A DNA stretch of 56,216 bases, the filler included, from Jimgerdemannia flammicorona (Eukaryota): the NCBI GenBank assembly GCA_003990765.1. It is 3 parts of 3 records of this genome, joined end to end, with 100 filler letters (N's around TTAATTAATTAA, not from the genome) between each part and the next. Parts side by side here need not be neighbours in the genome. Positions count along the whole stretch, not along the records: positions 37,545 to 56,216 come from RBNJ01002142.1; 2 more parts are not named here. The stretch is one strand, 5' to 3'. Below the pieces are notes generated by a model. It ran no database searches. It saw only the letters and a list, made by a program, of their open reading frames with translations, and was not told the origin of the DNA. The translations under genes and the position numbers were made by a program. Positions within the stretch are counted from its first letter, which is position 1; every line of letters starts with the position of its first letter. Of this stretch, positions 1 through 56,216 are shown piece by piece.

Positions 1-1070
1 GAGTGTGTCCTCAGGACACAGGTAAACAATCCTGATCTGGTGTCTTGGCTAATTATAAGTGTGGCAGGCATGAGTAACTATGATACACTGGAAGTCACAT
101 CATGCTGAGTAAGTATGCTAATTGTTCGTGTCATCTGGCTAAGTTATAATTCGGGTAGTATGTTCTGGTCCATTACAGTATATATTCTATAGTTAGCTAT
201 ATGACAACTAGGTAGCAACTAATTAGTATAAAATACCCCAGAGATAAGACTGAATAAACCTCAGTCTGAAATTTCAATTAAATATCTACTCTAGTTTACT
301 TTTTTATATAAAGAGAAGAGTCTAAAATTGAATCTAAAAGTAAAATACAAGTCTGCTTACTATATTAAGAGATATTCCTACTAAAAGCCACTTGACTCTA
401 AAGAAAAAAAATTATAATACTTAGAAGAAATATCTGCTCTAAAGCTACTTTAGAAGATTGTGAGTTTGATATCTGATTTATACTCTAGTCTACTTTCTAA
501 TACAAAGAAGAGAGATTGACTATCTTATCACAAAGCCAGTCTATTTGATATGTATAACTTTATAGTAAATTCACATTTATACAAATAAAGTTAGTCTTTG
601 ACATAACTTTGCTCAAGAATCTGTCACCATTTTCAAGTAGTCTGTCAGTTTAGAAGAATTTACACCATTTGAGTTATCTGAGTTAATATTATTCAAGAAG
701 CCTACTAATTTAGAAAGAATCTATATTCTCTATCAAACTGAGTCTTCTATTAAACTAAGTTATCTATATTAACCAAGTTATTCAAGTAGCTTATTGCTTA
801 TTAAGAAATCCTATCAAATTTGCCATATTATATAAGATTGTCAAGAAAATTATATCAGAAATTGCATATATAAGTAAATCTACTAACTATACAGAAATTA
901 CTATATAGAAATTATATAAGAAAACCCCTCATACTATATAGAGATCATCTACTACTTAAGAAGAAAACTACTCAAAAGGAAACTCATTTGTACTATACAA
1001 ATTACTTATACAATATATAAATTACTACTGTATCTAAGAATCATCTCAATTAGAAAATTAACTATTATAT
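1..1070 (+). repeat. Partial LTR related to the Gypsy-A LTR (older copy, interrupted by Gypsy-A)
   Basis: Colinear similarity to 1260-2050 and 15280-16070 (e.g. tatagttagctatat...tataaaataccccagagataag...aataaacc); similarity stops where the Gypsy-A 5' LTR begins. Confidence 0.6.
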
Positions 1071-2057
1071 TATTATGAGTAGTAAAATTGTACTACTGAA
1101 ATTATAAAATTATCACATATTATAATAACTAGGTAACTAAGACTGCTTGACTATACTAATCTGTATTAATAGCCAGAAAAATCAGAAATGATATATTTAT
1201 CTATATCTGAACCAGTATACTATACCTGAGTACTAAATCAGAATACTCACTATAAATAGTAATCTATAGTTAGCTATATAGCAATTAGATAGTAACTAAT
1301 TTGTATAAAATACCCCAGAGATAAGAATAAATAAACCTTAGTTTAAAATTGAATCTAAAGCAACAGCTTCCCTTTCTACTCTAGTCTACTTTTTAATACA
1401 AAGCTTTGAAGAGAAATCTGCTGCTTAAGGAATAAGTCATCTTTTGAGAAGTCTGCTACATTTTGATTTACTTACCAGATAAGTCTGAAGAATTTGAGGA
1501 ATCTGTCTCTTGCTATAAAGCTAGTCTACCTTGATATAACTTTATAGTAGAGCCAGTTCTTCAACCTAACTCTATGTAAATAAAGCCAGTTTCTGATATA
1601 ACTTTACTAAGAGAAGATTTCAAGTTAGTTTCCAGAGAGTCTACTATAGAAATCTTATTACAAACTAGTCTATTCTGATACAACTTTATAGTGAAGCCAG
1701 TCTATTTGATGTAACCCTATACAAATGAAGCCAGTCTTTGATGTAACTTATCAAGAATTTATACTATCTGAGTTATCAAGTTATCTACCATCTAAGTTAT
1801 TATTTAAGAGATCTGCTGATTTAGGAGAATTTATATTAAATCAAACTATCTGCCAAATCTATATAAGGAATATTATTGAGATTATCATAGAGAAATTATA
1901 TACTTTTGGAGATCATTATATTATATAAAGATTATTATATCATATAGAGATTATTATATAAAAATTATATTAGAAAACCTACTTACAAGATCATTATATA
2001 GAAATCATATACCTTTAGAGATTGTCATACTATGTATATAAAGATTACTCATCATAT
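1071..2057 (+). repeat. Gypsy-A 5' LTR, left part
   Basis: Aligns by eye with 15071-16029 up to aagattactcatcatat, where it is interrupted. Confidence 0.8.
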
Positions 2058-2181
2058 CTCTTTAACTATTTTGTATCTATATTTAGAGATAAGATTTTAA
2101 AGTTTATAACTTTTAAAATCATAATAGCTTTTAAAAAAAAAAAATTACTAATAATTTTTAATATAATAATTCTATCTTTGA

Positions 2182-2336
2182 CAAAGTGTCTATCGAGTGA
2201 CCAATTCAACGAAGTAGAAAAGGGGGGATTATGAAGCATAAAATATAGAATGTATATAGGGGATGAAGCAGGGTAGGTTTGGCTATATGGAAGCATATGC
2301 CTCCAAGGCCCGCTATTCACATTAGTGAAGGGGGCC
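2182..2336 (-). repeat. Ngaro split direct repeat B2 (155 bp)
   Basis: Near-identical to 2679-2833 (caaagtgtctatc...gaagggggcc). Confidence 0.9.
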
Positions 2337-2382
2337 TTCTTTTATTATATACTACTAAAAGGGGATGGGTGGAAGGGTTATG

Positions 2383-2678
2383 CAAACTGATTGTAAATTC
2401 TAGCAACTAATTGCAACTTGACATAGTATACACCTGACTAGCTGAGATGTGATGAATACTCAGTCGCTGGACCGATTATATTGTTACTAACTCGCATTAA
2501 TGGTTGGCATATTTTTAAAACACCACTAGCTAAGTTATCTTTGGTGTAGAAAGGGATAAGAAACTGCATGAAATGAGCTAAACTAAGTCTGCCAAGGGGA
2601 AATTGCATGATTGTTCTGCATAATGTTAAGTGGCTCTCAGCCACTTTGCTGAAGTTTGAATTGCATTCATAACTATAT
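2383..2678 (-). repeat. Ngaro split direct repeat A2 (~296 bp)
   Basis: Near-identical to 6849-7143 (caaactgattgtaaa...cataactatat). Confidence 0.9.
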
Positions 2679-2833
2679 CAAAGTGTCTATCAAGTGACCA
2701 ATTCAATGAAGTAGAAAAGGGGAGATTATGAAGCATAAAATGTAGAATGTGTATAGAGGATAAAGCGGGGTAGGTTTGGCTATATGGAAGCATATGCCTC
2801 CAAGGCCCGCCATTCACATTAGCGAAGGGGGCC
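2679..2833 (-). repeat. Ngaro split direct repeat B1
   Basis: Copy of 2182-2336, directly abutting A2. Confidence 0.9.
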
Positions 2834-2899
2834 AAAACTGCAGGCCTGGGAAGTGGTTTTAGGCTCCTAATGGTGCCATAAACCACTTATGGGCGAAAT

Positions 2900-3860
2900 T
2901 CAGCCATTACCAGCCAAACCCATGGCCTGCTGAAGATCGGGTAGAGAGAGTCCTACTAGTGTTGCCATGGTTTTGGAGAGAATGTGGTCAAGGTGTCGAA
3001 TGTAGTGGAGAAATATGGTAGATTTCCATCGACCAGTGAGTTGAATGATATGATCAGGATAGCTCCTGGCTGCCAGAAGCATGGCACCACCAATTCAAAA
3101 GGAGTGACTATAAATACCGACAGCTAGGGAGGTGCCTATAAGTGGAGATCGAATCACTTCAATGAATGTAGATTGAGAAAGTGGTTGGTCCAGGCTAAGG
3201 TAGAAGGCGGGGTCATGAGGTTGCACTGGGAGAATATGGACCATGTTATCAATTATAGTGCACGGGCAATCGAAGGCACCAGAGAAGCCAAGGAAGACGT
3301 CACCTGCTCTGCCTGTTTTTGTTCGGGAAAGATGTAGAGCCCAGAATGGTTGAGAAAGGGTGTCATCCTGTTGGCGATGAAGATGGTGATGACAAATTTG
3401 CCAATTCAGATTGAATATGGAGCCATCTTGAGTAGTAAATTCACCAACATACATTAAGCCATAAAAAGCAGAGCACACTGCTGCCCAAATAGTAGCACCA
3501 AAAGGAGTGTCTATATGGAGAGAGAGATGGATAGACCAGAGGTGTTGGCACATAATAGGAAGCCAGTCAAGTGAACTGGAAGGTGGTGGGTGAGTCTGAA
3601 TAGACTTCATAATGGTGTTGAAGAGGGGTAGAGAAAGGTGCTGGAGTGGAGGACCACACCAGTGAGTGACCTGATAGTCTGCAAGATCATAGAAGTAGTT
3701 CTTGATGGTGGAGTAGGGCTTGCCATCTTGGACAAGCCAAAGAGCCCAATAACTGAGTAATTCATCTTGAAGAGGGAAAGCAGCGGCCTCTATGATATTG
3801 CAGGAGTTGAGAAATCAGTGTAGAGAATTAGTGCCTGACCAGATGTTACTCATTCAAGTG
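2900..3860 (-). pseudogene. Tyrosine recombinase of the Ngaro element, disrupted
   Basis: ORFs 3095-3610 and 2900-3082 are in one frame, split by TGA at the Arg of HSFR; motifs AFYGLMxVGEF, SRTKT, CPC, GRWKS, YIR. Start approximate. Confidence 0.85.
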
Positions 3861-5533
3861 TGGGTGCATTGGTAGAGGCAGGTGTCAAATTGATGGTGAA
3901 GCCAAAGAGGGATATGATTAATGTAGGCAATGGGTCCTGGGGATGTGGAGGAAGTATATGGTGAGATAAGGAATCCACAGGGTTAGATGCTGAAGAGATA
4001 TAACAAGCTTGAATTTCGAATCTGATTTCGAGACGTAAGAGAATGATATGATGAAGTAAGTCATTGATAAGAAGATGATGGCATGCCCAACCACTGGTCA
4101 ATGATTTGACACAGGGCTGGCTATCACACCAGAGAATAATACATTGAGAATGAAATAAGGGGCCCCAGAGCACCAACAAGACCCAAATGGCAAACATTTC
4201 TTTCCAGAATATGTCATAGCCATTCAGATCTAAGAAGGAGAGAGCCCAATGAGTGCTCCACCAGTGTTGGCCCAGCAGGCCGCCAGCACCAAGTGTCCCA
4301 GATGCATCTGTAAACAGACCACAATCAAGCCACTCAGAATGGCAGAGCAGGTGATGACCTGGCCATGAGTGTAGAATATCATACCACCACTGTAAGTCAG
4401 TGGCTAGTTGAGGAGGTGGAAAATGCCGCCCCACATAGGGCAGTTTCCAAGAGGAAGCAAAGCGAATGATGCCATCACAAAACACCTTTCCATCTGGAAG
4501 TATTTGAACAATGCACATAAGATGGCCCGAGAGTGATTGAGCTTCATAGTGTGAATATGGACATAGACAGTATGATCGAGTCTGCTGAGCCGGTATAAGC
4601 CATGATGCTAGTAAGGTGAGAATGCGTGTGTGTTTCTCTATTGGGAGACTAATCATCATTGTTGGAGCATCGAGAATGAAGCCAACATACTCTATAGTTG
4701 GAGTAGGAGGAATATCTTTGGAGGGTTTGAGTGGGAGGCTGAATCGAGATGCAATAGCATGAAATTGATTATAGGAGGAGAATGCGCTGGACGGAGGTGT
4801 GACATAGATAAAGTCATCAACGAAATGGCCCAAGTTAGGAAGATCATACAGTTGAATACAGATCCAGGTAAAGAGGTCCATGAGAGATGTGAAGATAAAG
4901 GGAGTGGAGTGAAGACCAAAGGGGAGGAACATGTCGAGGAAGAAAAGACCAAGCCAGCAGATACCCTGTATAGCCCAATCAGAGCAGTGTACTGGGATGG
5001 TGTGGAAGGCATCAGCTACATCGGCCTTCCAGAAGAGTGCAGTAGAGCTGACTGAGAGGAGAAGGAGAATGATGGCTTGAATGGACTGGTACTGGATTGA
5101 GAACTCCTCAGGATCGATTCTGTCATTGACTGAACTCCCATAGGGAAAGGATAGATATTATATAGTACAAAATTTGGACAAGTGCTTCTTAGGAATGGCA
5201 CCGAGGGGTACATTGCGAAAGGGGCAGAATTCTGGTAGTATAGAGGAGAGAGACAAAAATGGGCCAAGATAGCAACCCACAGCTAGCTCAGTGAGAATGT
5301 TGGTGGAGAGAACTTCTTGATGCTGGTAAGCGAAGGTAAGGTTGTCAGATATGAGGTCGATGTGAAGCTCAGGGTGAGAGTGATTTCCGTGCTGATAACC
5401 ATAATAGAGACCTGTTAGGTGGTACTAAACGAGTGATTGGTTTGGATGCGAATGCAGTACCCTTTTCCACTCCTTAATATGGTATGGGGTGGTTGGGTGA
5501 CTAGAAGTGGGGGGAATCGAGAGATTAGCCATG
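3850..5533 (-). pseudogene. RT/RNase H of the Ngaro element, disrupted
   Basis: ORF 3850-4932 has LPFGLHSTPFIF, HFVDDF, LFTDASG, EMFAI and WCDS; the upstream frame reads PLGAIPKK...LSFP..SSVNDRI. Start approximate. Confidence 0.88.
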
Positions 5534-6851
5534 GCGAGCAGAGCAAGCTGGGGCTGTGTAAGGTCCATAGTAGAAGAGGCATATGTGCACTTGACCACAG
5601 TTTCGATAGGAGCAACCAGAGCTGTTAAAGTTACGACAGACTGAGCTTGCTGCACCATCTGGGTAGATAGGATTGTCTGGCTTGGATAGGAAAGTAGGAT
5701 GCTGGAGTGGGGTTTGGGTGCAGGAGCTGATGGCATGTCCCTGCACCCCACATCGAAAGTACAAGAGGTTGGTGGATGAGACCGGTTTTGGGCTACCAGC
5801 CAGGTGGGCAGTTGATGAACTTCCCGCCACATGAGATCCAGCATAGGAGAACATAGAGCGATGTTGGTATGCTAAGGGTGCTGAGGAAGGTTGGCCGACG
5901 ATTGTGGCAAACCATGTCTGGATTGCCAATGTCCAAGTCAGAGAAGGAGGCCTTGAGTGTATGAACTTGACGGTCAAAGCATTGAAGTGCCACCCAGTCA
6001 TAATGATCATTTATCGCTTTAATGATAAAGATTGCATGGGCAAGAAGTTGAGGAGCATGGGATGCATGCAAGGTCGATCAGGTGGTACCCAGAGCCAGTA
6101 GAGCACCTCAGATGTTAAAGATGGCTTTGAGCCACAGTGGTTGATCTAGGTTGCAGTCAAGCATGTGTATATCTGCTTTTTTGCAGCTGCTTGATCGTGA
6201 AATAAGAGTACTGCTGGTCCATTTGGATAGAATCTGATAGTCGCCTGCATCTAGTGATGCCAGTAAGTTAGGCAGTACCCAATTCCATCGAAGCATGGCA
6301 TCCGAAATGAGAGATGAGGAAGACTCACCACTTTGCAGATTTGGCAGCAATTGCAATGTCAACCTTGTCATGGGAGGTGGTGGCATAAAGGGGGCCATAG
6401 CTGAGGGAGGAGTAGTGGCCAGTAGAGGAATTGCCTGTGACAAGCCCACTGGTAGCCCTAATACTGGCGGAGTAATTAAGTTGGGGCCTGTCAGTATAAT
6501 GGACAGATATATTGTAAGGTGCCCAACTAAAGTGGGGATTAAGCATTCAATAAGGGCATCTTCAGCTTACTCTCCAATAATCAGCTGAGGTGGAGGGTCG
6601 GGACTTGGATGGTGTGAGTTGAGATGCATAACTAGTGCGGCTTTTTGACCTTCGACTGGCAGATGATGTTCGTGACACAGTGCAACTAGCTGTTCTTTGT
6701 GACAAGTGCATAGGCCAGATAGATTGGGAATGGGGGAGGGGTGAGATTCATGTAAGGGGGCTAGGGGGGCAACTGGTCTTGGGGCTATAGCTGATTTCAA
6801 AGGACCATGAGACCAAGTGCGAATTGGGGGCATTGTGAATGTGGTACACAA
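5525..6851 (-). pseudogene. gag-like ORF1 of the Ngaro element (SAP-like motif, zinc knuckle, CCCH finger), fragmented
   Basis: xFRCGVQGHAISSC knuckle and CRNFNSSGCSYRNCGQVHIC in ORF 5525-6010; KEQLVALCHEHHLPVEGQKAALVMHL in ORF 6567-6851. Confidence 0.75.
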
Positions 6852-7143
6852 ACTGATTGTAAATACTAGCGACTAATTGCAACTTGGTGTAGTATAGCTT
6901 GACTAGCTGAGATGCGACGAATACTCAGTTGCTAGACCAATTACATTATTACTAACTCGCATTAATGGTTGGTGTATTTTTAAAACACCACTAGCTAAGT
7001 TATCTTTGGTGTAGAAAGGGACAAAAAACTGCATGAAATGAGCTAAACTAAGTCCGTCAAGGGGAAATTGCATGATTGTTCTGCATAATGTTAAGCGGCT
7101 CTCGGCTACTTTGCTGAAGTTTGAATTGCATTCATAACTATAT
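6849..7143 (-). repeat. Ngaro 5' terminal repeat A1
   Basis: Copy of 2383-2678. Confidence 0.9.
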
Positions 7144-7293
7144 TAAAAATATTATAAAAAAAAAAACAATTTTTTTTTAAACAAATGAGATATATTTTTA
7201 ACAGAAAAACATTCTTTCAAAAAATCATATTTTTCAAACTCCAATTTGTCTACTAAATGATTTTAAAGGACTATCTTATCTACTGTTAAAGAG

Positions 7294-7510
7294 ATAAATT
7301 ACCACTATACCCAAGAACTATCCTAATAAGGAAATTGATATACAAATTGCCACTATATTTAAATTTTATTATTATACTACTAAATACTGATAAGATTACT
7401 AGAAATTTTAAAATATTTTGTTACTTTTTAACAAAATAACTGGGGGCTCAAGCTAAACTATATCAATTTCTAACCTTATAATTTACTACTATTGAGCAGG
7501 GCATATTACA
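7294..7510 (+). repeat. Gypsy-A 5' LTR, right part
   Basis: Resumes alignment with 16030-16177; ends ...catattaca just before the PBS. Confidence 0.75.
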
Positions 7511-7512
7511 TT

Positions 7513-7529
7513 TGGGGGCTCAACTGGGA
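7513..7529 (+). promoter_or_regulatory. Primer binding site, tRNA-Pro-like
   Basis: tgggggctcaactggga lies 2 nt after the LTR end and resembles the complement of the tRNA-Pro 3' end (TGGGGGCTCG.CCGGGA) with two CpG transitions. Confidence 0.65.
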
Positions 7530-7666
7530 AGATTTTGAAGTCATATAAGAACTCTTAACTGAGAAGATTTTGAAATCTATACAATAACTCTTAACTGAAA
7601 AATTTCAAAATCAATATGACTTTTTAGCTTATAAGAACCTATAGTCAAACTAAATATATATATTTA

Positions 7667-10600
7667 ATGCAATACTAATCTCTGTCACTACAGGAGATCT
7701 AGTCATTACCAGTATTTGAATAAGAAGAGAAGTAATTACTTCAAGACTTGCCAACTACCCAACATCAGAAAGATCTCAACCAAAAGATAGTATAGTATAG
7801 AATCCTCAACCAGTACTAACAGATTTACCACCAGATCAATCAAATTATATAGACAGTCCTGCCAGAGTTCTTGATGAGCTTATACAATAACTTGAAGACC
7901 TTGTTGTACAAACCCAATTTCCTGCAGAAGTTCTATCAATTTTACCCATTAAACCTCTACCATCAGCTGTTACAGAACAAGAACAAAGAGTAGCTCCTTC
8001 AAGAACACCCAGACCTATTACACCTTACCCAAGATCTATAACACTATCCTCAGAATACTCTAGTATCCTAAACTTCAGCAATAATTCAGAAAGTGAACCA
8101 GAATTAGAACTAGAATTAGAACTAGAATCAGAACCAGAATTAGAATCAGAAAACAGTAATAATGAAATAGCTACTCTATTGCCAACCTTTGCAAGATATT
8201 CAAAAGAAGATCTCAGAGAATTTCTTAATAGAATTGAAGAAATCACAGCTCTAAAGAACCTCTATTCTGAAAGAAAAGTTACTATCTATAAGACCCAACT
8301 TAGAGAGCCAGTCAAGCGAATTTTCACTCAAGTAAGAAATGATGTATATTCAGATCTTAGAGCAGTCATCTATATAGCACTAATCTGGCTAACAGAGTAT
8401 GAAGCCATAATCCACTGGCTCATTGAGAAGTATGCAGGAAATAAGACCTACTATAAGACCTAAGAATCTATAGATAAATCTTAGAGAATCTCCTAGGGCA
8501 TTCTTTACAAAAATCCAAAGAGAATATATATAGCTGAGTTCAAAGCCACCAACTAAGACATCATAGGCCCAATGACCTTTATGAATGAGATTTTCCTAAA
8601 TATTACTCAGTATATCTGTATCCTAGATATTAGAAGATCTGAACAGTAAATAGATATAGCCTAAGGATTTTTTGATATCAGATAAGGAACTATCTAGAGT
8701 GACCATGATAAGAAGGATGACAAAGAGGATATCTTTGTCAAAGCCCTATAAGGACTCCTTTAAGAATAGAAAAGATCTGAAGAAAGAAAGTCAGCTAAAG
8801 AATAGAAGAAGGATAGGAATAAAATCTAAGACCTTAGTTCCAAGTTGGATCAATTGGTTGAGCAGATTGAAAAACTCATCACATGTGAAAATCAGAGTTA
8901 CCTACAGAACAACCAAGAGTATATACCACAAAGGAACCAAGGATATCCACTCAGAGATAATAGAAGTTATCAGCAAAAAGAAAGAAGATATTCTGTTTGA
9001 GACAGAGCTCAAGACCAATGTTTCTACTGTAGACAATTTGGGCACTATATCACTGAATTTAACAATAAAAGAAGTGACTCAAGGGACTCAGAACTCCTAA
9101 ATCAAAAGAATGAAACCCAATATAAGAGAACTGAAGCCCATCCTGTCGAAGACTTCAAAAAAGAAAGCAATAGTGAAGACTACAGTAATTCCTGCCAAGG
9201 TCATTATTAGAGACAGTCTACCCAGCAAAGAAAAGGAAGATATCTATAAAAAGACCATTCAGAAACACCAGCAGAAGAATCATCCAAGAAGAAAATGAAG
9301 AATATGAAGAAGAGTAAGTAGAAATACCTCTCCAATCTCTCTCACCTTTTGTCTCTAAAACAAATAAACTATCTTAGAGAATAAAGAAATTGAGTAAGAA
9401 GATCAGGAGCCTGCTTCTCCAAAACCCAAAAAGAAGTATACTCCAAAAACTATATTTAGAGATATTTACCATGAAGTCTGGCAGAAGATTCAAGAAGCCA
9501 AGATAGAAGTCTCTTGTCTGCAATTCCTACAACTGATATCTGCTGAAGTTTAAAACAAATTATTGAGAACTATCAGATCTAGCACTGGCTGAGTTCCAAT
9601 CCTACAAAAAGAGCCAGCTTTAACCACCATTCAGACCATAGAAAGGTATATTAGCACTTACTTATATAGAGATATTAGAGGACAAAAGGCAAAAATCCTT
9701 ATTGACACAGGAGCAGCTATCTGTGTTATTGTCAAATGATTTGTAGACACCCTCCAATGGTCCATTAATGGACCATCCAATCTCAGTATTATAGTAACAG
9801 ATGGAGCCTGAACTTAACCTCTTGGAGAAGTATGAAACATCATTATTTCTCTGAGACACATTCAGTTCTCTATCCAAAAAGCTATTATAGCCAAAGCTAT
9901 CACTTATGACATAATACTTAGCACCAACTAGATAAATGAAATAAATGCAGTTATTGATATTAGGCAATAATTACTTAAATTTGACTACTGAGGAAAGAAG
10001 TATAGAGATAAAGTGATCAGCTATGAGTAGTCAAGAAAAAGAAGAAGGATACTATCTAGGAAGAGTATGTCAGTAGTAAAGAGTCTACCACAGAAGAGGA
10101 AGAAGAATCTGAAGATAGAAATGATCCCAGACCCAATTCCTAAATCAACCTTGTAGATGATAGGTGAGAAGAGAATATATGGGCTAGGATACTGTCTCTA
10201 TTACAATTAGAACTATTGTAGAACAAATCAAAAGATGCCCCATCTATCTCAAAAGACACAAGTATTCTGAATACTCTTCCAAGATCATTAGAATAAGAAA
10301 TTTATCTAGTACAGCCTGCTCTGAGTATAGAAAAAAAAAAGAAGAAATACAGATATATTCTAGAAATATCTATAACTGAAGCTATAGAAGTATAAGCAAT
10401 TTGGAGTCAAAAAATATCTGAGAAAGAAGGAACCCCTGAACAAGAGATTTTCAAGCAGGAAGAGCTCTCCTGGGATGATCCTTACTGGACACTACTAGAA
10501 AATAATAACTCTTAAAATACTAAAGAAGAATCTAGTACAATTACTATTATTCCAAAACAAGAAACATATTAGGAAAAAGTCTTTTGACTAGGAAGATATT

Positions 10601-13600
10601 AGTACCAAATAGTTTTTTACTCTCTCTATAACTACTGCTATCAGTGTCATCTATTGGATCAATAAGAAAGATAGAGATCTCATAGACCAGAAATTCTGAT
10701 TATAATTATGCAAATAACTACTTTCTAAGAAATCACCATATTGTTAAAAAGCTGAGCCAGTAGACAAAATCTCTTCACCTGAACAGAAGTATACTCCTTG
10801 GCCACTCTTTCTCCAACCTATGATCTGAATGAGTACTGATTTCTAAGATAATATGAAATCAACAACCAGAAATAATATTTTTGAGCAATGGGATATTATA
10901 ATTATAGAAGACATCCAGACTGCTGAGACTGTCAACACCAGAAGATTCACCTCAGCTAGGATGTCATAATTCACACATTAAAGAGAGGAAATAACAGAAT
11001 ACAGATCTGAAAAAGTCAAACCAAGAAACTAGAAAGAAGGACTCTCAAGATCTATAATTTGAGAGAAAACATCCTAACTCTCATCAGACATACAACTCAC
11101 TAAGAATGGGTAGAAGATGTCACCAACTTCATAGAAGCCCTAGACTCTACAGAAAAAAGAGGAATCAACTATCTCTGAGATCTCTCTATAGAAGCCAGAT
11201 GGCTACACCTCAATCTTAGAGCCTGGAGACTTATTGCTAATAGAGCTTCAGCCCAAGGATAACCTGAACTCAGCAAGGATATTGCCCAGTACATATGTCC
11301 TGCTATATCCCAAGGCCAAACTCTTAACCAAAGCTCATCAGGAAGATGTGAGATAAACTGTTACAGTTTAGAAGATGAATCTATCAAGTCTGGAAAAATA
11401 TTGGTATTCAGAATGAGATTAGCCATATAGCCACCTAAAGGAACTTACATCTAATTGACCTCAAGGTCAGGACTTGTCAGACAAGAAGTAACTATAGAAG
11501 GAAGAACTATAGACCCAGGATATATAAGTGAAATCAAGATCATTCTACATAATAGTAATACAGAATAGTACTGAATCCTTAGAGAATAAAAGATTACTAA
11601 GGCAGTCTTCATAGAAGTCAAGACTTCTCAATTACAAGAAGTCTCTGAACTGATTGAAGGAATAAGATAAAATGAAGGATTTAGAAGCTCAGATAAGAAA
11701 GAAATACATCTCCTCTAGATCAACTACCTCAAGAAAGATGTCCCCTAGCAAGTATATTACCAATCAGTCAAACTATATAAGAACCTCATCCTAGAACCAG
11801 GAGAGCAAACCATCTTCAAAATCTTGATACCACCTAACTCCAGAAATCTCTTCTTCAAATCCAATAAGGATATCTCAAATCTGGACATTAAGAAATATAC
11901 ATTCCCTGATAAGTTGAATCCTGTGCACTCCTGAGCAGCTAATCAGAGCTGAGAAAGCATCATATTACTGAAAGAAACTATTATAGAATACTTAGTATTC
12001 TATCTCAAATGAACCTATAGGGAAGTTTATGAACTAAATCTATCAGAAAATGGCAAAAGGTCTCAGAAGAAAGAAAAGGCCCCTCAGTAACCTAGGAGAC
12101 AGTAAAGTCTTCCACCAATATTGGAGAAGAATTAACATCTCAGCAATAGTAACAACTAGTAGAACTTCTTTAAAAATATTAAGATATCTTTACTACTAAC
12201 TATAGCAATCTGCTATATAATCCATCATACCACCACAGTATAAATATAAGAAATACAATACCCATTCAGCAGAAGTCTTATAAGATATCTTATTATCAAA
12301 AGATATTTGAAAAGGAATATATTAAGAACTCTTAGACAATGAGATCATCTGACTCTCCATCAGTCCTTAGGCTAACTCTATACTTATCATACTAAAGAAA
12401 GGAGAATTGAGACTCTGTATAGACTACAGAAAATTCAATTTAGTCACTGAAAAGGATACTTATCTTTTGCTCAGAATCAATGATCTCTTAGATCAGCTAC
12501 AAGATGCCAGATACTTCAGCAGTATGGACCTTTTTGCAGGATTCTATGAGATCTCTATAGATCTCAAAGACATTCAGAAGACAGTCTCTCTTGCCCTAGA
12601 AAAACTATTTGAGTACCTCTAAATACTCTTTAGACTTTGCAATATATCTCCCACCTTCTAAAGAATAATGAACTCAGTCTATAGCTTATTAATATATTAC
12701 TATTTAATTATATATATAGATGACTCTAAAATCTATTCTGAAAATTTCAAAGAACATCTATACTATCTAGAAGAGTTCTTCAAGCTCATCCACAAGAACA
12801 ACCTGAGGCTCAATGCTAAGGAATACTACTTTGGAAAACAGAAACTTGAATTCCTTGAATTTATAGTTTCAAAATAAAAACTGATAAAATCAACAACTAG
12901 TTAGTATCTAAGACTCCAAAGGAAATACTATCATTCTTAATATTGGTATCCTATTATAGAAGATTTATCAAGAACTTTGCCCAAATCACTGCCCCAATCT
13001 GAACTCTTCTCAAGAAAGAAGTATCTTATAAATAGGCAGAATTATAAGACCTAGCCTTCAAAGAACTCAAGCACTACATAACTATAGTACTATTCCTTGT
13101 TCAGTCCAATTTACAGAAGTCATTCATCTAGTATATAGATACTTCTAATAATGACCTTAGAGTAGTTCTAGCCCAAGAAAAATCTGACCAATAATACTAT
13201 ATAATAGCTTATGTATATAAGCCAAGCTACTAATCAGCAGCAGACCAACTATGATAGCACTAAATTAGAATGCCTTACAGTTATATGGGCTATCACTCTG
13301 TTCAAGCATTATCTCATAGAAAAAGGATTCACTCTAATAATTGATCAAGCTGCTCTCAAATAACTATTTAACTGTAAGAAAATTACCAGAAGTCTTATCT
13401 ACTGAATCCTTATCTTATAAGATTATAAAATCACCATCATCTACAAAGCAGAGAAAACTCATAATAATATTATATACTTTCTCACTAATCTCAATAAATT
13501 AGAAGAAGGGTGTACTAAGAAACTATACTCTAAAGGAAGCTTCTCTGACTATTAAAGTACAAGAAGATCTCATCTTAAAAGAATATCAGAAAGTTCACCA

Positions 13601-14550
13601 AAGATAAATAAATATAGAAGGAAAGCTGTGAACAATATATCAATATTGGTCAAATCTTAGAATGTAAAGTCAGAATATTCTCAAGAAGTGTGACACTTAT
13701 CAGAAGTACCAAGAAAAGAAGAATTACCAAGTACTACTATAACCAATTACACTACCAGAAGATATCTTCCAAAGATAGAAAGTAGACATAATTGGACCTC
13801 TATCAGTTATACTAAGGAGAAATAAATATATCTTAGTATTTGTAGAATATCTAACCAAATAGCCTAAAGCTTTTCTAATATAAATTGCCAATACTCTGAT
13901 CATTGTTGACTTTCTCTATAGACTCACACTCAGATATGGACCCTCAGAAGAACTTATCTCTGACTGAGATACAGAATTTATCAATAATATAATTACAAAT
14001 TATATCTGAATTCATACAATTTATCTTAAATGAATTATATCATATTACTCTCAAACCAATAATATTAAAGAATGAATGAATCAGACCATTAAGAAAGAAC
14101 TTGCTTAAGTCAATTCTACTAACTGAGACCTCTGCTTATCTGAGATCATATAAGAGATTCAGAATATCTCTGCTGTCTTTACTAAATAAAAACTATTTGA
14201 AATGATGTTTACTAAGAAAACCAGGACTGCTGACTATAAGAACCTCAGAGAACTTTTTAAAAAGATAGAAAAATTACATAACCAAGCCTAAGCTCAGATA
14301 ATCAAAGTCTAAGAAAGACAAAAGAAGTACTATAACCAAAAACAGAAGGATCAGAAGATTAAGATTGGAGATCAAGTATTAGTTTGGAGAAGCATTATTG
14401 AAATAAACTTTGCTATCAAACTGAAGTCCAAATGAGAAGAACCTTATCTTGTACATAATATTAGAGAAACTAGTATCTATTTAAGAAGTCTGGATAGATG
14501 AACTCTAAGAATATTAGTACATATCAATTACCTCAAGATATATCTCTCTC
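7667..14550 (+). pseudogene. Gypsy-A gag-pol, heavily disrupted
   Basis: Recognisable gag, PR, RT, RH and IN motif remnants in Gypsy order; boundaries approximate. Confidence 0.8.
11300..11695 (+). pseudogene. dUTPase domain relic within Gypsy-A pol
   Basis: Translated remnants SRSGL (11461), IEGRTIDPGYISEI (~11494) and R*NEGFRSSD (~11664) correspond to dUTPase motifs II, III and V. Confidence 0.75.
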
Positions 14551-14556
14551 TATACT

Positions 14557-15031
14557 ATAAACCAGACATTTGACCAATATCTTCAGACTCTTGTCCTCAG
14601 CTCATTCCATATACTTTCAGTTTTCTTATCTTAATTCTACTAAGCTAATGAAAGTCTCTATTAGTGAATTCAGATTCTTTAAGAGAATCTCATCTTAGCC
14701 AGATATCTACTATAAGTCTACCAACTATAGACCTACTTTGCAATTGGTGAATAGTTGCAGAACCTCTCAAATTCTGAACAAACATATATCAGAAATATCA
14801 CAGATCTGATATAAAAAAACACCATTGCTGCAAACAGGTTATATACTTTACAAATGAAACATCTCAGTATTATTGTAGATATAGTTCATCTTATATGATA
14901 TATAGAGAATGAATTTAGCCACCTATCTGAGTATCATCAACTATATTGAAATTCTGTTTTAAGAGGAAGAAGAAAAACCTATAGAATAGAGTGATGCTGA
15001 AGATACTTATGCATATTGGAATAATGACTAA
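14557..15031 (+). pseudogene. Relic accessory ORF between integrase and the 3' LTR of Gypsy-A
   Basis: The frame starting at 14701 reads QL*TYFAIGE*L...IRNITDL...TIAANRLYTL, with the same motif spacing as the family B and C accessory ORFs; acidic tail near 14965-15030. Confidence 0.5.
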
Positions 15032-15070
15032 AAGATAGTCTGAGACAGACTATCCTTTAGTGGAGACTGA

Positions 15071-16177
15071 TATAATGAGTATTAAAATTATTATAAAATA
15101 GTTATATACTATAACAGATAAACTAGACAACTATGACTGCTAAACTATACCAAACTATATAAAATACCAGAAATACTACAAATGATATATTTATCTATAT
15201 CTGAACTAGTATTCTATACTTGATCAATATACTATATCTGGACTAATATACTATACTAAATCAGAATACTTACTATAAATAATAATCTATAGTTAGCCAT
15301 ATAGTAATTAGATAGTAACTAATCTATATAAAATAACTCAGAGAAAAGAATAAATAAACCTTAGTCAAAAATTAAATCTAAAGCAACAGCCTCTCTTTCT
15401 ACTCTAGTCTACTTTCTAATATAATATTTTGAAGAAAAATCAGCTACTTAAGAAATAAGCCACCTTTTAAGAAGTTTGCTATATTTTGGTTTACTTACTA
15501 GATAAGCTTGAAGAATTTGAGAAGTCTGCCTCTTACTATTAAGTTAGTCTCTGACATAGCTTTGCTAAGAGAAGAATCTGAGTTAGTTCTCAGAGAGTCT
15601 GCTATAGGAATCTTGATACATGCTAGTCTATTCTGATGTAACTTTATAGTAAAGCTAGTCTATTTGATATAAACCTATATAAATAAAGTCAGTCTTTGAT
15701 ATAACTTGCCAAAAATTTGTATTATTCAAGTTATTAAGTTATCTACCATCTGAGTTATCTGAGTTATCTGAGCTATTATACAAGAGATCTACTAATTTAA
15801 GAGAATCTATGCTAAATTAAAGTACCTATCAAATCTATATAAGAAATATTATTAAGATTGTTATACAGAAATTACATACTTTTGGAAATCATTATACTAT
15901 ACAAAGATCATCATACTATATAGAGACTATTATATAGGAATTGTATAAAGAAACTTACATATAAGATTATTATATAGAAATCACACACTTTTAGAGATCA
16001 TTGGACTATACAAAGATCACTTATTATACAAATTACTACTATATCCAAAACCATCTCAATAAGGAAATTGATATACAAATCACTGATATATTCAGATTTG
16101 ATTATTATATTACTAAATACCAATAAGGATACTAGGAATCTTAAAACATTTTGTTACTTTTTAATAAAGTAACTAGG
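15071..16177 (+). repeat. Gypsy-A 3' LTR (3' end cut by LINE insertion)
   Basis: Colinear with 1071-2057 plus 7294-7443; lacks the last ~65 bp present in the 5' LTR. Confidence 0.8.
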
Positions 16178-16183
16178 CAAAAT

Positions 16184-17520
16184 CTTTCTCTGGTAACATT
16201 CAGGTTATACAACCTTTTGATAGCACTCACAACACAGTTTTCAGAGAAAAGTGACTAGCAACATAGTGACCAATATATGTTCTGAGATGCATACTAAGCA
16301 GAGTAGCTCTAGTATATTTGACTGACAGTATATGAGAAGGGGCCCTGACTTGGGGGGATGTATAAGAGGTCTACTGGTGAGAGGACATAGATGGGGAGAG
16401 AGTAGGATTAGAGAGAAGGGGACAGAGAGGGCAAGTTTGACAGATAGAGTAAAGAGAGGACAGCTAGTATCTGGGCTGAAGAGTTGGCTGAGGAAGGGTA
16501 AGGAGATGGTAAAGATGGCAGAGTATGAGGGAGTGGCCCTTGGTATTAGAGGCAGTAGAGCTGGGGGTGAGTGACTGGAGTGAGTATAATGGCTGATAGC
16601 AATAGGACTGCTAATCTGAAAAAAAAATCCAGATATAACTGCTGATGGTGGGGCTGAGAGAATAGAGCTTGAATGGATGGAGGACCTGACAGATGGTGTG
16701 ATGGGCCTGGTGGTGGCTCCATTACTTAAGAAGTTGATCTCAGAGTTCATAGTTACTTTGTACTTCAGGGGTTTGGCAGTGATGACAAAAATAATATTGG
16801 GGCTGATTGCTAAGCAGATGGTTAGAGCTGTATCTGTGAAGTTCCTGAAGAGATTGGAAGGAGTGAAGGTGGGCTTTGAGGAGGCTGGGCTATTGGAGAA
16901 AGTGCTGAAGGCTGGGCTAACTGTGGGAGAGATGAGTGTGCTGATGGCATACTGCTTGAGGTGAGACCTCAGAGTGATGTAACTTCTGATAAAAGAGATG
17001 CTTACAGTGACTGTAGTGGAGATGAGAAGGAGAGTTGAGAAAGTCATGGCTGAGTATAGGAAGGTGGTTGATATTGAGTTCCAGGTCTGGGAAGAGACCT
17101 CATTCAGAATTGGAGATATTGATGTCCAGATTTGGTTGACAGAGAGGGAAGCTATGGGGAAGGCCAGAGACTGGTCTTTAGTGATAGTATGGGGGGCATT
17201 CTTGTGCAAGGTGATGAGGGTGAAGGAGAGTGAGAAGGAGGAAGAGAATTTGCTAGAGGCACTGGAGGAGCTGAGTGGTGCTATAGAGTAGAGGGTGAAG
17301 GCTTAGAAGGCATATGTAGAGTTGACACATCTGGAGGTAGTGGATGAGAAGTAGATCCACATAGATAAGGGGCTATAGGAAAGGTCTCAAGAATGCAAGA
17401 GGTAGAGAGAGTTGTTAGCAAACCTAAAGAACAGGGTGAAGAAGGATGAGAGTGGTATTGAAATTATAGAGGAAGCTAAAGAGAGTGTCTGGACTAGTAA
17501 AGATGGAGAGAAGGCCAGCT
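16184..17520 (+). mobile_element. L1/Tx1-like LINE, 5' part with decayed ORF1
   Basis: 5' motif gtaacattcaggttatacaa; ORF1 fragments (APLLKK...FRGLAV, GDIDV) homologous to 32198-34117. Confidence 0.85.
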
Positions 17521-18672
17521 CCTTTCTCCACTACCTTACCAGTCATAAGGTTTGATAGGCGACCTTCTGAGTCCCCTTTCCCCTATTATTACCCCCTCTA
17601 CCTTGGGTTGGTTTGCTGTGCATGGTGGGAGGAGGGCAATAGTGATGAGTTGCCCCTTTATCAGTGCCGGATCAGTGCTTCCTCCACTTTTTCACAGATT
17701 CTGGTGCCCTCAGCTGCATCTGGGGTGTGCCCATTTTGGTGTGGTGCCTTCTTCCTTTTGCCATCACCAACAAGGTATTGTCTCAGTATGTCTCAGGCTA
17801 TGTAGGGAGTCAGCTGACCTTGGGCATCAAGTGCTCAGTGTAGGTTACTTGTAGGTCCTCAGTATCTGTGGTGGGGCCCTCTGGCTTTGGCAAGCTTTCT
17901 GGTGAGTGCAGTTCTGGCATAGGTGACTGCTTTTCGGGTGTTGTCAGGATGGGAGGGGAGATGGCCATCACAGATAAGAGGAAGGGCAATAACGGTGAAC
18001 CAGTAGGGTACCAGGCTGGGGGTGGTCATCGGGGCTAGGGCAGGTGCTGCTTCAGTGGGGCCTTTTGATTGGTGTGGCATGGTTAGGTGGTAGGTATCAC
18101 TATTGGCTTCTTTTGGTGGTCAGTGGGGTTGGGCCCCAGTCATCAGGGGGGGCCCGAGGCTACCCATTTCAGGCATCTTGGCTCCACTTAACTGGAACCA
18201 GGAGCTGACACAGCAATGTGATCGAGGCCTACAGACTTGAGTAGTGGGGTATTGGGGGTTTCCTCCTGCCTCATGTGTAAGTCCTTTACTCACCTCGACT
18301 GGGAGAACCAGGCCCTACCCACCATGTTGTACTCTGATGAGGGTTTTTTCTTTGTCTGTCATTCTCTTTGGAGTGGCAGGGGCTATTCTATTCAGCTTGG
18401 GTGTGACCTTATACATATGTTGGGTTCTCAGGCATGCGCTTTCAGTCGTTGGCATATGGTTGGGTTTCCCCTAGTGGTAGAGAGAGCATGGTGTGCAGAA
18501 TGAGGTGCGAGTCTTTTTGGCCCTACTGTGCCTGGCATGGTCGAGCTGCTGGACAATAGTTAGCCTAGGTTAATGGGGTGGCAGTGCTTGATGGGTGGTG
18601 GGGGAGGGTTTTGGCCTATATAGTCTAGGTTCCCTTCCAATAAAAATCCATGGGATATGAGTCCATTAAAAA

Positions 18673-18772
18673 NNNNNNNNNNNNNNNNNNNNNNNNNNNN
18701 NNNNNNNNNNNNNNNNTTAATTAATTAANNNNNNNNNNNNNNNNNNNNNNNNNNNNNNNNNNNNNNNNNNNN
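18673..18772. other. Artificial contig linker (N-TTAATTAATTAA-N)
   Basis: 100-bp block of Ns around a six-frame stop 12-mer, identical to 37445-37544. Confidence 0.95.
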
Positions 18773-21715
18773 CCCCTCTTCCCCACCCCCTCTCAATGAA
18801 AAACCACCCTGTCAAACACCATCTCCCCCTGCCCACCACTCTGTTCACAGATCTCTTCAACCAGACGGTGATGTTGCCCACTCTGGGGACCCCAATCAAC
18901 CCAACCCAGTCAGCAAATCCCCCAACAACTCCTCCCACCTTAACAACTTTTCCTGTAAATCCATCTGTTGCCCTTCCTCAAAAACAAAGAGCCAATGTAT
19001 AGCCAACCCTACTTACACCACTAATACCCACCCTACAGTGAGTCAACCATTGCTAACACCCCCAACTAATCGAGATTTCAAATCCTCCCAATAAACCCTC
19101 TCTCTATCTAGCCTCCTTGCTACACCCAGCCAGACTCCTACTACTATTCAAAAGTCCCCCAGAACCTCACACTCTTCCAGCCAATGTTCTGATATCTGCA
19201 CAAATCCCCCAACTTGCCCTACATTAAAAAACTCCTCACAATCTAATCAGCCACCCTCTACCAGGTGACCAGTATGGAAATTCAACATGACAATCCTCCA
19301 AAGCATCTGCCACCATACTATCCAGAACTTGGGAGAAAGCCACCTCCACACCTCAGCACTCTATGACCAGACTCCTGCCCAGTCCCACTCCTTGCCAATC
19401 CTCACTGCCTATCAGCCACTTGGTTAAAGATTCTGACCATGTCCTCTCTGACACTCCACTCCATCACTAATGTCAAACTCAGTAAGTGGAATGCCCCCCA
19501 GAAGCAGTCTGTCTCATTGCTACATAGCTGGACCCTACTGTATCTCTCCCTCATTGTCATGCCAGTTCAGGCCTATCTGGTATACTCCATCCACCACCCC
19601 CCACCAGAAGCCCTTATACTATAGCTGTTGGCTTCTATTCAGGACCACCAGAGAGAGCAAATCCCCTGAGGACCCCTGAGGGGAGAATCTACTCTCCCAC
19701 ACCTTCTACAACAGTGGCACCCAATCTCCTCTCTGCAGTTCCACAACCCTTTTCAACCACCAAGCTTGCAGACAGTACATCCACTTAGGGAAATCCACAA
19801 GGCCAAGTCCTCCTCTAACCACTGGCATTGCAAGAGTATCCCAACTGATCTGGGACCTCCTTTCTACCCAGATCAAATCTAGTCAGTTTTGTCAGCCTCT
19901 TCACCACCCAAGCTGGGAAGTCTAAATGATAGACTACATACCATAGCTTGGGGAACCATTAGACATTCAGAATCGACACCCTCTCTGCCAGGGAGATATG
20001 GCGACCCCCCAACCTCTAAGAGCCTCCCCCCAAATGGTCACCCTCCTCTCCCACCACACTCGTGGCAAGACAGATCCATATATAGAAAGAAAGATGCCCA
20101 GATACTGCACCACCTCTTCTGAAGGGACAATTGTTCCAATGACATCTCCTCCCCCCAGCCCATTCCCCAACACCATTGTCTCACACTTATACCAGTTGAG
20201 TTTTACTCCAGAGTGGGCCTCATACTATTCCACTATCTCCTTAAGTACCTCAACATCTGCCACTGATCCAAGTCCAACTACTATGTCATCTGCAAAAGCC
20301 CCCACATTCTACACCACACTATATATAGAGAGTCCTACTACCTTCCATTGTATCCTATCCATCAAAGGTTTCAATAAAAGGGCATAAAGGATAGGAGACA
20401 GTGGGTCTCCCTGAGGAACTCCTCTTCTCAAGGGAAATGCCACACCCTGGTGACCATTATACACCAGTGCTACTCTACTGCCCTCCAACAAATCCAATAT
20501 AGAAGCCCGAAATCATGAGGAAACACTAATTCTATCCAGTATCTTGTCCAACCACACCAGCTGAACATGGTCATAGGCCTTCTTCTGGTCCAAAAAAACC
20601 AGTCTACCATCTAGTCCACAAGCCTGGGCCCCCTCAATGACACCATGCACTCAGGTAGCCCCATCCCTGATAAATCTGCCCCCTACAAAGCCCCACTGCT
20701 CATCACTCAGTACCTGTTGGGCAACCTTCTGTAGCCTCACAACAATCACCTTAGTCACTATTTTCCTGTCCATATCCAGAAGCATGATCAGCCTCCAGTT
20801 CTTCCAGTCCTCCCACCTCCTCTTATCCTTATACAATAAGGTCACCAGCCCTAAGTCCTGCTCTCTAACCTACTTACCATTCAGAAGAACATGGTCACAG
20901 AGGGCCATCATTTTGCCTAACACTCCAGAGACTGTTGCCATCTTCTTCCAGAAGTCCCAGGGCAACCCATCCTCTCCTGGTGCTGTCCCAAGCTTAGTCA
21001 TCACAAGGACTCTCTGGATCTCCTCCTCTTGGACTGGTAAGATCAAGTCCCCAAGATGCTCTACTCATGGCGGTTCTCATTCCTCCAGTGTATCTCCAAT
21101 TGCCTCTTCATCTGCACCCCCTTCCTCCTCACTCCACAGATCCCTCCATCTCTCCTTCAGTACCCCCAAGATCTGTGGCATACTATGCACTATTTCTCCC
21201 TAGACATCCAAGACCTATCTCAATGATGTCACACCCTCCTAGCTTGGAGAAGTCTAGACATGTACCTAGTAGGCCACTTGCCCTCCTCAAGCCCCTGTCA
21301 CAATAGTCTGGCAGCCATTCCTTTCATATGAATCTCCTCCTCCACCCACAATATCTGTTGCAACTCCACTACCTCCAATTTTACCCTCTCCAACCTCCAA
21401 TCCTCCACTCCTTCAGAAGAAAGCAATTCAGCCCATTCCAACTATAATCTAATCAGCCTATTAGAAGCCCACCTCACTTGCTTCCTTCTCTGCCTCCCAG
21501 CCTCTCTACCAGCTTCTCTCCAATACACCCTTACAGCCTCCATCAACTCCATCCAGTAGGCACCCATAGATGACCATTCATTTTTCCAGTGAGTGATCTT
21601 CATCTGGATTTCCTCCACCCACAGGTCCCATAACCCCTTCTTAGCCAGCAGGGAGGAGTTAAGGTGCCAATGTCTGGGTCCTTCTCCACTCCCCTGAAAC
21701 TGCCCCTGCCCCACT
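18773..21715 (-). mobile_element. 5'-truncated L1/Tx1-like LINE (end of endonuclease, RT, 3' region), decayed
   Basis: WRLIMLLDMDRKIVTK, GVPQGDPLSP, AFADD and YLG in minus-strand fragments; begins at GPRHWHLNSSLL. Confidence 0.88.
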
Positions 21716-21719
21716 CAGC

Positions 21720-24700
21720 AATCAATCTCAGGCCAACTACCATATCATCTGCAAAGGCTCTAACTTTCTACCCAATTTCAAAATCTGAGAGCCCAACTAT
21801 CTTCTGCCTAATCCTATCTATCAAAGGCTCTAGCGAAAGAGCATACAGAATGGAGGACAGTGGATCCCCCTGGGGCACACCCCTACTTAGGGGGAATGCC
21901 ACCTCTCTATGTCAATTGCACATAAGTACAGCCCTACTCCCTTCTAGTAGGCTGACAATTGCAGACTAGAACTGGTATAATATACAAATCTAATCTAATA
22001 CCTTCATCAATCAGACCCACTGAATCCAGTCATATGCCTTCTCCTGATTCAGGAAGACCAGTTGCCCATCCAGTCCACAGGCTCATACTCCTTTAACAAC
22101 TCCATATACCTAAGCCATATTATCTCTAATGAGTCTGCCTCCTACAAAGCCCCGCTGCTCTACACCCAAAACTTGCTGGACTACCTTCTGCAGCCTTGCA
22201 ACCACTACCTTAGTAATAAACTTTCTGTTCATATCCAGCAGTATGATTGGCCACCAGTTCTTCCAGTCCTCCCTCCTTCCCTTATTCTTATGAAGCAACA
22301 CCACCAGTCCAAGATCCTGCTCTCCCACCCATCTCTCTGACTGTAGTATCAAGTCACACAGTGCTATCAGCTCTCCCAGTACTCTGGAGACTCCCACCAT
22401 CTTCTTTCAGAAGTCCCAGGGCAGACCATCCTCCTCTGGCACTGTACTCAGTATAGTTGTGGCAAGAACCTGGTGGATCTTCCCCCCCATATTGGAATTA
22501 CTAACCCACCCAGCCCTTCTGCTTAAGGTGAGAATCTATCCTCCAAAGTACAGTTAATAGTGGCAGCATCAGCCCCACTCTCCTCCTCACTTCATAACCC
22601 ACTCCATCTCTCCTTTAACAACTCAAGAATGTCTTATATGTCATGTACCAGTAGACCATCAGAATCTAGTACCCCCTCCTACCTCTACTCTACTCTCCTC
22701 ACCTGAAGGGCCCTCATGAGATACTTAAAAGGTCTTTCTCCTTCCTCTAGCCCCTGCCAATATAACCAAGCTGCCAAACTCTGCACCTGTGTCTCCTCCC
22801 TTCCTGCAACACTTACTGTAATTCCCCTATCTCTATTTTCATCTACAATAATCTCCAGCCCTCCCCCCCCTCCTGCACCACTAGACCTGCCCAGTCTTTC
22901 AGGAGCCTAGTCAGTCTAGAAGAAGCCCATCTCACCCTCCTCCTCTTCTGTCTTCCAGCCACCCTACCAGCCTCACTTCAGTAGGACCTAGCAGCCTCTT
23001 TTTTGCTCATGCACTAGGCACCAATTAGGGCAACTTCCTATATCCAACCCTCTACCTTCTGCTGAATGTCTGCAGCCCACTTGTTCTATGGTACCTTATC
23101 ATCTAATAAAGAGAAATTGAGATGCCAATGTACAGGTCCATTCCTACTCTCCCCAAAATGACCCTGCCCTAGTAGTCTCCAATGATCTCATTATGGACAC
23201 CACTCTGTCTCCAGCAATTTCCAATCATCTAAGCCCCAGTAGCTTGCTATCAGAATCCAGTCAATTCTCATTCTCAGGCCACCTGTCCAATGCATGTACA
23301 CCCTCCTATTACCCCTGAACCACCTGCCAGCATCCACTAAAACAATTATCCTTTCTACTTCCTCACATACCTCCAGTTCTCCACTCCTACTCTCAGCCCC
23401 CTGCCCTTTATCAGTTCTATCCACCAGCACATCCCTGACCATATTGAAGTCCCCACCACTCCAGCCTCTACAAGGGCCCCACTCTTCTAGAGACCCTTCA
23501 CTCAATCTATATGCTCCCTCCATACAGCAGGGCAGTAGTAGGAACTCACTATAACCAGCTTCCAATCTATTTGTATCCAGTCTCTCCAAACCAGTCTGTC
23601 TCCCCAGCTCCTCACATCACATATCTCCCCTCTGCCTCTTCGAACCAGAATTCCAACCTTGCTCTTTCAAACTGCCTCACCTCCCCATTTCTTCATCTAT
23701 TCTAGTCTATCCAAATTATCCTCACATCTGACATTCTGCAATAGAAAGAGATCAGCCTTCAATCTCTTTAGCCCAAGTAAATATGTTCCTATGCTGAAAA
23801 GGACCCTGTAGCTCATTCATGTTTAATGAAAAAATGTTAGTTGTACTGTTCATAAGGAAAATTGTTTGATATCAAGTATATCCTCTACTTCTCCATATTT
23901 ATTGCCTCCTGTGCCATATCCAGATTGTATTCAGCAGACACCTCCCCCTCTTTAGCCCTCTTAGCCTCCAATTCTACCAGGAGCTCAGTTATCTCCCCAT
24001 CTTCCTTTTTCTCAAAATCTTCATGATACTCCAGGTACACCTCCTGCCAGAGTTGCAATTCATGGTGCTTTGCTCAACAGTAGGTGGCCTGCTCACCAGC
24101 AACAACTGCCAACTCAGCCTCTCTCTTCTTATCAATATCATACCCTTCCTTCTCCAAGTATTTCTGTCTTCAATACTCCCACCACTCCATCACTCTACAG
24201 GATCCATGCCCAATACTCATCACTTATCACTCTAAGGTCCACTTCCTCCTACTCCTCAGCCATCAAGTTGTTCATCATCCAGCACACTCATGGTAGGTTC
24301 CCCACCTCCTTTCCCACTAGAGTTGCTGGCCTTCCTCTATTCAGTATCATGATATCAGCCTCAGCACATACAGACTCATTCCACTCCTCCTCCAGGATAT
24401 CTACCAATTCCTCTTCACCAGCTGCCACCACTAGTCCCCCTTTTACTACATCAGGAACTCTGAAGTACACTTGCTGGGTACCGCATATTGGCACATCCTC
24501 TGCCATCTGGCCTCTTGCAGCTGGTCCCTGCATGTTAAGAGGAGGAGGCATATCCTCCCAGACTTCAAATGTACCATCCTTATATGGGTCCTTGCTCAGC
24601 ACCTTCCTGGCCTCCTCCAGACCCACCTCTACATTCCCTCTACTTCTGCTGGTCCAGACACTTGCCTTGGCACCTCCAGTATCTTCACTACTACTAGCAT

Positions 24701-25965
24701 TTCTCTTCACCTCTTTCTCAATTTTTGCCAGCAACTCTCTCTACCTCCTGCATCCTTTGGACCTCTCCCACAGCCCCTTATTGACATGGACATGCTTCCA
24801 TCTACAATCTCTAGATACATTGACTCCACAAATGCCTTCCAAGCCTTTATCCTCCATTCTACAACACTACTCAACTCCTTCAGTATCTCTAACAAATCTT
24901 CTTCCTCCTCCTCACTCTCCTTCACTCTCATCACCTTATATATAAAGACTCCCCTCACTATCACTGAAGGCCAGTCCTGAGCCTTCCCAGTAGCCTCCCT
25001 TCCTGCCAATTAAATCTGGATGTCAACATCTCCTATCCAGAAAGAGGTTACTTCCCACACTCTGAACCCTATATCAATCACCTTCCCATACTCAGCCATG
25101 ATATCCTCTACTCTCTTTTTTATCTCTACTGCAGACACTATAGATATACCTTTTACCAGGAGCTGTACCACTCTGGAGTCCTACCTCAGGCAGTATATCA
25201 TTGGTACATATATCTCTCTAACTATCAACCTAGCCTTAAATGTATCCCTCAATGGCCCAGCCTTCTCAAAGTCCACCTCCACTCCTTCTAGGCCCCTCAG
25301 GAACTTAACAGATGCTGTGCCACTCATCTGCTTTGTGATTGGCCCCAGGACCATTTTTGCCTTCATTACTAAGCCTCAGAAGTACAAAGTGACTATGAAC
25401 TCTAAAATCAACTTCTTGAGTAATGGGGCCACTGCCAGTCCTATTATACCATCAGCTAGATAACTGGGCCTCATGCTCTTCCACAACTTGGTCCACTATC
25501 AGCAGTTCCATTTAGATTTTTTTCCAGATCACCTGTCACATTCTCATCAGCAGTCACCCCCTCAGCCACTACACTGCCAGCCCCCCTACTCTGGCCACCC
25601 AGTGAGACTCCCCCCAGCTGCTGCTGTCTCATATTCTTCACCATCTCATTGCCCCTCCTCAGCCAGCCCTCCAGTCCAGTTGTCAGCTACTCCCCTATAC
25701 CTTATCTGCAAAGCTCACCCTCCAAATCTCCTGCCTTCCAACACTACTCCCTCCCCTTTCTCATCTGCCCACCAGCAAGCCTCTCATGCTTCCCCCCAAG
25801 CCCAGGCCCCTCCCTACATACTGCTAATTGAATGTACTTAGGCCTCTCTGCCCAGTATGCATCTTGAAATGCTCATTGCTTGCCATGTTGCTAGAAATAT
25901 TTCTCCAAAAACTATATCATAAGTGTTGTCAGAAGGTTGTGTAACCTGAAAGTTACTAGAGAAGG
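21720..25965 (-). mobile_element. L1/Tx1-like LINE (5' end, ORF1, APE, RT up to FADD), decayed and interrupted
   Basis: 5' motif at 25940-25965; ORF1 fragments; APE SLNMN/GDFN/RIDW; RT motifs end near 21730, where the next copy starts. Confidence 0.88.
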
Positions 25966-27233
25966 TGGCACTATTCTCTGTATAGTCTCTCTCTTGTGTC
26001 TTCTCTTTTATATATTTCTTATACTATATAACTAGTATATTCTTTTCTATACTTATAGTTAGCTATTAGTTCTCCTATTACTATCTTATTAACTATCTAT
26101 AGTTAGTTTCATCTAATATCAGGCTGAACTCATATCTCTATACTACTACTACCACTGACTTATTCAAATATGAAATCTAGCTCTTTAGTTAATAATCAAG
26201 CACTATATGTAAGAGGTATATCTACAGTTCTATTTTGATATTTCTTATCTCTATATCACTCTTACTTACTCTCATACTGCTCAGGTCACCAACTATTCAT
26301 CTATCTTCTTACTTTATGAATGTCAGACTCAACTTATCTTCTTTTTAACTCTCTTTTAATATTTAAATTATCTCTATGCAATATATATCACCAGTCTTAA
26401 GTCTTTATATAGCTCCCATTAGTAGCTCAATCTCTATATAGTTTACAATTCTAGACTACTATATGGCTTATAATATTAGCTATTTATTTTCTATATAATA
26501 CATATTACTAGCTCAATTTTCACTATTAGTTATTTTTCTCTTCCTTTTACCTCCTTATACTTTTCCTTTTATCATTTTTTTTACTTGGGCTATACTCTAA
26601 TATCCTCATAATATACTCTCTCTACAATTTCTCATTTGGATTAGTTTTACTATATTTCATTTCTCTATCTTTTTTTTGTTCTAAATATTTATATTTAAAT
26701 CTTAATTCTTATAGTTCTTAAGTATATATATAGTAATTATCAACAAATATTAGTTGTCTTTATTGGATAGATATATAGAAGATCTATTCTTGTTTTTAAT
26801 CATTATAGCTATATACATATTAAATAAGACAGTTTGTTAGAAATTATAAGTCAATATTATAGATATCTCAGATACAGTATAATGGGTATAAACTTCTTAT
26901 TGAGGTATAGAATAAACTATATCTTAGATACTGGTATATTCTTAATTTATATTAAATAGAAAATAACCCATTATATAACTAATATTCAATATTATATATA
27001 TATACTTTATAAATACTTTATATATACATATTATATATTCATATTATATGTATATTTATTTTTCTCCAACTCATTCTTTTACTATATATATACTTTAATA
27101 TAAGAGCTGGTTTTATATCATTTCTTTTCTCAATCTTTTTTCCTATTAAAATATAAATATTTGAACTTAATCTATATAGTTCTGAGATATATATATCAAT
27201 TATCATTAAGAATTAGTTGCCCTAATTAGATAT

Positions 27234-28697
27234 TGTGATGGTTGATCCAAATTAAGAACATAAATCAGAAGAATAGACATTTGATCACAGTATCTGAATC
27301 TGATTACCAAATATAGTGTAGCTCAAATAGCAGTCATATTTTATAAATATTAAAGTTTTGGTAAATATTAAAGTATTTGCAAATATTAAAAATTTTACAT
27401 ATGTTAAAGTTTTGACAATCATCAAAGATTTAATAGATGTCAAAAGTAACTTATAGGAAATATAGCCATAACTTAGCCACCTTGTAGCTAGCAAACTTAT
27501 ATATATATCCCCAGTATCTAGAGTGAATAAACCTCAGATTGAAATAGTTCTAAGTAAAGAGAAAATAAGAGAACTAGTAAGCCTATAGATAGATATACTC
27601 TAAACTCACTCATTCCTGTATCCTGAGGACTCTGTGAAGTCAAAGAAGATCAAGTTTTTAAGATGCAGAAATCTGATATATTTATCCAATTATGAGTCCA
27701 ATATATTATAACTCTATTGGCTAGTGTGATTTAAGACAAATTTCTCACTTTCAAGCTGAATAACAAATAACTACTACCATATAAACAATCATACAAATCA
27801 AACTAAGACATCTATATAAGATAGATATAGGACTATCAGTATTCTATAGATATACCTCAGATGAATCAATCATCACTTTCATTGATAATTTTGAACATTA
27901 TGCCACTGTAAGGACTCTGATAGTATTACAGTAAGTAGCTCTCATGTACTTCAGTCTCTAGGACTAGCAATAGCAGTATTCACAGCCACATCTCATGTGG
28001 GAAATGATGACAATGCCATGTTAGCAGTAAAGAAAGCATAGCTCTGAACCACTTACTATACAGATGAGATCAAGCAAGCCCTGAAGGATCAGCTTAATAT
28101 AATATATCAAGGAATGAGTAAGGATCCAAACACATTCTATATCAGAATCTGATATTAGATAATTCTTGTCAATTTTGCTAATGCTATCCAAGATCAAGTA
28201 GCAGAAATATCCTTTATGAAAGGAGTTCACTCTGAGATAGCTAGACTATCTGCTCATCATTAGTAATACTGAATCTAGTACAGAAGATCACCTATGCTCA
28301 GCAATACTAGATAGCCAGATATCTATAAGACTATACAATAAAAAGAGTTACTAGAGTCAGAATTGAAGTACTCAAGGCAATAAGTATAATTTCCACTTTA
28401 GTGATCAATGGAAACACACCTCAGTCAAGAGCTACTGAGTAGCAGAGAAACAGTAATCCAATGGAGGAACTTGTTAAGAAGTTTGCCAAAATGACAGCCC
28501 ACCTAGGAGATATGGTAAAAGAAATTAGAAAAAGAGACTACTGCCTGGTTCAAAAGTTTACCACCCCCTCAGACAAGAAGAGAGATATCTGCTATATCTG
28601 TAGAGAAGAAGACCACTACTTATATGAATATATAAGTAAAACTAAATACAAGGCCCAGTCAAGTAATACTATTCAAAATAAGAAACAGGTCAAAAAC
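27234..28697 (+). mobile_element. Relic of Gypsy-B (LTR 27234-27710, leader, gag) cut by LINE insertion
   Basis: LTR matches the reverse complement of 43129-43592; gag fragment MEELVKKFAKMTAHLGD matches 42145-42372; PBS partly deleted. Confidence 0.88.
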
Positions 28698-31600
28698 ACC
28701 TTTCACCAGTAACATTCAGGTGATACAAGACTCAGACAACACTTTCTACAATGTTTTTAGTAATAGATAACTATCGATATAGATGGCAATGATCATACTG
28801 GTAAGCATGATGACCAGGGAGGCAATGGTGCTTTTGGCTGGCAACAAGTGGGGAGGAGGGGAGATGGTTTGGGGCCTCGATGGCTGGTCAAGGTACTGGT
28901 GGTGGAGGGAGGGGCAGCCTGAGGCAACATGGAGGAGAGAGGTCAACCTATGCTGACAAGGTCAAGATAGGGAGAATGGCCACTGGTCTGGATGGTTGGC
29001 TGGGCCTGGGGAAGGCATTGATGGCTGCTGCTGGGGGACTGGGAGGAGTGCCCAGGAGAGTGTCTGGCAGTAGAGGAGGGGGGGGAGTAGGGGCTGGAGA
29101 TGTGACTGTTGATGGGGCTGTGACTGGGGATCTGGAAAAAAATCCAGATGTGACAGCAGTTGATTGTTCCAGACTAGGAGTAGGCATGAGGCCTGGGGAC
29201 TTAGCAAATGGAGTGACAGGCATAGTGTCAGCACCATTACTTAAGAAATCAAGGTTAGAATTTGCCATCACATTATGTTTCAGGGGCTTGGCAGTGACTG
29301 CAAGGAAGATCTTGGGGCTGGTAGTGCAGGAGGCAAAAGGGGCAGCATTGGTGAAGTTTTTGAAGGAGAAGGAAGAGGTTGAGGTGGGGTTTGAGAAAGA
29401 GGAAGTGTTGCTGGCTGCCATGGGGAAGGGGGTGACAGTGGGTATAGTTGTAGTCCCCATGGCCAGTTGTATGTACTGGGACCCCTGTGTGGTATAGTTG
29501 ACAGTGTTGGATCTTCCTACAGTATCAAGGGAGAGGGCCAGAGAGTTGATTGTGGGAGCAGTCAAGGAGTATAGAGAGATTGTGGACATTGGGTTCAAGG
29601 TCTGGAAGGGTATGGAGCTCCAGACTGGTGATGTCAACATCTGGGTGAGGCTGGCTGGAAAGGAGAATATAGGGAAGATGAGGGATTGACCAGTGACTCT
29701 GAAGTGGGAACTGGTGGAGTGCAAGGTCACAAAGGTGAAGGGGACTCAGAAAGAGGAGAAAGATTTGCTTAAGGCTCTGGAGGATCTGGTTGGTACAGTT
29801 GAGAGGAAGAGATTGGCTTGGAAGGAGTATGAAGCCAGGACAGTTGTGGAAATTATCAATGGGAAGAGGATCAGGATGGATTGGGTGACCTGGGAGAAGA
29901 TGCAGGGGAGGAGAATCCAGAAGGAACTGCTGGCAAAGTTGGGTGATAGTGGGGCTGGCGGCAGAGCAGAGGATGGGAGAATGGGATTGTGTGAGAGTGC
30001 CTGGGCTGGGGAATGAGGGATGGCCCAAGGTGGGACCCAGAATGGACCAAGGGAGGAGAGGGAGGGCAGTGTGGAGGCGAATGTGGAAATGAGTAAAGGA
30101 GTACACTCTCAGTATAGCATCCTGAGTGGGGCAGGGGGTGAGGAGGAGTTACTGGATATCCCAGATGAGGAGTGGGATGAGTCAGTGAGGAGGAGCACTT
30201 TGGTGGACCCAGAGGTGGGGTGGGATTGGGTCACCCAGGGTATGGCAGAGGCAGTGGATGAAGAGAAGTAGATGTGGAAGACTCTGGAAGGGGTGGCAGC
30301 AGAGGAGTTGGGGGGTGAGGACTTCCAGATTATGGAGGAGAGGCATTGGGAGGAAATCCTTCATAGTGAGGAGGTATTGAAAAAGATATGGAATGAGATT
30401 CTGTTAGTCCTCTTGGAATCAGTTGAATATCAAGTTGATGATCAAAGAGAGGAGGAACTTCAAGGGATTGGAAATGACTAAGCAGCTTACTTGTGGGGCT
30501 TGAGAAAGAGATTGGAGAAGTGAAGAGTGGTCTGCACAGACTATCAGTCAGAGATGGAGGTGGTGGATGGGGTAGAATGTTAAGAAATCTGGAAGCATTA
30601 GATGCTCAGGCTGTTGTAGAGAGTGACTTGGAAGTAGAGCAGTGCTTGGATCTGACTGGAGATGAGATGAGCATGGCATTCTAGGCTGGGGTCTCAAATC
30701 TCAATATTATTTAATATGAATGGTATAACTATAATATTCTCTTTGAATGTAAATGAGTTATGGGGGACAGCTAGGAGGAAGTACATATTTGGATAGCTTA
30801 AAGGCCTGGATGCAGATCTCTTTTTACTGCAGGATGTCCATTATGAGGTTGATGTGAACTTATAGGATCGGCCTAAGGAATGGGGGGGACTGCAGTGTAG
30901 ACAAGGAGGGTGGGTATCCTAGTTTGAAAGGGGATGGGGGACATTGGGAATATTGGACATTGGGGGACTCAATTGATGTTGGGAGTGTGGAAGAGACCTA
31001 AATGGAGCCCATTGACAGTTGGGTCATGCTACTGCCCAGTAGAGAGAGAGGAATGGGTGGATTGAATTAAAAGTTTGAAAGAGGCTGATATCTTGGGTGA
31101 GGTTGGGTTTGACTGCCTGGGGGGTGACTTCAACATGGTGCAGGATAAGGAGATAGACAGGACAGATGGTGGGAGAAGAATGAGGAGCAGGAGTGGTGGG
31201 TTGGAGGATTGGTTGGAGATGGAGAGGTTGAGTTCTTTGGTTGATTCAGAGAGACAGTTTTGGGATAATTGTCGAATTTATACTCACTGGGCGATAGGGC
31301 TGGACTCTAGGATTGACTGGATATTGATGGTAGAATGCTGGGAAGTAGATGTCTGGACAATGCTGGAGGTGGTTTGGTGTCCATGGTCAGATCACTGAGG
31401 TCTGTTAGGAGGGGGGAGGTTTGGGGGAAGTGGGGATGGGCCTGGACATTGGTGACAGAATTCTTCTTTGTTAGAGGATAGGGCTTTATGGGCAGACTGG
31501 GAGAAGGAGGTCATTGGGAAAATTGGGAGGTGGCAGAAATGGTATCTGGTGATTGGGGACTGCTAGTGGAGGCTGAAAGCAAGTGCTCAGGGGTACTGGA

Positions 31601-32128
31601 GGGAAGCAGGGAAAGAGAGGTGTGCTCAGCAGTAGCAGAGGATGATATGGGCCTCACAGCAATTGGCAGCACTTATAGGGAGATGGACAGGAGTGCTAGA
31701 AGACTGGGAGGCAGCCAACTGGCATATTATGAGGATCCAGAAGAAATTTGAGGAGCTTAAGGAGGTGTTACAAAGAGAGGAAGAGGTTAGGCTGAAGGGG
31801 ATAGTGGTATGGCTGAGGTGGCAGAGGCTTGAGAAGGAAGTGAGACCCACTAGGTTTTTATCAAAGAGGTTATAAGTACAGAGAACTAAGCAGTGGTGGG
31901 ATGGGCTCCTGGATGTAGATGGGGAGATGGTGGTGGAGACTCCAGCGATTCTGGGATTACTGAGGACTCATTGGGAGGATTTGTAGAGTGAGGAGAAAGG
32001 GGGGAAGGATGCTTTGAATATTGAGAGGCAGCTGGAGGATTGGTATCTGGACCCTACAATAGGCCTGGAGACTCTGGGAGAGCTAGTGAAGGGTGAGGAA
32101 ATTTGCAAGATCTTGGCTACAACAATCG
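28698..32128 (+). mobile_element. L1/Tx1-like LINE (5' end, ORF1, APE), decayed, interrupted by a younger copy
   Basis: Colinear with 32129-35555; ends at EEICKILATT, where the younger copy starts. Confidence 0.9.
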
Positions 32129-32197
32129 ACCCTTTCACCAGTAACATTCGGGTGACACAAGGCTCAGACAACACTTTTACAATGTTCTTGGTGTCCG

Positions 32198-34117
32198 ATG
32201 ACTAACAACATGGATGGCAATGATCGATCTGGTGAGCATACTGACCAGGGGGGTGACGGCGCCTTTGGCTGGCAGTTGGTGGGGAGGAGGGGAGATGGTT
32301 TGGGGATGCCAGGGGCCTCGATGGCTAGCCGAGGCCCCAGTGGTGGAGGAAGGGGAGGTCTGAGGCAGAGAGGAGGGGAGAGGTCGACCTTTGTGGACAG
32401 GGTCAAGATAGGGAAGATGGCTTCTGGGCTGGATAGTTGGCTGGGCCTGGGGAAGGCGTCATTGGCTACTGCTGGGGGTCAGGGAGGTGCACCCCAGGGT
32501 CCTTCTAGTGGTAGGGTAGGGGCCGGAGTAGGGGCTAGAGATGTGACTGTTGATGGGGCTGTGACTGGGGATCTGGCAAAAAATCCAGATGTGACAGCAG
32601 TTGGCATTTCAGGACTTGGAGTGGGCATGAGGCCTGGGGACCTGGCGGATGGCATGGTGTCAGCCCCATTACTCAAGAAGTCGAGGTCCGAATTCGTGGT
32701 CATGATGTGCTTCCGGGGCTTGGCAGTGATGGCGAGGATGATTCTGGGGCTGGTGGCACAGGAGGCTAAGGGAGCAGTATTGGTGAAGTTCTTGAGGGGA
32801 AAGGAAGGGGTTGAGGTGGGGTTTGAGGAGGAAGACGCCTTGTTGGCAGCCATGGAGAAGGGGGTGAGGGTTGGCGAGGTTGTGGTCCCTATGGCCCGGT
32901 GTATGCACTGGGACCCCCAGGTGGTGCAGTTGATAGTGTTGGACCTTTCTATGGTGTCGAAGGAAAGGACCAGGGAGTTGGTTGTGGGGGTGATCAAGGA
33001 GTATGGCGAGATTGTGGATGTTGGGTTCAAGGTCTGGGAGGGTACAGAGCTGAGAACGGGAGATATCGATGTCAGGGTGAGACTTGCTGGAAAGGAGAAT
33101 ACAGGGAAGTTGAGGGACTGGCCAGCAGCACTGAGGTGGGGACAGGTGGAGTGTAAGGTCACGAGGGTGAAGGGGACTCAGGAGGAGGAGGAGGACCTGT
33201 TGGAGGCTCTGGAGGACCTGGAGGGGGCAGTTGCGAGGAGGAGATCAGCCTGGAAGGAGTTTGAGGCCAGGACGGTGGTGGGGGAGGTGGATGGGAAGAG
33301 GGTTCAGATGGAGAAGGGGGCTTGGGAGAAGATGCAGGGGAGGAGGATCCAGAAGGAGCTGTTGGCGAAGTTGGATGGGGGTAGGGCTGGTGGAAGCTCT
33401 GGGGTGGGGGCTGCAGGGCTGCAGGAGAGTGCCTGGGCTGAGGGGGGAGAGATGGCCCAGGGTGGGGCTCAGTTTGGAGTCGGGGAGGAGGGGGAGGATA
33501 GCTTGGAGGTGGATGCCGAAATGGGGGAAGGTGGGCGCCCTCAGTATAGTGTTCCGAATGGGGCGGGAGGCGAGGAGGAGCTGATGGATGTGCCAGATGA
33601 GGAGTGGGATGAGTCGGTGAGGAGGAGCACGCTGGTGGACCCCAAGGTGGATGGGGGACAAATTGCTCAGGGGGCAGCGGAGGCAGTAGATGAGGAGAAG
33701 TGGATGTGGAAGACCCTGGAAGGGGTAGTGGCTGAAGAGCTGGGGGGTGAGGACTTCAGGGTGATGGAGGAGAGGCATTGGGAGGAGATTCTACGTGGAG
33801 AAGAGGTGCCAAGGAAGATGAGGAATGAGATCCTGGCTGTCCTCCTGGAGTCTGTTGAGTATCAGGTTGATGATCAGCGAGAGGAGGAGCTTAGATGGAT
33901 TGTGAGTAACAGGGCACTTGTCTTGTGGAACTCGAGGAAGGGCCTAGAGAAGTGGCGTGCAGTCTGCTTGGATTATAGGGCGGATATGGAGGAGGTGGAC
34001 AGGGTGGAGTGTCAGGAAATTCTGGGGGCACTGGATGCTCGGGATATTGTGGAGGGAGAATTGGAAGCTGAGCGGCTCTTGGACTTGGTGAGGGATGAGA
34101 TGAGCATGGAATTATAG
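32198..34117 (+). CDS. LINE ORF1 protein, 639 aa (probable RRM-like nucleic-acid binding region; acidic C-terminal half)
   Basis: Long open frame directly upstream of APE-RT; homologous fragments in three other copies. Confidence 0.85.
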   Translation: MTNNMDGNDRSGEHTDQGGDGAFGWQLVGRRGDGLGMPGASMASRGPSGGGRGGLRQRGGERSTFVDRVKIGKMASGLDSWLGLGKASLATAGGQGGAPQGPSSGRVGAGVGARDVTVDGAVTGDLAKNPDVTAVGISGLGVGMRPGDLADGMVSAPLLKKSRSEFVVMMCFRGLAVMARMILGLVAQEAKGAVLVKFLRGKEGVEVGFEEEDALLAAMEKGVRVGEVVVPMARCMHWDPQVVQLIVLDLSMVSKERTRELVVGVIKEYGEIVDVGFKVWEGTELRTGDIDVRVRLAGKENTGKLRDWPAALRWGQVECKVTRVKGTQEEEEDLLEALEDLEGAVARRRSAWKEFEARTVVGEVDGKRVQMEKGAWEKMQGRRIQKELLAKLDGGRAGGSSGVGAAGLQESAWAEGGEMAQGGAQFGVGEEGEDSLEVDAEMGEGGRPQYSVPNGAGGEEELMDVPDEEWDESVRRSTLVDPKVDGGQIAQGAAEAVDEEKWMWKTLEGVVAEELGGEDFRVMEERHWEEILRGEEVPRKMRNEILAVLLESVEYQVDDQREEELRWIVSNRALVLWNSRKGLEKWRAVCLDYRADMEEVDRVECQEILGALDARDIVEGELEAERLLDLVRDEMSMEL

Positions 34118-34148
34118 GTTAAGGTCTCTTTTACAATATCCATTCAAT

Positions 34149-37100
34149 ATGAACAGTACAACTAGGATATTCTCATTGAACATTAATGGGTTACAGGGGG
34201 CGGCTAGGAGGAAGTACATCTTTGGTTAGCTTCGGGGTCTGGATGCGGACCTCTTCTTGTTGCAGGATGTTCAGTATGATGCTGATGTGGATTTACTGGA
34301 TTGAACTAAGGAATGGGGGGGTGCAGCAGTTTGGAGGGGGAAAGTGGGTATTCTGGTTCGGAAAGGGATGGGGGACATTGGGGACATTGGACATTGGGGG
34401 GCGCAGGTGGTGTGGTGAGTATGGAAGAGGCCTGGTTGGGGCCCGCTGATGATTGGGTCTTGTTACTGCCCGGCTGAGAGAGGGGAGAGGGTGGATTGGA
34501 TTCGCAGATTGAAAGAAGCTGGTTTATTGAGAGAAGTTGGGTTTGACTGTATGGGAGGGGACTTCAACATGGTCCGGGATAAGGAGTTGGACAGAACTGA
34601 CAGAGGGAGAGGTGTGTGAGGTGAAAGTTGTGGGTTGGCAGACTGGTTGGAGGTGGAAAGGTTGTGTTCTTTGGTGGACTCAGAGAGACATTTTTGGGCT
34701 GATCGGCAGGTGTATACCCATTGGGCGGCAGGACTGGGCTCTAGGATTGATTGGGTTCTAACAGCAGAGTGTTGGGGAGTGGATGTCTGGACGATACTGG
34801 GAGTGGTGTGGTGTCCATGGTCCGATCACTGGGGGTTGCTTGGAGGGGGGAGGTTTGGGGGAAATGAGGATGGGCCTGGATATTGGCGGCTAAATTCTTC
34901 CTTGTTGGAGGATAGGACATTGTGGGGGGGTTGGGAAACAGAGGTGGTTGGCGATATCGGCAGGTGGCGGGATCAAGGACTGGCAATTGGGGACCACTGG
35001 AGAAGGTTGAAGGTGAAGGCTCAGGGATATTGGAGGGAAGCAGGGAAAGGAAGGAGTGCTCAGCGTAGGCGGCAGGTGATATGGGCCTCGCGGCGTTTGG
35101 CGGCGCTCATGGAGAGATGGGCGGGTGTGCTAGAGGATAGGGCAGAGGTGGATTGGCATATTGCGAGAATCCAGCAGGAGGTGGAGGAGCTTAAAGGGGT
35201 GCTCTGGAGGGAGGAAGAGGAGCAGCTGCAGGGAATGGTGGCCTGCTTGTGATGGCAGGGGCTTGAGGAAGGGGAGAGATCTACCAGGTTCTTGTCACGG
35301 TTGTTACAAGTACGACAGATGAGGCAGTGGTGGGAGGGAGTTTTGGACGAGAATGGCGAGCTGGTGGTGGGGACCCTGGCGATTTTGGGCCTATTGCGAT
35401 CCCAGTGGGGGAACCTTTGGAGTGAGGATGACGGGGGACTGGGTGCTCTGGACATTGAAAGGCAACTGGGGGATTGGCACCTGGACCCTGCCATGGGACT
35501 TCTGGCATTGGGGGACCCGCTGAGCGGCGAGGAGATCTGCGAGGTAGTGGCCTCTATGAGTAAAGGGACAGCCCTAGGAGAGGATGGACTTCCCTGGGAT
35601 TTTTGGAAGAAGATGATAGGGGTGCATGAGGTACTGGAGGAAATGATGGCTATGTGTGATGAAGTTCTTCGGTCTGATGCCTGGATTGGGAGACAGTGCT
35701 TGGGGCTGGTCTCCTTGCTATATAAGAACAAGAGCAGAAGGGAGGATTGGAAGAACTGGCGGCCAATCATGCTTCTGGACATGGACCGCAAACTGGTGAC
35801 GAAGATCTTGGTGTTGCGGTTGCAAGAGATCGCGCAGCAGGTGCTTGGTTTGGAGCAATGTGGTTTTGTTGGTGGTCAGTTGATTCGAGATGGGATGGCC
35901 TGGGTTCATGGAGTGATTGAAGGTGTCCGGGCTACCGGGGTGGATGGCAGATTGGTATTTCTGGACCAGGAGAAGGCTTATGATAGAGTGCGGAGGATAT
36001 GGCTGGAGGGAGTGCTGAAGCGGATTGATATCTCCCCGGGTTTCTGAGGTTCATTGATCAGTCTCTTGGAGGACAGTCAGGCGGCATTGGTCATCAATGG
36101 CCACCAGGGGGTGACCTTCCCCCTGGGCCATGGGGTGCCGCAAGGGGACCCCTTGTCACCCATGTTGTATGCCCTTTCCCTGGAGCCACTACTGGACAGG
36201 ATTCGGCAGAAGATTGGTGGTTTGGACGTTATAGGGGTGAACTGGAAGGTGGGGGCCTTTGCCGATGATATGGTGGTTGGACTGGGTTCCTTGGGGGATG
36301 TTGGAGAGCTGTAGAGAATGGTGGAATGGTATGAGCAGGGCTCTGGTGCTATACTGAACTGGCACAAATGCAAGATGCTGGTGCTGGGAGCTGGAATTGT
36401 TGGGGGCGATGTTATTGGAATGATGGTTCCGGCCGGGGAACCAGTGTGCTACTTGGGGATCTACTTCTCGGTGTTTGGATCTCTTCTTCCCCGGGTATGG
36501 TGGGACCATAAACTGCTAGAGTGGGGCAATGTCTTGGTGCAATGGGGCGGCCGGCATATGTCCCGTGCCGGAAGGGTGATGGTGTTGAATGTGTACTGGA
36601 TGCTGAAGCTGTGGTATGTTGGTTATCATTTGGATTTCCCACTGTGGGTAGTTACAAGGTTGTTGAAGATGGCGAGATTGTGGATTTGGGGAGGGCGGCG
36701 GAGCCAGGTTGGTTGGGAGGTGCTCACACTGCCCTTGGAAAGAGGTGGACTGGGCTTAGTGGACTTTACTAGGTGGCTTTTATGTCTGAGGGCCTGGTGG
36801 CTAAGAAGGGCGAGTGAGCTTCGAGGTCGGGAGTGGGTGCCACTCATGCAGAGGCTGTGGGAGGTTCGATACTCCCCACAAGGTGGCTCTGGCGACCTGC
36901 TTGCAATGGTGGCCATGGACAGGAGCCGAAGGATGTGGTTTACAGGCTTTTGGTGGGGGGCGGTGGATGGTGCTAAGAAAATCGGCCTTCGGTGGCAAGG
37001 TGACGAGGCCGAAGGGGTTTGGGGACCACAGATGCTGAGATGGGACAGGCTTCTATTGGGTGGTGTTCTGGTGGAGGACTTTCAGCTTGGCAAGGGTCTG

Positions 37101-37444
37101 GAGTGTCTGTGAGGCCTAGGTGGAGACTTGTGGCCTGAATCCTGGCAGAGGGTTGGCATCGGGGAAGAGTGGGATTGGAATGGGCTCTGGCTTTGGAGCA
37201 AACGGGTGAGGCAGTAGCTGCCCCCCAAGTTCTGGTTGGCATGGTGGCAGATCCTATAGCGGAATGTGATGCTGAACTATCGGTCTGGTCACTTGGTGGA
37301 TGGTGGGGTGTTCGAGTGTGAGGATTGTTTCAATGTTGGTCAGGAGAGAGGAGTGGTACAAATGCCTGAACATTGGCTTGGCGAGTGTGAGGTTTTGGGG
37401 GAGTTCTGGAGATATATAATGGACAGGTTAGGGTTAGGGGCTGG
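34149..37444 (+). pseudogene. LINE ORF2 (APE endonuclease-RT-zinc knuckle) with premature stops
   Basis: SLNINGL, LLQDV, GGDFN, SRIDW, WSDH; WRPIMLL, LDQEKAYD, GVPQGDPLSP, AFADD, YLG; CEDC...EHWLGEC. Confidence 0.92.
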
Positions 37445-37544
37445 NNNNNNNNNNNNNNNNNNNNNNNNNNNNNNNNNNNNNNNNNNNNTTAATTAATTAA
37501 NNNNNNNNNNNNNNNNNNNNNNNNNNNNNNNNNNNNNNNNNNNN
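37445..37544. other. Artificial contig linker
   Basis: Same N-TTAATTAATTAA-N block as 18673-18772. Confidence 0.95.
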
Positions 37545-37849
37545 TGTACTCTTTTTGCAATCGTAATTTGAATGTAGGAGAGCTGACATTCCTTGATCCA
37601 GTCTTCTTTTCCCATCTTTGGTTTTGAATTCAGTAGCTGTCCCAACTTGAAGTATTCCTGGAACTCGGTTCGGTTCTGGTAGGTCTTGAAATGTGAGATT
37701 CATGATAAGTGCGTCTGCACTATACTCTGGATGCTGTCGAAGGATTCCTCCATCATTGGTGGCTCAGTGGAACACCACTGTCTTTCTATAGCTCACTGGG
37801 CCATACTAGTGATCTTGAGGGCAGCAGCATTACTTCGTTGACTGGTCAT
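37545..37849 (-). pseudogene. Gypsy-B accessory ORF after integrase (partial; two in-frame TGA)
   Basis: From ATG 37849: MTSQRSNAAALKITSMAQ*AIERQW...HLS*ISHFKTYQNRTEFQEYFKLGQLLNSKPKMGKEDWIKECQLSYIQITIAKRV, running into the gap; similar to the LTR ORF at 45362. Confidence 0.7.
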
Positions 37850-39032
37850 GATACTTCTTGATTCGGTTTCGGTGAATGGTAGTAGGGATGATTGTGCCTG
37901 AGAGTTTTCGTAGCCAAAAGGTGGTCCCTTTTATATCTTGCACCAGATAAGGTCCTTCCCACTTAGGCTCCAGCTTTCGTGACCATGAAGCTTCTACCAT
38001 GTTCCGATACACCAGGACTTTGTCTCCTATCTTGATAATCTCCAGGGGCTTGTGAGTCTTTTCTGCATTACTCCATTGTAATGTCTGCGCCTTGTTTATA
38101 TAATCCTCAGCCTTCTTCCTTATTTGGTGCAGTTTCCGTATCTCTGTGTCCACTCGTTTCCATACAGCATCTGCATTGGATGATAGGGTTCCTTGAGAAC
38201 TTTCTTCTCCGAATAGCATTTCTCGAGGAGTGAAGTGGGTACTTTATGATCTGATATCCCGGAGAGCAGATAATGCTATTGGCAGATAGTGATCCCAGTT
38301 TTCATAGTTATCACAGATCTTGGCGATAATATTCTTGAGAGTCTTGTTGGTCCTTTCTGCTTGTCTGTTTCCTTGAGGGTGATAGGCTGTAGTCTGAATG
38401 TGCTAGATCTTGTACTTCTTGTAGAGAACCTCAAAGACCTGGTTCACGAATTCTGTTCCTCTGTCTGTAGTTACTTGCATTGGGGTCTTGAACCGGCAGA
38501 TGATTTCTTTGTAGAAGAAATCAGCAATTGACTGTACATTGGCTTCCTTGAGGGGTCCTGCTTCTATCCACTTCGTAAAGAGGTCTACAATGACAATGAT
38601 GTATCAGTTGCCGGTCAAGGTCAGGGGTAGGGGGCCAATTACATCCATTGCTATGTGGGCAAATAGTATCGGTTCTATATGTGCTGATCCCGGGGCTTGG
38701 TTCTGTTGGTCTTGTTTTTGTTTCTGGCATTTGTCACATGTTTTGACAAATTGTCTGATATCTTCCTCCATTCCTGGCCACCATATTGTTCTTCTTGCTT
38801 TATTGTATGTATTGGTTCCTCCTAGATGGCCGAGTTCATGTACTGATTTCATTGCTTGCTCCTTCCTGTGTTCTGGTATGACTAGTAGTTTTCCTTTCCT
38901 CAGTGTTTCTCCATCAGTTTCGAATTGTTTCCATGTCCTGTTGATAATTGTTTGTATCCATTCTTCCAGATGTTGGGGCATCTTTCGCTGTCCCAGATAT
39001 GTGATGATTCCGTAGTAGAGCTCCTTATTCAT
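37830..39032 (-). pseudogene. Gypsy-B integrase (separate reading frame, a few stops)
   Basis: MNKELYYG...HELGH...CDKC zinc finger, MDVIGPLP core, KLEPKWEGPY C-terminus; no chromodomain. Confidence 0.9.
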
Positions 39033-39039
39033 AATTGAT

Positions 39040-42012
39040 TCATTGGTTGGGGGTGTTTCGGGGTGTCCGTGAGAGAGCATCTGCATTGGAATTTGTTCTT
39101 CCAGGGCAGTGTACAATGGTTACATCATAGGCTTGTAACTTCATTATCCATCTGGCATAGATTCCCTTGGGTTGTCCAGTTGTCAGTAGCCAGGTGAGAG
39201 CTGAGTGGTCCATCTGAATGGTGAAGTGTCTTCCAGCCAGGTAGTAGTGGAACTTTTCCACAGCCCAGATGACTGCGAGACATTCCAACTTGTAGGATTC
39301 GTATTCTTTTTCGGCTCCTCGGGTTCCGCGGCTAAGATATGCAATGACATACTCCTTTTTGTCTTCCTTTTGAGCTAGGACTGCTCCTAGTCTCTGTACA
39401 CTTGCATCAGTCTGCAGGATGAATTCTTGAGTCCAATTGGGTTGTCTGAGGATGGGTGCCTGGGTCAGTCTGACCTTGAGTTCATCAAATGCTTTTTGTT
39501 GTCTGCCAGTCCACTGGAACTTGATGTCTTTTTTGTTGAGTTCGTAGATTGGACCTGCGATGTTGGAAAATCCTCTGATAAATCTACAATAGTAGGAGGC
39601 AAGTCCCATGAAGGCTTGGGCTTCCGTCACAGTGGTGGGCCTTAGGTATGCTGCTACTGCTTGTATCTTGAGGGGGTCTGTGTGTGTTCCATCTCGATTG
39701 ATAATGTGGCCAAGATAGGAGATTTCGATTTCTGCAAACTTGCATTTCTTGGGCTTGATGTACAGGCCATGCTTTCTCAGACTTTCCATTATCTGCTGTA
39801 TGTGCTGCAGGTGTTCCTCGGGTGTCTTGCTGTAGATGATTACATCATCCACATAAACCATCATCCATTTTCCCATATCATGGCGGAAGATTTTGTTCAT
39901 CATTCGCTGGAAGCTTGCTGGTGCATTGCACATCCCAAATGGCATTCGCAGGTAGATGTAGGTTCCATCTGGGGTTATGAAGGCTGACTTTTCGCTTGCC
40001 GTTTCTGTGGGTCCGATTTGGTGGAATCCTGAGTATAAGTCCAAGGTGCTGTAGTACTGTGCTTCATCTCCCAGTGTTATAAGGATGTCGCTGATGAGGA
40101 GCAGTGGTTGGCAATCTTTCTTGGTAACTGCATTGAGCTTTCTGTAGTCGACACAGAGTCTTGGGGCAAATTCTCCAGGCTTGCTTCCTTTTTTCAGGGC
40201 TAGTACAACTGGTGAAGACCAGGGGCTACTGGCTTCTTTGATAATACCGGCTTCTTCCATCTGCTTGATTTCTTCTCTGAGCCATTCCTGGTAGGCTGGC
40301 GGGACAGGTCTTGCTTTTTGGTAAATTGGTTCGGTGTCTCCAGTATCTACCTCATGATAGTAGTGTGGTGTTTTTCCTTTGATATCCTTGAAGTCTGTGG
40401 CAAGGACATCCTCGAATTCATGGAGTATTTTCTTGAGTTCCTCCTTGAGTGGGAATTCGTTTCCAATGGTATAGCTATGCTTGTTTGTGGTTTCCTCCTT
40501 CTTATGCTCCAGTTCAGTGATCTTGGTACTGGCAAATACTCCTTTTCCTGTGGATCCGAATCCTTTTTTTCCTCTTTTCGTTTCCTCCAACTTCTTGACT
40601 TCTATGATCTTTGGTTGTCGGACTTGGAAGATCAATATCTGTGCCAGTTGGTCCTTCTTCTTGATTGGGAATGGAATAGTAGGATTGTGATTCCTAGCGA
40701 TGAGTAGTATTTCTCCAATGTAGTCTGAATCGATGACTCCTCCTTCAATCATAATTTTACTTCTTGCCAAACTGCTTCTTGTCTTGAGGATCCCAACATG
40801 ATTTTTTGGGATGGTCATCTCCAGGCCAGTTGCAAGTAGAGTAGTTGTCTGGGGTTCAAGTACAGTTTCCTCTACTGTAGTGATATCCATTCCGGCTGCA
40901 TTTTCCGATTTGTATTCTGGCAGGACTGCATCAGGGTGAATCTTCTGGATTTTGACCTTGATTTCTTCTTCGTCATCACTGTCTTCCAGGAGGGCTGGTG
41001 GTTCGTCATCTTCCTCCTTGTCTTTTTCCTCTTTGGCTTGCTCCTTGAGAGTCTTTTCTCTTCTTTGGTGATGGATTTCCTTGATTTTGCTGGTGCACTG
41101 GTAGCACTCATTGACATGCTCCATACAGTACATTCGAATCCCATGTGGGCAGACTCCTTGTGGTGCATATCCTTCTGCGATCTTCTTGCACCATTCTTCT
41201 TCACTCATCCATCTGACTTTCTTCTTCTTTTTCTGTGTGGTCACTATGTAAGCTTCTTCTTGCTCATCTTCCTCCATCTCGGGGAGCACTCCTTTGTTGA
41301 CATTGATGGGAATTCGCATCTTCTGACCTCGGTAGATAATCTGCATCTTCTGAGCATTCAGGTCGATTATTGCCCTGGCTTTATGAAGCCACTGGTTGCC
41401 AATAAGAATGTCATAGTTGGTTGCATTGGTTACTATCACATCCACTGGAATAGTTGCTCCTCCAAACTTGATGGGAACATCTCGGATTTTTCCCAAAGGG
41501 GTGGCTCTTGTACCATCTGCTGTGACAAACACCAATTTGGTTGCTTCTTCAACCTCCCATCCCAGGTGGTCTACTGCCTTCTTGCTGAGGAGGCATCCTC
41601 CTGCTCCTGTATCTATGATGGCTTCAAAGATTCTGTCTTCGATTTGGCAGATTGCATAGGCGGAAGTCTTGTGGTTGTCTTCACTTTCTTCTCCAGAATC
41701 TTCTTGAACATTGTTGGCTTCAGTTATCTTCCAACCCTGCTCCTTGGTTGTTTCGGCAAGTCCAAATCTCATTTGCTGTCTAAACGTAGGAATTTCTGCG
41801 AGCTGGCCGAAGGTTGCATTGACTTTTTGTTGGCTGAGATCCTTGAAGATATCATACTTGAAGGTCTTGGTTTTGCGAAGCTTCTTCTCCTTTTCTCCTT
41901 CACTGGCTGGAGTAGTTCCTTGGATGATATCTTGAACTGCTTGTTCAAGCTCTATATCTTGATCCATTTCTTCGGCTTGGCTTTCCATGGCTGTTTCCAT
42001 CTGTTTTTCCAC
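39040..42012 (-). CDS. Gypsy-B pol segment: protease-dUTPase-RT-RNase H (990 aa open; same frame as gag)
   Basis: IIDTGA; AAGMD/RSS/GVIDSDY/AQ/RGKKGFGSTG; RLCVDYRKLN, MPFG, YVDD; TDAS, ADALSR. Confidence 0.93.
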   Translation of the reverse strand: MEKQMETAMESQAEEMDQDIELEQAVQDIIQGTTPASEGEKEKKLRKTKTFKYDIFKDLSQQKVNATFGQLAEIPTFRQQMRFGLAETTKEQGWKITEANNVQEDSGEESEDNHKTSAYAICQIEDRIFEAIIDTGAGGCLLSKKAVDHLGWEVEEATKLVFVTADGTRATPLGKIRDVPIKFGGATIPVDVIVTNATNYDILIGNQWLHKARAIIDLNAQKMQIIYRGQKMRIPINVNKGVLPEMEEDEQEEAYIVTTQKKKKKVRWMSEEEWCKKIAEGYAPQGVCPHGIRMYCMEHVNECYQCTSKIKEIHHQRREKTLKEQAKEEKDKEEDDEPPALLEDSDDEEEIKVKIQKIHPDAVLPEYKSENAAGMDITTVEETVLEPQTTTLLATGLEMTIPKNHVGILKTRSSLARSKIMIEGGVIDSDYIGEILLIARNHNPTIPFPIKKKDQLAQILIFQVRQPKIIEVKKLEETKRGKKGFGSTGKGVFASTKITELEHKKEETTNKHSYTIGNEFPLKEELKKILHEFEDVLATDFKDIKGKTPHYYHEVDTGDTEPIYQKARPVPPAYQEWLREEIKQMEEAGIIKEASSPWSSPVVLALKKGSKPGEFAPRLCVDYRKLNAVTKKDCQPLLLISDILITLGDEAQYYSTLDLYSGFHQIGPTETASEKSAFITPDGTYIYLRMPFGMCNAPASFQRMMNKIFRHDMGKWMMVYVDDVIIYSKTPEEHLQHIQQIMESLRKHGLYIKPKKCKFAEIEISYLGHIINRDGTHTDPLKIQAVAAYLRPTTVTEAQAFMGLASYYCRFIRGFSNIAGPIYELNKKDIKFQWTGRQQKAFDELKVRLTQAPILRQPNWTQEFILQTDASVQRLGAVLAQKEDKKEYVIAYLSRGTRGAEKEYESYKLECLAVIWAVEKFHYYLAGRHFTIQMDHSALTWLLTTGQPKGIYARWIMKLQAYDVTIVHCPGRTNSNADALSRTPRNTPNQ

Positions 42013-42144
42013 CAGGTTCTTCTTGGGTCTTCCTGGTGGTCTCTTGTAGGGTTCCTTGTGAACATCCTTCTTGGTAGTCTGTGCAGGGTAGGCCTCCCAT
42101 TCTTCGTCTGACTCTCCAATTTTCTCAAAGGTGATGATGTTGGC

Positions 42145-43014
42145 CTATTCCTTGTTTTTAGTAGCATTGCTCAGCTGGGCCTTGTGCTTAGTTTCACTCA
42201 TACATTCATATGAGTAGTGGCCTTCTTCTCCACAGCTATAGCAGGTACCTTTCTTCTTGTCTGAGGTGGCGGCAAACTTCTGAATCGGGTGGCGATCTCT
42301 TCCTCTAATTTCTTTTACTACATCCCCTAGGTGAGCAGTCATTTTGGCGAACTGCTTGGCAAGCTCCTCCATGGGGTTGCTGTTTCTCTACTACTCTGTA
42401 GCTCTCATTTGAGGTGTGTTTCGATTGATCATTGTGGTGGGGATCATACTGGTTGCCTTGGGTGCTTCAATTCTAACTCCAGTGACTCTTTCCATTGTGT
42501 GGTCTTGTGGGTGTCTGGCTATCCAATATCGCTGAGCATAGGTGACCTTCTGTGGCAGATCCAGAACTACTGGTGATGAGCGAATAGCCATAGCTATCTC
42601 TAGATGGACTCCTTTCATGAAGCTTGCTTCAGCTACTTGATCTCGGATAGCATCAGCATAATCTGCGAGAATTATCTGATATCGGATTCAGGTGTAGAAT
42701 GTGTTTGGATCCTTGCTCATTCCTTGGCATGTTGTATTGAGCTGATCCTTCAGGGCTTGCTTAATCTCCTCTGTGTAGTAGGTATTTTGAAGCCAGGTCT
42801 TCTGTGCTGTCAGTATGACATAAGCATCATTTCCTGCATGGGTTGCGGCTGTGAATACTGCTCTGGCAGGACCTCATAGACTGAAGGGCATGAGGGCTAC
42901 TTGCTGTGCTGCTGTCAGGGTTCTTACAGCGGCGTACTGCTCGAAATCATCGATGAAAGTGATGATTGATTCATCTGAGGTATATCCATGGAATACTGGT
43001 GGTCTCATATCCAT
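42145..43014 (-). pseudogene. Gypsy-B gag (few disruptions)
   Basis: Starts MDMRPPVFHG; CCHC knuckle; the TAG at 42145 aligns with a Gln codon in family C (REQTN), implying a single gag-pol frame. Confidence 0.85.
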
Positions 43015-43109
43015 CTTGTCTTGGTTTCTTGCCTCGGTTTGTATGGTTGTTTGGGTGGTGGCGGTTGTTCATTGTTCAGCTTGAAAGTGAGGGATTCGTC
43101 TTGAATCAC

Positions 43110-43125
43110 CAGCCAATGGGCACCA
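43110..43125 (-). promoter_or_regulatory. Primer binding site of Gypsy-B (tRNA not assigned)
   Basis: TGGTGCCCATTGGCTG begins 3 nt after the LTR terminal CA; nearly the same at 46900. Confidence 0.7.
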
Positions 43126-43128
43126 AGT

Positions 43129-43592
43129 TGTAACGTAGCAGACGCTTACTCTTGAAAGTACGTCAGATTTCTGTATCTTGAATACTTGATCTTCTCTGAC
43201 TCCTCGGAGTCCTTGGGATGCAGGGGTGGGTGAGTTCGAAGTGTATCTGCCCGCAGGCTTACTAGTTCCTTTGCTTTCTCTTTGCTTTAAACTATTTCAA
43301 TCTGAGGTTTATTCACTCGAAGATACTGGGTTATTTATACAAGTTTGCTAGCTATAAGGTGGCTAAGTGGTGAGTCATTCTGCAAGTATCGCATCTTTCA
43401 ATATCTGCTAGGATTTCACTGATTGCAAACATTCTAACATCTCCTAAATCTTTGCAAACATTAAAGTTTCTGCACTTTGCAGAATATGACTGCTATTTAT
43501 GTGGCTAAACTATATTGGGAATCAGATTCAGGTACCGCGATCAAATGTCTAATTTCCCTGTTTCATGTTACTAATTCGGATCAACTGTCACA
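43129..43592 (-). repeat. Gypsy-B 5' LTR (464 bp)
   Basis: tgtga...ttaca ends; homologous to 27234-27710; TATA, AATAAA and TCAG core at 43339-43301. Confidence 0.88.
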
Positions 43593-45120
43593 ATATGAAA
43601 GTCATTCTATTAGTATAGTGTTGAATATATATATAGTTATCTACTTTACAGTATATAAAGTCATTGTTAAAGAGATATTTATTGATTTTCTATTTCACAA
43701 ACAGACTGCTTACTTAATACTATATAATTCTTTATATAGTTTATATAATAGTTCATTCTACTTATCATTCTGCTAATATCCTTATAATTGGTAAATGTAT
43801 AACTCTATATCTATATCATTATTGAGAAAGATCATCTTTACATCTATCTGATGGATTTTCAGATTATATATAATACTGATTGCAAGAAGTATTCTTAGTA
43901 AAGTAAGCTTGAATATTGGTAAAAATATCTCACCATAGTCTATACTATAATTTTGCAAATTATTCTTAGCTATAAAATGTACTTTATATTACTCTATACT
44001 TCTATCACTCTTATGCTTAATTTTATAGATCTAATGAGATCTTATAACTTATTGATTGATCAGAAGAATACCAGATCTAATATACTATTCTTGATAAGTA
44101 AATTATATTCTTCATCTATAGCTTACTTCTATCTCTTATTGTCAGGAGAAGTTATCACTTTGTTGTATATTCTTAGCTCACTAGAAGTTACAATAAATGT
44201 ATATTTGTATATCTTAGTATAGCTTATATAGTCCTTATATTAAGAGATCTTTAGTATATTCTAATAACTTCTAAATTAGAATAAGTCTCATTTCTGAGCT
44301 TATGCTTTGACTTTTCCCTATCTTTGATAGACCTTTTGTTATCAGAAGTTTTATCACTCTTAATCTCTATTATTCTGAACTCAGATATATATAGTAATTG
44401 AAAATAATTTTAACTTATCAGAGAGGTTGATACTGAATGTTATACTGGTTGAAATGTAGATGTTAAAGTAGAGGTCAGGACAGATATATCTATGTGAATC
44501 TCTTTATTATTTTCTTTTTCATTGAACTATATGTTATATAAGATTAATGTATAATATTTATATAAATTTCACAATCTATACAATTTTCTATTATATCTAA
44601 GGAATATATACTCATCACTCTTAGGCTCAAATTTATACTGATTCTCTCCTTTTTCCAGAATATAGACTTTGTATCCAAATATATATAGATATAAAATTTT
44701 TAGCTTTATTCTGCTCCATAACTCCTCAGGAGTAAGATCGTGATTATTTCTGAATTACTTATTATTGTTATCAGATTCCTTACTCAATACTTAAGATATA
44801 TATCAGTTGTAGATATATATATATATTACTATATTGATAGTTTCAGTCTAATAAGAATATAATAGTCTAGCTATATTGATTATTATATATATCATTTTCA
44901 CAGCTATATAGTTAAATTGCTCAGCTATATCATTCTGCTGAGACATATATAGAGCTATTTATTGTGATAAACAGAAGAAGCAATTTATTCAAAAATACAT
45001 ATATTGTATATTTCATATATTACTGATGAATGACATAAAACTGATGAAATGGTATAAGCATAAAGTCATATACCTATATATTGAGTTACTATTCCAATAC
45101 TGTTATTTAATGATATACAT
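43593..45120 (-). pseudogene. Heavily mutated Ty1/copia relic (integrase core then RT)
   Basis: Minus-strand translation gives IALYMSQQNDIAEQFN (copia TAPYTPQQNGVAERxN) near 44960-44910, and IDYGEIFLPIFKLTLLRILLA...IHQIDVKMIFLN near 43945-43820. Confidence 0.8.
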
Positions 45121-45361
45121 TGTAATGGTGACCCCAGAATGATGACATCAGCACAGGAGATAGCCTTTCCTTGCAAGCCACCAGATCGGAGCACAAGAAG
45201 ATTATACAGCATATGAGATGAGTAGTGATGACCAACTGTGAGTCATTGTGACCATGGTATGGTATCTGGAGGAATATAAAAGAAGGATCAAGGAACTGCA
45301 GTAGCAGCAATCAACAAGACCCACTAATCCCAAAATAGCTCAAAGATTTACCACAAATGAA

Positions 45362-46174
45362 ATGCCTGCTGCCCGCCAAATCTCAAGGTCAAGAAATCAC
45401 CAAGATATCTCAGTCAAGGAAAGAATGTTCCAAGACATCAGAAGAGCCATGAGGACCTGCTCAATAAGGACTCCTAGTGTCAACCTGGGTACTGTAGATC
45501 CCTATTACTTTATCCTCTACTGCCATGAAATAGAAACAAGGATCACCATTGCTACTGAATGCCTCCAAATTTGGCAAGAGTATGAAATAGGAAACCTCCT
45601 CTGCCAGGAGTTCCCACAGGCCAGCACTCAAGAGCTACAAGATGCCACTCCCATGGACATACGCAAAACAAGGACAGCTAAGAAGATCCATCAGATCTTC
45701 TGGCATGCACCATGGTCAATCCCCAACTTAGAGTATGTTAGAGTCTCAGATTTCAGAGATCTGTCATCTCACTGTATCAATGCACTAGAAGCCAGGGTGG
45801 CTACAGAAGCCCAGTCCACTATTACCCTCAACAGTGAAGAAGTAGAAAACTTCTGGCATCCCATCCTTCAGGACAACCCAGACCAATTCCTGCAAGGATT
45901 GATCTCAGTATTCCAAGGCCCAAGCATCCAGGTTAGACCTCCCCAAGACCCCATATTTGTTCCCTATTTTGTGGAAGAGAACCTCATAGACTGGAGAGCT
46001 CCAGATCTCCTTGTTCTCAATTTCTCCGCCACCGAACATAATGACGTCATTGGCAATAACGTCATTCCACATGACATCGAAGCACACAAAAATGACGAAT
46101 TTGCAGATCTCATCTCCTTCAGTGATGATGATGATGATGATGAAGCCCCCATGATCCTGAAAATTCTGCTCTAA
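45362..46174 (+). CDS. LTR-encoded accessory protein of unknown function, 270 aa, acidic C-terminus
   Basis: Open frame inside the LTR; TATAAAA at 45275; same frame in all three LTR copies, with in-frame length differences. Confidence 0.8.
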   Translation: MPAARQISRSRNHQDISVKERMFQDIRRAMRTCSIRTPSVNLGTVDPYYFILYCHEIETRITIATECLQIWQEYEIGNLLCQEFPQASTQELQDATPMDIRKTRTAKKIHQIFWHAPWSIPNLEYVRVSDFRDLSSHCINALEARVATEAQSTITLNSEEVENFWHPILQDNPDQFLQGLISVFQGPSIQVRPPQDPIFVPYFVEENLIDWRAPDLLVLNFSATEHNDVIGNNVIPHDIEAHKNDEFADLISFSDDDDDDEAPMILKILL

Positions 46175-46185
46175 GTCCCATATTA

Positions 46186-46306
46186 CACTGAAGAATGCCA
46201 GCACCGGTATTTGATGTAATACTGAAGAATGCCAGTACTAGCATTTGATGTAACACTGAATAATGCCAGCACTGGCATTCTGAGGTAACACTGAATTATA
46301 CCAGCA
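46186..46306 (+). repeat. ~3.5 tandem 34-35 bp repeats, each containing an 18-bp palindrome
   Basis: Unit cactgaagaatgccagcactggcatttgatgtaa; also at 53630-53750 and 55623-55743. Confidence 0.85.
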
Positions 46307-46432
46307 TCCTGAATCTGTACAACCACCAGTGCCAACCTTGGAACTTAGTAGTTTTCCTATCCTGGCATTTTATTTTAGTTATTGGAATTTATATTTAGCT
46401 TTATATCTTAGTAATCATTAAATTATATTTTG

Positions 46433-46471
46433 TATAAATACTCCTCTTATTTCCTTTGAAATAAAGTCAGT
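46433..46471 (+). promoter_or_regulatory. Putative LTR core promoter/polyA module (TATAAATA-AATAAA-TCAGT)
   Basis: TATAAATA 46433, AATAAA 46460, TCAGT 46467; the same order occurs in family A (227-265) and family B LTRs. Confidence 0.55.
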
Positions 46472-46896
46472 TCTGGTTCACTTATATACTTCCTTGCAAG
46501 CAATCTAAGAGATAACAAGACAGTTTAAAGATAAGAAGTTTGAGGACTATAAGACCTTGGGAAGGCACTCCAATAAGAACTTACTTATAACAAACTTGTA
46601 GTTAGTCTAAGAGATATACCTTGAAGAGAATCTGATGTATTTGAAGGACTCAATGCCCACTATATGACAATGTGTATAATATAGTCTCCTCAGTTCTGGT
46701 TCACTTATGTATACACAATTCCTTGCAAGCAATCTAAGAGATAACAAGACAGTTAAAGATAAGAAGTTTGAGGACTATAAGACCTTGAGAAGGCACTCCA
46801 ATAAGAACTTACTTATAACAAACTTGAGTTAGTCTAAGAGATACACCTTGAAGAGAATCTGGCATATTTGAAGGACTCAGCGACCACTATGTGACA
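46467..46896 (+). repeat. Tandem duplication of the ~205-bp LTR 3' end (46467-46669 and 46690-46896)
   Basis: Both units start tcagttctggttcac and end cactat(a/g)tgaca; present in all three C LTRs. Confidence 0.9.
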
Positions 46897-46899
46897 ACT

Positions 46900-46915
46900 T
46901 GGTGTCCATTGGCTG
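46900..46915 (+). promoter_or_regulatory. Primer binding site of Gypsy-C
   Basis: TGGTGTCCATTGGCTG, 3 nt after the LTR end. Confidence 0.7.
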
Positions 46916-47016
46916 GTGATTCAAGATGAATCCCTCACTTTCAAGCTGAAAAACGAACAACCCCCACAACAACTACCCTGACTACAAGAGTCACTCCTGT
47001 AAGAATTCAAGACAAG

Positions 47017-50000
47017 ATGGAAATGCATCCCCCCACATTCTATGGATATACTACTGAAGAGTCAATCCTGACCTTCATTGAAGACTTTGAACAATTCGCT
47101 GCCATATGAGCCCTTAGTGTGGATGCACAATTGGCCCTCCTACCAGTCAGCCTCAGAGGACCTGCCAGAGATAAGTTCAATGCAACCACTATTGCTGATG
47201 CTGGTGCAGCCAAACTTGCCAACATGAAGGCCTTCCTCAGGACAACATATTATACTGAAGAGATAAGTAAGCTCTCAAGGATCAACTCAATACTATCTGC
47301 CAGGGACTTAGTGAAGATCCCAACTCATTCTATACTCAAATCTGCCACCAGATTGTCTTGGCTGGCTATGATGACTGCCTCAAGGAACAAATAGCGGATT
47401 CAACCTTCCTCAAAGGAGTTTACCCTGAAATTGCCCTAGCAATCTGGTCTACCCCAGCTGCACTGACTCTTGATCAGAAAGTGGTCTTTGTACAGAGATA
47501 TTAGACTGCCAGACACCCTGCCGAACACTCAATAGAGAAAATAACTGGCATCAAGATGGAGCCATCAAAGCCAACTAGTATCATACCTACCATAGTTGTA
47601 AACAGACAATCAACCCCACATACCCCCAAGACAGCCAAAGCTGACCCAGTGGAGGAACTTGCCAAGCAGTTCATCGAGATGACTGTACACCTTGGTGATG
47701 TTGTTAGAGAAGTCTGAAGTGCCAACAGGAGACCAGTGCAGAGATTTGCAGCTGCTACAGAAGAATGCAATATCACATACTTCAGATGTGGAGAAGAAGG
47801 CCACTATGCAAAGAGTTGTATGACTGAAACAAGATGCAAAGCCCAACCAAACAATGCTAGCAGAACCAGAGAACAAACCAATGCAGTAGTCATTGAGGAG
47901 ATTGGTGACACTAATGATGAAGAATACTATGAGGAGCTTGAATTCTACCCTGCTACTGAAGGTACCAGAACCTGGTCCAAGCCCTATGACAAGAAGAGCA
48001 ATAGCAAGCCAGTTAGAAGACCAAAGAAGACCCCAGCTGTCACCATTCAAAGCAAGACTCAACCTGAGGAGATAGATGAAGCTATCTGCCAAATTATAGA
48101 AGGCACTACTCCAGTCTCAGGAGAAAGCAAAAGCAAGAAGGAACAGAAGCTGTGCAAGACCAAGATCCACCAGTATGATATCTACAAGGACCTCAAGGAA
48201 CAGAAGGTCAATGCTACTTTTGGACAGCTAGCCAAAGTCTCTGCCTTCAGACAGCAGTTGAGAGTAGGACTTGCAACTACCACCAAGAATCAAGAGTACA
48301 AGATTGTAGAAGCTTACAATGTACAAGAAGAATCCGAAAACTCAGATGAAGAATCTGAAGATCAGCACAAGACATCAGCCTATACCCCATGTCAGATCAA
48401 AGACTGTAGCTTTGATGCCATCATTGATACTGGTGCTGGAGGATGCCTCATGAGCAAGAAGGCAATTGACCGCTTAGGCTGGGACATTGAAGAGTCCACC
48501 AAGATGGTCTATGTTACAGCAGATGGTACATGAGCTATCCCCCTTGGCAAAATCTGAGAAATCCCCATCAAGATAAGAGGAGCTACCATCCCAGTAGACG
48601 TGATTGTTATAAGTACCACCAACTATGACATTCTTATTAGCAATCAATGGCTTCACAAGGCCAAGGCCATCATTGACCTCAATACCCAGAAGATACAGAT
48701 CAACTATAGAGGAAGAAAGGTACAAGTCTCTATCAATGTCCACAAGGAGTTCTACCAGACATGGAGGAAGGAGATGAAGAGGACACAGAAGTCTTCATGC
48801 ACTCAGTGAACAAGAATAAGAACAAGACACCCAAGCTCACAGATGAGCAGTGGTACAACAAGATCATTGATGGCTATGCCCCTCAAGGAAGATGCCCCCA
48901 TGGTACTAGGATGTACTACTCTGAATACCTGAATGACTGCTGGTCCTGTATCAGTGAAGTCAGGAAAATCCACCAACAGAAACATGAGTAAGAAGCTGCT
49001 GAAGCAAAAAGGAAAGCTGAAGAAGATGACCAGCCCCCAGAGCTTCAAGCTGACAGTGATGATGAGGAGGAACAAGAACCAGATATCACCCTCAAGGTTA
49101 AGAAGTTCTACCCCAAAGCCAAGATCCCAGAATACAAGACTGAAGGAGCCATAGGAATGGACCTTGCCAGTATTCAAGATGCTACCCTCAAACCACAGAC
49201 CACTACCCTACTTGGCACTGGAATTGGAGTCAAGCTGCCAGAGAACCATGCCGGAATTATCAAGACCAGAAGCAGTCTGGCCAAAAGTGAAATCTCAGTT
49301 GAAGGAGGAGTAATTGACCCTGATTACACTGGCGAGATCTTCTTTATAGTCAGGAATCACAACCCCATCACCCCATTCGAAGTCAAGAAGCATGACAGGA
49401 TTGGCCAGATGCTGATCCACGAAATCAAGAAACCCAAGATCATTGAAGTCATTGAACTCATCAAGACCAAGAGAGGAGAACAAGGCTTTGGATCTACTGG
49501 AAGAGGAGCCTATGCTACCACCAAGATTACCAAACTTGAGCACAAGAAAGATAAGGACCAGAACAAGCACACATATACTATTGGAGAAAATTTTCCCCTG
49601 AAAGAACAACTTCTCAAGATCCTGCACCAGAATGAAGGAGTACTTGCTACAGACTTCAGAGATATCCACAATCAAGAACCCAAGTACTACCATAAAGTTG
49701 ATACTGGTGATACCAAGCCCATCTACCAGAAAGCCAGACCCATACCACCTGCCTATAGAGAATGGCTGCAAGCAGAACTCAAGGAAATGGAAGAAGCCAG
49801 AATCATCAAGTAAGCTATCAGTCCCTGGGTTTCACCCATTGTCCTCACCCCAAAGAAAGGAAGCAAGCCTGGAGAGTTTGCACCAAGACTCTGCATTGAC
49901 TATAGGAAGCTCAATGCCATTACCAAGAAGGATAGGCAGCCCTTGCCAAATATTCAAGAAATCCTTACCACCCTTGGAAGTGAAGCCAAATACTACACCA

Positions 50001-51022
50001 CCTTGGATCTGTTCTCAGGCTTCCATCAGATTGGTCTCACACAAGATGCCAGTGAGAAATAAGCCTTCATCACACCTGATGCCACCTATATCTACCTGCG
50101 AATGCCATTTGGAATGTGCAATGCCCCAGCAAGTTTTCAGTAAATGATGAACAGAGTCTTCAGCAATGAGATTGGAAAATGGCTCTTTGTCTATGTTGAT
50201 AATATGATCATCTTCAGCAATACTGCACAGGAACATGTCAATCATATACAGCTAGCCCTCAAGAAGCTCAAGGAGCATGGTCTCTACATTAAGCCCAAGA
50301 AATGCAAGTTTGCAGCTCAGGAAATCACCTACCTAGGACACCTCATCAACCAGACCAGAATCCACACAGACCCTATGAAGATTGAGGCTGTTGCAGCCTA
50401 CCCAAGACCCAGAACAACCACAGAAGTCCATACCTTCCTTGGACTGGCCAGCTACTACAGAAGATTCATCAAAGGATACTCCAACATTGCAGCACCTATC
50501 TATGAGCTACTGAAGAAGGAAACCAAATTCGAATGGACCAAGGAGCACCAAGAAACCTTCAATGAACTCAAGACCAGGTTGACCCAAGCACCTATCCTCA
50601 GAAGACCAGATTGGAATCTAGAATTCATCTTGCAGACAGATGCAAGTATCATAGGACTTAGAGCAGTCCTAGCTCAGAAGAAAGATGAACATGAATATGT
50701 CATCTCCTATACAAGCCAAGGTACCTATGGAGCAAAACAGAATTACAAGTCATGTAAGCTTGAATGCTTAGCAGTAGTCTAGGCAGTAGACAAGTTCCAC
50801 TACTATCTAGCTGGGAAACACTTCACCATTCAAACAGACCATTCTGCTCTTGCCTGGCTATTCTACACTCTGAACCCCAAAGGAATATATGCCAGATGGA
50901 TCTACAGGCTACAAGAGTATGACTGTACTATCAAGTACTGCTCAGAAAGAACCAACACCAATGCTGATGCACTCTCAAGAACACCCTGAAACACCCCCAC
51001 CAAAACTATTCAACATGAATAA
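47017..51022 (+). pseudogene. Gypsy-C gag-PR-dUTPase-RT-RNase H, disrupted
   Basis: Fragments 47736-48533 (knuckle, IIDTGA), 49157-49813 (dUTPase motifs) and 50144-50782 (RT/RH); colinear with family B. Confidence 0.92.
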
Positions 51023-52200
51023 GGAGCTATACTATGGATTAATCAGCTACCTTGGGCAGCAGAAGATGCCCAACCACCTTGAACCCTGGACAATCACCAT
51101 CATCAACCAGACTTGGAAACAGTTTGAACTAGACAACACTATACTCAGAAAAGGAGGAAAGCTAGTAATATCTGAATACAAGAAGTATCAAGTAATGAAG
51201 GAAGTACATGAGCAAGGACACCTAGGAGGAACCAACATATATGACAAGGCAAGAAGAACCATGTGGTGGCCCAAGATAGAAGAAGACCTGCGCCAATTTG
51301 TTAAAGGGTGTGACAAGTGCCAAAAACAGAAACAAGATCAGCAAGACCAGGCACCTGGGTCATCAAGAATTGAGCCTATCCCCTTCAATAGATATCATTG
51401 GGCCACTACCAGTAACACTATCAGGAAACCACTATATTATAGTTATTATAGACCTGTTTACAAAATAGATAGAGGTAGGAGTATTACAAGAAGCCAATGC
51501 CCTCTCTATAGCCGACTTCCTGTACCAAGAAATCATCTGCCGCTACAAGACACTGAAGCAAATCACAACAGACTGTGGTACAGAATTTGTCAATGGATTC
51601 CATGAGATAATATACCAGAAATACAAGATCTAGCACATCAAGACCACTGCATACCACCCTCAAGGAAATGGACAGACAGAGAGAACCAACAAGACCCTCA
51701 AGAACATCCTGGCGAAGATCTCAGAGACATATGAGAATTGGGATAATTATCTCCCAACTGCCCTCTCTATCCTATGAGACATATGGTCACAGAGCACACA
51801 CTTTACCCCAAGGGAACTGCTCTTTGGAGAAGAAGATTCTGATGGAACCTCAGCTACAAATCTAGACCTAACTTGGAGATGGGTTGATGCAGAAATCCAG
51901 AGACTACACCAAATCAGGAAGAAGGCTGAAGATTATATCATCAAGTCACAAGCACTGACAAGGAAGAATGCAGAAAAGAATCACAAGACCCTAGAACCCA
52001 TTCGAATTGGAGAAAAGGTTCTACTGTATCAAAATATGGTAGAAGCCTCATGGTCATGAAAACTGGAGCCCAAATGGGAAGGACCCTTCTACATGCAAGA
52101 TATCAAGAGAACTACCTTCTGGCTTAGAAAAATCTCAGGAACTATACTGCCCACTATGGTGTACAGGAACAGACTCAAGAAGTACCACAAACCTATATAA
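51015..52200 (+). pseudogene. Gypsy-C integrase (separate frame), disrupted
   Basis: MNKELYYG, HEQGH...CDKC, KLEPKWEGPF; a small deletion near 51385 shifts the frame. Confidence 0.88.
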
Positions 52201-52554
52201 GAGAAGTAAAACGTGATGACTGCCCATGAGATTCTAGTCTGCAAATCATAACAGCATGTCTTGTGACCAGCAGGCTATCTGTCTGGACCATTCTTTAAGA
52301 GATATGGCACTGACAACTACTCATCCATGAGACTTTCGAAGTCAGAGGAGTTTGAACCATCAACTGATTAGTCAAGATCAGAATCAGGCCCTTGCTCTAT
52401 ATGAAGGGAGTAACCCTTCACCATCACACCAAAATACAAAGAGAAGATGCCATCCCATAAACATCACTTTTCAACCCCTTGCCAGAGGTTATGGGATCAG
52501 AAAATTTTTCAGGACTGGACTAATGAATAAGGACACTCAAGGAGATCCTTATTC

Positions 52555-52564
52555 AGGAGGAAGA
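52555..52564 (+). promoter_or_regulatory. Polypurine tract
   Basis: aggaggaaga directly before the 3' LTR TG. Confidence 0.7.
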
Positions 52565-54336
52565 TGTAATAGTGACTCCAGAATGATGACATCAGCACAG
52601 GAGACAGCCTTTCCTTGCAAGCCACCAGATCAGAGTACAAGAAGATTATACAGTATATGAGATGAGCAGTGATGACCAACTGTGAGTCATTGTGACCATG
52701 GTATGGTATCTGGAGGAATATAAAAGAAGGATCAAGGAACCACAGTAGTAGTAACCAATAAGACCCACCAATCCCAAAATAGCTCAAAGACTTACCACAA
52801 ATGAAATGCCTGCTGCCCACCAAACCTCAAGGTCAAGAAATCACCAAGGCATCTCAGTCAAGGAAAGAATGTTCCAAGACATCAGAAGAGCCATGAGGAC
52901 CTGCTCAACAAGGACTCCTAGTGTCAACCTGGGTACTGCAGATTCCTATCACTTTATCCTCTACTGCTGTGAAATGGAAACAAGGATCACCATTGCTACT
53001 GAATGTCTCCAAATGTAGCAGAAGGACAAAATAGGAAACCTCCTCTGCCAGAAGTTCCCACAGGCCAGCACTCAAGAGCTATAAGATGTCACTCCTATGG
53101 ACATACACAAAATGAGGACAGCTAAGAAGATCCATCAGATCTTCAGGCATGCACCATGGTCGATCCCCAACTTGGAGTATGTTAGAGTCTCAGATTTCAG
53201 AGACCTATCACCCCACCATATCAATGTACTAGAAACCAGAGTGGCTACAGAAGCCCATTCCACTATCACCCTCAATAGTGAAGAAGTAGAAGACTTCTGG
53301 CATCCCATCCTTCAGGACAACCCAGACCAATTCCTGCAAGGATTGATCTCAGTATTCCAAGGCCCAAGTATCCAGGTTAGACCTCCCCAAGACCCCACAT
53401 TTGTTCTCTATTTTGTGGAAGAGAACCTCATAGACTGGAGAGCTCCAGATCTCCTTGCTCCTGATTTTCCCGCCGCCAAACATGATGATGTCATCAGCGA
53501 TGATGTCATCCTGCGCAACATCGAAGCATGTGAAAATGATGAATTTGTGGATCTCATCTCCTTCAGTAATGATGATGATGATGATGAAGCCCCCATGATC
53601 CTGAACATTCTGCTCTAAGTCCCATGTTACACTGAAGAATGCCAGTACTGGCATTTGATGTAACACTGAAGAATGCCAGCACTGGCATTTGATGTAATAC
53701 TGAATAATGCCAGCACTGGCATTCTGAGGTAACACTGAATTATACCAGTATCCTGAACCTATACAACTACCAGTGCTGACCTTGGAACTTAGTAGTTTTC
53801 CTATCCTGGCATTTTATTTTAGTTATTGGAATTTATATTTAGCTTTATATCTTAGCAATCATTGAATTATATTTTGTATAAATACACCTCTTATTTCCTT
53901 TGAAATAAAGTCAGTTCTGGTTCACTTATACACTTCCTTGCAAGCAATCTAAGAGATAACAAGACAGTTTAAAGATGAGAAGTTTGAGGACTATAAGACC
54001 TTAGGAAGGCACTCCAATAAGAACTTGCTTATAACAAACTTGTAGTTAGTCTAAGAGATATACCTTGAAGAGAATCTGATGTATTTGAAGGACTCAATGC
54101 CCACTATATGACAATGTGTATAATATAGTCTCCTCAGTTCTGGTTCACTTATACACAATCCCTTACAAGCAATCTAAGAGATAACAAGACAGTTAAAGAT
54201 AAGAAGTTTGAGGACTATAAGATCTTAGGAAGGTACTCCACTAAGAACTTGCTTATAACAAACTTGAGTTAGTCTAAGAGATACACCTTGAAGAGAATCT
54301 GGCATATTTGAAGGACTCAGCAACTACTACATAACA
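52565..54336 (+). repeat. Gypsy-C 3' LTR (1772 bp)
   Basis: Colinear with the 5' LTR; ends ...ataaca. Confidence 0.93.
52806..53618 (+). pseudogene. LTR-encoded accessory ORF, 3' LTR copy with two nonsense transitions
   Basis: TGG-to-TAG at 53016 and CAA-to-TAA near 53082; otherwise colinear with 45362-46174. Confidence 0.85.
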
Positions 54337-54519
54337 ACCTATATATATTATATTTTCTCAGATACTGCTTGAATATCCTATTGATATATTCATATCTCTA
54401 TCTAAGTATATAGTATATAGTATATATTATGTTTCATTCTCTATAATTGCATTAAATTCATTGAATTTATCCAGGGCTTTGCTCTTTACTGATAATAAGT
54501 ATATATATATATTATATAT
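54337..54519 (-). pseudogene. Continuation of the copia integrase relic
   Basis: Minus strand reads YLLSVKSKALDKFNEFNAIIENET, the copia integrase segment that normally precedes the TPQQN motif. Confidence 0.65.
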
Positions 54520-56216
54520 TGTAACAGTGACCCCAGAATGATGACATCAGCACAGGAGACAGCCTTTCCTTGTAAGCCACTAGATCAAAGCACAAAAAAG
54601 ATCATACGATATATGAGATGAGCAATGATGACCAACTGTGAGTCATTGTGACCACAGCACAAGCACCCTGAAGAATATAAAAGAAGGATCAAAGAACCGC
54701 AGTAGCAGCAACTAACAAGAACCACCAATCCCAAAATAGCTCAAAGACTTACCACAAATGAAATGCCTGCTGCCTGCCAAACCTCAAGGTCAAGGAACCA
54801 CCAAGGTATCTCAGTTGAGGAAAGGATGTTCCAAGACATCAGAAGAGCCATGGGGACCCGCTCAAGAAGGACTCCTAGTGTCAACCTGGGAACTGCAGAC
54901 CCCTATCACTTCATCCTCTACCGCTGTGAAATGGAAACAAGGATCACCATTGCCACTGAATGCCTCCAAATGTGGCAGGAGTACGAAATAGGAAACCTCC
55001 TCTGCCGGGAGTTCCCAGAAGCCAGCACCCAAGAGCTACAAGATGCCACCCCCATGGACCTACGTGAAACAAGGACAGCTAAGAAGATCCATCAGATCTT
55101 CAGGCATGCACCATGGTCGATCCCCAACTTGGAGTATGTTAGAGTCTCAGACTTTAGAGACCTGTCATCCCGCCGTATCAATGCACTAGAAGCCAGGGTA
55201 GCTACAGAAGCCCAGTCCACCATCACCCTCAATAGCGAAGAAGTAGAAGACTTCTGGCACTCCATCCTTCAGGACAACCCAGACCAATTCCTGCAAGGAT
55301 TGATCTCAGTATTCCAAGGCCCAAGCATCCGGGTTAGATCTCTCCAAGACCCCACATTTGTTCCCTATTTTGTGGAAGAGAACCTCATAGACTGGAGAGC
55401 TCCAGATCTCCTTGTTCCCGATTTTCCCACCACTGCCGAACGTGATGACGTCATCGGCGATGACGTCATCCTGCGCGACATCGAAGCACGCGAAAATGAT
55501 AAAGTACATGAGATACGTGGCCTGCATGATGAATTCACGGATCTCATCTCCTTCAGTGATGATGATGATGATGAGGATGAAGCCCCCATGATCCTGAACT
55601 TTTTGCTCTAAGTTCTTTGTTACACTGGATAATGCCAGCACCGGTATTCTCATGTAACACTGGATAATGCCAGCACCGGTATTCTGAGGTGACGCGAAAT
55701 TGTTCCAGCACTGGTATTTTGATGTAACACTAAATAATACCAGCCTTGGAACTTAGTAGTTTTAGTTATTGGAATTTATATTTAGCTTTATATCTTAGCA
55801 ACCATTGAATTATATTTTGTATAAATACCCCTCTTATTTCCTCTGAAATAAAGTCAGTCTACTCAGTGCAATATACACACTTCCTTGCAAGCAATCTAAG
55901 AGATAACAAGACAGTTTAAAGATAAGAATTTTGAGGACTATAAGACCTTGGGAAGGCACTCCAATAGGAACTTGCTTATAACAAACTTGTAGTTAGTCTA
56001 AGAGATATACCTTGAAGAGAATCTGATGTATTTGAAGGACTCAATGCCCACTTTATGACAATGTATATAATATAGTCTTCTCAGTGCAGTACACACACTT
56101 CCTTGCAAGCAATCTAAGAGATAACAAGACAGTTAAAGATAAGAAGTTTGAGGACTATAAGACCTTGGGAAGGCACTCCAATAAGAACTTGCTTATAACA
56201 ACTTGAGTTAGTCTAA
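54520..56216 (+). repeat. Third family-C LTR (younger variant), runs off the window end
   Basis: Starts tgtaacagtgaccccag; colinear with 45121-46840; more CpGs retained. Confidence 0.92.
54763..55611 (+). CDS. LTR-encoded accessory protein, 282 aa (least mutated copy)
   Basis: Intact frame; extra residues relative to the 270-aa copy are in frame. Confidence 0.82.
   Translation: MPAACQTSRSRNHQGISVEERMFQDIRRAMGTRSRRTPSVNLGTADPYHFILYRCEMETRITIATECLQMWQEYEIGNLLCREFPEASTQELQDATPMDLRETRTAKKIHQIFRHAPWSIPNLEYVRVSDFRDLSSRRINALEARVATEAQSTITLNSEEVEDFWHSILQDNPDQFLQGLISVFQGPSIRVRSLQDPTFVPYFVEENLIDWRAPDLLVPDFPTTAERDDVIGDDVILRDIEARENDKVHEIRGLHDEFTDLISFSDDDDDEDEAPMILNFLL

Follow-up and report, generated by a model that had tools for sequence, protein, structure and literature searches.

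Probably homologous accessory ORFs on opposite sides of the PPT in two related LTR retrotransposon families of Jimgerdemannia flammicorona

Introduction

How an accessory gene could come to lie in front of the 3′ LTR in one retrotransposon family and inside the LTR in a related family is the question raised by two elements in a 56,216-nucleotide stretch of the Jimgerdemannia flammicorona genome (assembly GCA_003990765.1; "the window" below is the whole of the stretch that was analysed). An initial annotation of this DNA proposed that a frame overlooked behind the integrase gene of one element (family B) is a hidden homologue of the ORF carried in the LTR of the other (family C), and that one accessory gene family occupies the two sites, for example because the PPT/LTR boundary had shifted. 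Descriptions of extra genes in LTR retrotransposons usually place them in the internal region. If the proposal is true, B and C form a natural before-and-after pair for the gain and repositioning of an accessory gene, and one that could also serve to test how coding sequence can coexist with the promoter and integration signals of U3; at present the pair is valuable as a well-defined test case. A gene in an LTR is doubled at every insertion and survives in solo LTRs, which alters the length of time over which the host would be exposed to its product.

Coding sequence that reaches U3 is familiar from retroviruses. The sag gene of MMTV, a vertebrate retrovirus, is an ORF that lies wholly in U3, its LTR being unusually long, and it encodes a type II membrane glycoprotein. 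The ORFs of lentiviral nef and foamy-virus bel/bet cross the PPT into U3, a region that tolerates coding sequence, and one foamy virus study reportedly describes an ORF within U3. To our knowledge, protein-coding sequence inside U3 comes mainly from complex retroviruses; an exact-phrase search of the literature collection used here for a retrotransposon ORF within an LTR or U3 returned no case, which is not proof of absence.

For the internal region, the parts of the literature drawn on here describe additional ORFs in sense orientation, lying after pol and ahead of the 3′ LTR, as well known in plants (aORF-3S; PMC7264820), an ORF3 between pol and the 3′ LTR in the Vesta, Juno and TelKA elements of bdelloid rotifers (PMC5408684), and a dUTPase between protease and RT in rotifer lineages and in some basidiomycete elements (PMC5408684, PMC2864245). 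In the part of PMC7264820 drawn on here, additional ORFs are placed in the internal region only, with none inside an LTR.

Results

Two related LTR retrotransposons in the third part of the window

As the window is a concatenation of contigs, loci on either side of 18673-18772 or of 37445-37544 are unlinked in the genome, and the sequence break beside the family B frame was found to be a contig end (37445-37544), across which no B sequence is recoverable. The third part contains two related LTR retrotransposons, family B on the minus strand and family C on the plus strand, with the features listed here.

18673-18772 and 37445-37544: contig joins, N44-TTAATTAATTAA-N44; the window is three contigs end to end
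Contig end 37545 to the 5′ LTR at 43129-43592, minus strand: family B element
37830..39119, minus strand: family B integrase (Pfam Integrase_H2C2 4.4e-19, rve 5e-12)
39040..42144, minus strand: family B pol ORF, with protease, dUTPase, RT and RNase H (Pfam)
43129..43592, minus strand: family B 5′ LTR, 464 bp (alignment with the B′ and L001 copies, blastn)
45121..46898, plus strand: family C 5′ LTR, 1778 bp, with TG start and a PBS after its end
52201..52553, plus strand: family C spacer, 353 nt, from the integrase stop (52198-52200) to the PPT
52554..52564, plus strand: family C PPT, CAGGAGGAAGA, adjoining the 3′ LTR
52565..54338, plus strand: family C 3′ LTR, 1774 bp, 92.8% identical to 45121-46898
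54513..56216, plus strand: third C-type LTR, 85% identical, running past the window end and having no preceding PPT

In both families Pfam gave the domain order Asp protease, dUTPase, RVT_1, RT_RNaseH, Integrase_H2C2 and rve, with protease, RT, RNase H and integrase in the pol order of Ty3/gypsy-type elements (Metaviridae), and the direct LTRs, PBS and PPT of Metaviridae were present, the 3′ junction of B being taken from a B-type metagenome contig, L001. DNA identity across the entire internal region, with B 37849-43169 aligned to C 52187-46856, was 69%, and protein identity was 64% for pol and about 70% for integrase. We take B and C to be sister dUTPase-bearing Ty3/gypsy-type LTR retrotransposons. 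The dUTPase was located between protease and RT in each, at about 40540-40930 in B (Pfam E 9e-28) and about 49115-49500 in C (E 1.4e-29).

The integrase of window B has three internal stops, and its C-terminus reads ..RNRIKKYHDQSTK before the terminal stop, without a chromodomain. The B LTR is, as had been stated initially, a plain one of 464 bp (43592-43129); it has TG..CA ends followed by the PBS-like TTGGTGCCCATTGG, and contains TATAAATA and AATAAA. A PBS-like TTGGTG.. site is shared between B and C. Placement of its start was aided by boundary alignment with B′ (27230-). B′ is a second B-like 5′ LTR with a gag fragment, occupying 27230-28693 and 76% identical to B 43596-42140.

At family C no matching target-site duplication of 4-6 nt was found (flanks TACAT at 45116-45120 versus CTATA at 54339-54343), an absence that may be due to decay or to inter-element recombination. 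Comparison of the ORF from LTR to LTR gave a dN/dS of 0.48 where about 1 was expected, and the two C LTRs may derive from different insertions joined by recombination. With the third LTR as reference, 89 of the 111 polarised changes between the C LTRs (80%) were C>T or G>A, at CpA sites and CpG sites alike and with a CpG observed/expected ratio of 0.08-0.15, a pattern resembling RIP or methylation-driven decay.

The overlooked family B frame is a third gene

37545..37849, minus strand: family B ORF3, codons 1-101 of about 153; pseudogene, ending at the contig join

The minus-strand frame 37849-37545 translates exactly as it had been quoted, and its start does overlap the end of the integrase gene, with the ATG (37849-37847) 20 nt before the integrase stop (37832-37830). 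Two in-frame stops and no others interrupt it, both of them TGA, at codons 19 (37795-37793) and 50 (37702-37700). The initial annotation ascribed these stops to decay of CGA codons, and such an origin is plausible because C>T decay is common here (the 89 of 111 C LTR changes above); arginine occupies codon 19 in all seven of the relatives that cover it, and codon 50 in eight of eleven (Q in two, W in one). Against it, the sole B-type DNA available, that of L001, has AGA and CGG at these codons.

When the window frame, with TGA read as X, was searched against 5.8 billion public metagenome proteins, all 11 candidate relatives were found to be intact (83-153 aa, 67-88% identical, E 1.5e-44 to 1.8e-26), and a profile built from these 11 sequences (A1) matched the window ORF3 frame with an E-value of 1e-57. 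A corresponding C profile (A2) was built from seven sequences. The contig L001 (6479 bp, with about 71-75% DNA identity to window B) holds an intact ORF3 of 153 codons at 5795-6256, overlapping the integrase end; it was the one B-type locus found in the metagenome scan, and none was found in viral contigs with the A1 and A2 profiles. Comparison of ORF3 between window B and L001 over 99 codons gave a dN of 0.131 and a dS of 1.64, and the resulting dN/dS of 0.08 argues for strong purifying selection. Between the same two copies identity was 80% for ORF3, 75% for pol and 83% for integrase. The frame thus displays both the conservation and the purifying selection of a conserved additional ORF (aORF), and on the 11 intact relatives and the dN/dS of 0.08 it was upheld as a real third gene of the element. 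Judged by these sequence comparisons, the existence of the gene is certain and ORF3 of window B is a decayed, truncated copy of it.

Assembled contigs from four DNA or unlabelled runs were compared with 37545-38400 at a likeness of at least 80% and provided no spanning piece. The region was covered by many short, diverged contig pieces (148, 11, 28 and 31 records in the four runs), and the two TGA sites were not covered among the matches listed.

The family C ORF lies within the LTR

45362..46174, plus strand: C LTR ORF copy 1, intact (translation; A2 profile match 1e-148)
52806-53618, plus strand: C LTR ORF, 3′ LTR copy, with two internal stops
54763-55611, plus strand: C LTR ORF, third LTR copy, intact (translation)

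The C ORF frame was present in all three C-type LTRs of the window and intact in two of them. It encodes about 270 aa at LTR positions 242-1054, the ATG of copy 1 being at LTR position 242 within a frame that is open from 45305. Seven public proteins of 48-80% identity, all with the frame open, were found as relatives, and dN/dS among the window copies was 0.30-0.48. The conservation of an aORF (three of three LTRs, seven relatives) was seen for C also. The C-terminal portion of about 110 residues is conserved among these sequences (..FWxPILQDNPDQFLQGLISVFQGP..YFVEENxIDWR.., an acidic run, and LNFLL) and has no counterpart in B.

Both TATAAATA (about 46437) and AATAAA (about 46461) are downstream of the ORF, which is therefore, like sag, wholly in the LTR and upstream of TATA box and poly(A) signal. 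By this motif reading the ORF would fall within U3, the U3/R assignment being made on motifs only. About four tandem repeats of about 34 bp were observed right after the C ORF stop (46186-46310), and 224 bp are tandemly duplicated in what is presumably the R/U5 part of the C LTR (46467-46898).

That the frames of both families could be non-coding accidents of a spacer and an LTR was considered, given the two stops in the window B copy, the two in one C copy, and the lack of a Pfam, PDB or Atlas family match; a dN/dS of 0.08 at a dS of 1.64, together with intact ORFs in 11 and 7 diverged public relatives, leads us to reject this reading.

B ORF3 resembles the N-terminal part of the C ORF

The homology had been proposed from a match of 39 residues, and within the window this match did not rise above chance (7/39 identities, 11.5 bits, E 27); when the 101-aa window frame was aligned with three C ORFs by Smith-Waterman, 93, 735 and 399 of 1000 shuffles scored at least as high. 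The likeness between B and C therefore failed on window sequence alone but became significant once full-length B relatives from outside were used. With these, the similarity continued in register past the window truncation (B IAKRIHKLFRDDESALAHLRGVTPTDF against C VVKKIHQVFRHAPWSIPNLEYVKVSDF), with AKRIHKLF..DF of B aligned to AKKIHQIF..DF of C. BLASTP of P0014 against P0005 gave an E-value of 3e-4 with 16/63 identities, and P0017 against P0008 an E-value of 0.05 over 10 residues. Ten B/C pairs were tried in Smith-Waterman shuffle tests, of which the best scored 77, a value reached by 0 of 1000 shuffles (Gumbel p 6.5e-6; B 17-152, C 3-164), and four others had Gumbel p values from 2e-4 to 0.017; the scores of L001 ORF3 were reached by 671 of 1000 shuffles against window C3 and by 107 of 1000 against P0005.

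Alignment of A1 with A2 by hhalign gave a probability of 74% and an E-value of 2.8e-5 over 110 columns with 27% identity. Its score of 38.9 was reached by none of 315 column shuffles (mean 13.4, SD 2.5, maximum 23.7), none of 114 nine-column block shuffles (maximum 25.7) and none of 118 shuffles of A2, the C alignment (maximum 24.4), and the reversed alignment scored 16.4. This profile-profile comparison of the full-length families had been suggested initially as a check, and it came out in favour of homology (38.9 versus a maximum of 25.7 in 547 shuffles). Reciprocal profile HMM searches, suggested alongside it, did not confirm it: B to C gave E-values of 0.14-1.7 in a small database, and C to B retrieved no B ORF at E<10. 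In the six-frame translation of the window, the top non-self matches of the B profile were the three C ORF copies. A HMMER search of 1.84 billion proteins with the B profile gave three representatives, all B-type, with no bridging sequences among them. The AlphaFold2 models (pLDDT 52.9 and 39.7) were too poor for fold comparison; the helix orders of the two are compatible with each other, which is no proof of homology.

A chance or convergent resemblance between unrelated lineage-specific accessory genes would fit the non-significant hmmsearch E-values, the empty reciprocal profile search, the Smith-Waterman pairs at chance level, an hhalign probability of just 74% and the fact that both proteins are helical in low-confidence models. 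We hold it to be improbable, since none of 547 shuffles of three kinds came near the observed profile score, the best of the 10 pairs was matched by none of its 1000 shuffles at a Gumbel p of 6.5e-6, and the likeness extends collinearly into sequence that the initial annotation had not seen. From these alignments, homology of B ORF3 with roughly the first 160 residues of the C ORF is probable.

The two ORFs lie on opposite sides of one PPT

In L001 the ORF3 stop is at 6256, the PPT (CAGGAGGAAG) at 6287-6296 and the LTR start at 6298, this LTR beginning with TGTGAC as does that of window B; the placement of ORF3 before the PPT rests on this one B-type locus with DNA. The C PPT (CAGGAGGAAGA) has the same sequence as the L001 PPT (6287-6296), and the C ORF lies downstream of the PPT, with 241 nt of LTR sequence ahead of its ATG. 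The positions initially assigned to the ORF, before the PPT in family B and within U3 in family C, were thus borne out.

B and C could be aligned at the PPT, for about 45 nt upstream of it and for the first 50 nt or so of the LTR, with blastn of the PPT/LTR-start region giving 68% over 72 nt (E 0.005), and the last 30 nt or so of the C spacer match the block that follows ORF3 in B. With PPT, flanks and LTR start conserved across the two families, the boundary is the same one and the ORF lies on opposite sides of a single PPT; from the same conserved block it follows that the order of ORF and PPT was changed by rearrangement or by separate insertion. Of the proposal that one accessory gene family occupies two sites, the positions and a probable homology therefore stand, and the route by a shift of the PPT/LTR boundary is not supported.

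In that route, a new PPT upstream would have brought the ORF into the LTR in C, or the reverse would have happened in B, and it is true that at the RNA level the sole difference in order between B and C is that of the ORF relative to the block of PPT and U3 start. This block, with its 45 nt or so of upstream flank, is nevertheless kept recognisably the same in both families, and neither a second PPT-like site nor a significant copy of the LTR start was found after the C ORF. A scan for PPT with up to one mismatch, which gave 19 matches in the whole window, had none on the plus strand in 53619-54338 or 46175-46898, and matches to an old LTR start further inside the C LTR were not significant (10, 12 and 64 of 300 shuffles reached the score). 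We disfavour a boundary shift as highly improbable.

The C spacer (52201-52553) has stops in all frames, and no ORF3 relic was found in it as a plus-strand match to the B profile. Global alignment of the spacer with ORF3 DNA gave a z of 0.05 (138 of 300 shuffles), a comparison that is blind at such divergence; in DNA, the B and C ORFs themselves were likewise undetectable to one another (39 of 300 shuffles).

Carriage of the integrase 3′ end into the C LTR along with the ORF was a candidate that we rejected. Scores for the 120 nt upstream were reached by 40, 515, 101 and 752 of 2000 shuffles, that is at chance level in two of the four comparisons and marginally in the other two, and the positive control was reached by 0 of 2000. 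Blastn matches around the C ORF ATG to the integrase end were weak (E 0.038 and 0.33), and a MAFFT alignment was suggestive.

A second junction of ORF3 end, PPT and LTR start was observed at L001 1-130, 79% identical to the contig's own 3′ junction. This 5′ junction reflects either two elements in tandem with a common LTR or a contig that is chimeric.

Predicted products and expression

The seven proteins checked had maximum Kyte-Doolittle 19-residue means of 0.19-0.74 and polar N-termini, in agreement with the initial statement that there is no TM segment or signal peptide. With neither of these features of an env protein, no hydrophobic segment and no Pfam match, the product was confirmed not to be env. 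Pfam searches of the window C ORFs P0001 and P0002 found nothing at E <= 0.01, and the best Pfam matches of the 11 B members were HTH_Tnp_Mu_2 (E 0.031, 2/11) and Glycoprotein_B (0.15, 1/11). PDB sequence profiles gave best E-values of 0.046 and 0.56 and no family, and the ESM Atlas no credible family for the B or C ORF. Both proteins were predicted to be helical, at low confidence.

37924..37973, minus strand: exact 50-nt block at the integrase 3′ end, identical in window B and L001

Among the stretches that window B and L001 share exactly, only the PBS/leader block (68 nt) is longer. The 50-nt block contains TATAAAAG at 37935-37928, 86 nt ahead of the ATG of ORF3, and in the C LTR TATAAAAG recurs at 45275-45282, 87 nt upstream of the C ORF ATG; at the site corresponding to that of B, the C integrase has ATATCAAG. 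Viewed post hoc, this makes the 50-nt block with TATAAAAG a candidate for a cis element through which ORF3 could be expressed. Because U3 of the 3′ LTR is part of the transcript, no gene follows the ORF on the genomic RNA of either family, and from this 3′-most position translation of the ORF would need a subgenomic message.

Discussion

A repositioned cassette is the favoured explanation

The gene, its positions, the shared PPT and the sequence similarity were observed directly, and the explanation that we think likeliest, with moderate confidence in it as a whole, is that an accessory gene cassette present on opposite sides of one PPT was repositioned in evolution. Each family would possess a third gene, specific to the element, that encodes an accessory protein, soluble and probably helical. 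In B this would be the internal ORF3 of about 153 aa, starting in the last integrase codons and ending about 30-41 nt before the PPT; in C it would be the ORF of about 270 aa, wholly in U3 of the 1778-bp LTR, with its first 160 or so residues putatively a distant homologue of ORF3 and with a conserved C-terminal extension of an acidic run followed by ..LNFLL. The cassette would have crossed the PPT by rearrangement or re-insertion and not by way of a new LTR boundary. Its ORF may be expressed from a subgenomic message, either spliced or from an internal TATA-type promoter, as are retroviral 3′ accessory genes, and the product may act in trans on the element's own life cycle.

Between B and C, ORF identity is about 25% and that of pol 64%, whereas within B ORF3 keeps pace with pol. 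As ORF identity is so far below that of pol, simple vertical relocation is not the sole reading. The mismatch may reflect very fast divergence after the move, together with a new C-terminal half, or it may reflect separate acquisition of related ORFs, for example by recombination with other elements.

Under the latter, B and C (or their ancestors) would have acquired homologous ORFs independently at different sites, by recombination or from a common outside source, with no move within a lineage. This would account for the change from 80% (ORF3) and 75% (pol) within B to about 25% and 64% between B and C, for the 353-nt spacer that C retains without a trace of ORF3, and for the C-terminal part of the C ORF (about 110 aa) that lacks a B counterpart; modular sharing of ORF3 types among unrelated bdelloid rotifer retroelements is described in the part of PMC5408684 used here. 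No donor was seen, however, as relatives of the ORFs occurred only in these elements (in searches of 5.8 or 1.84 billion proteins), and fast divergence after relocation, under the new constraints of U3, would likewise account for the mismatch. We regard separate acquisition as possible but rather doubtful, and retain repositioning of one cassette as the preferred explanation.

A bolder form of relocation, which we think unlikely, would make the C U3 gene self-contained with its own TATAAAAG, so that each LTR, solo LTRs included, would by itself carry the gene for a trans-acting factor; the gene would have come, by template switching during reverse transcription, from the post-integrase position of a B-like ancestor, and would be a sag- or nef-like gene evolved independently in an env-less retrotransposon. 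The C factor may be a transcriptional activator, as its acidic C-terminal tail ends in the LxxLL-like LNFLL.

Comparison with known 3′ genes

B ORF3 is a new orphan member of the known sense post-pol additional ORFs. Like aORF-3S and rotifer ORF3 it is in sense orientation, located in the interval from integrase to PPT and conserved among copies, but unlike them it lacks a TM segment, shows no similarity to env, GDSL or DEDDy, and belongs to an orphan family. In the placement of their dUTPase the elements resemble the rotifer lineages and some basidiomycete elements. The C ORF is like MMTV sag in lying wholly in the U3 of a long LTR, in being carried by the 5′ and the 3′ LTR of a copy alike and in its 3′-terminal location on the genomic RNA; it differs in that its protein is predicted to be soluble and has no sequence similarity to sag, and in that the element is an env-less one of the Ty3/gypsy type. 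With nef and bel/bet the ORFs have in common that they are 3′ accessory genes and that coding sequence shares DNA with U3, but those genes straddle the PPT, whereas the C ORF begins 241 nt into the LTR and the B ORF ends before the PPT.

Other repeats in the window

When 67 of the 166 window frames of at least 75 aa (stop-to-stop) were run against Pfam, no host genes were found among them; the Pfam matches were to RVT_1 (three frames) and a zinc knuckle (one frame). Two stretches of high GC content (0.45-0.59), each with a very pronounced skew of G against C between the strands (about +/-0.4-0.57), were observed at 28700-37444 on the plus strand and, inverted, at 19149-25557, with 65-70% identity between them in opposite orientation. 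A tandem duplication of about 3432 bp is contained within these stretches, and an RT fragment (35253-36044; RVT_1 E 1.2e-8) lies in a skewed stretch. The two regions belong to a separate retroelement family. A direct repeat pair at 2383-2682 and 6849-7147 (92% identical) was also observed around minus-strand ORFs, with a weak RT match between the repeats at 3853-5157 (E 2e-4), and the repeats with the ORFs that they enclose are probably a further LTR element.

Follow-up and report, generated by a model that had tools for sequence, protein, structure and literature searches.

Organization of the element and its long terminal repeats

The window (the whole stretch of 56,216 nucleotides from Jimgerdemannia flammicorona that was analysed, filler included) contains a Ty3/Gypsy retrotransposon with two long terminal repeats (LTRs), a third LTR of the same family that belongs to a separate insertion, and an element of a sister Gypsy family. 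All three long LTRs hold a sense ORF, called the LTR gene below. The features are as follows.

43129..43592, - strand: LTR of the sister Gypsy family, ~464 bp, without the ORF; core and leader as in the ORF-bearing family
45121..46896, + strand: LTR copy A, the 5' LTR of the element, TGT...ACA ends, 1776 bp
45121..45304, + strand: 5' part of U3, putative promoter of the LTR gene, with TGAGTCA at 45239-45245 and TATAAAA at 45275-45281
45362..46174, + strand: LTR gene of copy A, 270 codons plus stop, intact
46185..46306, + strand: 34-bp tandem repeat, 3.6 units, with a AATGCCAG-N2-CTGGCATT-type palindrome in each unit
46433..46471, + strand: core, consisting of TATAAATA (46433-46440), N26 including AATAAA (46460-46465) and TCAGT (46467-46471)
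46467..46896, + strand: R-U5 tandem duplication, unit 1 at 46467-46670, spacer at 46671-46689, unit 2 at 46690-46896
46897..52564, + strand: internal region with gag (ATG at 47018, CCHC), protease, dUTPase, RT, RNase H and integrase; many frame breaks
46899..46922, + strand: primer-binding-site-like leader TTGGTGTCCATTGGCTGGTGATTC, nearly identical directly after the LTR of the sister family
52565..~54336, + strand: LTR copy B, the 3' LTR of the element that begins with copy A
52806-53618, + strand: LTR gene of copy B, 270 codons with two stops, at 53016-53018 (TGG>TAG) and 53082-53084 (CAA>TAA)
54520..56216, + strand: LTR copy C, a separate insertion, incomplete at the window edge
54763-55611, + strand: LTR gene of copy C, 282 codons, intact

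The Pfam domains along 47718-51605 follow the order zf-CCHC, Asp protease, RVT_1, RT_RNaseH_2 and Integrase_H2C2, i.e. the PR-RT-RNase H-IN order with a CCHC gag of Ty3/Gypsy elements (Metaviridae), and the sister element is organized likewise. A dUTPase (PF00692, E = 1.4e-29; E = 9e-28 in the sister element) was found at 48992-49813 between protease and RT, the position that defines dUTPase-bearing Gypsy elements. One frame change and eight in-frame stops interrupt the internal region at 47880-51004. The sister element spans 37849-43592, and a second LTR copy of its family begins at the corresponding point, near 27230. Since this family, with 69% identity in gag-pol and the same leader, has an LTR of 464 bp without an ORF, the LTR gene is a lineage-specific insert, probably in U3.

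The LTR boundaries are supported by three agreeing lines of evidence: a purine tract (52556-52564) directly precedes the 3' LTR (...CAGGAGGAAGA followed immediately by TGTAAT), the sister family has a conserved version of the leader directly 3' of the 5' LTR, and metagenome contigs from two other runs which break at 45121 (five in X1 and four in X8) run leftwards into the internal purine tract. The preliminary description had reckoned with boundaries that might exclude the ORF in other copies; the ORF proved to lie within them in copies A, B and C, and the contigs confirmed the same boundaries in further copies. A search for a 4-6-bp match gave no clear target-site duplication (5' flank TACAT, 3' flank ACCTA/CTATA).

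Identity to copy A is 92.9% for copy B and 84.9% for copy C. The age of the element is evident from the ~7% distance between its two LTRs and from the two stops in the ORF of copy B; the intact ORF copies of the window, too, are decayed rather than active. The decay is biased towards CpA>TpA (58 of 89 C>T changes) and the neighbours of the element are AT-rich and decayed, which suggests a RIP-competent fungus. Nearly all metagenome contigs differ from copy A by several non-synonymous changes. Element-related sequence occurs in soil metagenomes.

The LTR gene and selection between element lineages

All components that the preliminary description had listed for the LTR, namely an upstream TATAAAA, a sense ORF, palindromic repeats and a TATA-AATAAA-TCAGT core, are present, and its statement that the frame is kept in three copies was borne out: 270 aa intact in copy A, 270 codons with two stops in copy B, both derived from transitions, and 282 aa intact in copy C. 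The ORF of copy A is preceded by an in-frame stop at 45302-45304. The three ORF indels separating copies A and B from C (3, 30 and 3 nt) are all multiples of three, while the displayed indels of the non-coding LTR parts include lengths of 31, 21, 4 and 1 nt. The base composition of the ORF (A-rich, C > G) resembles that of gag-pol; the ORF is nevertheless no gag or pol paralogue, because a tblastn search of the window matched only the three LTR copies (next-best E = 0.098). The caveat attached earlier, that intactness within the window proves nothing by itself, was justified, given the neutral differences between copies A and B described below and the nine disruptions in 3.1 kb of pol of the same element versus two in its pair of LTR ORFs, which together measure 1.62 kb.

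Selection was evaluated with the DNA known for only four family sequences, among them a 60%-identical relative, L001. The dN/dS ratios were below 1 between lineages: with NG86 they were 0.17-0.25 against L001, an imprecise value as dS is saturated in this comparison (1.4-2.1), and 0.28-0.34 between copies from different insertions, while the two shifted frames gave 0.90-1.55 against L001. In a permutation test of pN/pS preserving the substitution spectrum (1000 permutations), the ratio was 0.42 for A-L001 against a null of 0.84 (0/1000 as low), 0.32 for A-C against 0.60 (2/1000) and 0.37 for B-C against 0.61 (15/1000). The two LTRs of one element (A-B) gave 0.50 against 0.59 with 285/1000 permutations as low, i.e. 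a neutral result. Divergence behaved in the same manner, the ORF differing by 9.5% between the different insertions A and C versus 12.9% and 14.4% in the U3 parts on either side, and by 9.3% within the element (A-B) versus 6.2% and 6.1%. The ORF of the LTR is a genuine gene on which purifying selection acts between element lineages, and the neutrality between A and B is the expected decay after insertion. The metagenome variants in the ORF (22 of 275 listed: 8 synonymous and 14 non-synonymous) were of little value as evidence for selection, being mostly private changes of copy A, and were set aside.

The protein family

About 14 relatives of the ORF product were recovered, the most distant at 27-37% identity and 200-340 aa in length, all of them anonymous metagenome proteins without a Pfam family. 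The profile search yielded 13 proteins at E <= 0.001, with identity as low as 27-33%, and five matches were present among 1.84 billion representatives, four of them at E <= 1e-30, with no host-like paralogue in that set. One of the distant relatives, P0009, comes from a contig of 4.8 kb. A metagenome scan for DNA relatives produced one locus out of 537 pattern matches; none were found in 24 viral contigs or in 19 prokaryote genomes. Fused or longer forms were absent among 8000 candidates of 600-2000 aa, which is weak evidence.

A functionless ORF, either a captured piece of the host that is now decaying or a frame that arose by chance and rides on a successful LTR, is accordingly disfavoured and very improbable. 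It would agree with the age of the copies (LTRs 7% apart, two stops in one copy, A-B neutral) and with the lack of a known domain, but not with a between-lineage pN/pS far under the null in the ORF frame only, with indels that stay in frame, with the retention of ORFs of 200-340 aa at 27-37% identity, or with the missing host-like paralogue among the 1.84 billion representatives.

The family has in common an MP start and an acidic ...P..LNF.L tail. Residues 1-45 are basic and Arg/Ser-rich (net +5/+6), while the tail from residue 216 to the end has a net charge of -12/-17 with F/L/I/M residues and a Leu/Ile-rich C-terminus; the tail quoted in the preliminary description, DLISFSDDDDDEDEAPMILNFLL, is that of copy C. 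The core is predicted to be helical and the protein looks soluble. Fold and family searches gave no match: Pfam returned no family at E <= 0.01 for both intact copies, the PDB profile search nothing at E <= 10 and Foldseek nothing at E <= 0.001, while the best ESM Atlas score of 0.88 was under the 0.9 line. The AF2 models had pLDDT values of 53.2 and 55.0. The wide fold comparison with VIA gave two chains that reached Z >= 5, neither of them Z >= 8 (best Z 5.2), its top rows being a TetR-type helix-turn-helix at residues 63-108 with Z 5.2/5.1, under the noise level of the tool for helical models. A DNA-binding or activator domain was thus recognized in none of Pfam, PDB profile, Foldseek and VIA.

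Transcription signals and probable location of the gene in U3

The TATAAATA-N26-TCAG arrangement of the core is kept in L001 and in the short LTR of the sister family, with the intervening 26 nt diverged. The core is proposed to act as promoter, to contain the start of the genomic RNA and to supply a shared poly(A) signal; because the ORF sits upstream of this conserved TATA-N26-TCAGT core, U3 is its most likely location. The R-U5 units are ~92% identical to each other. The duplication was considered as proof of the start site and dropped: the 19-nt spacer resembles what is left of a TATA region, and the unit therefore does not start exactly at TCAGT. Farther upstream, TATAAAA is located 87 nt 5' of the ORF, and the motif GAATATAAAAG is kept at 11/11 positions in L001, 60 nt 5' of its ATG. 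Rfam gave no matches in the window.

The reading we prefer, with a probability of roughly 0.6, is that the ORF serves a Ty3/Gypsy retrotransposon with dUTPase as a functional accessory gene and forms, within U3, a transcription unit of the LTR that is complete in itself. The genomic RNA would start at the conserved TATAAATA-N26-TCAGT core, at ~46469, and would be polyadenylated soon after AATAAA (46460). With such a start U3 would extend over 45121-~46468 and contain the whole gene, which would therefore be copied into both LTRs with every reverse transcription. The upstream TATAAAA (45275) of either LTR, or of a solo LTR, would drive a ~1.15 kb mRNA carrying the ORF and ending at the LTR's own poly(A) signal; no splicing would be required, and gag-pol expression would be unaffected. 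Judged from sequence motifs, start sites that put the gene in U3 rather than R are probable, and use of the upstream TATA is slightly favoured.

It is unlikely that the upstream TATAAAA (45275) is instead the sole promoter, TGTATAAATA...AATAAA...TCAGT being a poly(A) signal only and the ORF lying in an R of ~1.2 kb. The ORF would then be the first cistron both in the genomic RNA and in short RNAs ending at the first poly(A) site, and gag would require read-through of this site together with splicing or internal initiation. UGUAUA plus AAUAAA resembles yeast-type or fungal-type poly(A) elements; reading UGUAUA...AAUAAA as a fungal-type signal, which would leave the core perhaps as a terminator only, fits such an arrangement, as do the conservation in L001 of the upstream TATA and of the interval from it to the ATG, and the TGAGTCA 30 nt 5' of the upstream TATA, comparable with TGACTCA ~35-45 nt before the single TATA of the sister family. 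However, three diverged families keep TATAAATA and TCAG exactly 26 nt apart, as suits a TATA-initiator pair, the core is the only TATA in the 464-bp LTR of the sister family, and, unless splicing removed it, a 1.2-kb R with a 270-codon ORF before gag would prevent gag from being translated.

Expression in the style of retroviruses is quite improbable. In that case the gene would be expressed mainly, like MMTV sag or HIV nef, through a spliced subgenomic RNA from the core of the 5' LTR, with its leader joined to an acceptor just 5' of the ATG in the 3' LTR, leaving the upstream TATA without a role. The genomic RNA would indeed hold the gene once, in the 3' U3, and an acceptor-like TAG is present 20 nt 5' of the ATG (45341-45343), but the branch-like CTAAT occurs only in copy A (CCAAT in B and C), the TAG is missing from L001, and the upstream TATA is conserved.

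Possible function of the LTR protein

The protein, with its basic N-terminus and acidic-hydrophobic tail, is probably a nuclear regulator. Acting on the element itself, it would most likely be a transcription activator on the LTR, with the palindromic 34-bp repeats, which separate the gene from the core promoter, as candidate target; the transactivator or anti-silencing role is proposed from composition alone, and an activator is a tentative assignment.

The same gene in the same place may also have another function, which we regard as possible but doubtful: a Rev/Rex/Rem-like RNA adaptor that binds the repeated hairpins and serves the export or stabilization of unspliced RNA, a factor suppressing host silencing, or a repressor that controls copy number in a dose-dependent way. 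In several complex retroviruses the response elements are located in the 3' LTR. Such a placement, the Arg/Ser-rich N-terminus (net +5/+6) with the Leu/Ile-rich C-terminus, and the stable hairpins that the 34-bp repeats form in RNA folding (z = -4.44, none of 200 shuffles as stable) are consistent with an adaptor. On the other hand, the hairpins are without compensatory changes, unit 1 is only imperfectly palindromic in copies A and C, the 34-bp repeats are absent from L001, and an RNA-binding fold was found in none of Pfam, PDB profile, Foldseek and VIA. A precedent in favour of an adaptor is the accessory export protein described for Cer1 of C. elegans in the part of PMC10309623 available.

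The most far-reaching version, an autonomous LTR cassette (promoter, ORF, shared poly(A)) encoding a trans-acting activator or silencing antagonist, appears rather unlikely. It would amount to an independent 'complex retrovirus' layout in a fungal-type LTR retrotransposon, with two expressed copies per insertion and solo LTRs as helper genes, and, if true, to a copy-number-dependent positive feedback.

Implications

Annotation pipelines, LTR-divergence dating and solo-LTR analyses take retrotransposon LTRs as non-coding. With a selected gene in the LTR, the assumption of neutrality fails for part of it, and solo LTRs become potential protein genes. For a small orphan protein family (~14 clusters), the element provides a genomic address and a testable role. 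If RIP-like mutation operates in the host, the pair of 1.8-kb LTRs is itself a target, and the gene must therefore offset that cost.

Comparison with known systems

The earlier statement that LTRs of LTR retrotransposons are normally non-coding agrees with the literature searched, which was limited, so that absence is no proof: no LTR retrotransposon with a gene inside the LTR was found in it, and the 'LTR ORF' literature found is almost all on MMTV. The additional ORFs of LTR retrotransposons described in the available parts of the sources, i.e. plant Ogre ORF1, Tat/Athila env-like and Grande antisense ORFs, bdelloid ORF3s and Cer1 CERV (PMC7264820, PMC5408684, PMC10309623), are, like the LTR gene, lineage-specific and mostly orphan accessory genes beyond gag-pol, but lie outside the LTRs, in the stretch from the 5' LTR to gag or in that from pol to the 3' LTR. 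The phrases looked for that would place an ORF in or overlapping the LTR are absent from PMC7264820, and those that would place one in, into or overlapping it from PMC5408684. With respect to the backbone, the element resembles PosPlaTy3-5 of Postia placenta and the Phanerochaete and Tuber elements, which, according to the part of PMC2864245 available, are organized as gag-PR-dUTPase-RT-RH-IN with the dUTPase between PR and RT; no passage in that part puts a gene in the LTR, and a figure legend names an 'add. ORF' without known function. Elements of bdelloid rotifers also have PR-dUTPase-RT (PMC5408684), and the backbone alone is therefore insufficient to fix the host.

The LTR gene is an analogue of the retroviral U3 genes and no member of them: no relation to Sag, Nef, Tas or Bet in sequence or fold was detected with Pfam (0 at E <= 0.01) or the PDB profile search (0 at E <= 10). 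MMTV sag is an ORF in U3 of a long LTR, upstream of the core promoter and in both LTRs of the provirus. The LTR gene is similar in being a sense ORF of ~300 codons within an LTR of >1.2 kb, 5' of the core promoter and present in both LTRs, but it belongs to a retrotransposon and not to a vertebrate retrovirus, and is without a sequence relation to sag (no Pfam match at E <= 0.01). Moreover, the LTR protein is acidic and soluble-looking, unlike the type II membrane glycoprotein Sag, and sag is read largely from spliced RNAs, while the LTR gene is proposed to use a TATA that lies upstream of it within the LTR.

Foamy virus tas/bel1 and bel2/bet and HIV nef are likewise accessory regulatory genes at the 3' end which extend into U3; unlike the LTR gene, they begin 5' of the LTR and merely overlap it, and they have no homology to it. 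In foamy viruses an internal promoter gives basal expression of tas/bel1, an acidic-tailed activator which then drives the LTR. The same logic is proposed here, with an activator role that is a candidate one and with the promoter in the LTR instead of env. In Cassandra TRIM elements each LTR carries a 5S RNA gene, i.e. a gene with its own promoter and independent transcription, as the signals suggest for the LTR gene; the Cassandra gene is, however, a Pol III non-coding RNA in an element without gag-pol, while here a Pol II-type protein gene resides in an element of autonomous type. The layout with a gene in the LTR is otherwise known mainly from a few retroviruses, and the LTR gene would represent a splicing-free way for a retrotransposon to acquire a regulatory gene, with parallels in MMTV sag and in the internal promoter of foamy viruses.

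Structure of the element and boundaries of its LTRs

The final 11 kb of the window contained an LTR retrotransposon, followed by the leading LTR of a further insertion. Three LTRs of the same Gypsy family are present:

LTR A, 45121-46896: 5' LTR of the element, delimited by three-copy comparison
LTR B, 52565 to ~54336: second LTR of the same element, 92.9% identity to A
LTR C, from 54520, cut by the window end: LTR of the other insertion, 84.9% identity to A

The interior between A and B followed the Gypsy order of gag (CCHC), protease, dUTPase (PF00692, E = 1.4e-29, Pfam), reverse transcriptase, RNase H and integrase, and was heavily broken: in 47880-51004 the frame changed once and was interrupted by eight stops when compared with the intact polyprotein of the sister family, the second Gypsy family in the window. 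The LTRs started with TGT and finished with ACA; the purine tract CAGGAGGAAGA stood directly before the 3' copy, and the leader TTGGTGTCCATTGGCTGGTGATTC, almost identical in the sister family, directly after the 5' copy. A target-site duplication of the element was looked for, and none was found. The preliminary description had considered that boundaries of other copies might exclude the open reading frame (ORF) lying inside the LTR. In two other runs, contigs ending at 45121 extended leftwards into the same purine tract (five in X1, four in X8), and thus further copies, too, have the ORF within the LTR boundary. Related LTR sequence was abundant in soil metagenome runs (2156 contigs in X1).

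The R-U5 part (46467-46896) was a tandem duplication in A, B and C, its units (46467-46670 and 46690-46896, ~92% identity) being joined by the 19-nt spacer TGTGTATAATATAGTCTCC. The junction GACAA/TGT resembled an LTR-LTR (circle-type) junction with U3 almost wholly deleted, and today's LTR may have arisen when a full LTR and a mini-LTR fused. Positions 1-37200 of the window likewise consisted of transposon debris. Among it were an element with RT whose long second ORF lay on the minus strand at 3095-5157 (only a weak RVT_1 match) and two diverged LINE-like copies (~28.8-32.1 and 32.2-37.1 kb) with a strong G-over-C skew; the stretches 18673-18772 and 37445-37544 contained four 44-nt N runs.

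The open reading frame and its conservation

The signals attributed earlier to LTR A were all located:

45275-45281: upstream TATAAAA
45302-45304: in-frame TAG, bounding the ORF upstream
45362 (ATG) to 46172-46174 (stop): sense ORF, 270 aa
46185-46306: 34-bp tandem repeat x 3.6, units with AATGCCAG-N2-CTGGCATT palindromes
46433-46440: TATAAATA of the downstream core
46460-46465: AATAAA
46467-46471: TCAGT

The frame was indeed kept in the three LTRs, being intact in A and C (282 codons in the latter) and carrying two stops in B (TGG>TAG and CAA>TAA); the three indels within the ORF (3, 30 and 3 nt) were in frame, as previously claimed, and the non-coding ones were mostly non-multiples of three.

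Relatives of the LTR protein numbered six in a single-sequence search, five in an exhaustive search among 1.84 billion representatives (four at E ≤ 1e-30) and 13 in a profile search, with identities down to 27-37%. All were anonymous proteins from short metagenome contigs and had in common the MP start, conserved helical-core blocks and an acidic tail with ...P..LNF.L at its end. One of them, L001, was accompanied by DNA, its protein being 60% identical.

Against L001, pairwise Nei-Gojobori dN/dS was 0.17-0.25, compared with 0.90-1.55 when the shifted frames were read. LTRs from different insertions gave 0.28-0.34, and the LTR pair of a single element 0.47. Because transitions dominate the close pairs (70 transitions to 5 transversions in A-B), the pairs were tested against permutations preserving the substitution types.

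pN/pS of the ORF against 1000 type-preserving permutations per pair
Pair; pN/pS; null mean; permutations at or below observed
A-L001; 0.42; 0.84; 0/1000
A-C; 0.32; 0.60; 2/1000
B-C; 0.37; 0.61; 15/1000
A-B; 0.50; 0.59; 285/1000

Judged from these sequence comparisons, the LTR ORF is a gene, and the pN/pS pattern is that expected of a transposon gene, which would be constrained in the active lineage and decay once inserted.

Divergence of LTR segments
Segment; A-B; A-C
ORF; 9.3%; 9.5%
Flanking U3; 6.2% and 6.1%; 12.9% and 14.4%

Between different insertions (A-C) the non-coding U3 was more diverged than the ORF, consistent with the selection pattern, whereas within the same element (A-B) the ORF decayed faster than the flanking U3, for which its higher C content is the probable reason. 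The preliminary caveat that intactness alone proves no selection holds, disruptions amounting to 2 in 1.62 kb of the two ORF copies versus 9 in 3.1 kb of pol. The ORF of copy A is intact yet decayed, with several non-synonymous differences from nearly all metagenome contigs.

The differences between A and B, accumulated since insertion and polarised by copy C, were C>T/G>A in 89 of 119 cases, at CpA (58), CpC (15), CpG (9) and CpT (7) sites, and these CpA-biased changes included both stops of copy B. This CpA>TpA spectrum is RIP-like and points to a fungal host; an LTR pair of 1.8 kb is long enough as a target of such a process.

Position of the gene and its predicted expression

A core promoter needs a fixed spacing of ~30 nt from TATA to the initiator-like TCAGT. 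TATAAATA-N26-TCAG was present in the ORF-bearing family, L001 and the sister LTR with a spacing of exactly 26 nt, the enclosed nucleotides having diverged among families except for AATAAA. The sister element (37849-43592, minus strand) had a 69% identical gag-pol and the same leader; its compact LTR (~464 bp, 43592 to 43129; two copies share the start point) contained no ORF, and this core was its only TATA. The sister also retained an intact 1034-aa PR-dUTPase-RT-RH frame (39040-42144), and its 5' LTR adjoined an AT-rich decayed Copia-like stretch (43600-45120). Given the compact, ORF-less sister LTR, the ORF-bearing 1.2 kb would be an addition 5' of the ancestral core promoter, and R would be short, since AATAAA lies just 5' of the start. 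Were TGTATA...AATAAA a poly(A) signal only and the upstream TATA the element promoter, the ORF would lie in a very long R, which appears unlikely; its placement in U3 is favoured by the fixed core spacing and by the sister LTR.

The upstream TATA motif GAATATAAAAG was kept 11/11 in L001, the rest of that region having diverged, and its distance to the ATG was 60 nt there versus 87 nt in LTR A. Transcription would start ~30 nt 3' of this TATA and run through the ORF as far as the AATAAA at 46460, giving a monocistronic mRNA of ~1.15 kb wholly within a single LTR, so that a 5', 3' or solo LTR could produce it alike. Reading from a spliced subgenomic RNA, using the 3' U3 copy, is possible, but the acceptor-like site was not conserved.

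An out-of-frame ATG at 45357, 5 nt ahead of the ORF ATG in A, B and C, opened a frame of 31 codons in A (83 codons stop-to-stop in C); it was missing from L001, whose first ATG was the MP start. An AP-1/Gcn4-type heptamer stood 30-45 nt 5' of a TATA in both families, as TGAGTCA (45239-45245) before the upstream TATA of LTR A and as TGACTCA (~43371-43377) before the sister LTR's single TATA, one match in 1.8 kb being near chance expectation.

Possible function of the LTR protein

The LTR protein matched no Pfam family and nothing in a PDB profile search; the ESM Atlas yielded nothing recognised (best score 0.88), and the Foldseek search proposed earlier returned no hit at E ≤ 0.001. The AF2 models had pLDDT 53-55, the helical core at ~residues 85-160 being better modelled, and the best VIA match, a TetR-type helix-turn-helix at residues 63-108 (Z 5.2), was inside the noise quoted for helical models. 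The chain was polar in its composition from end to end: residues 1-45 carried a net charge of +5/+6 with RSR/RSRR runs, the core -12/-14, and the tail -12/-17 with DLISF and MILNFLL.

A nuclear activator of the LTR is a tentative reading, at rather less than even odds, with the palindromic repeats between gene and core promoter as its candidate target and the foamy-virus Tas/internal-promoter loop as a model. Alternatively, the protein might be a Rev-like RNA adaptor using the repeats as hairpins, their RNA fold having z = -4.44, or else it might antagonise silencing or repress copy number. The 34-bp repeats were not kept in L001 and showed no compensatory changes, and hence covariation favours none of these alternatives.

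Comparison with known systems

The backbone matches the dUTPase-bearing fungal Gypsy elements described in PMC2864245, and the PR-dUTPase-RT order also occurs in bdelloid elements (PMC5408684). Additional ORFs covered by reviews and surveys were located outside LTRs, and the phrases for a position in the LTR that were looked for in PMC7264820 did not occur there; in the Podospora crapaud study U3 was diversified without coding. A literature phrase search for ORFs in LTRs, mostly over open-access main texts, returned essentially only MMTV papers. Among such texts no LTR retrotransposon with a gene in its LTR was found. MMTV sag is the nearest architecture to the LTR ORF, and an analogue only, because it has no homology to the LTR protein.
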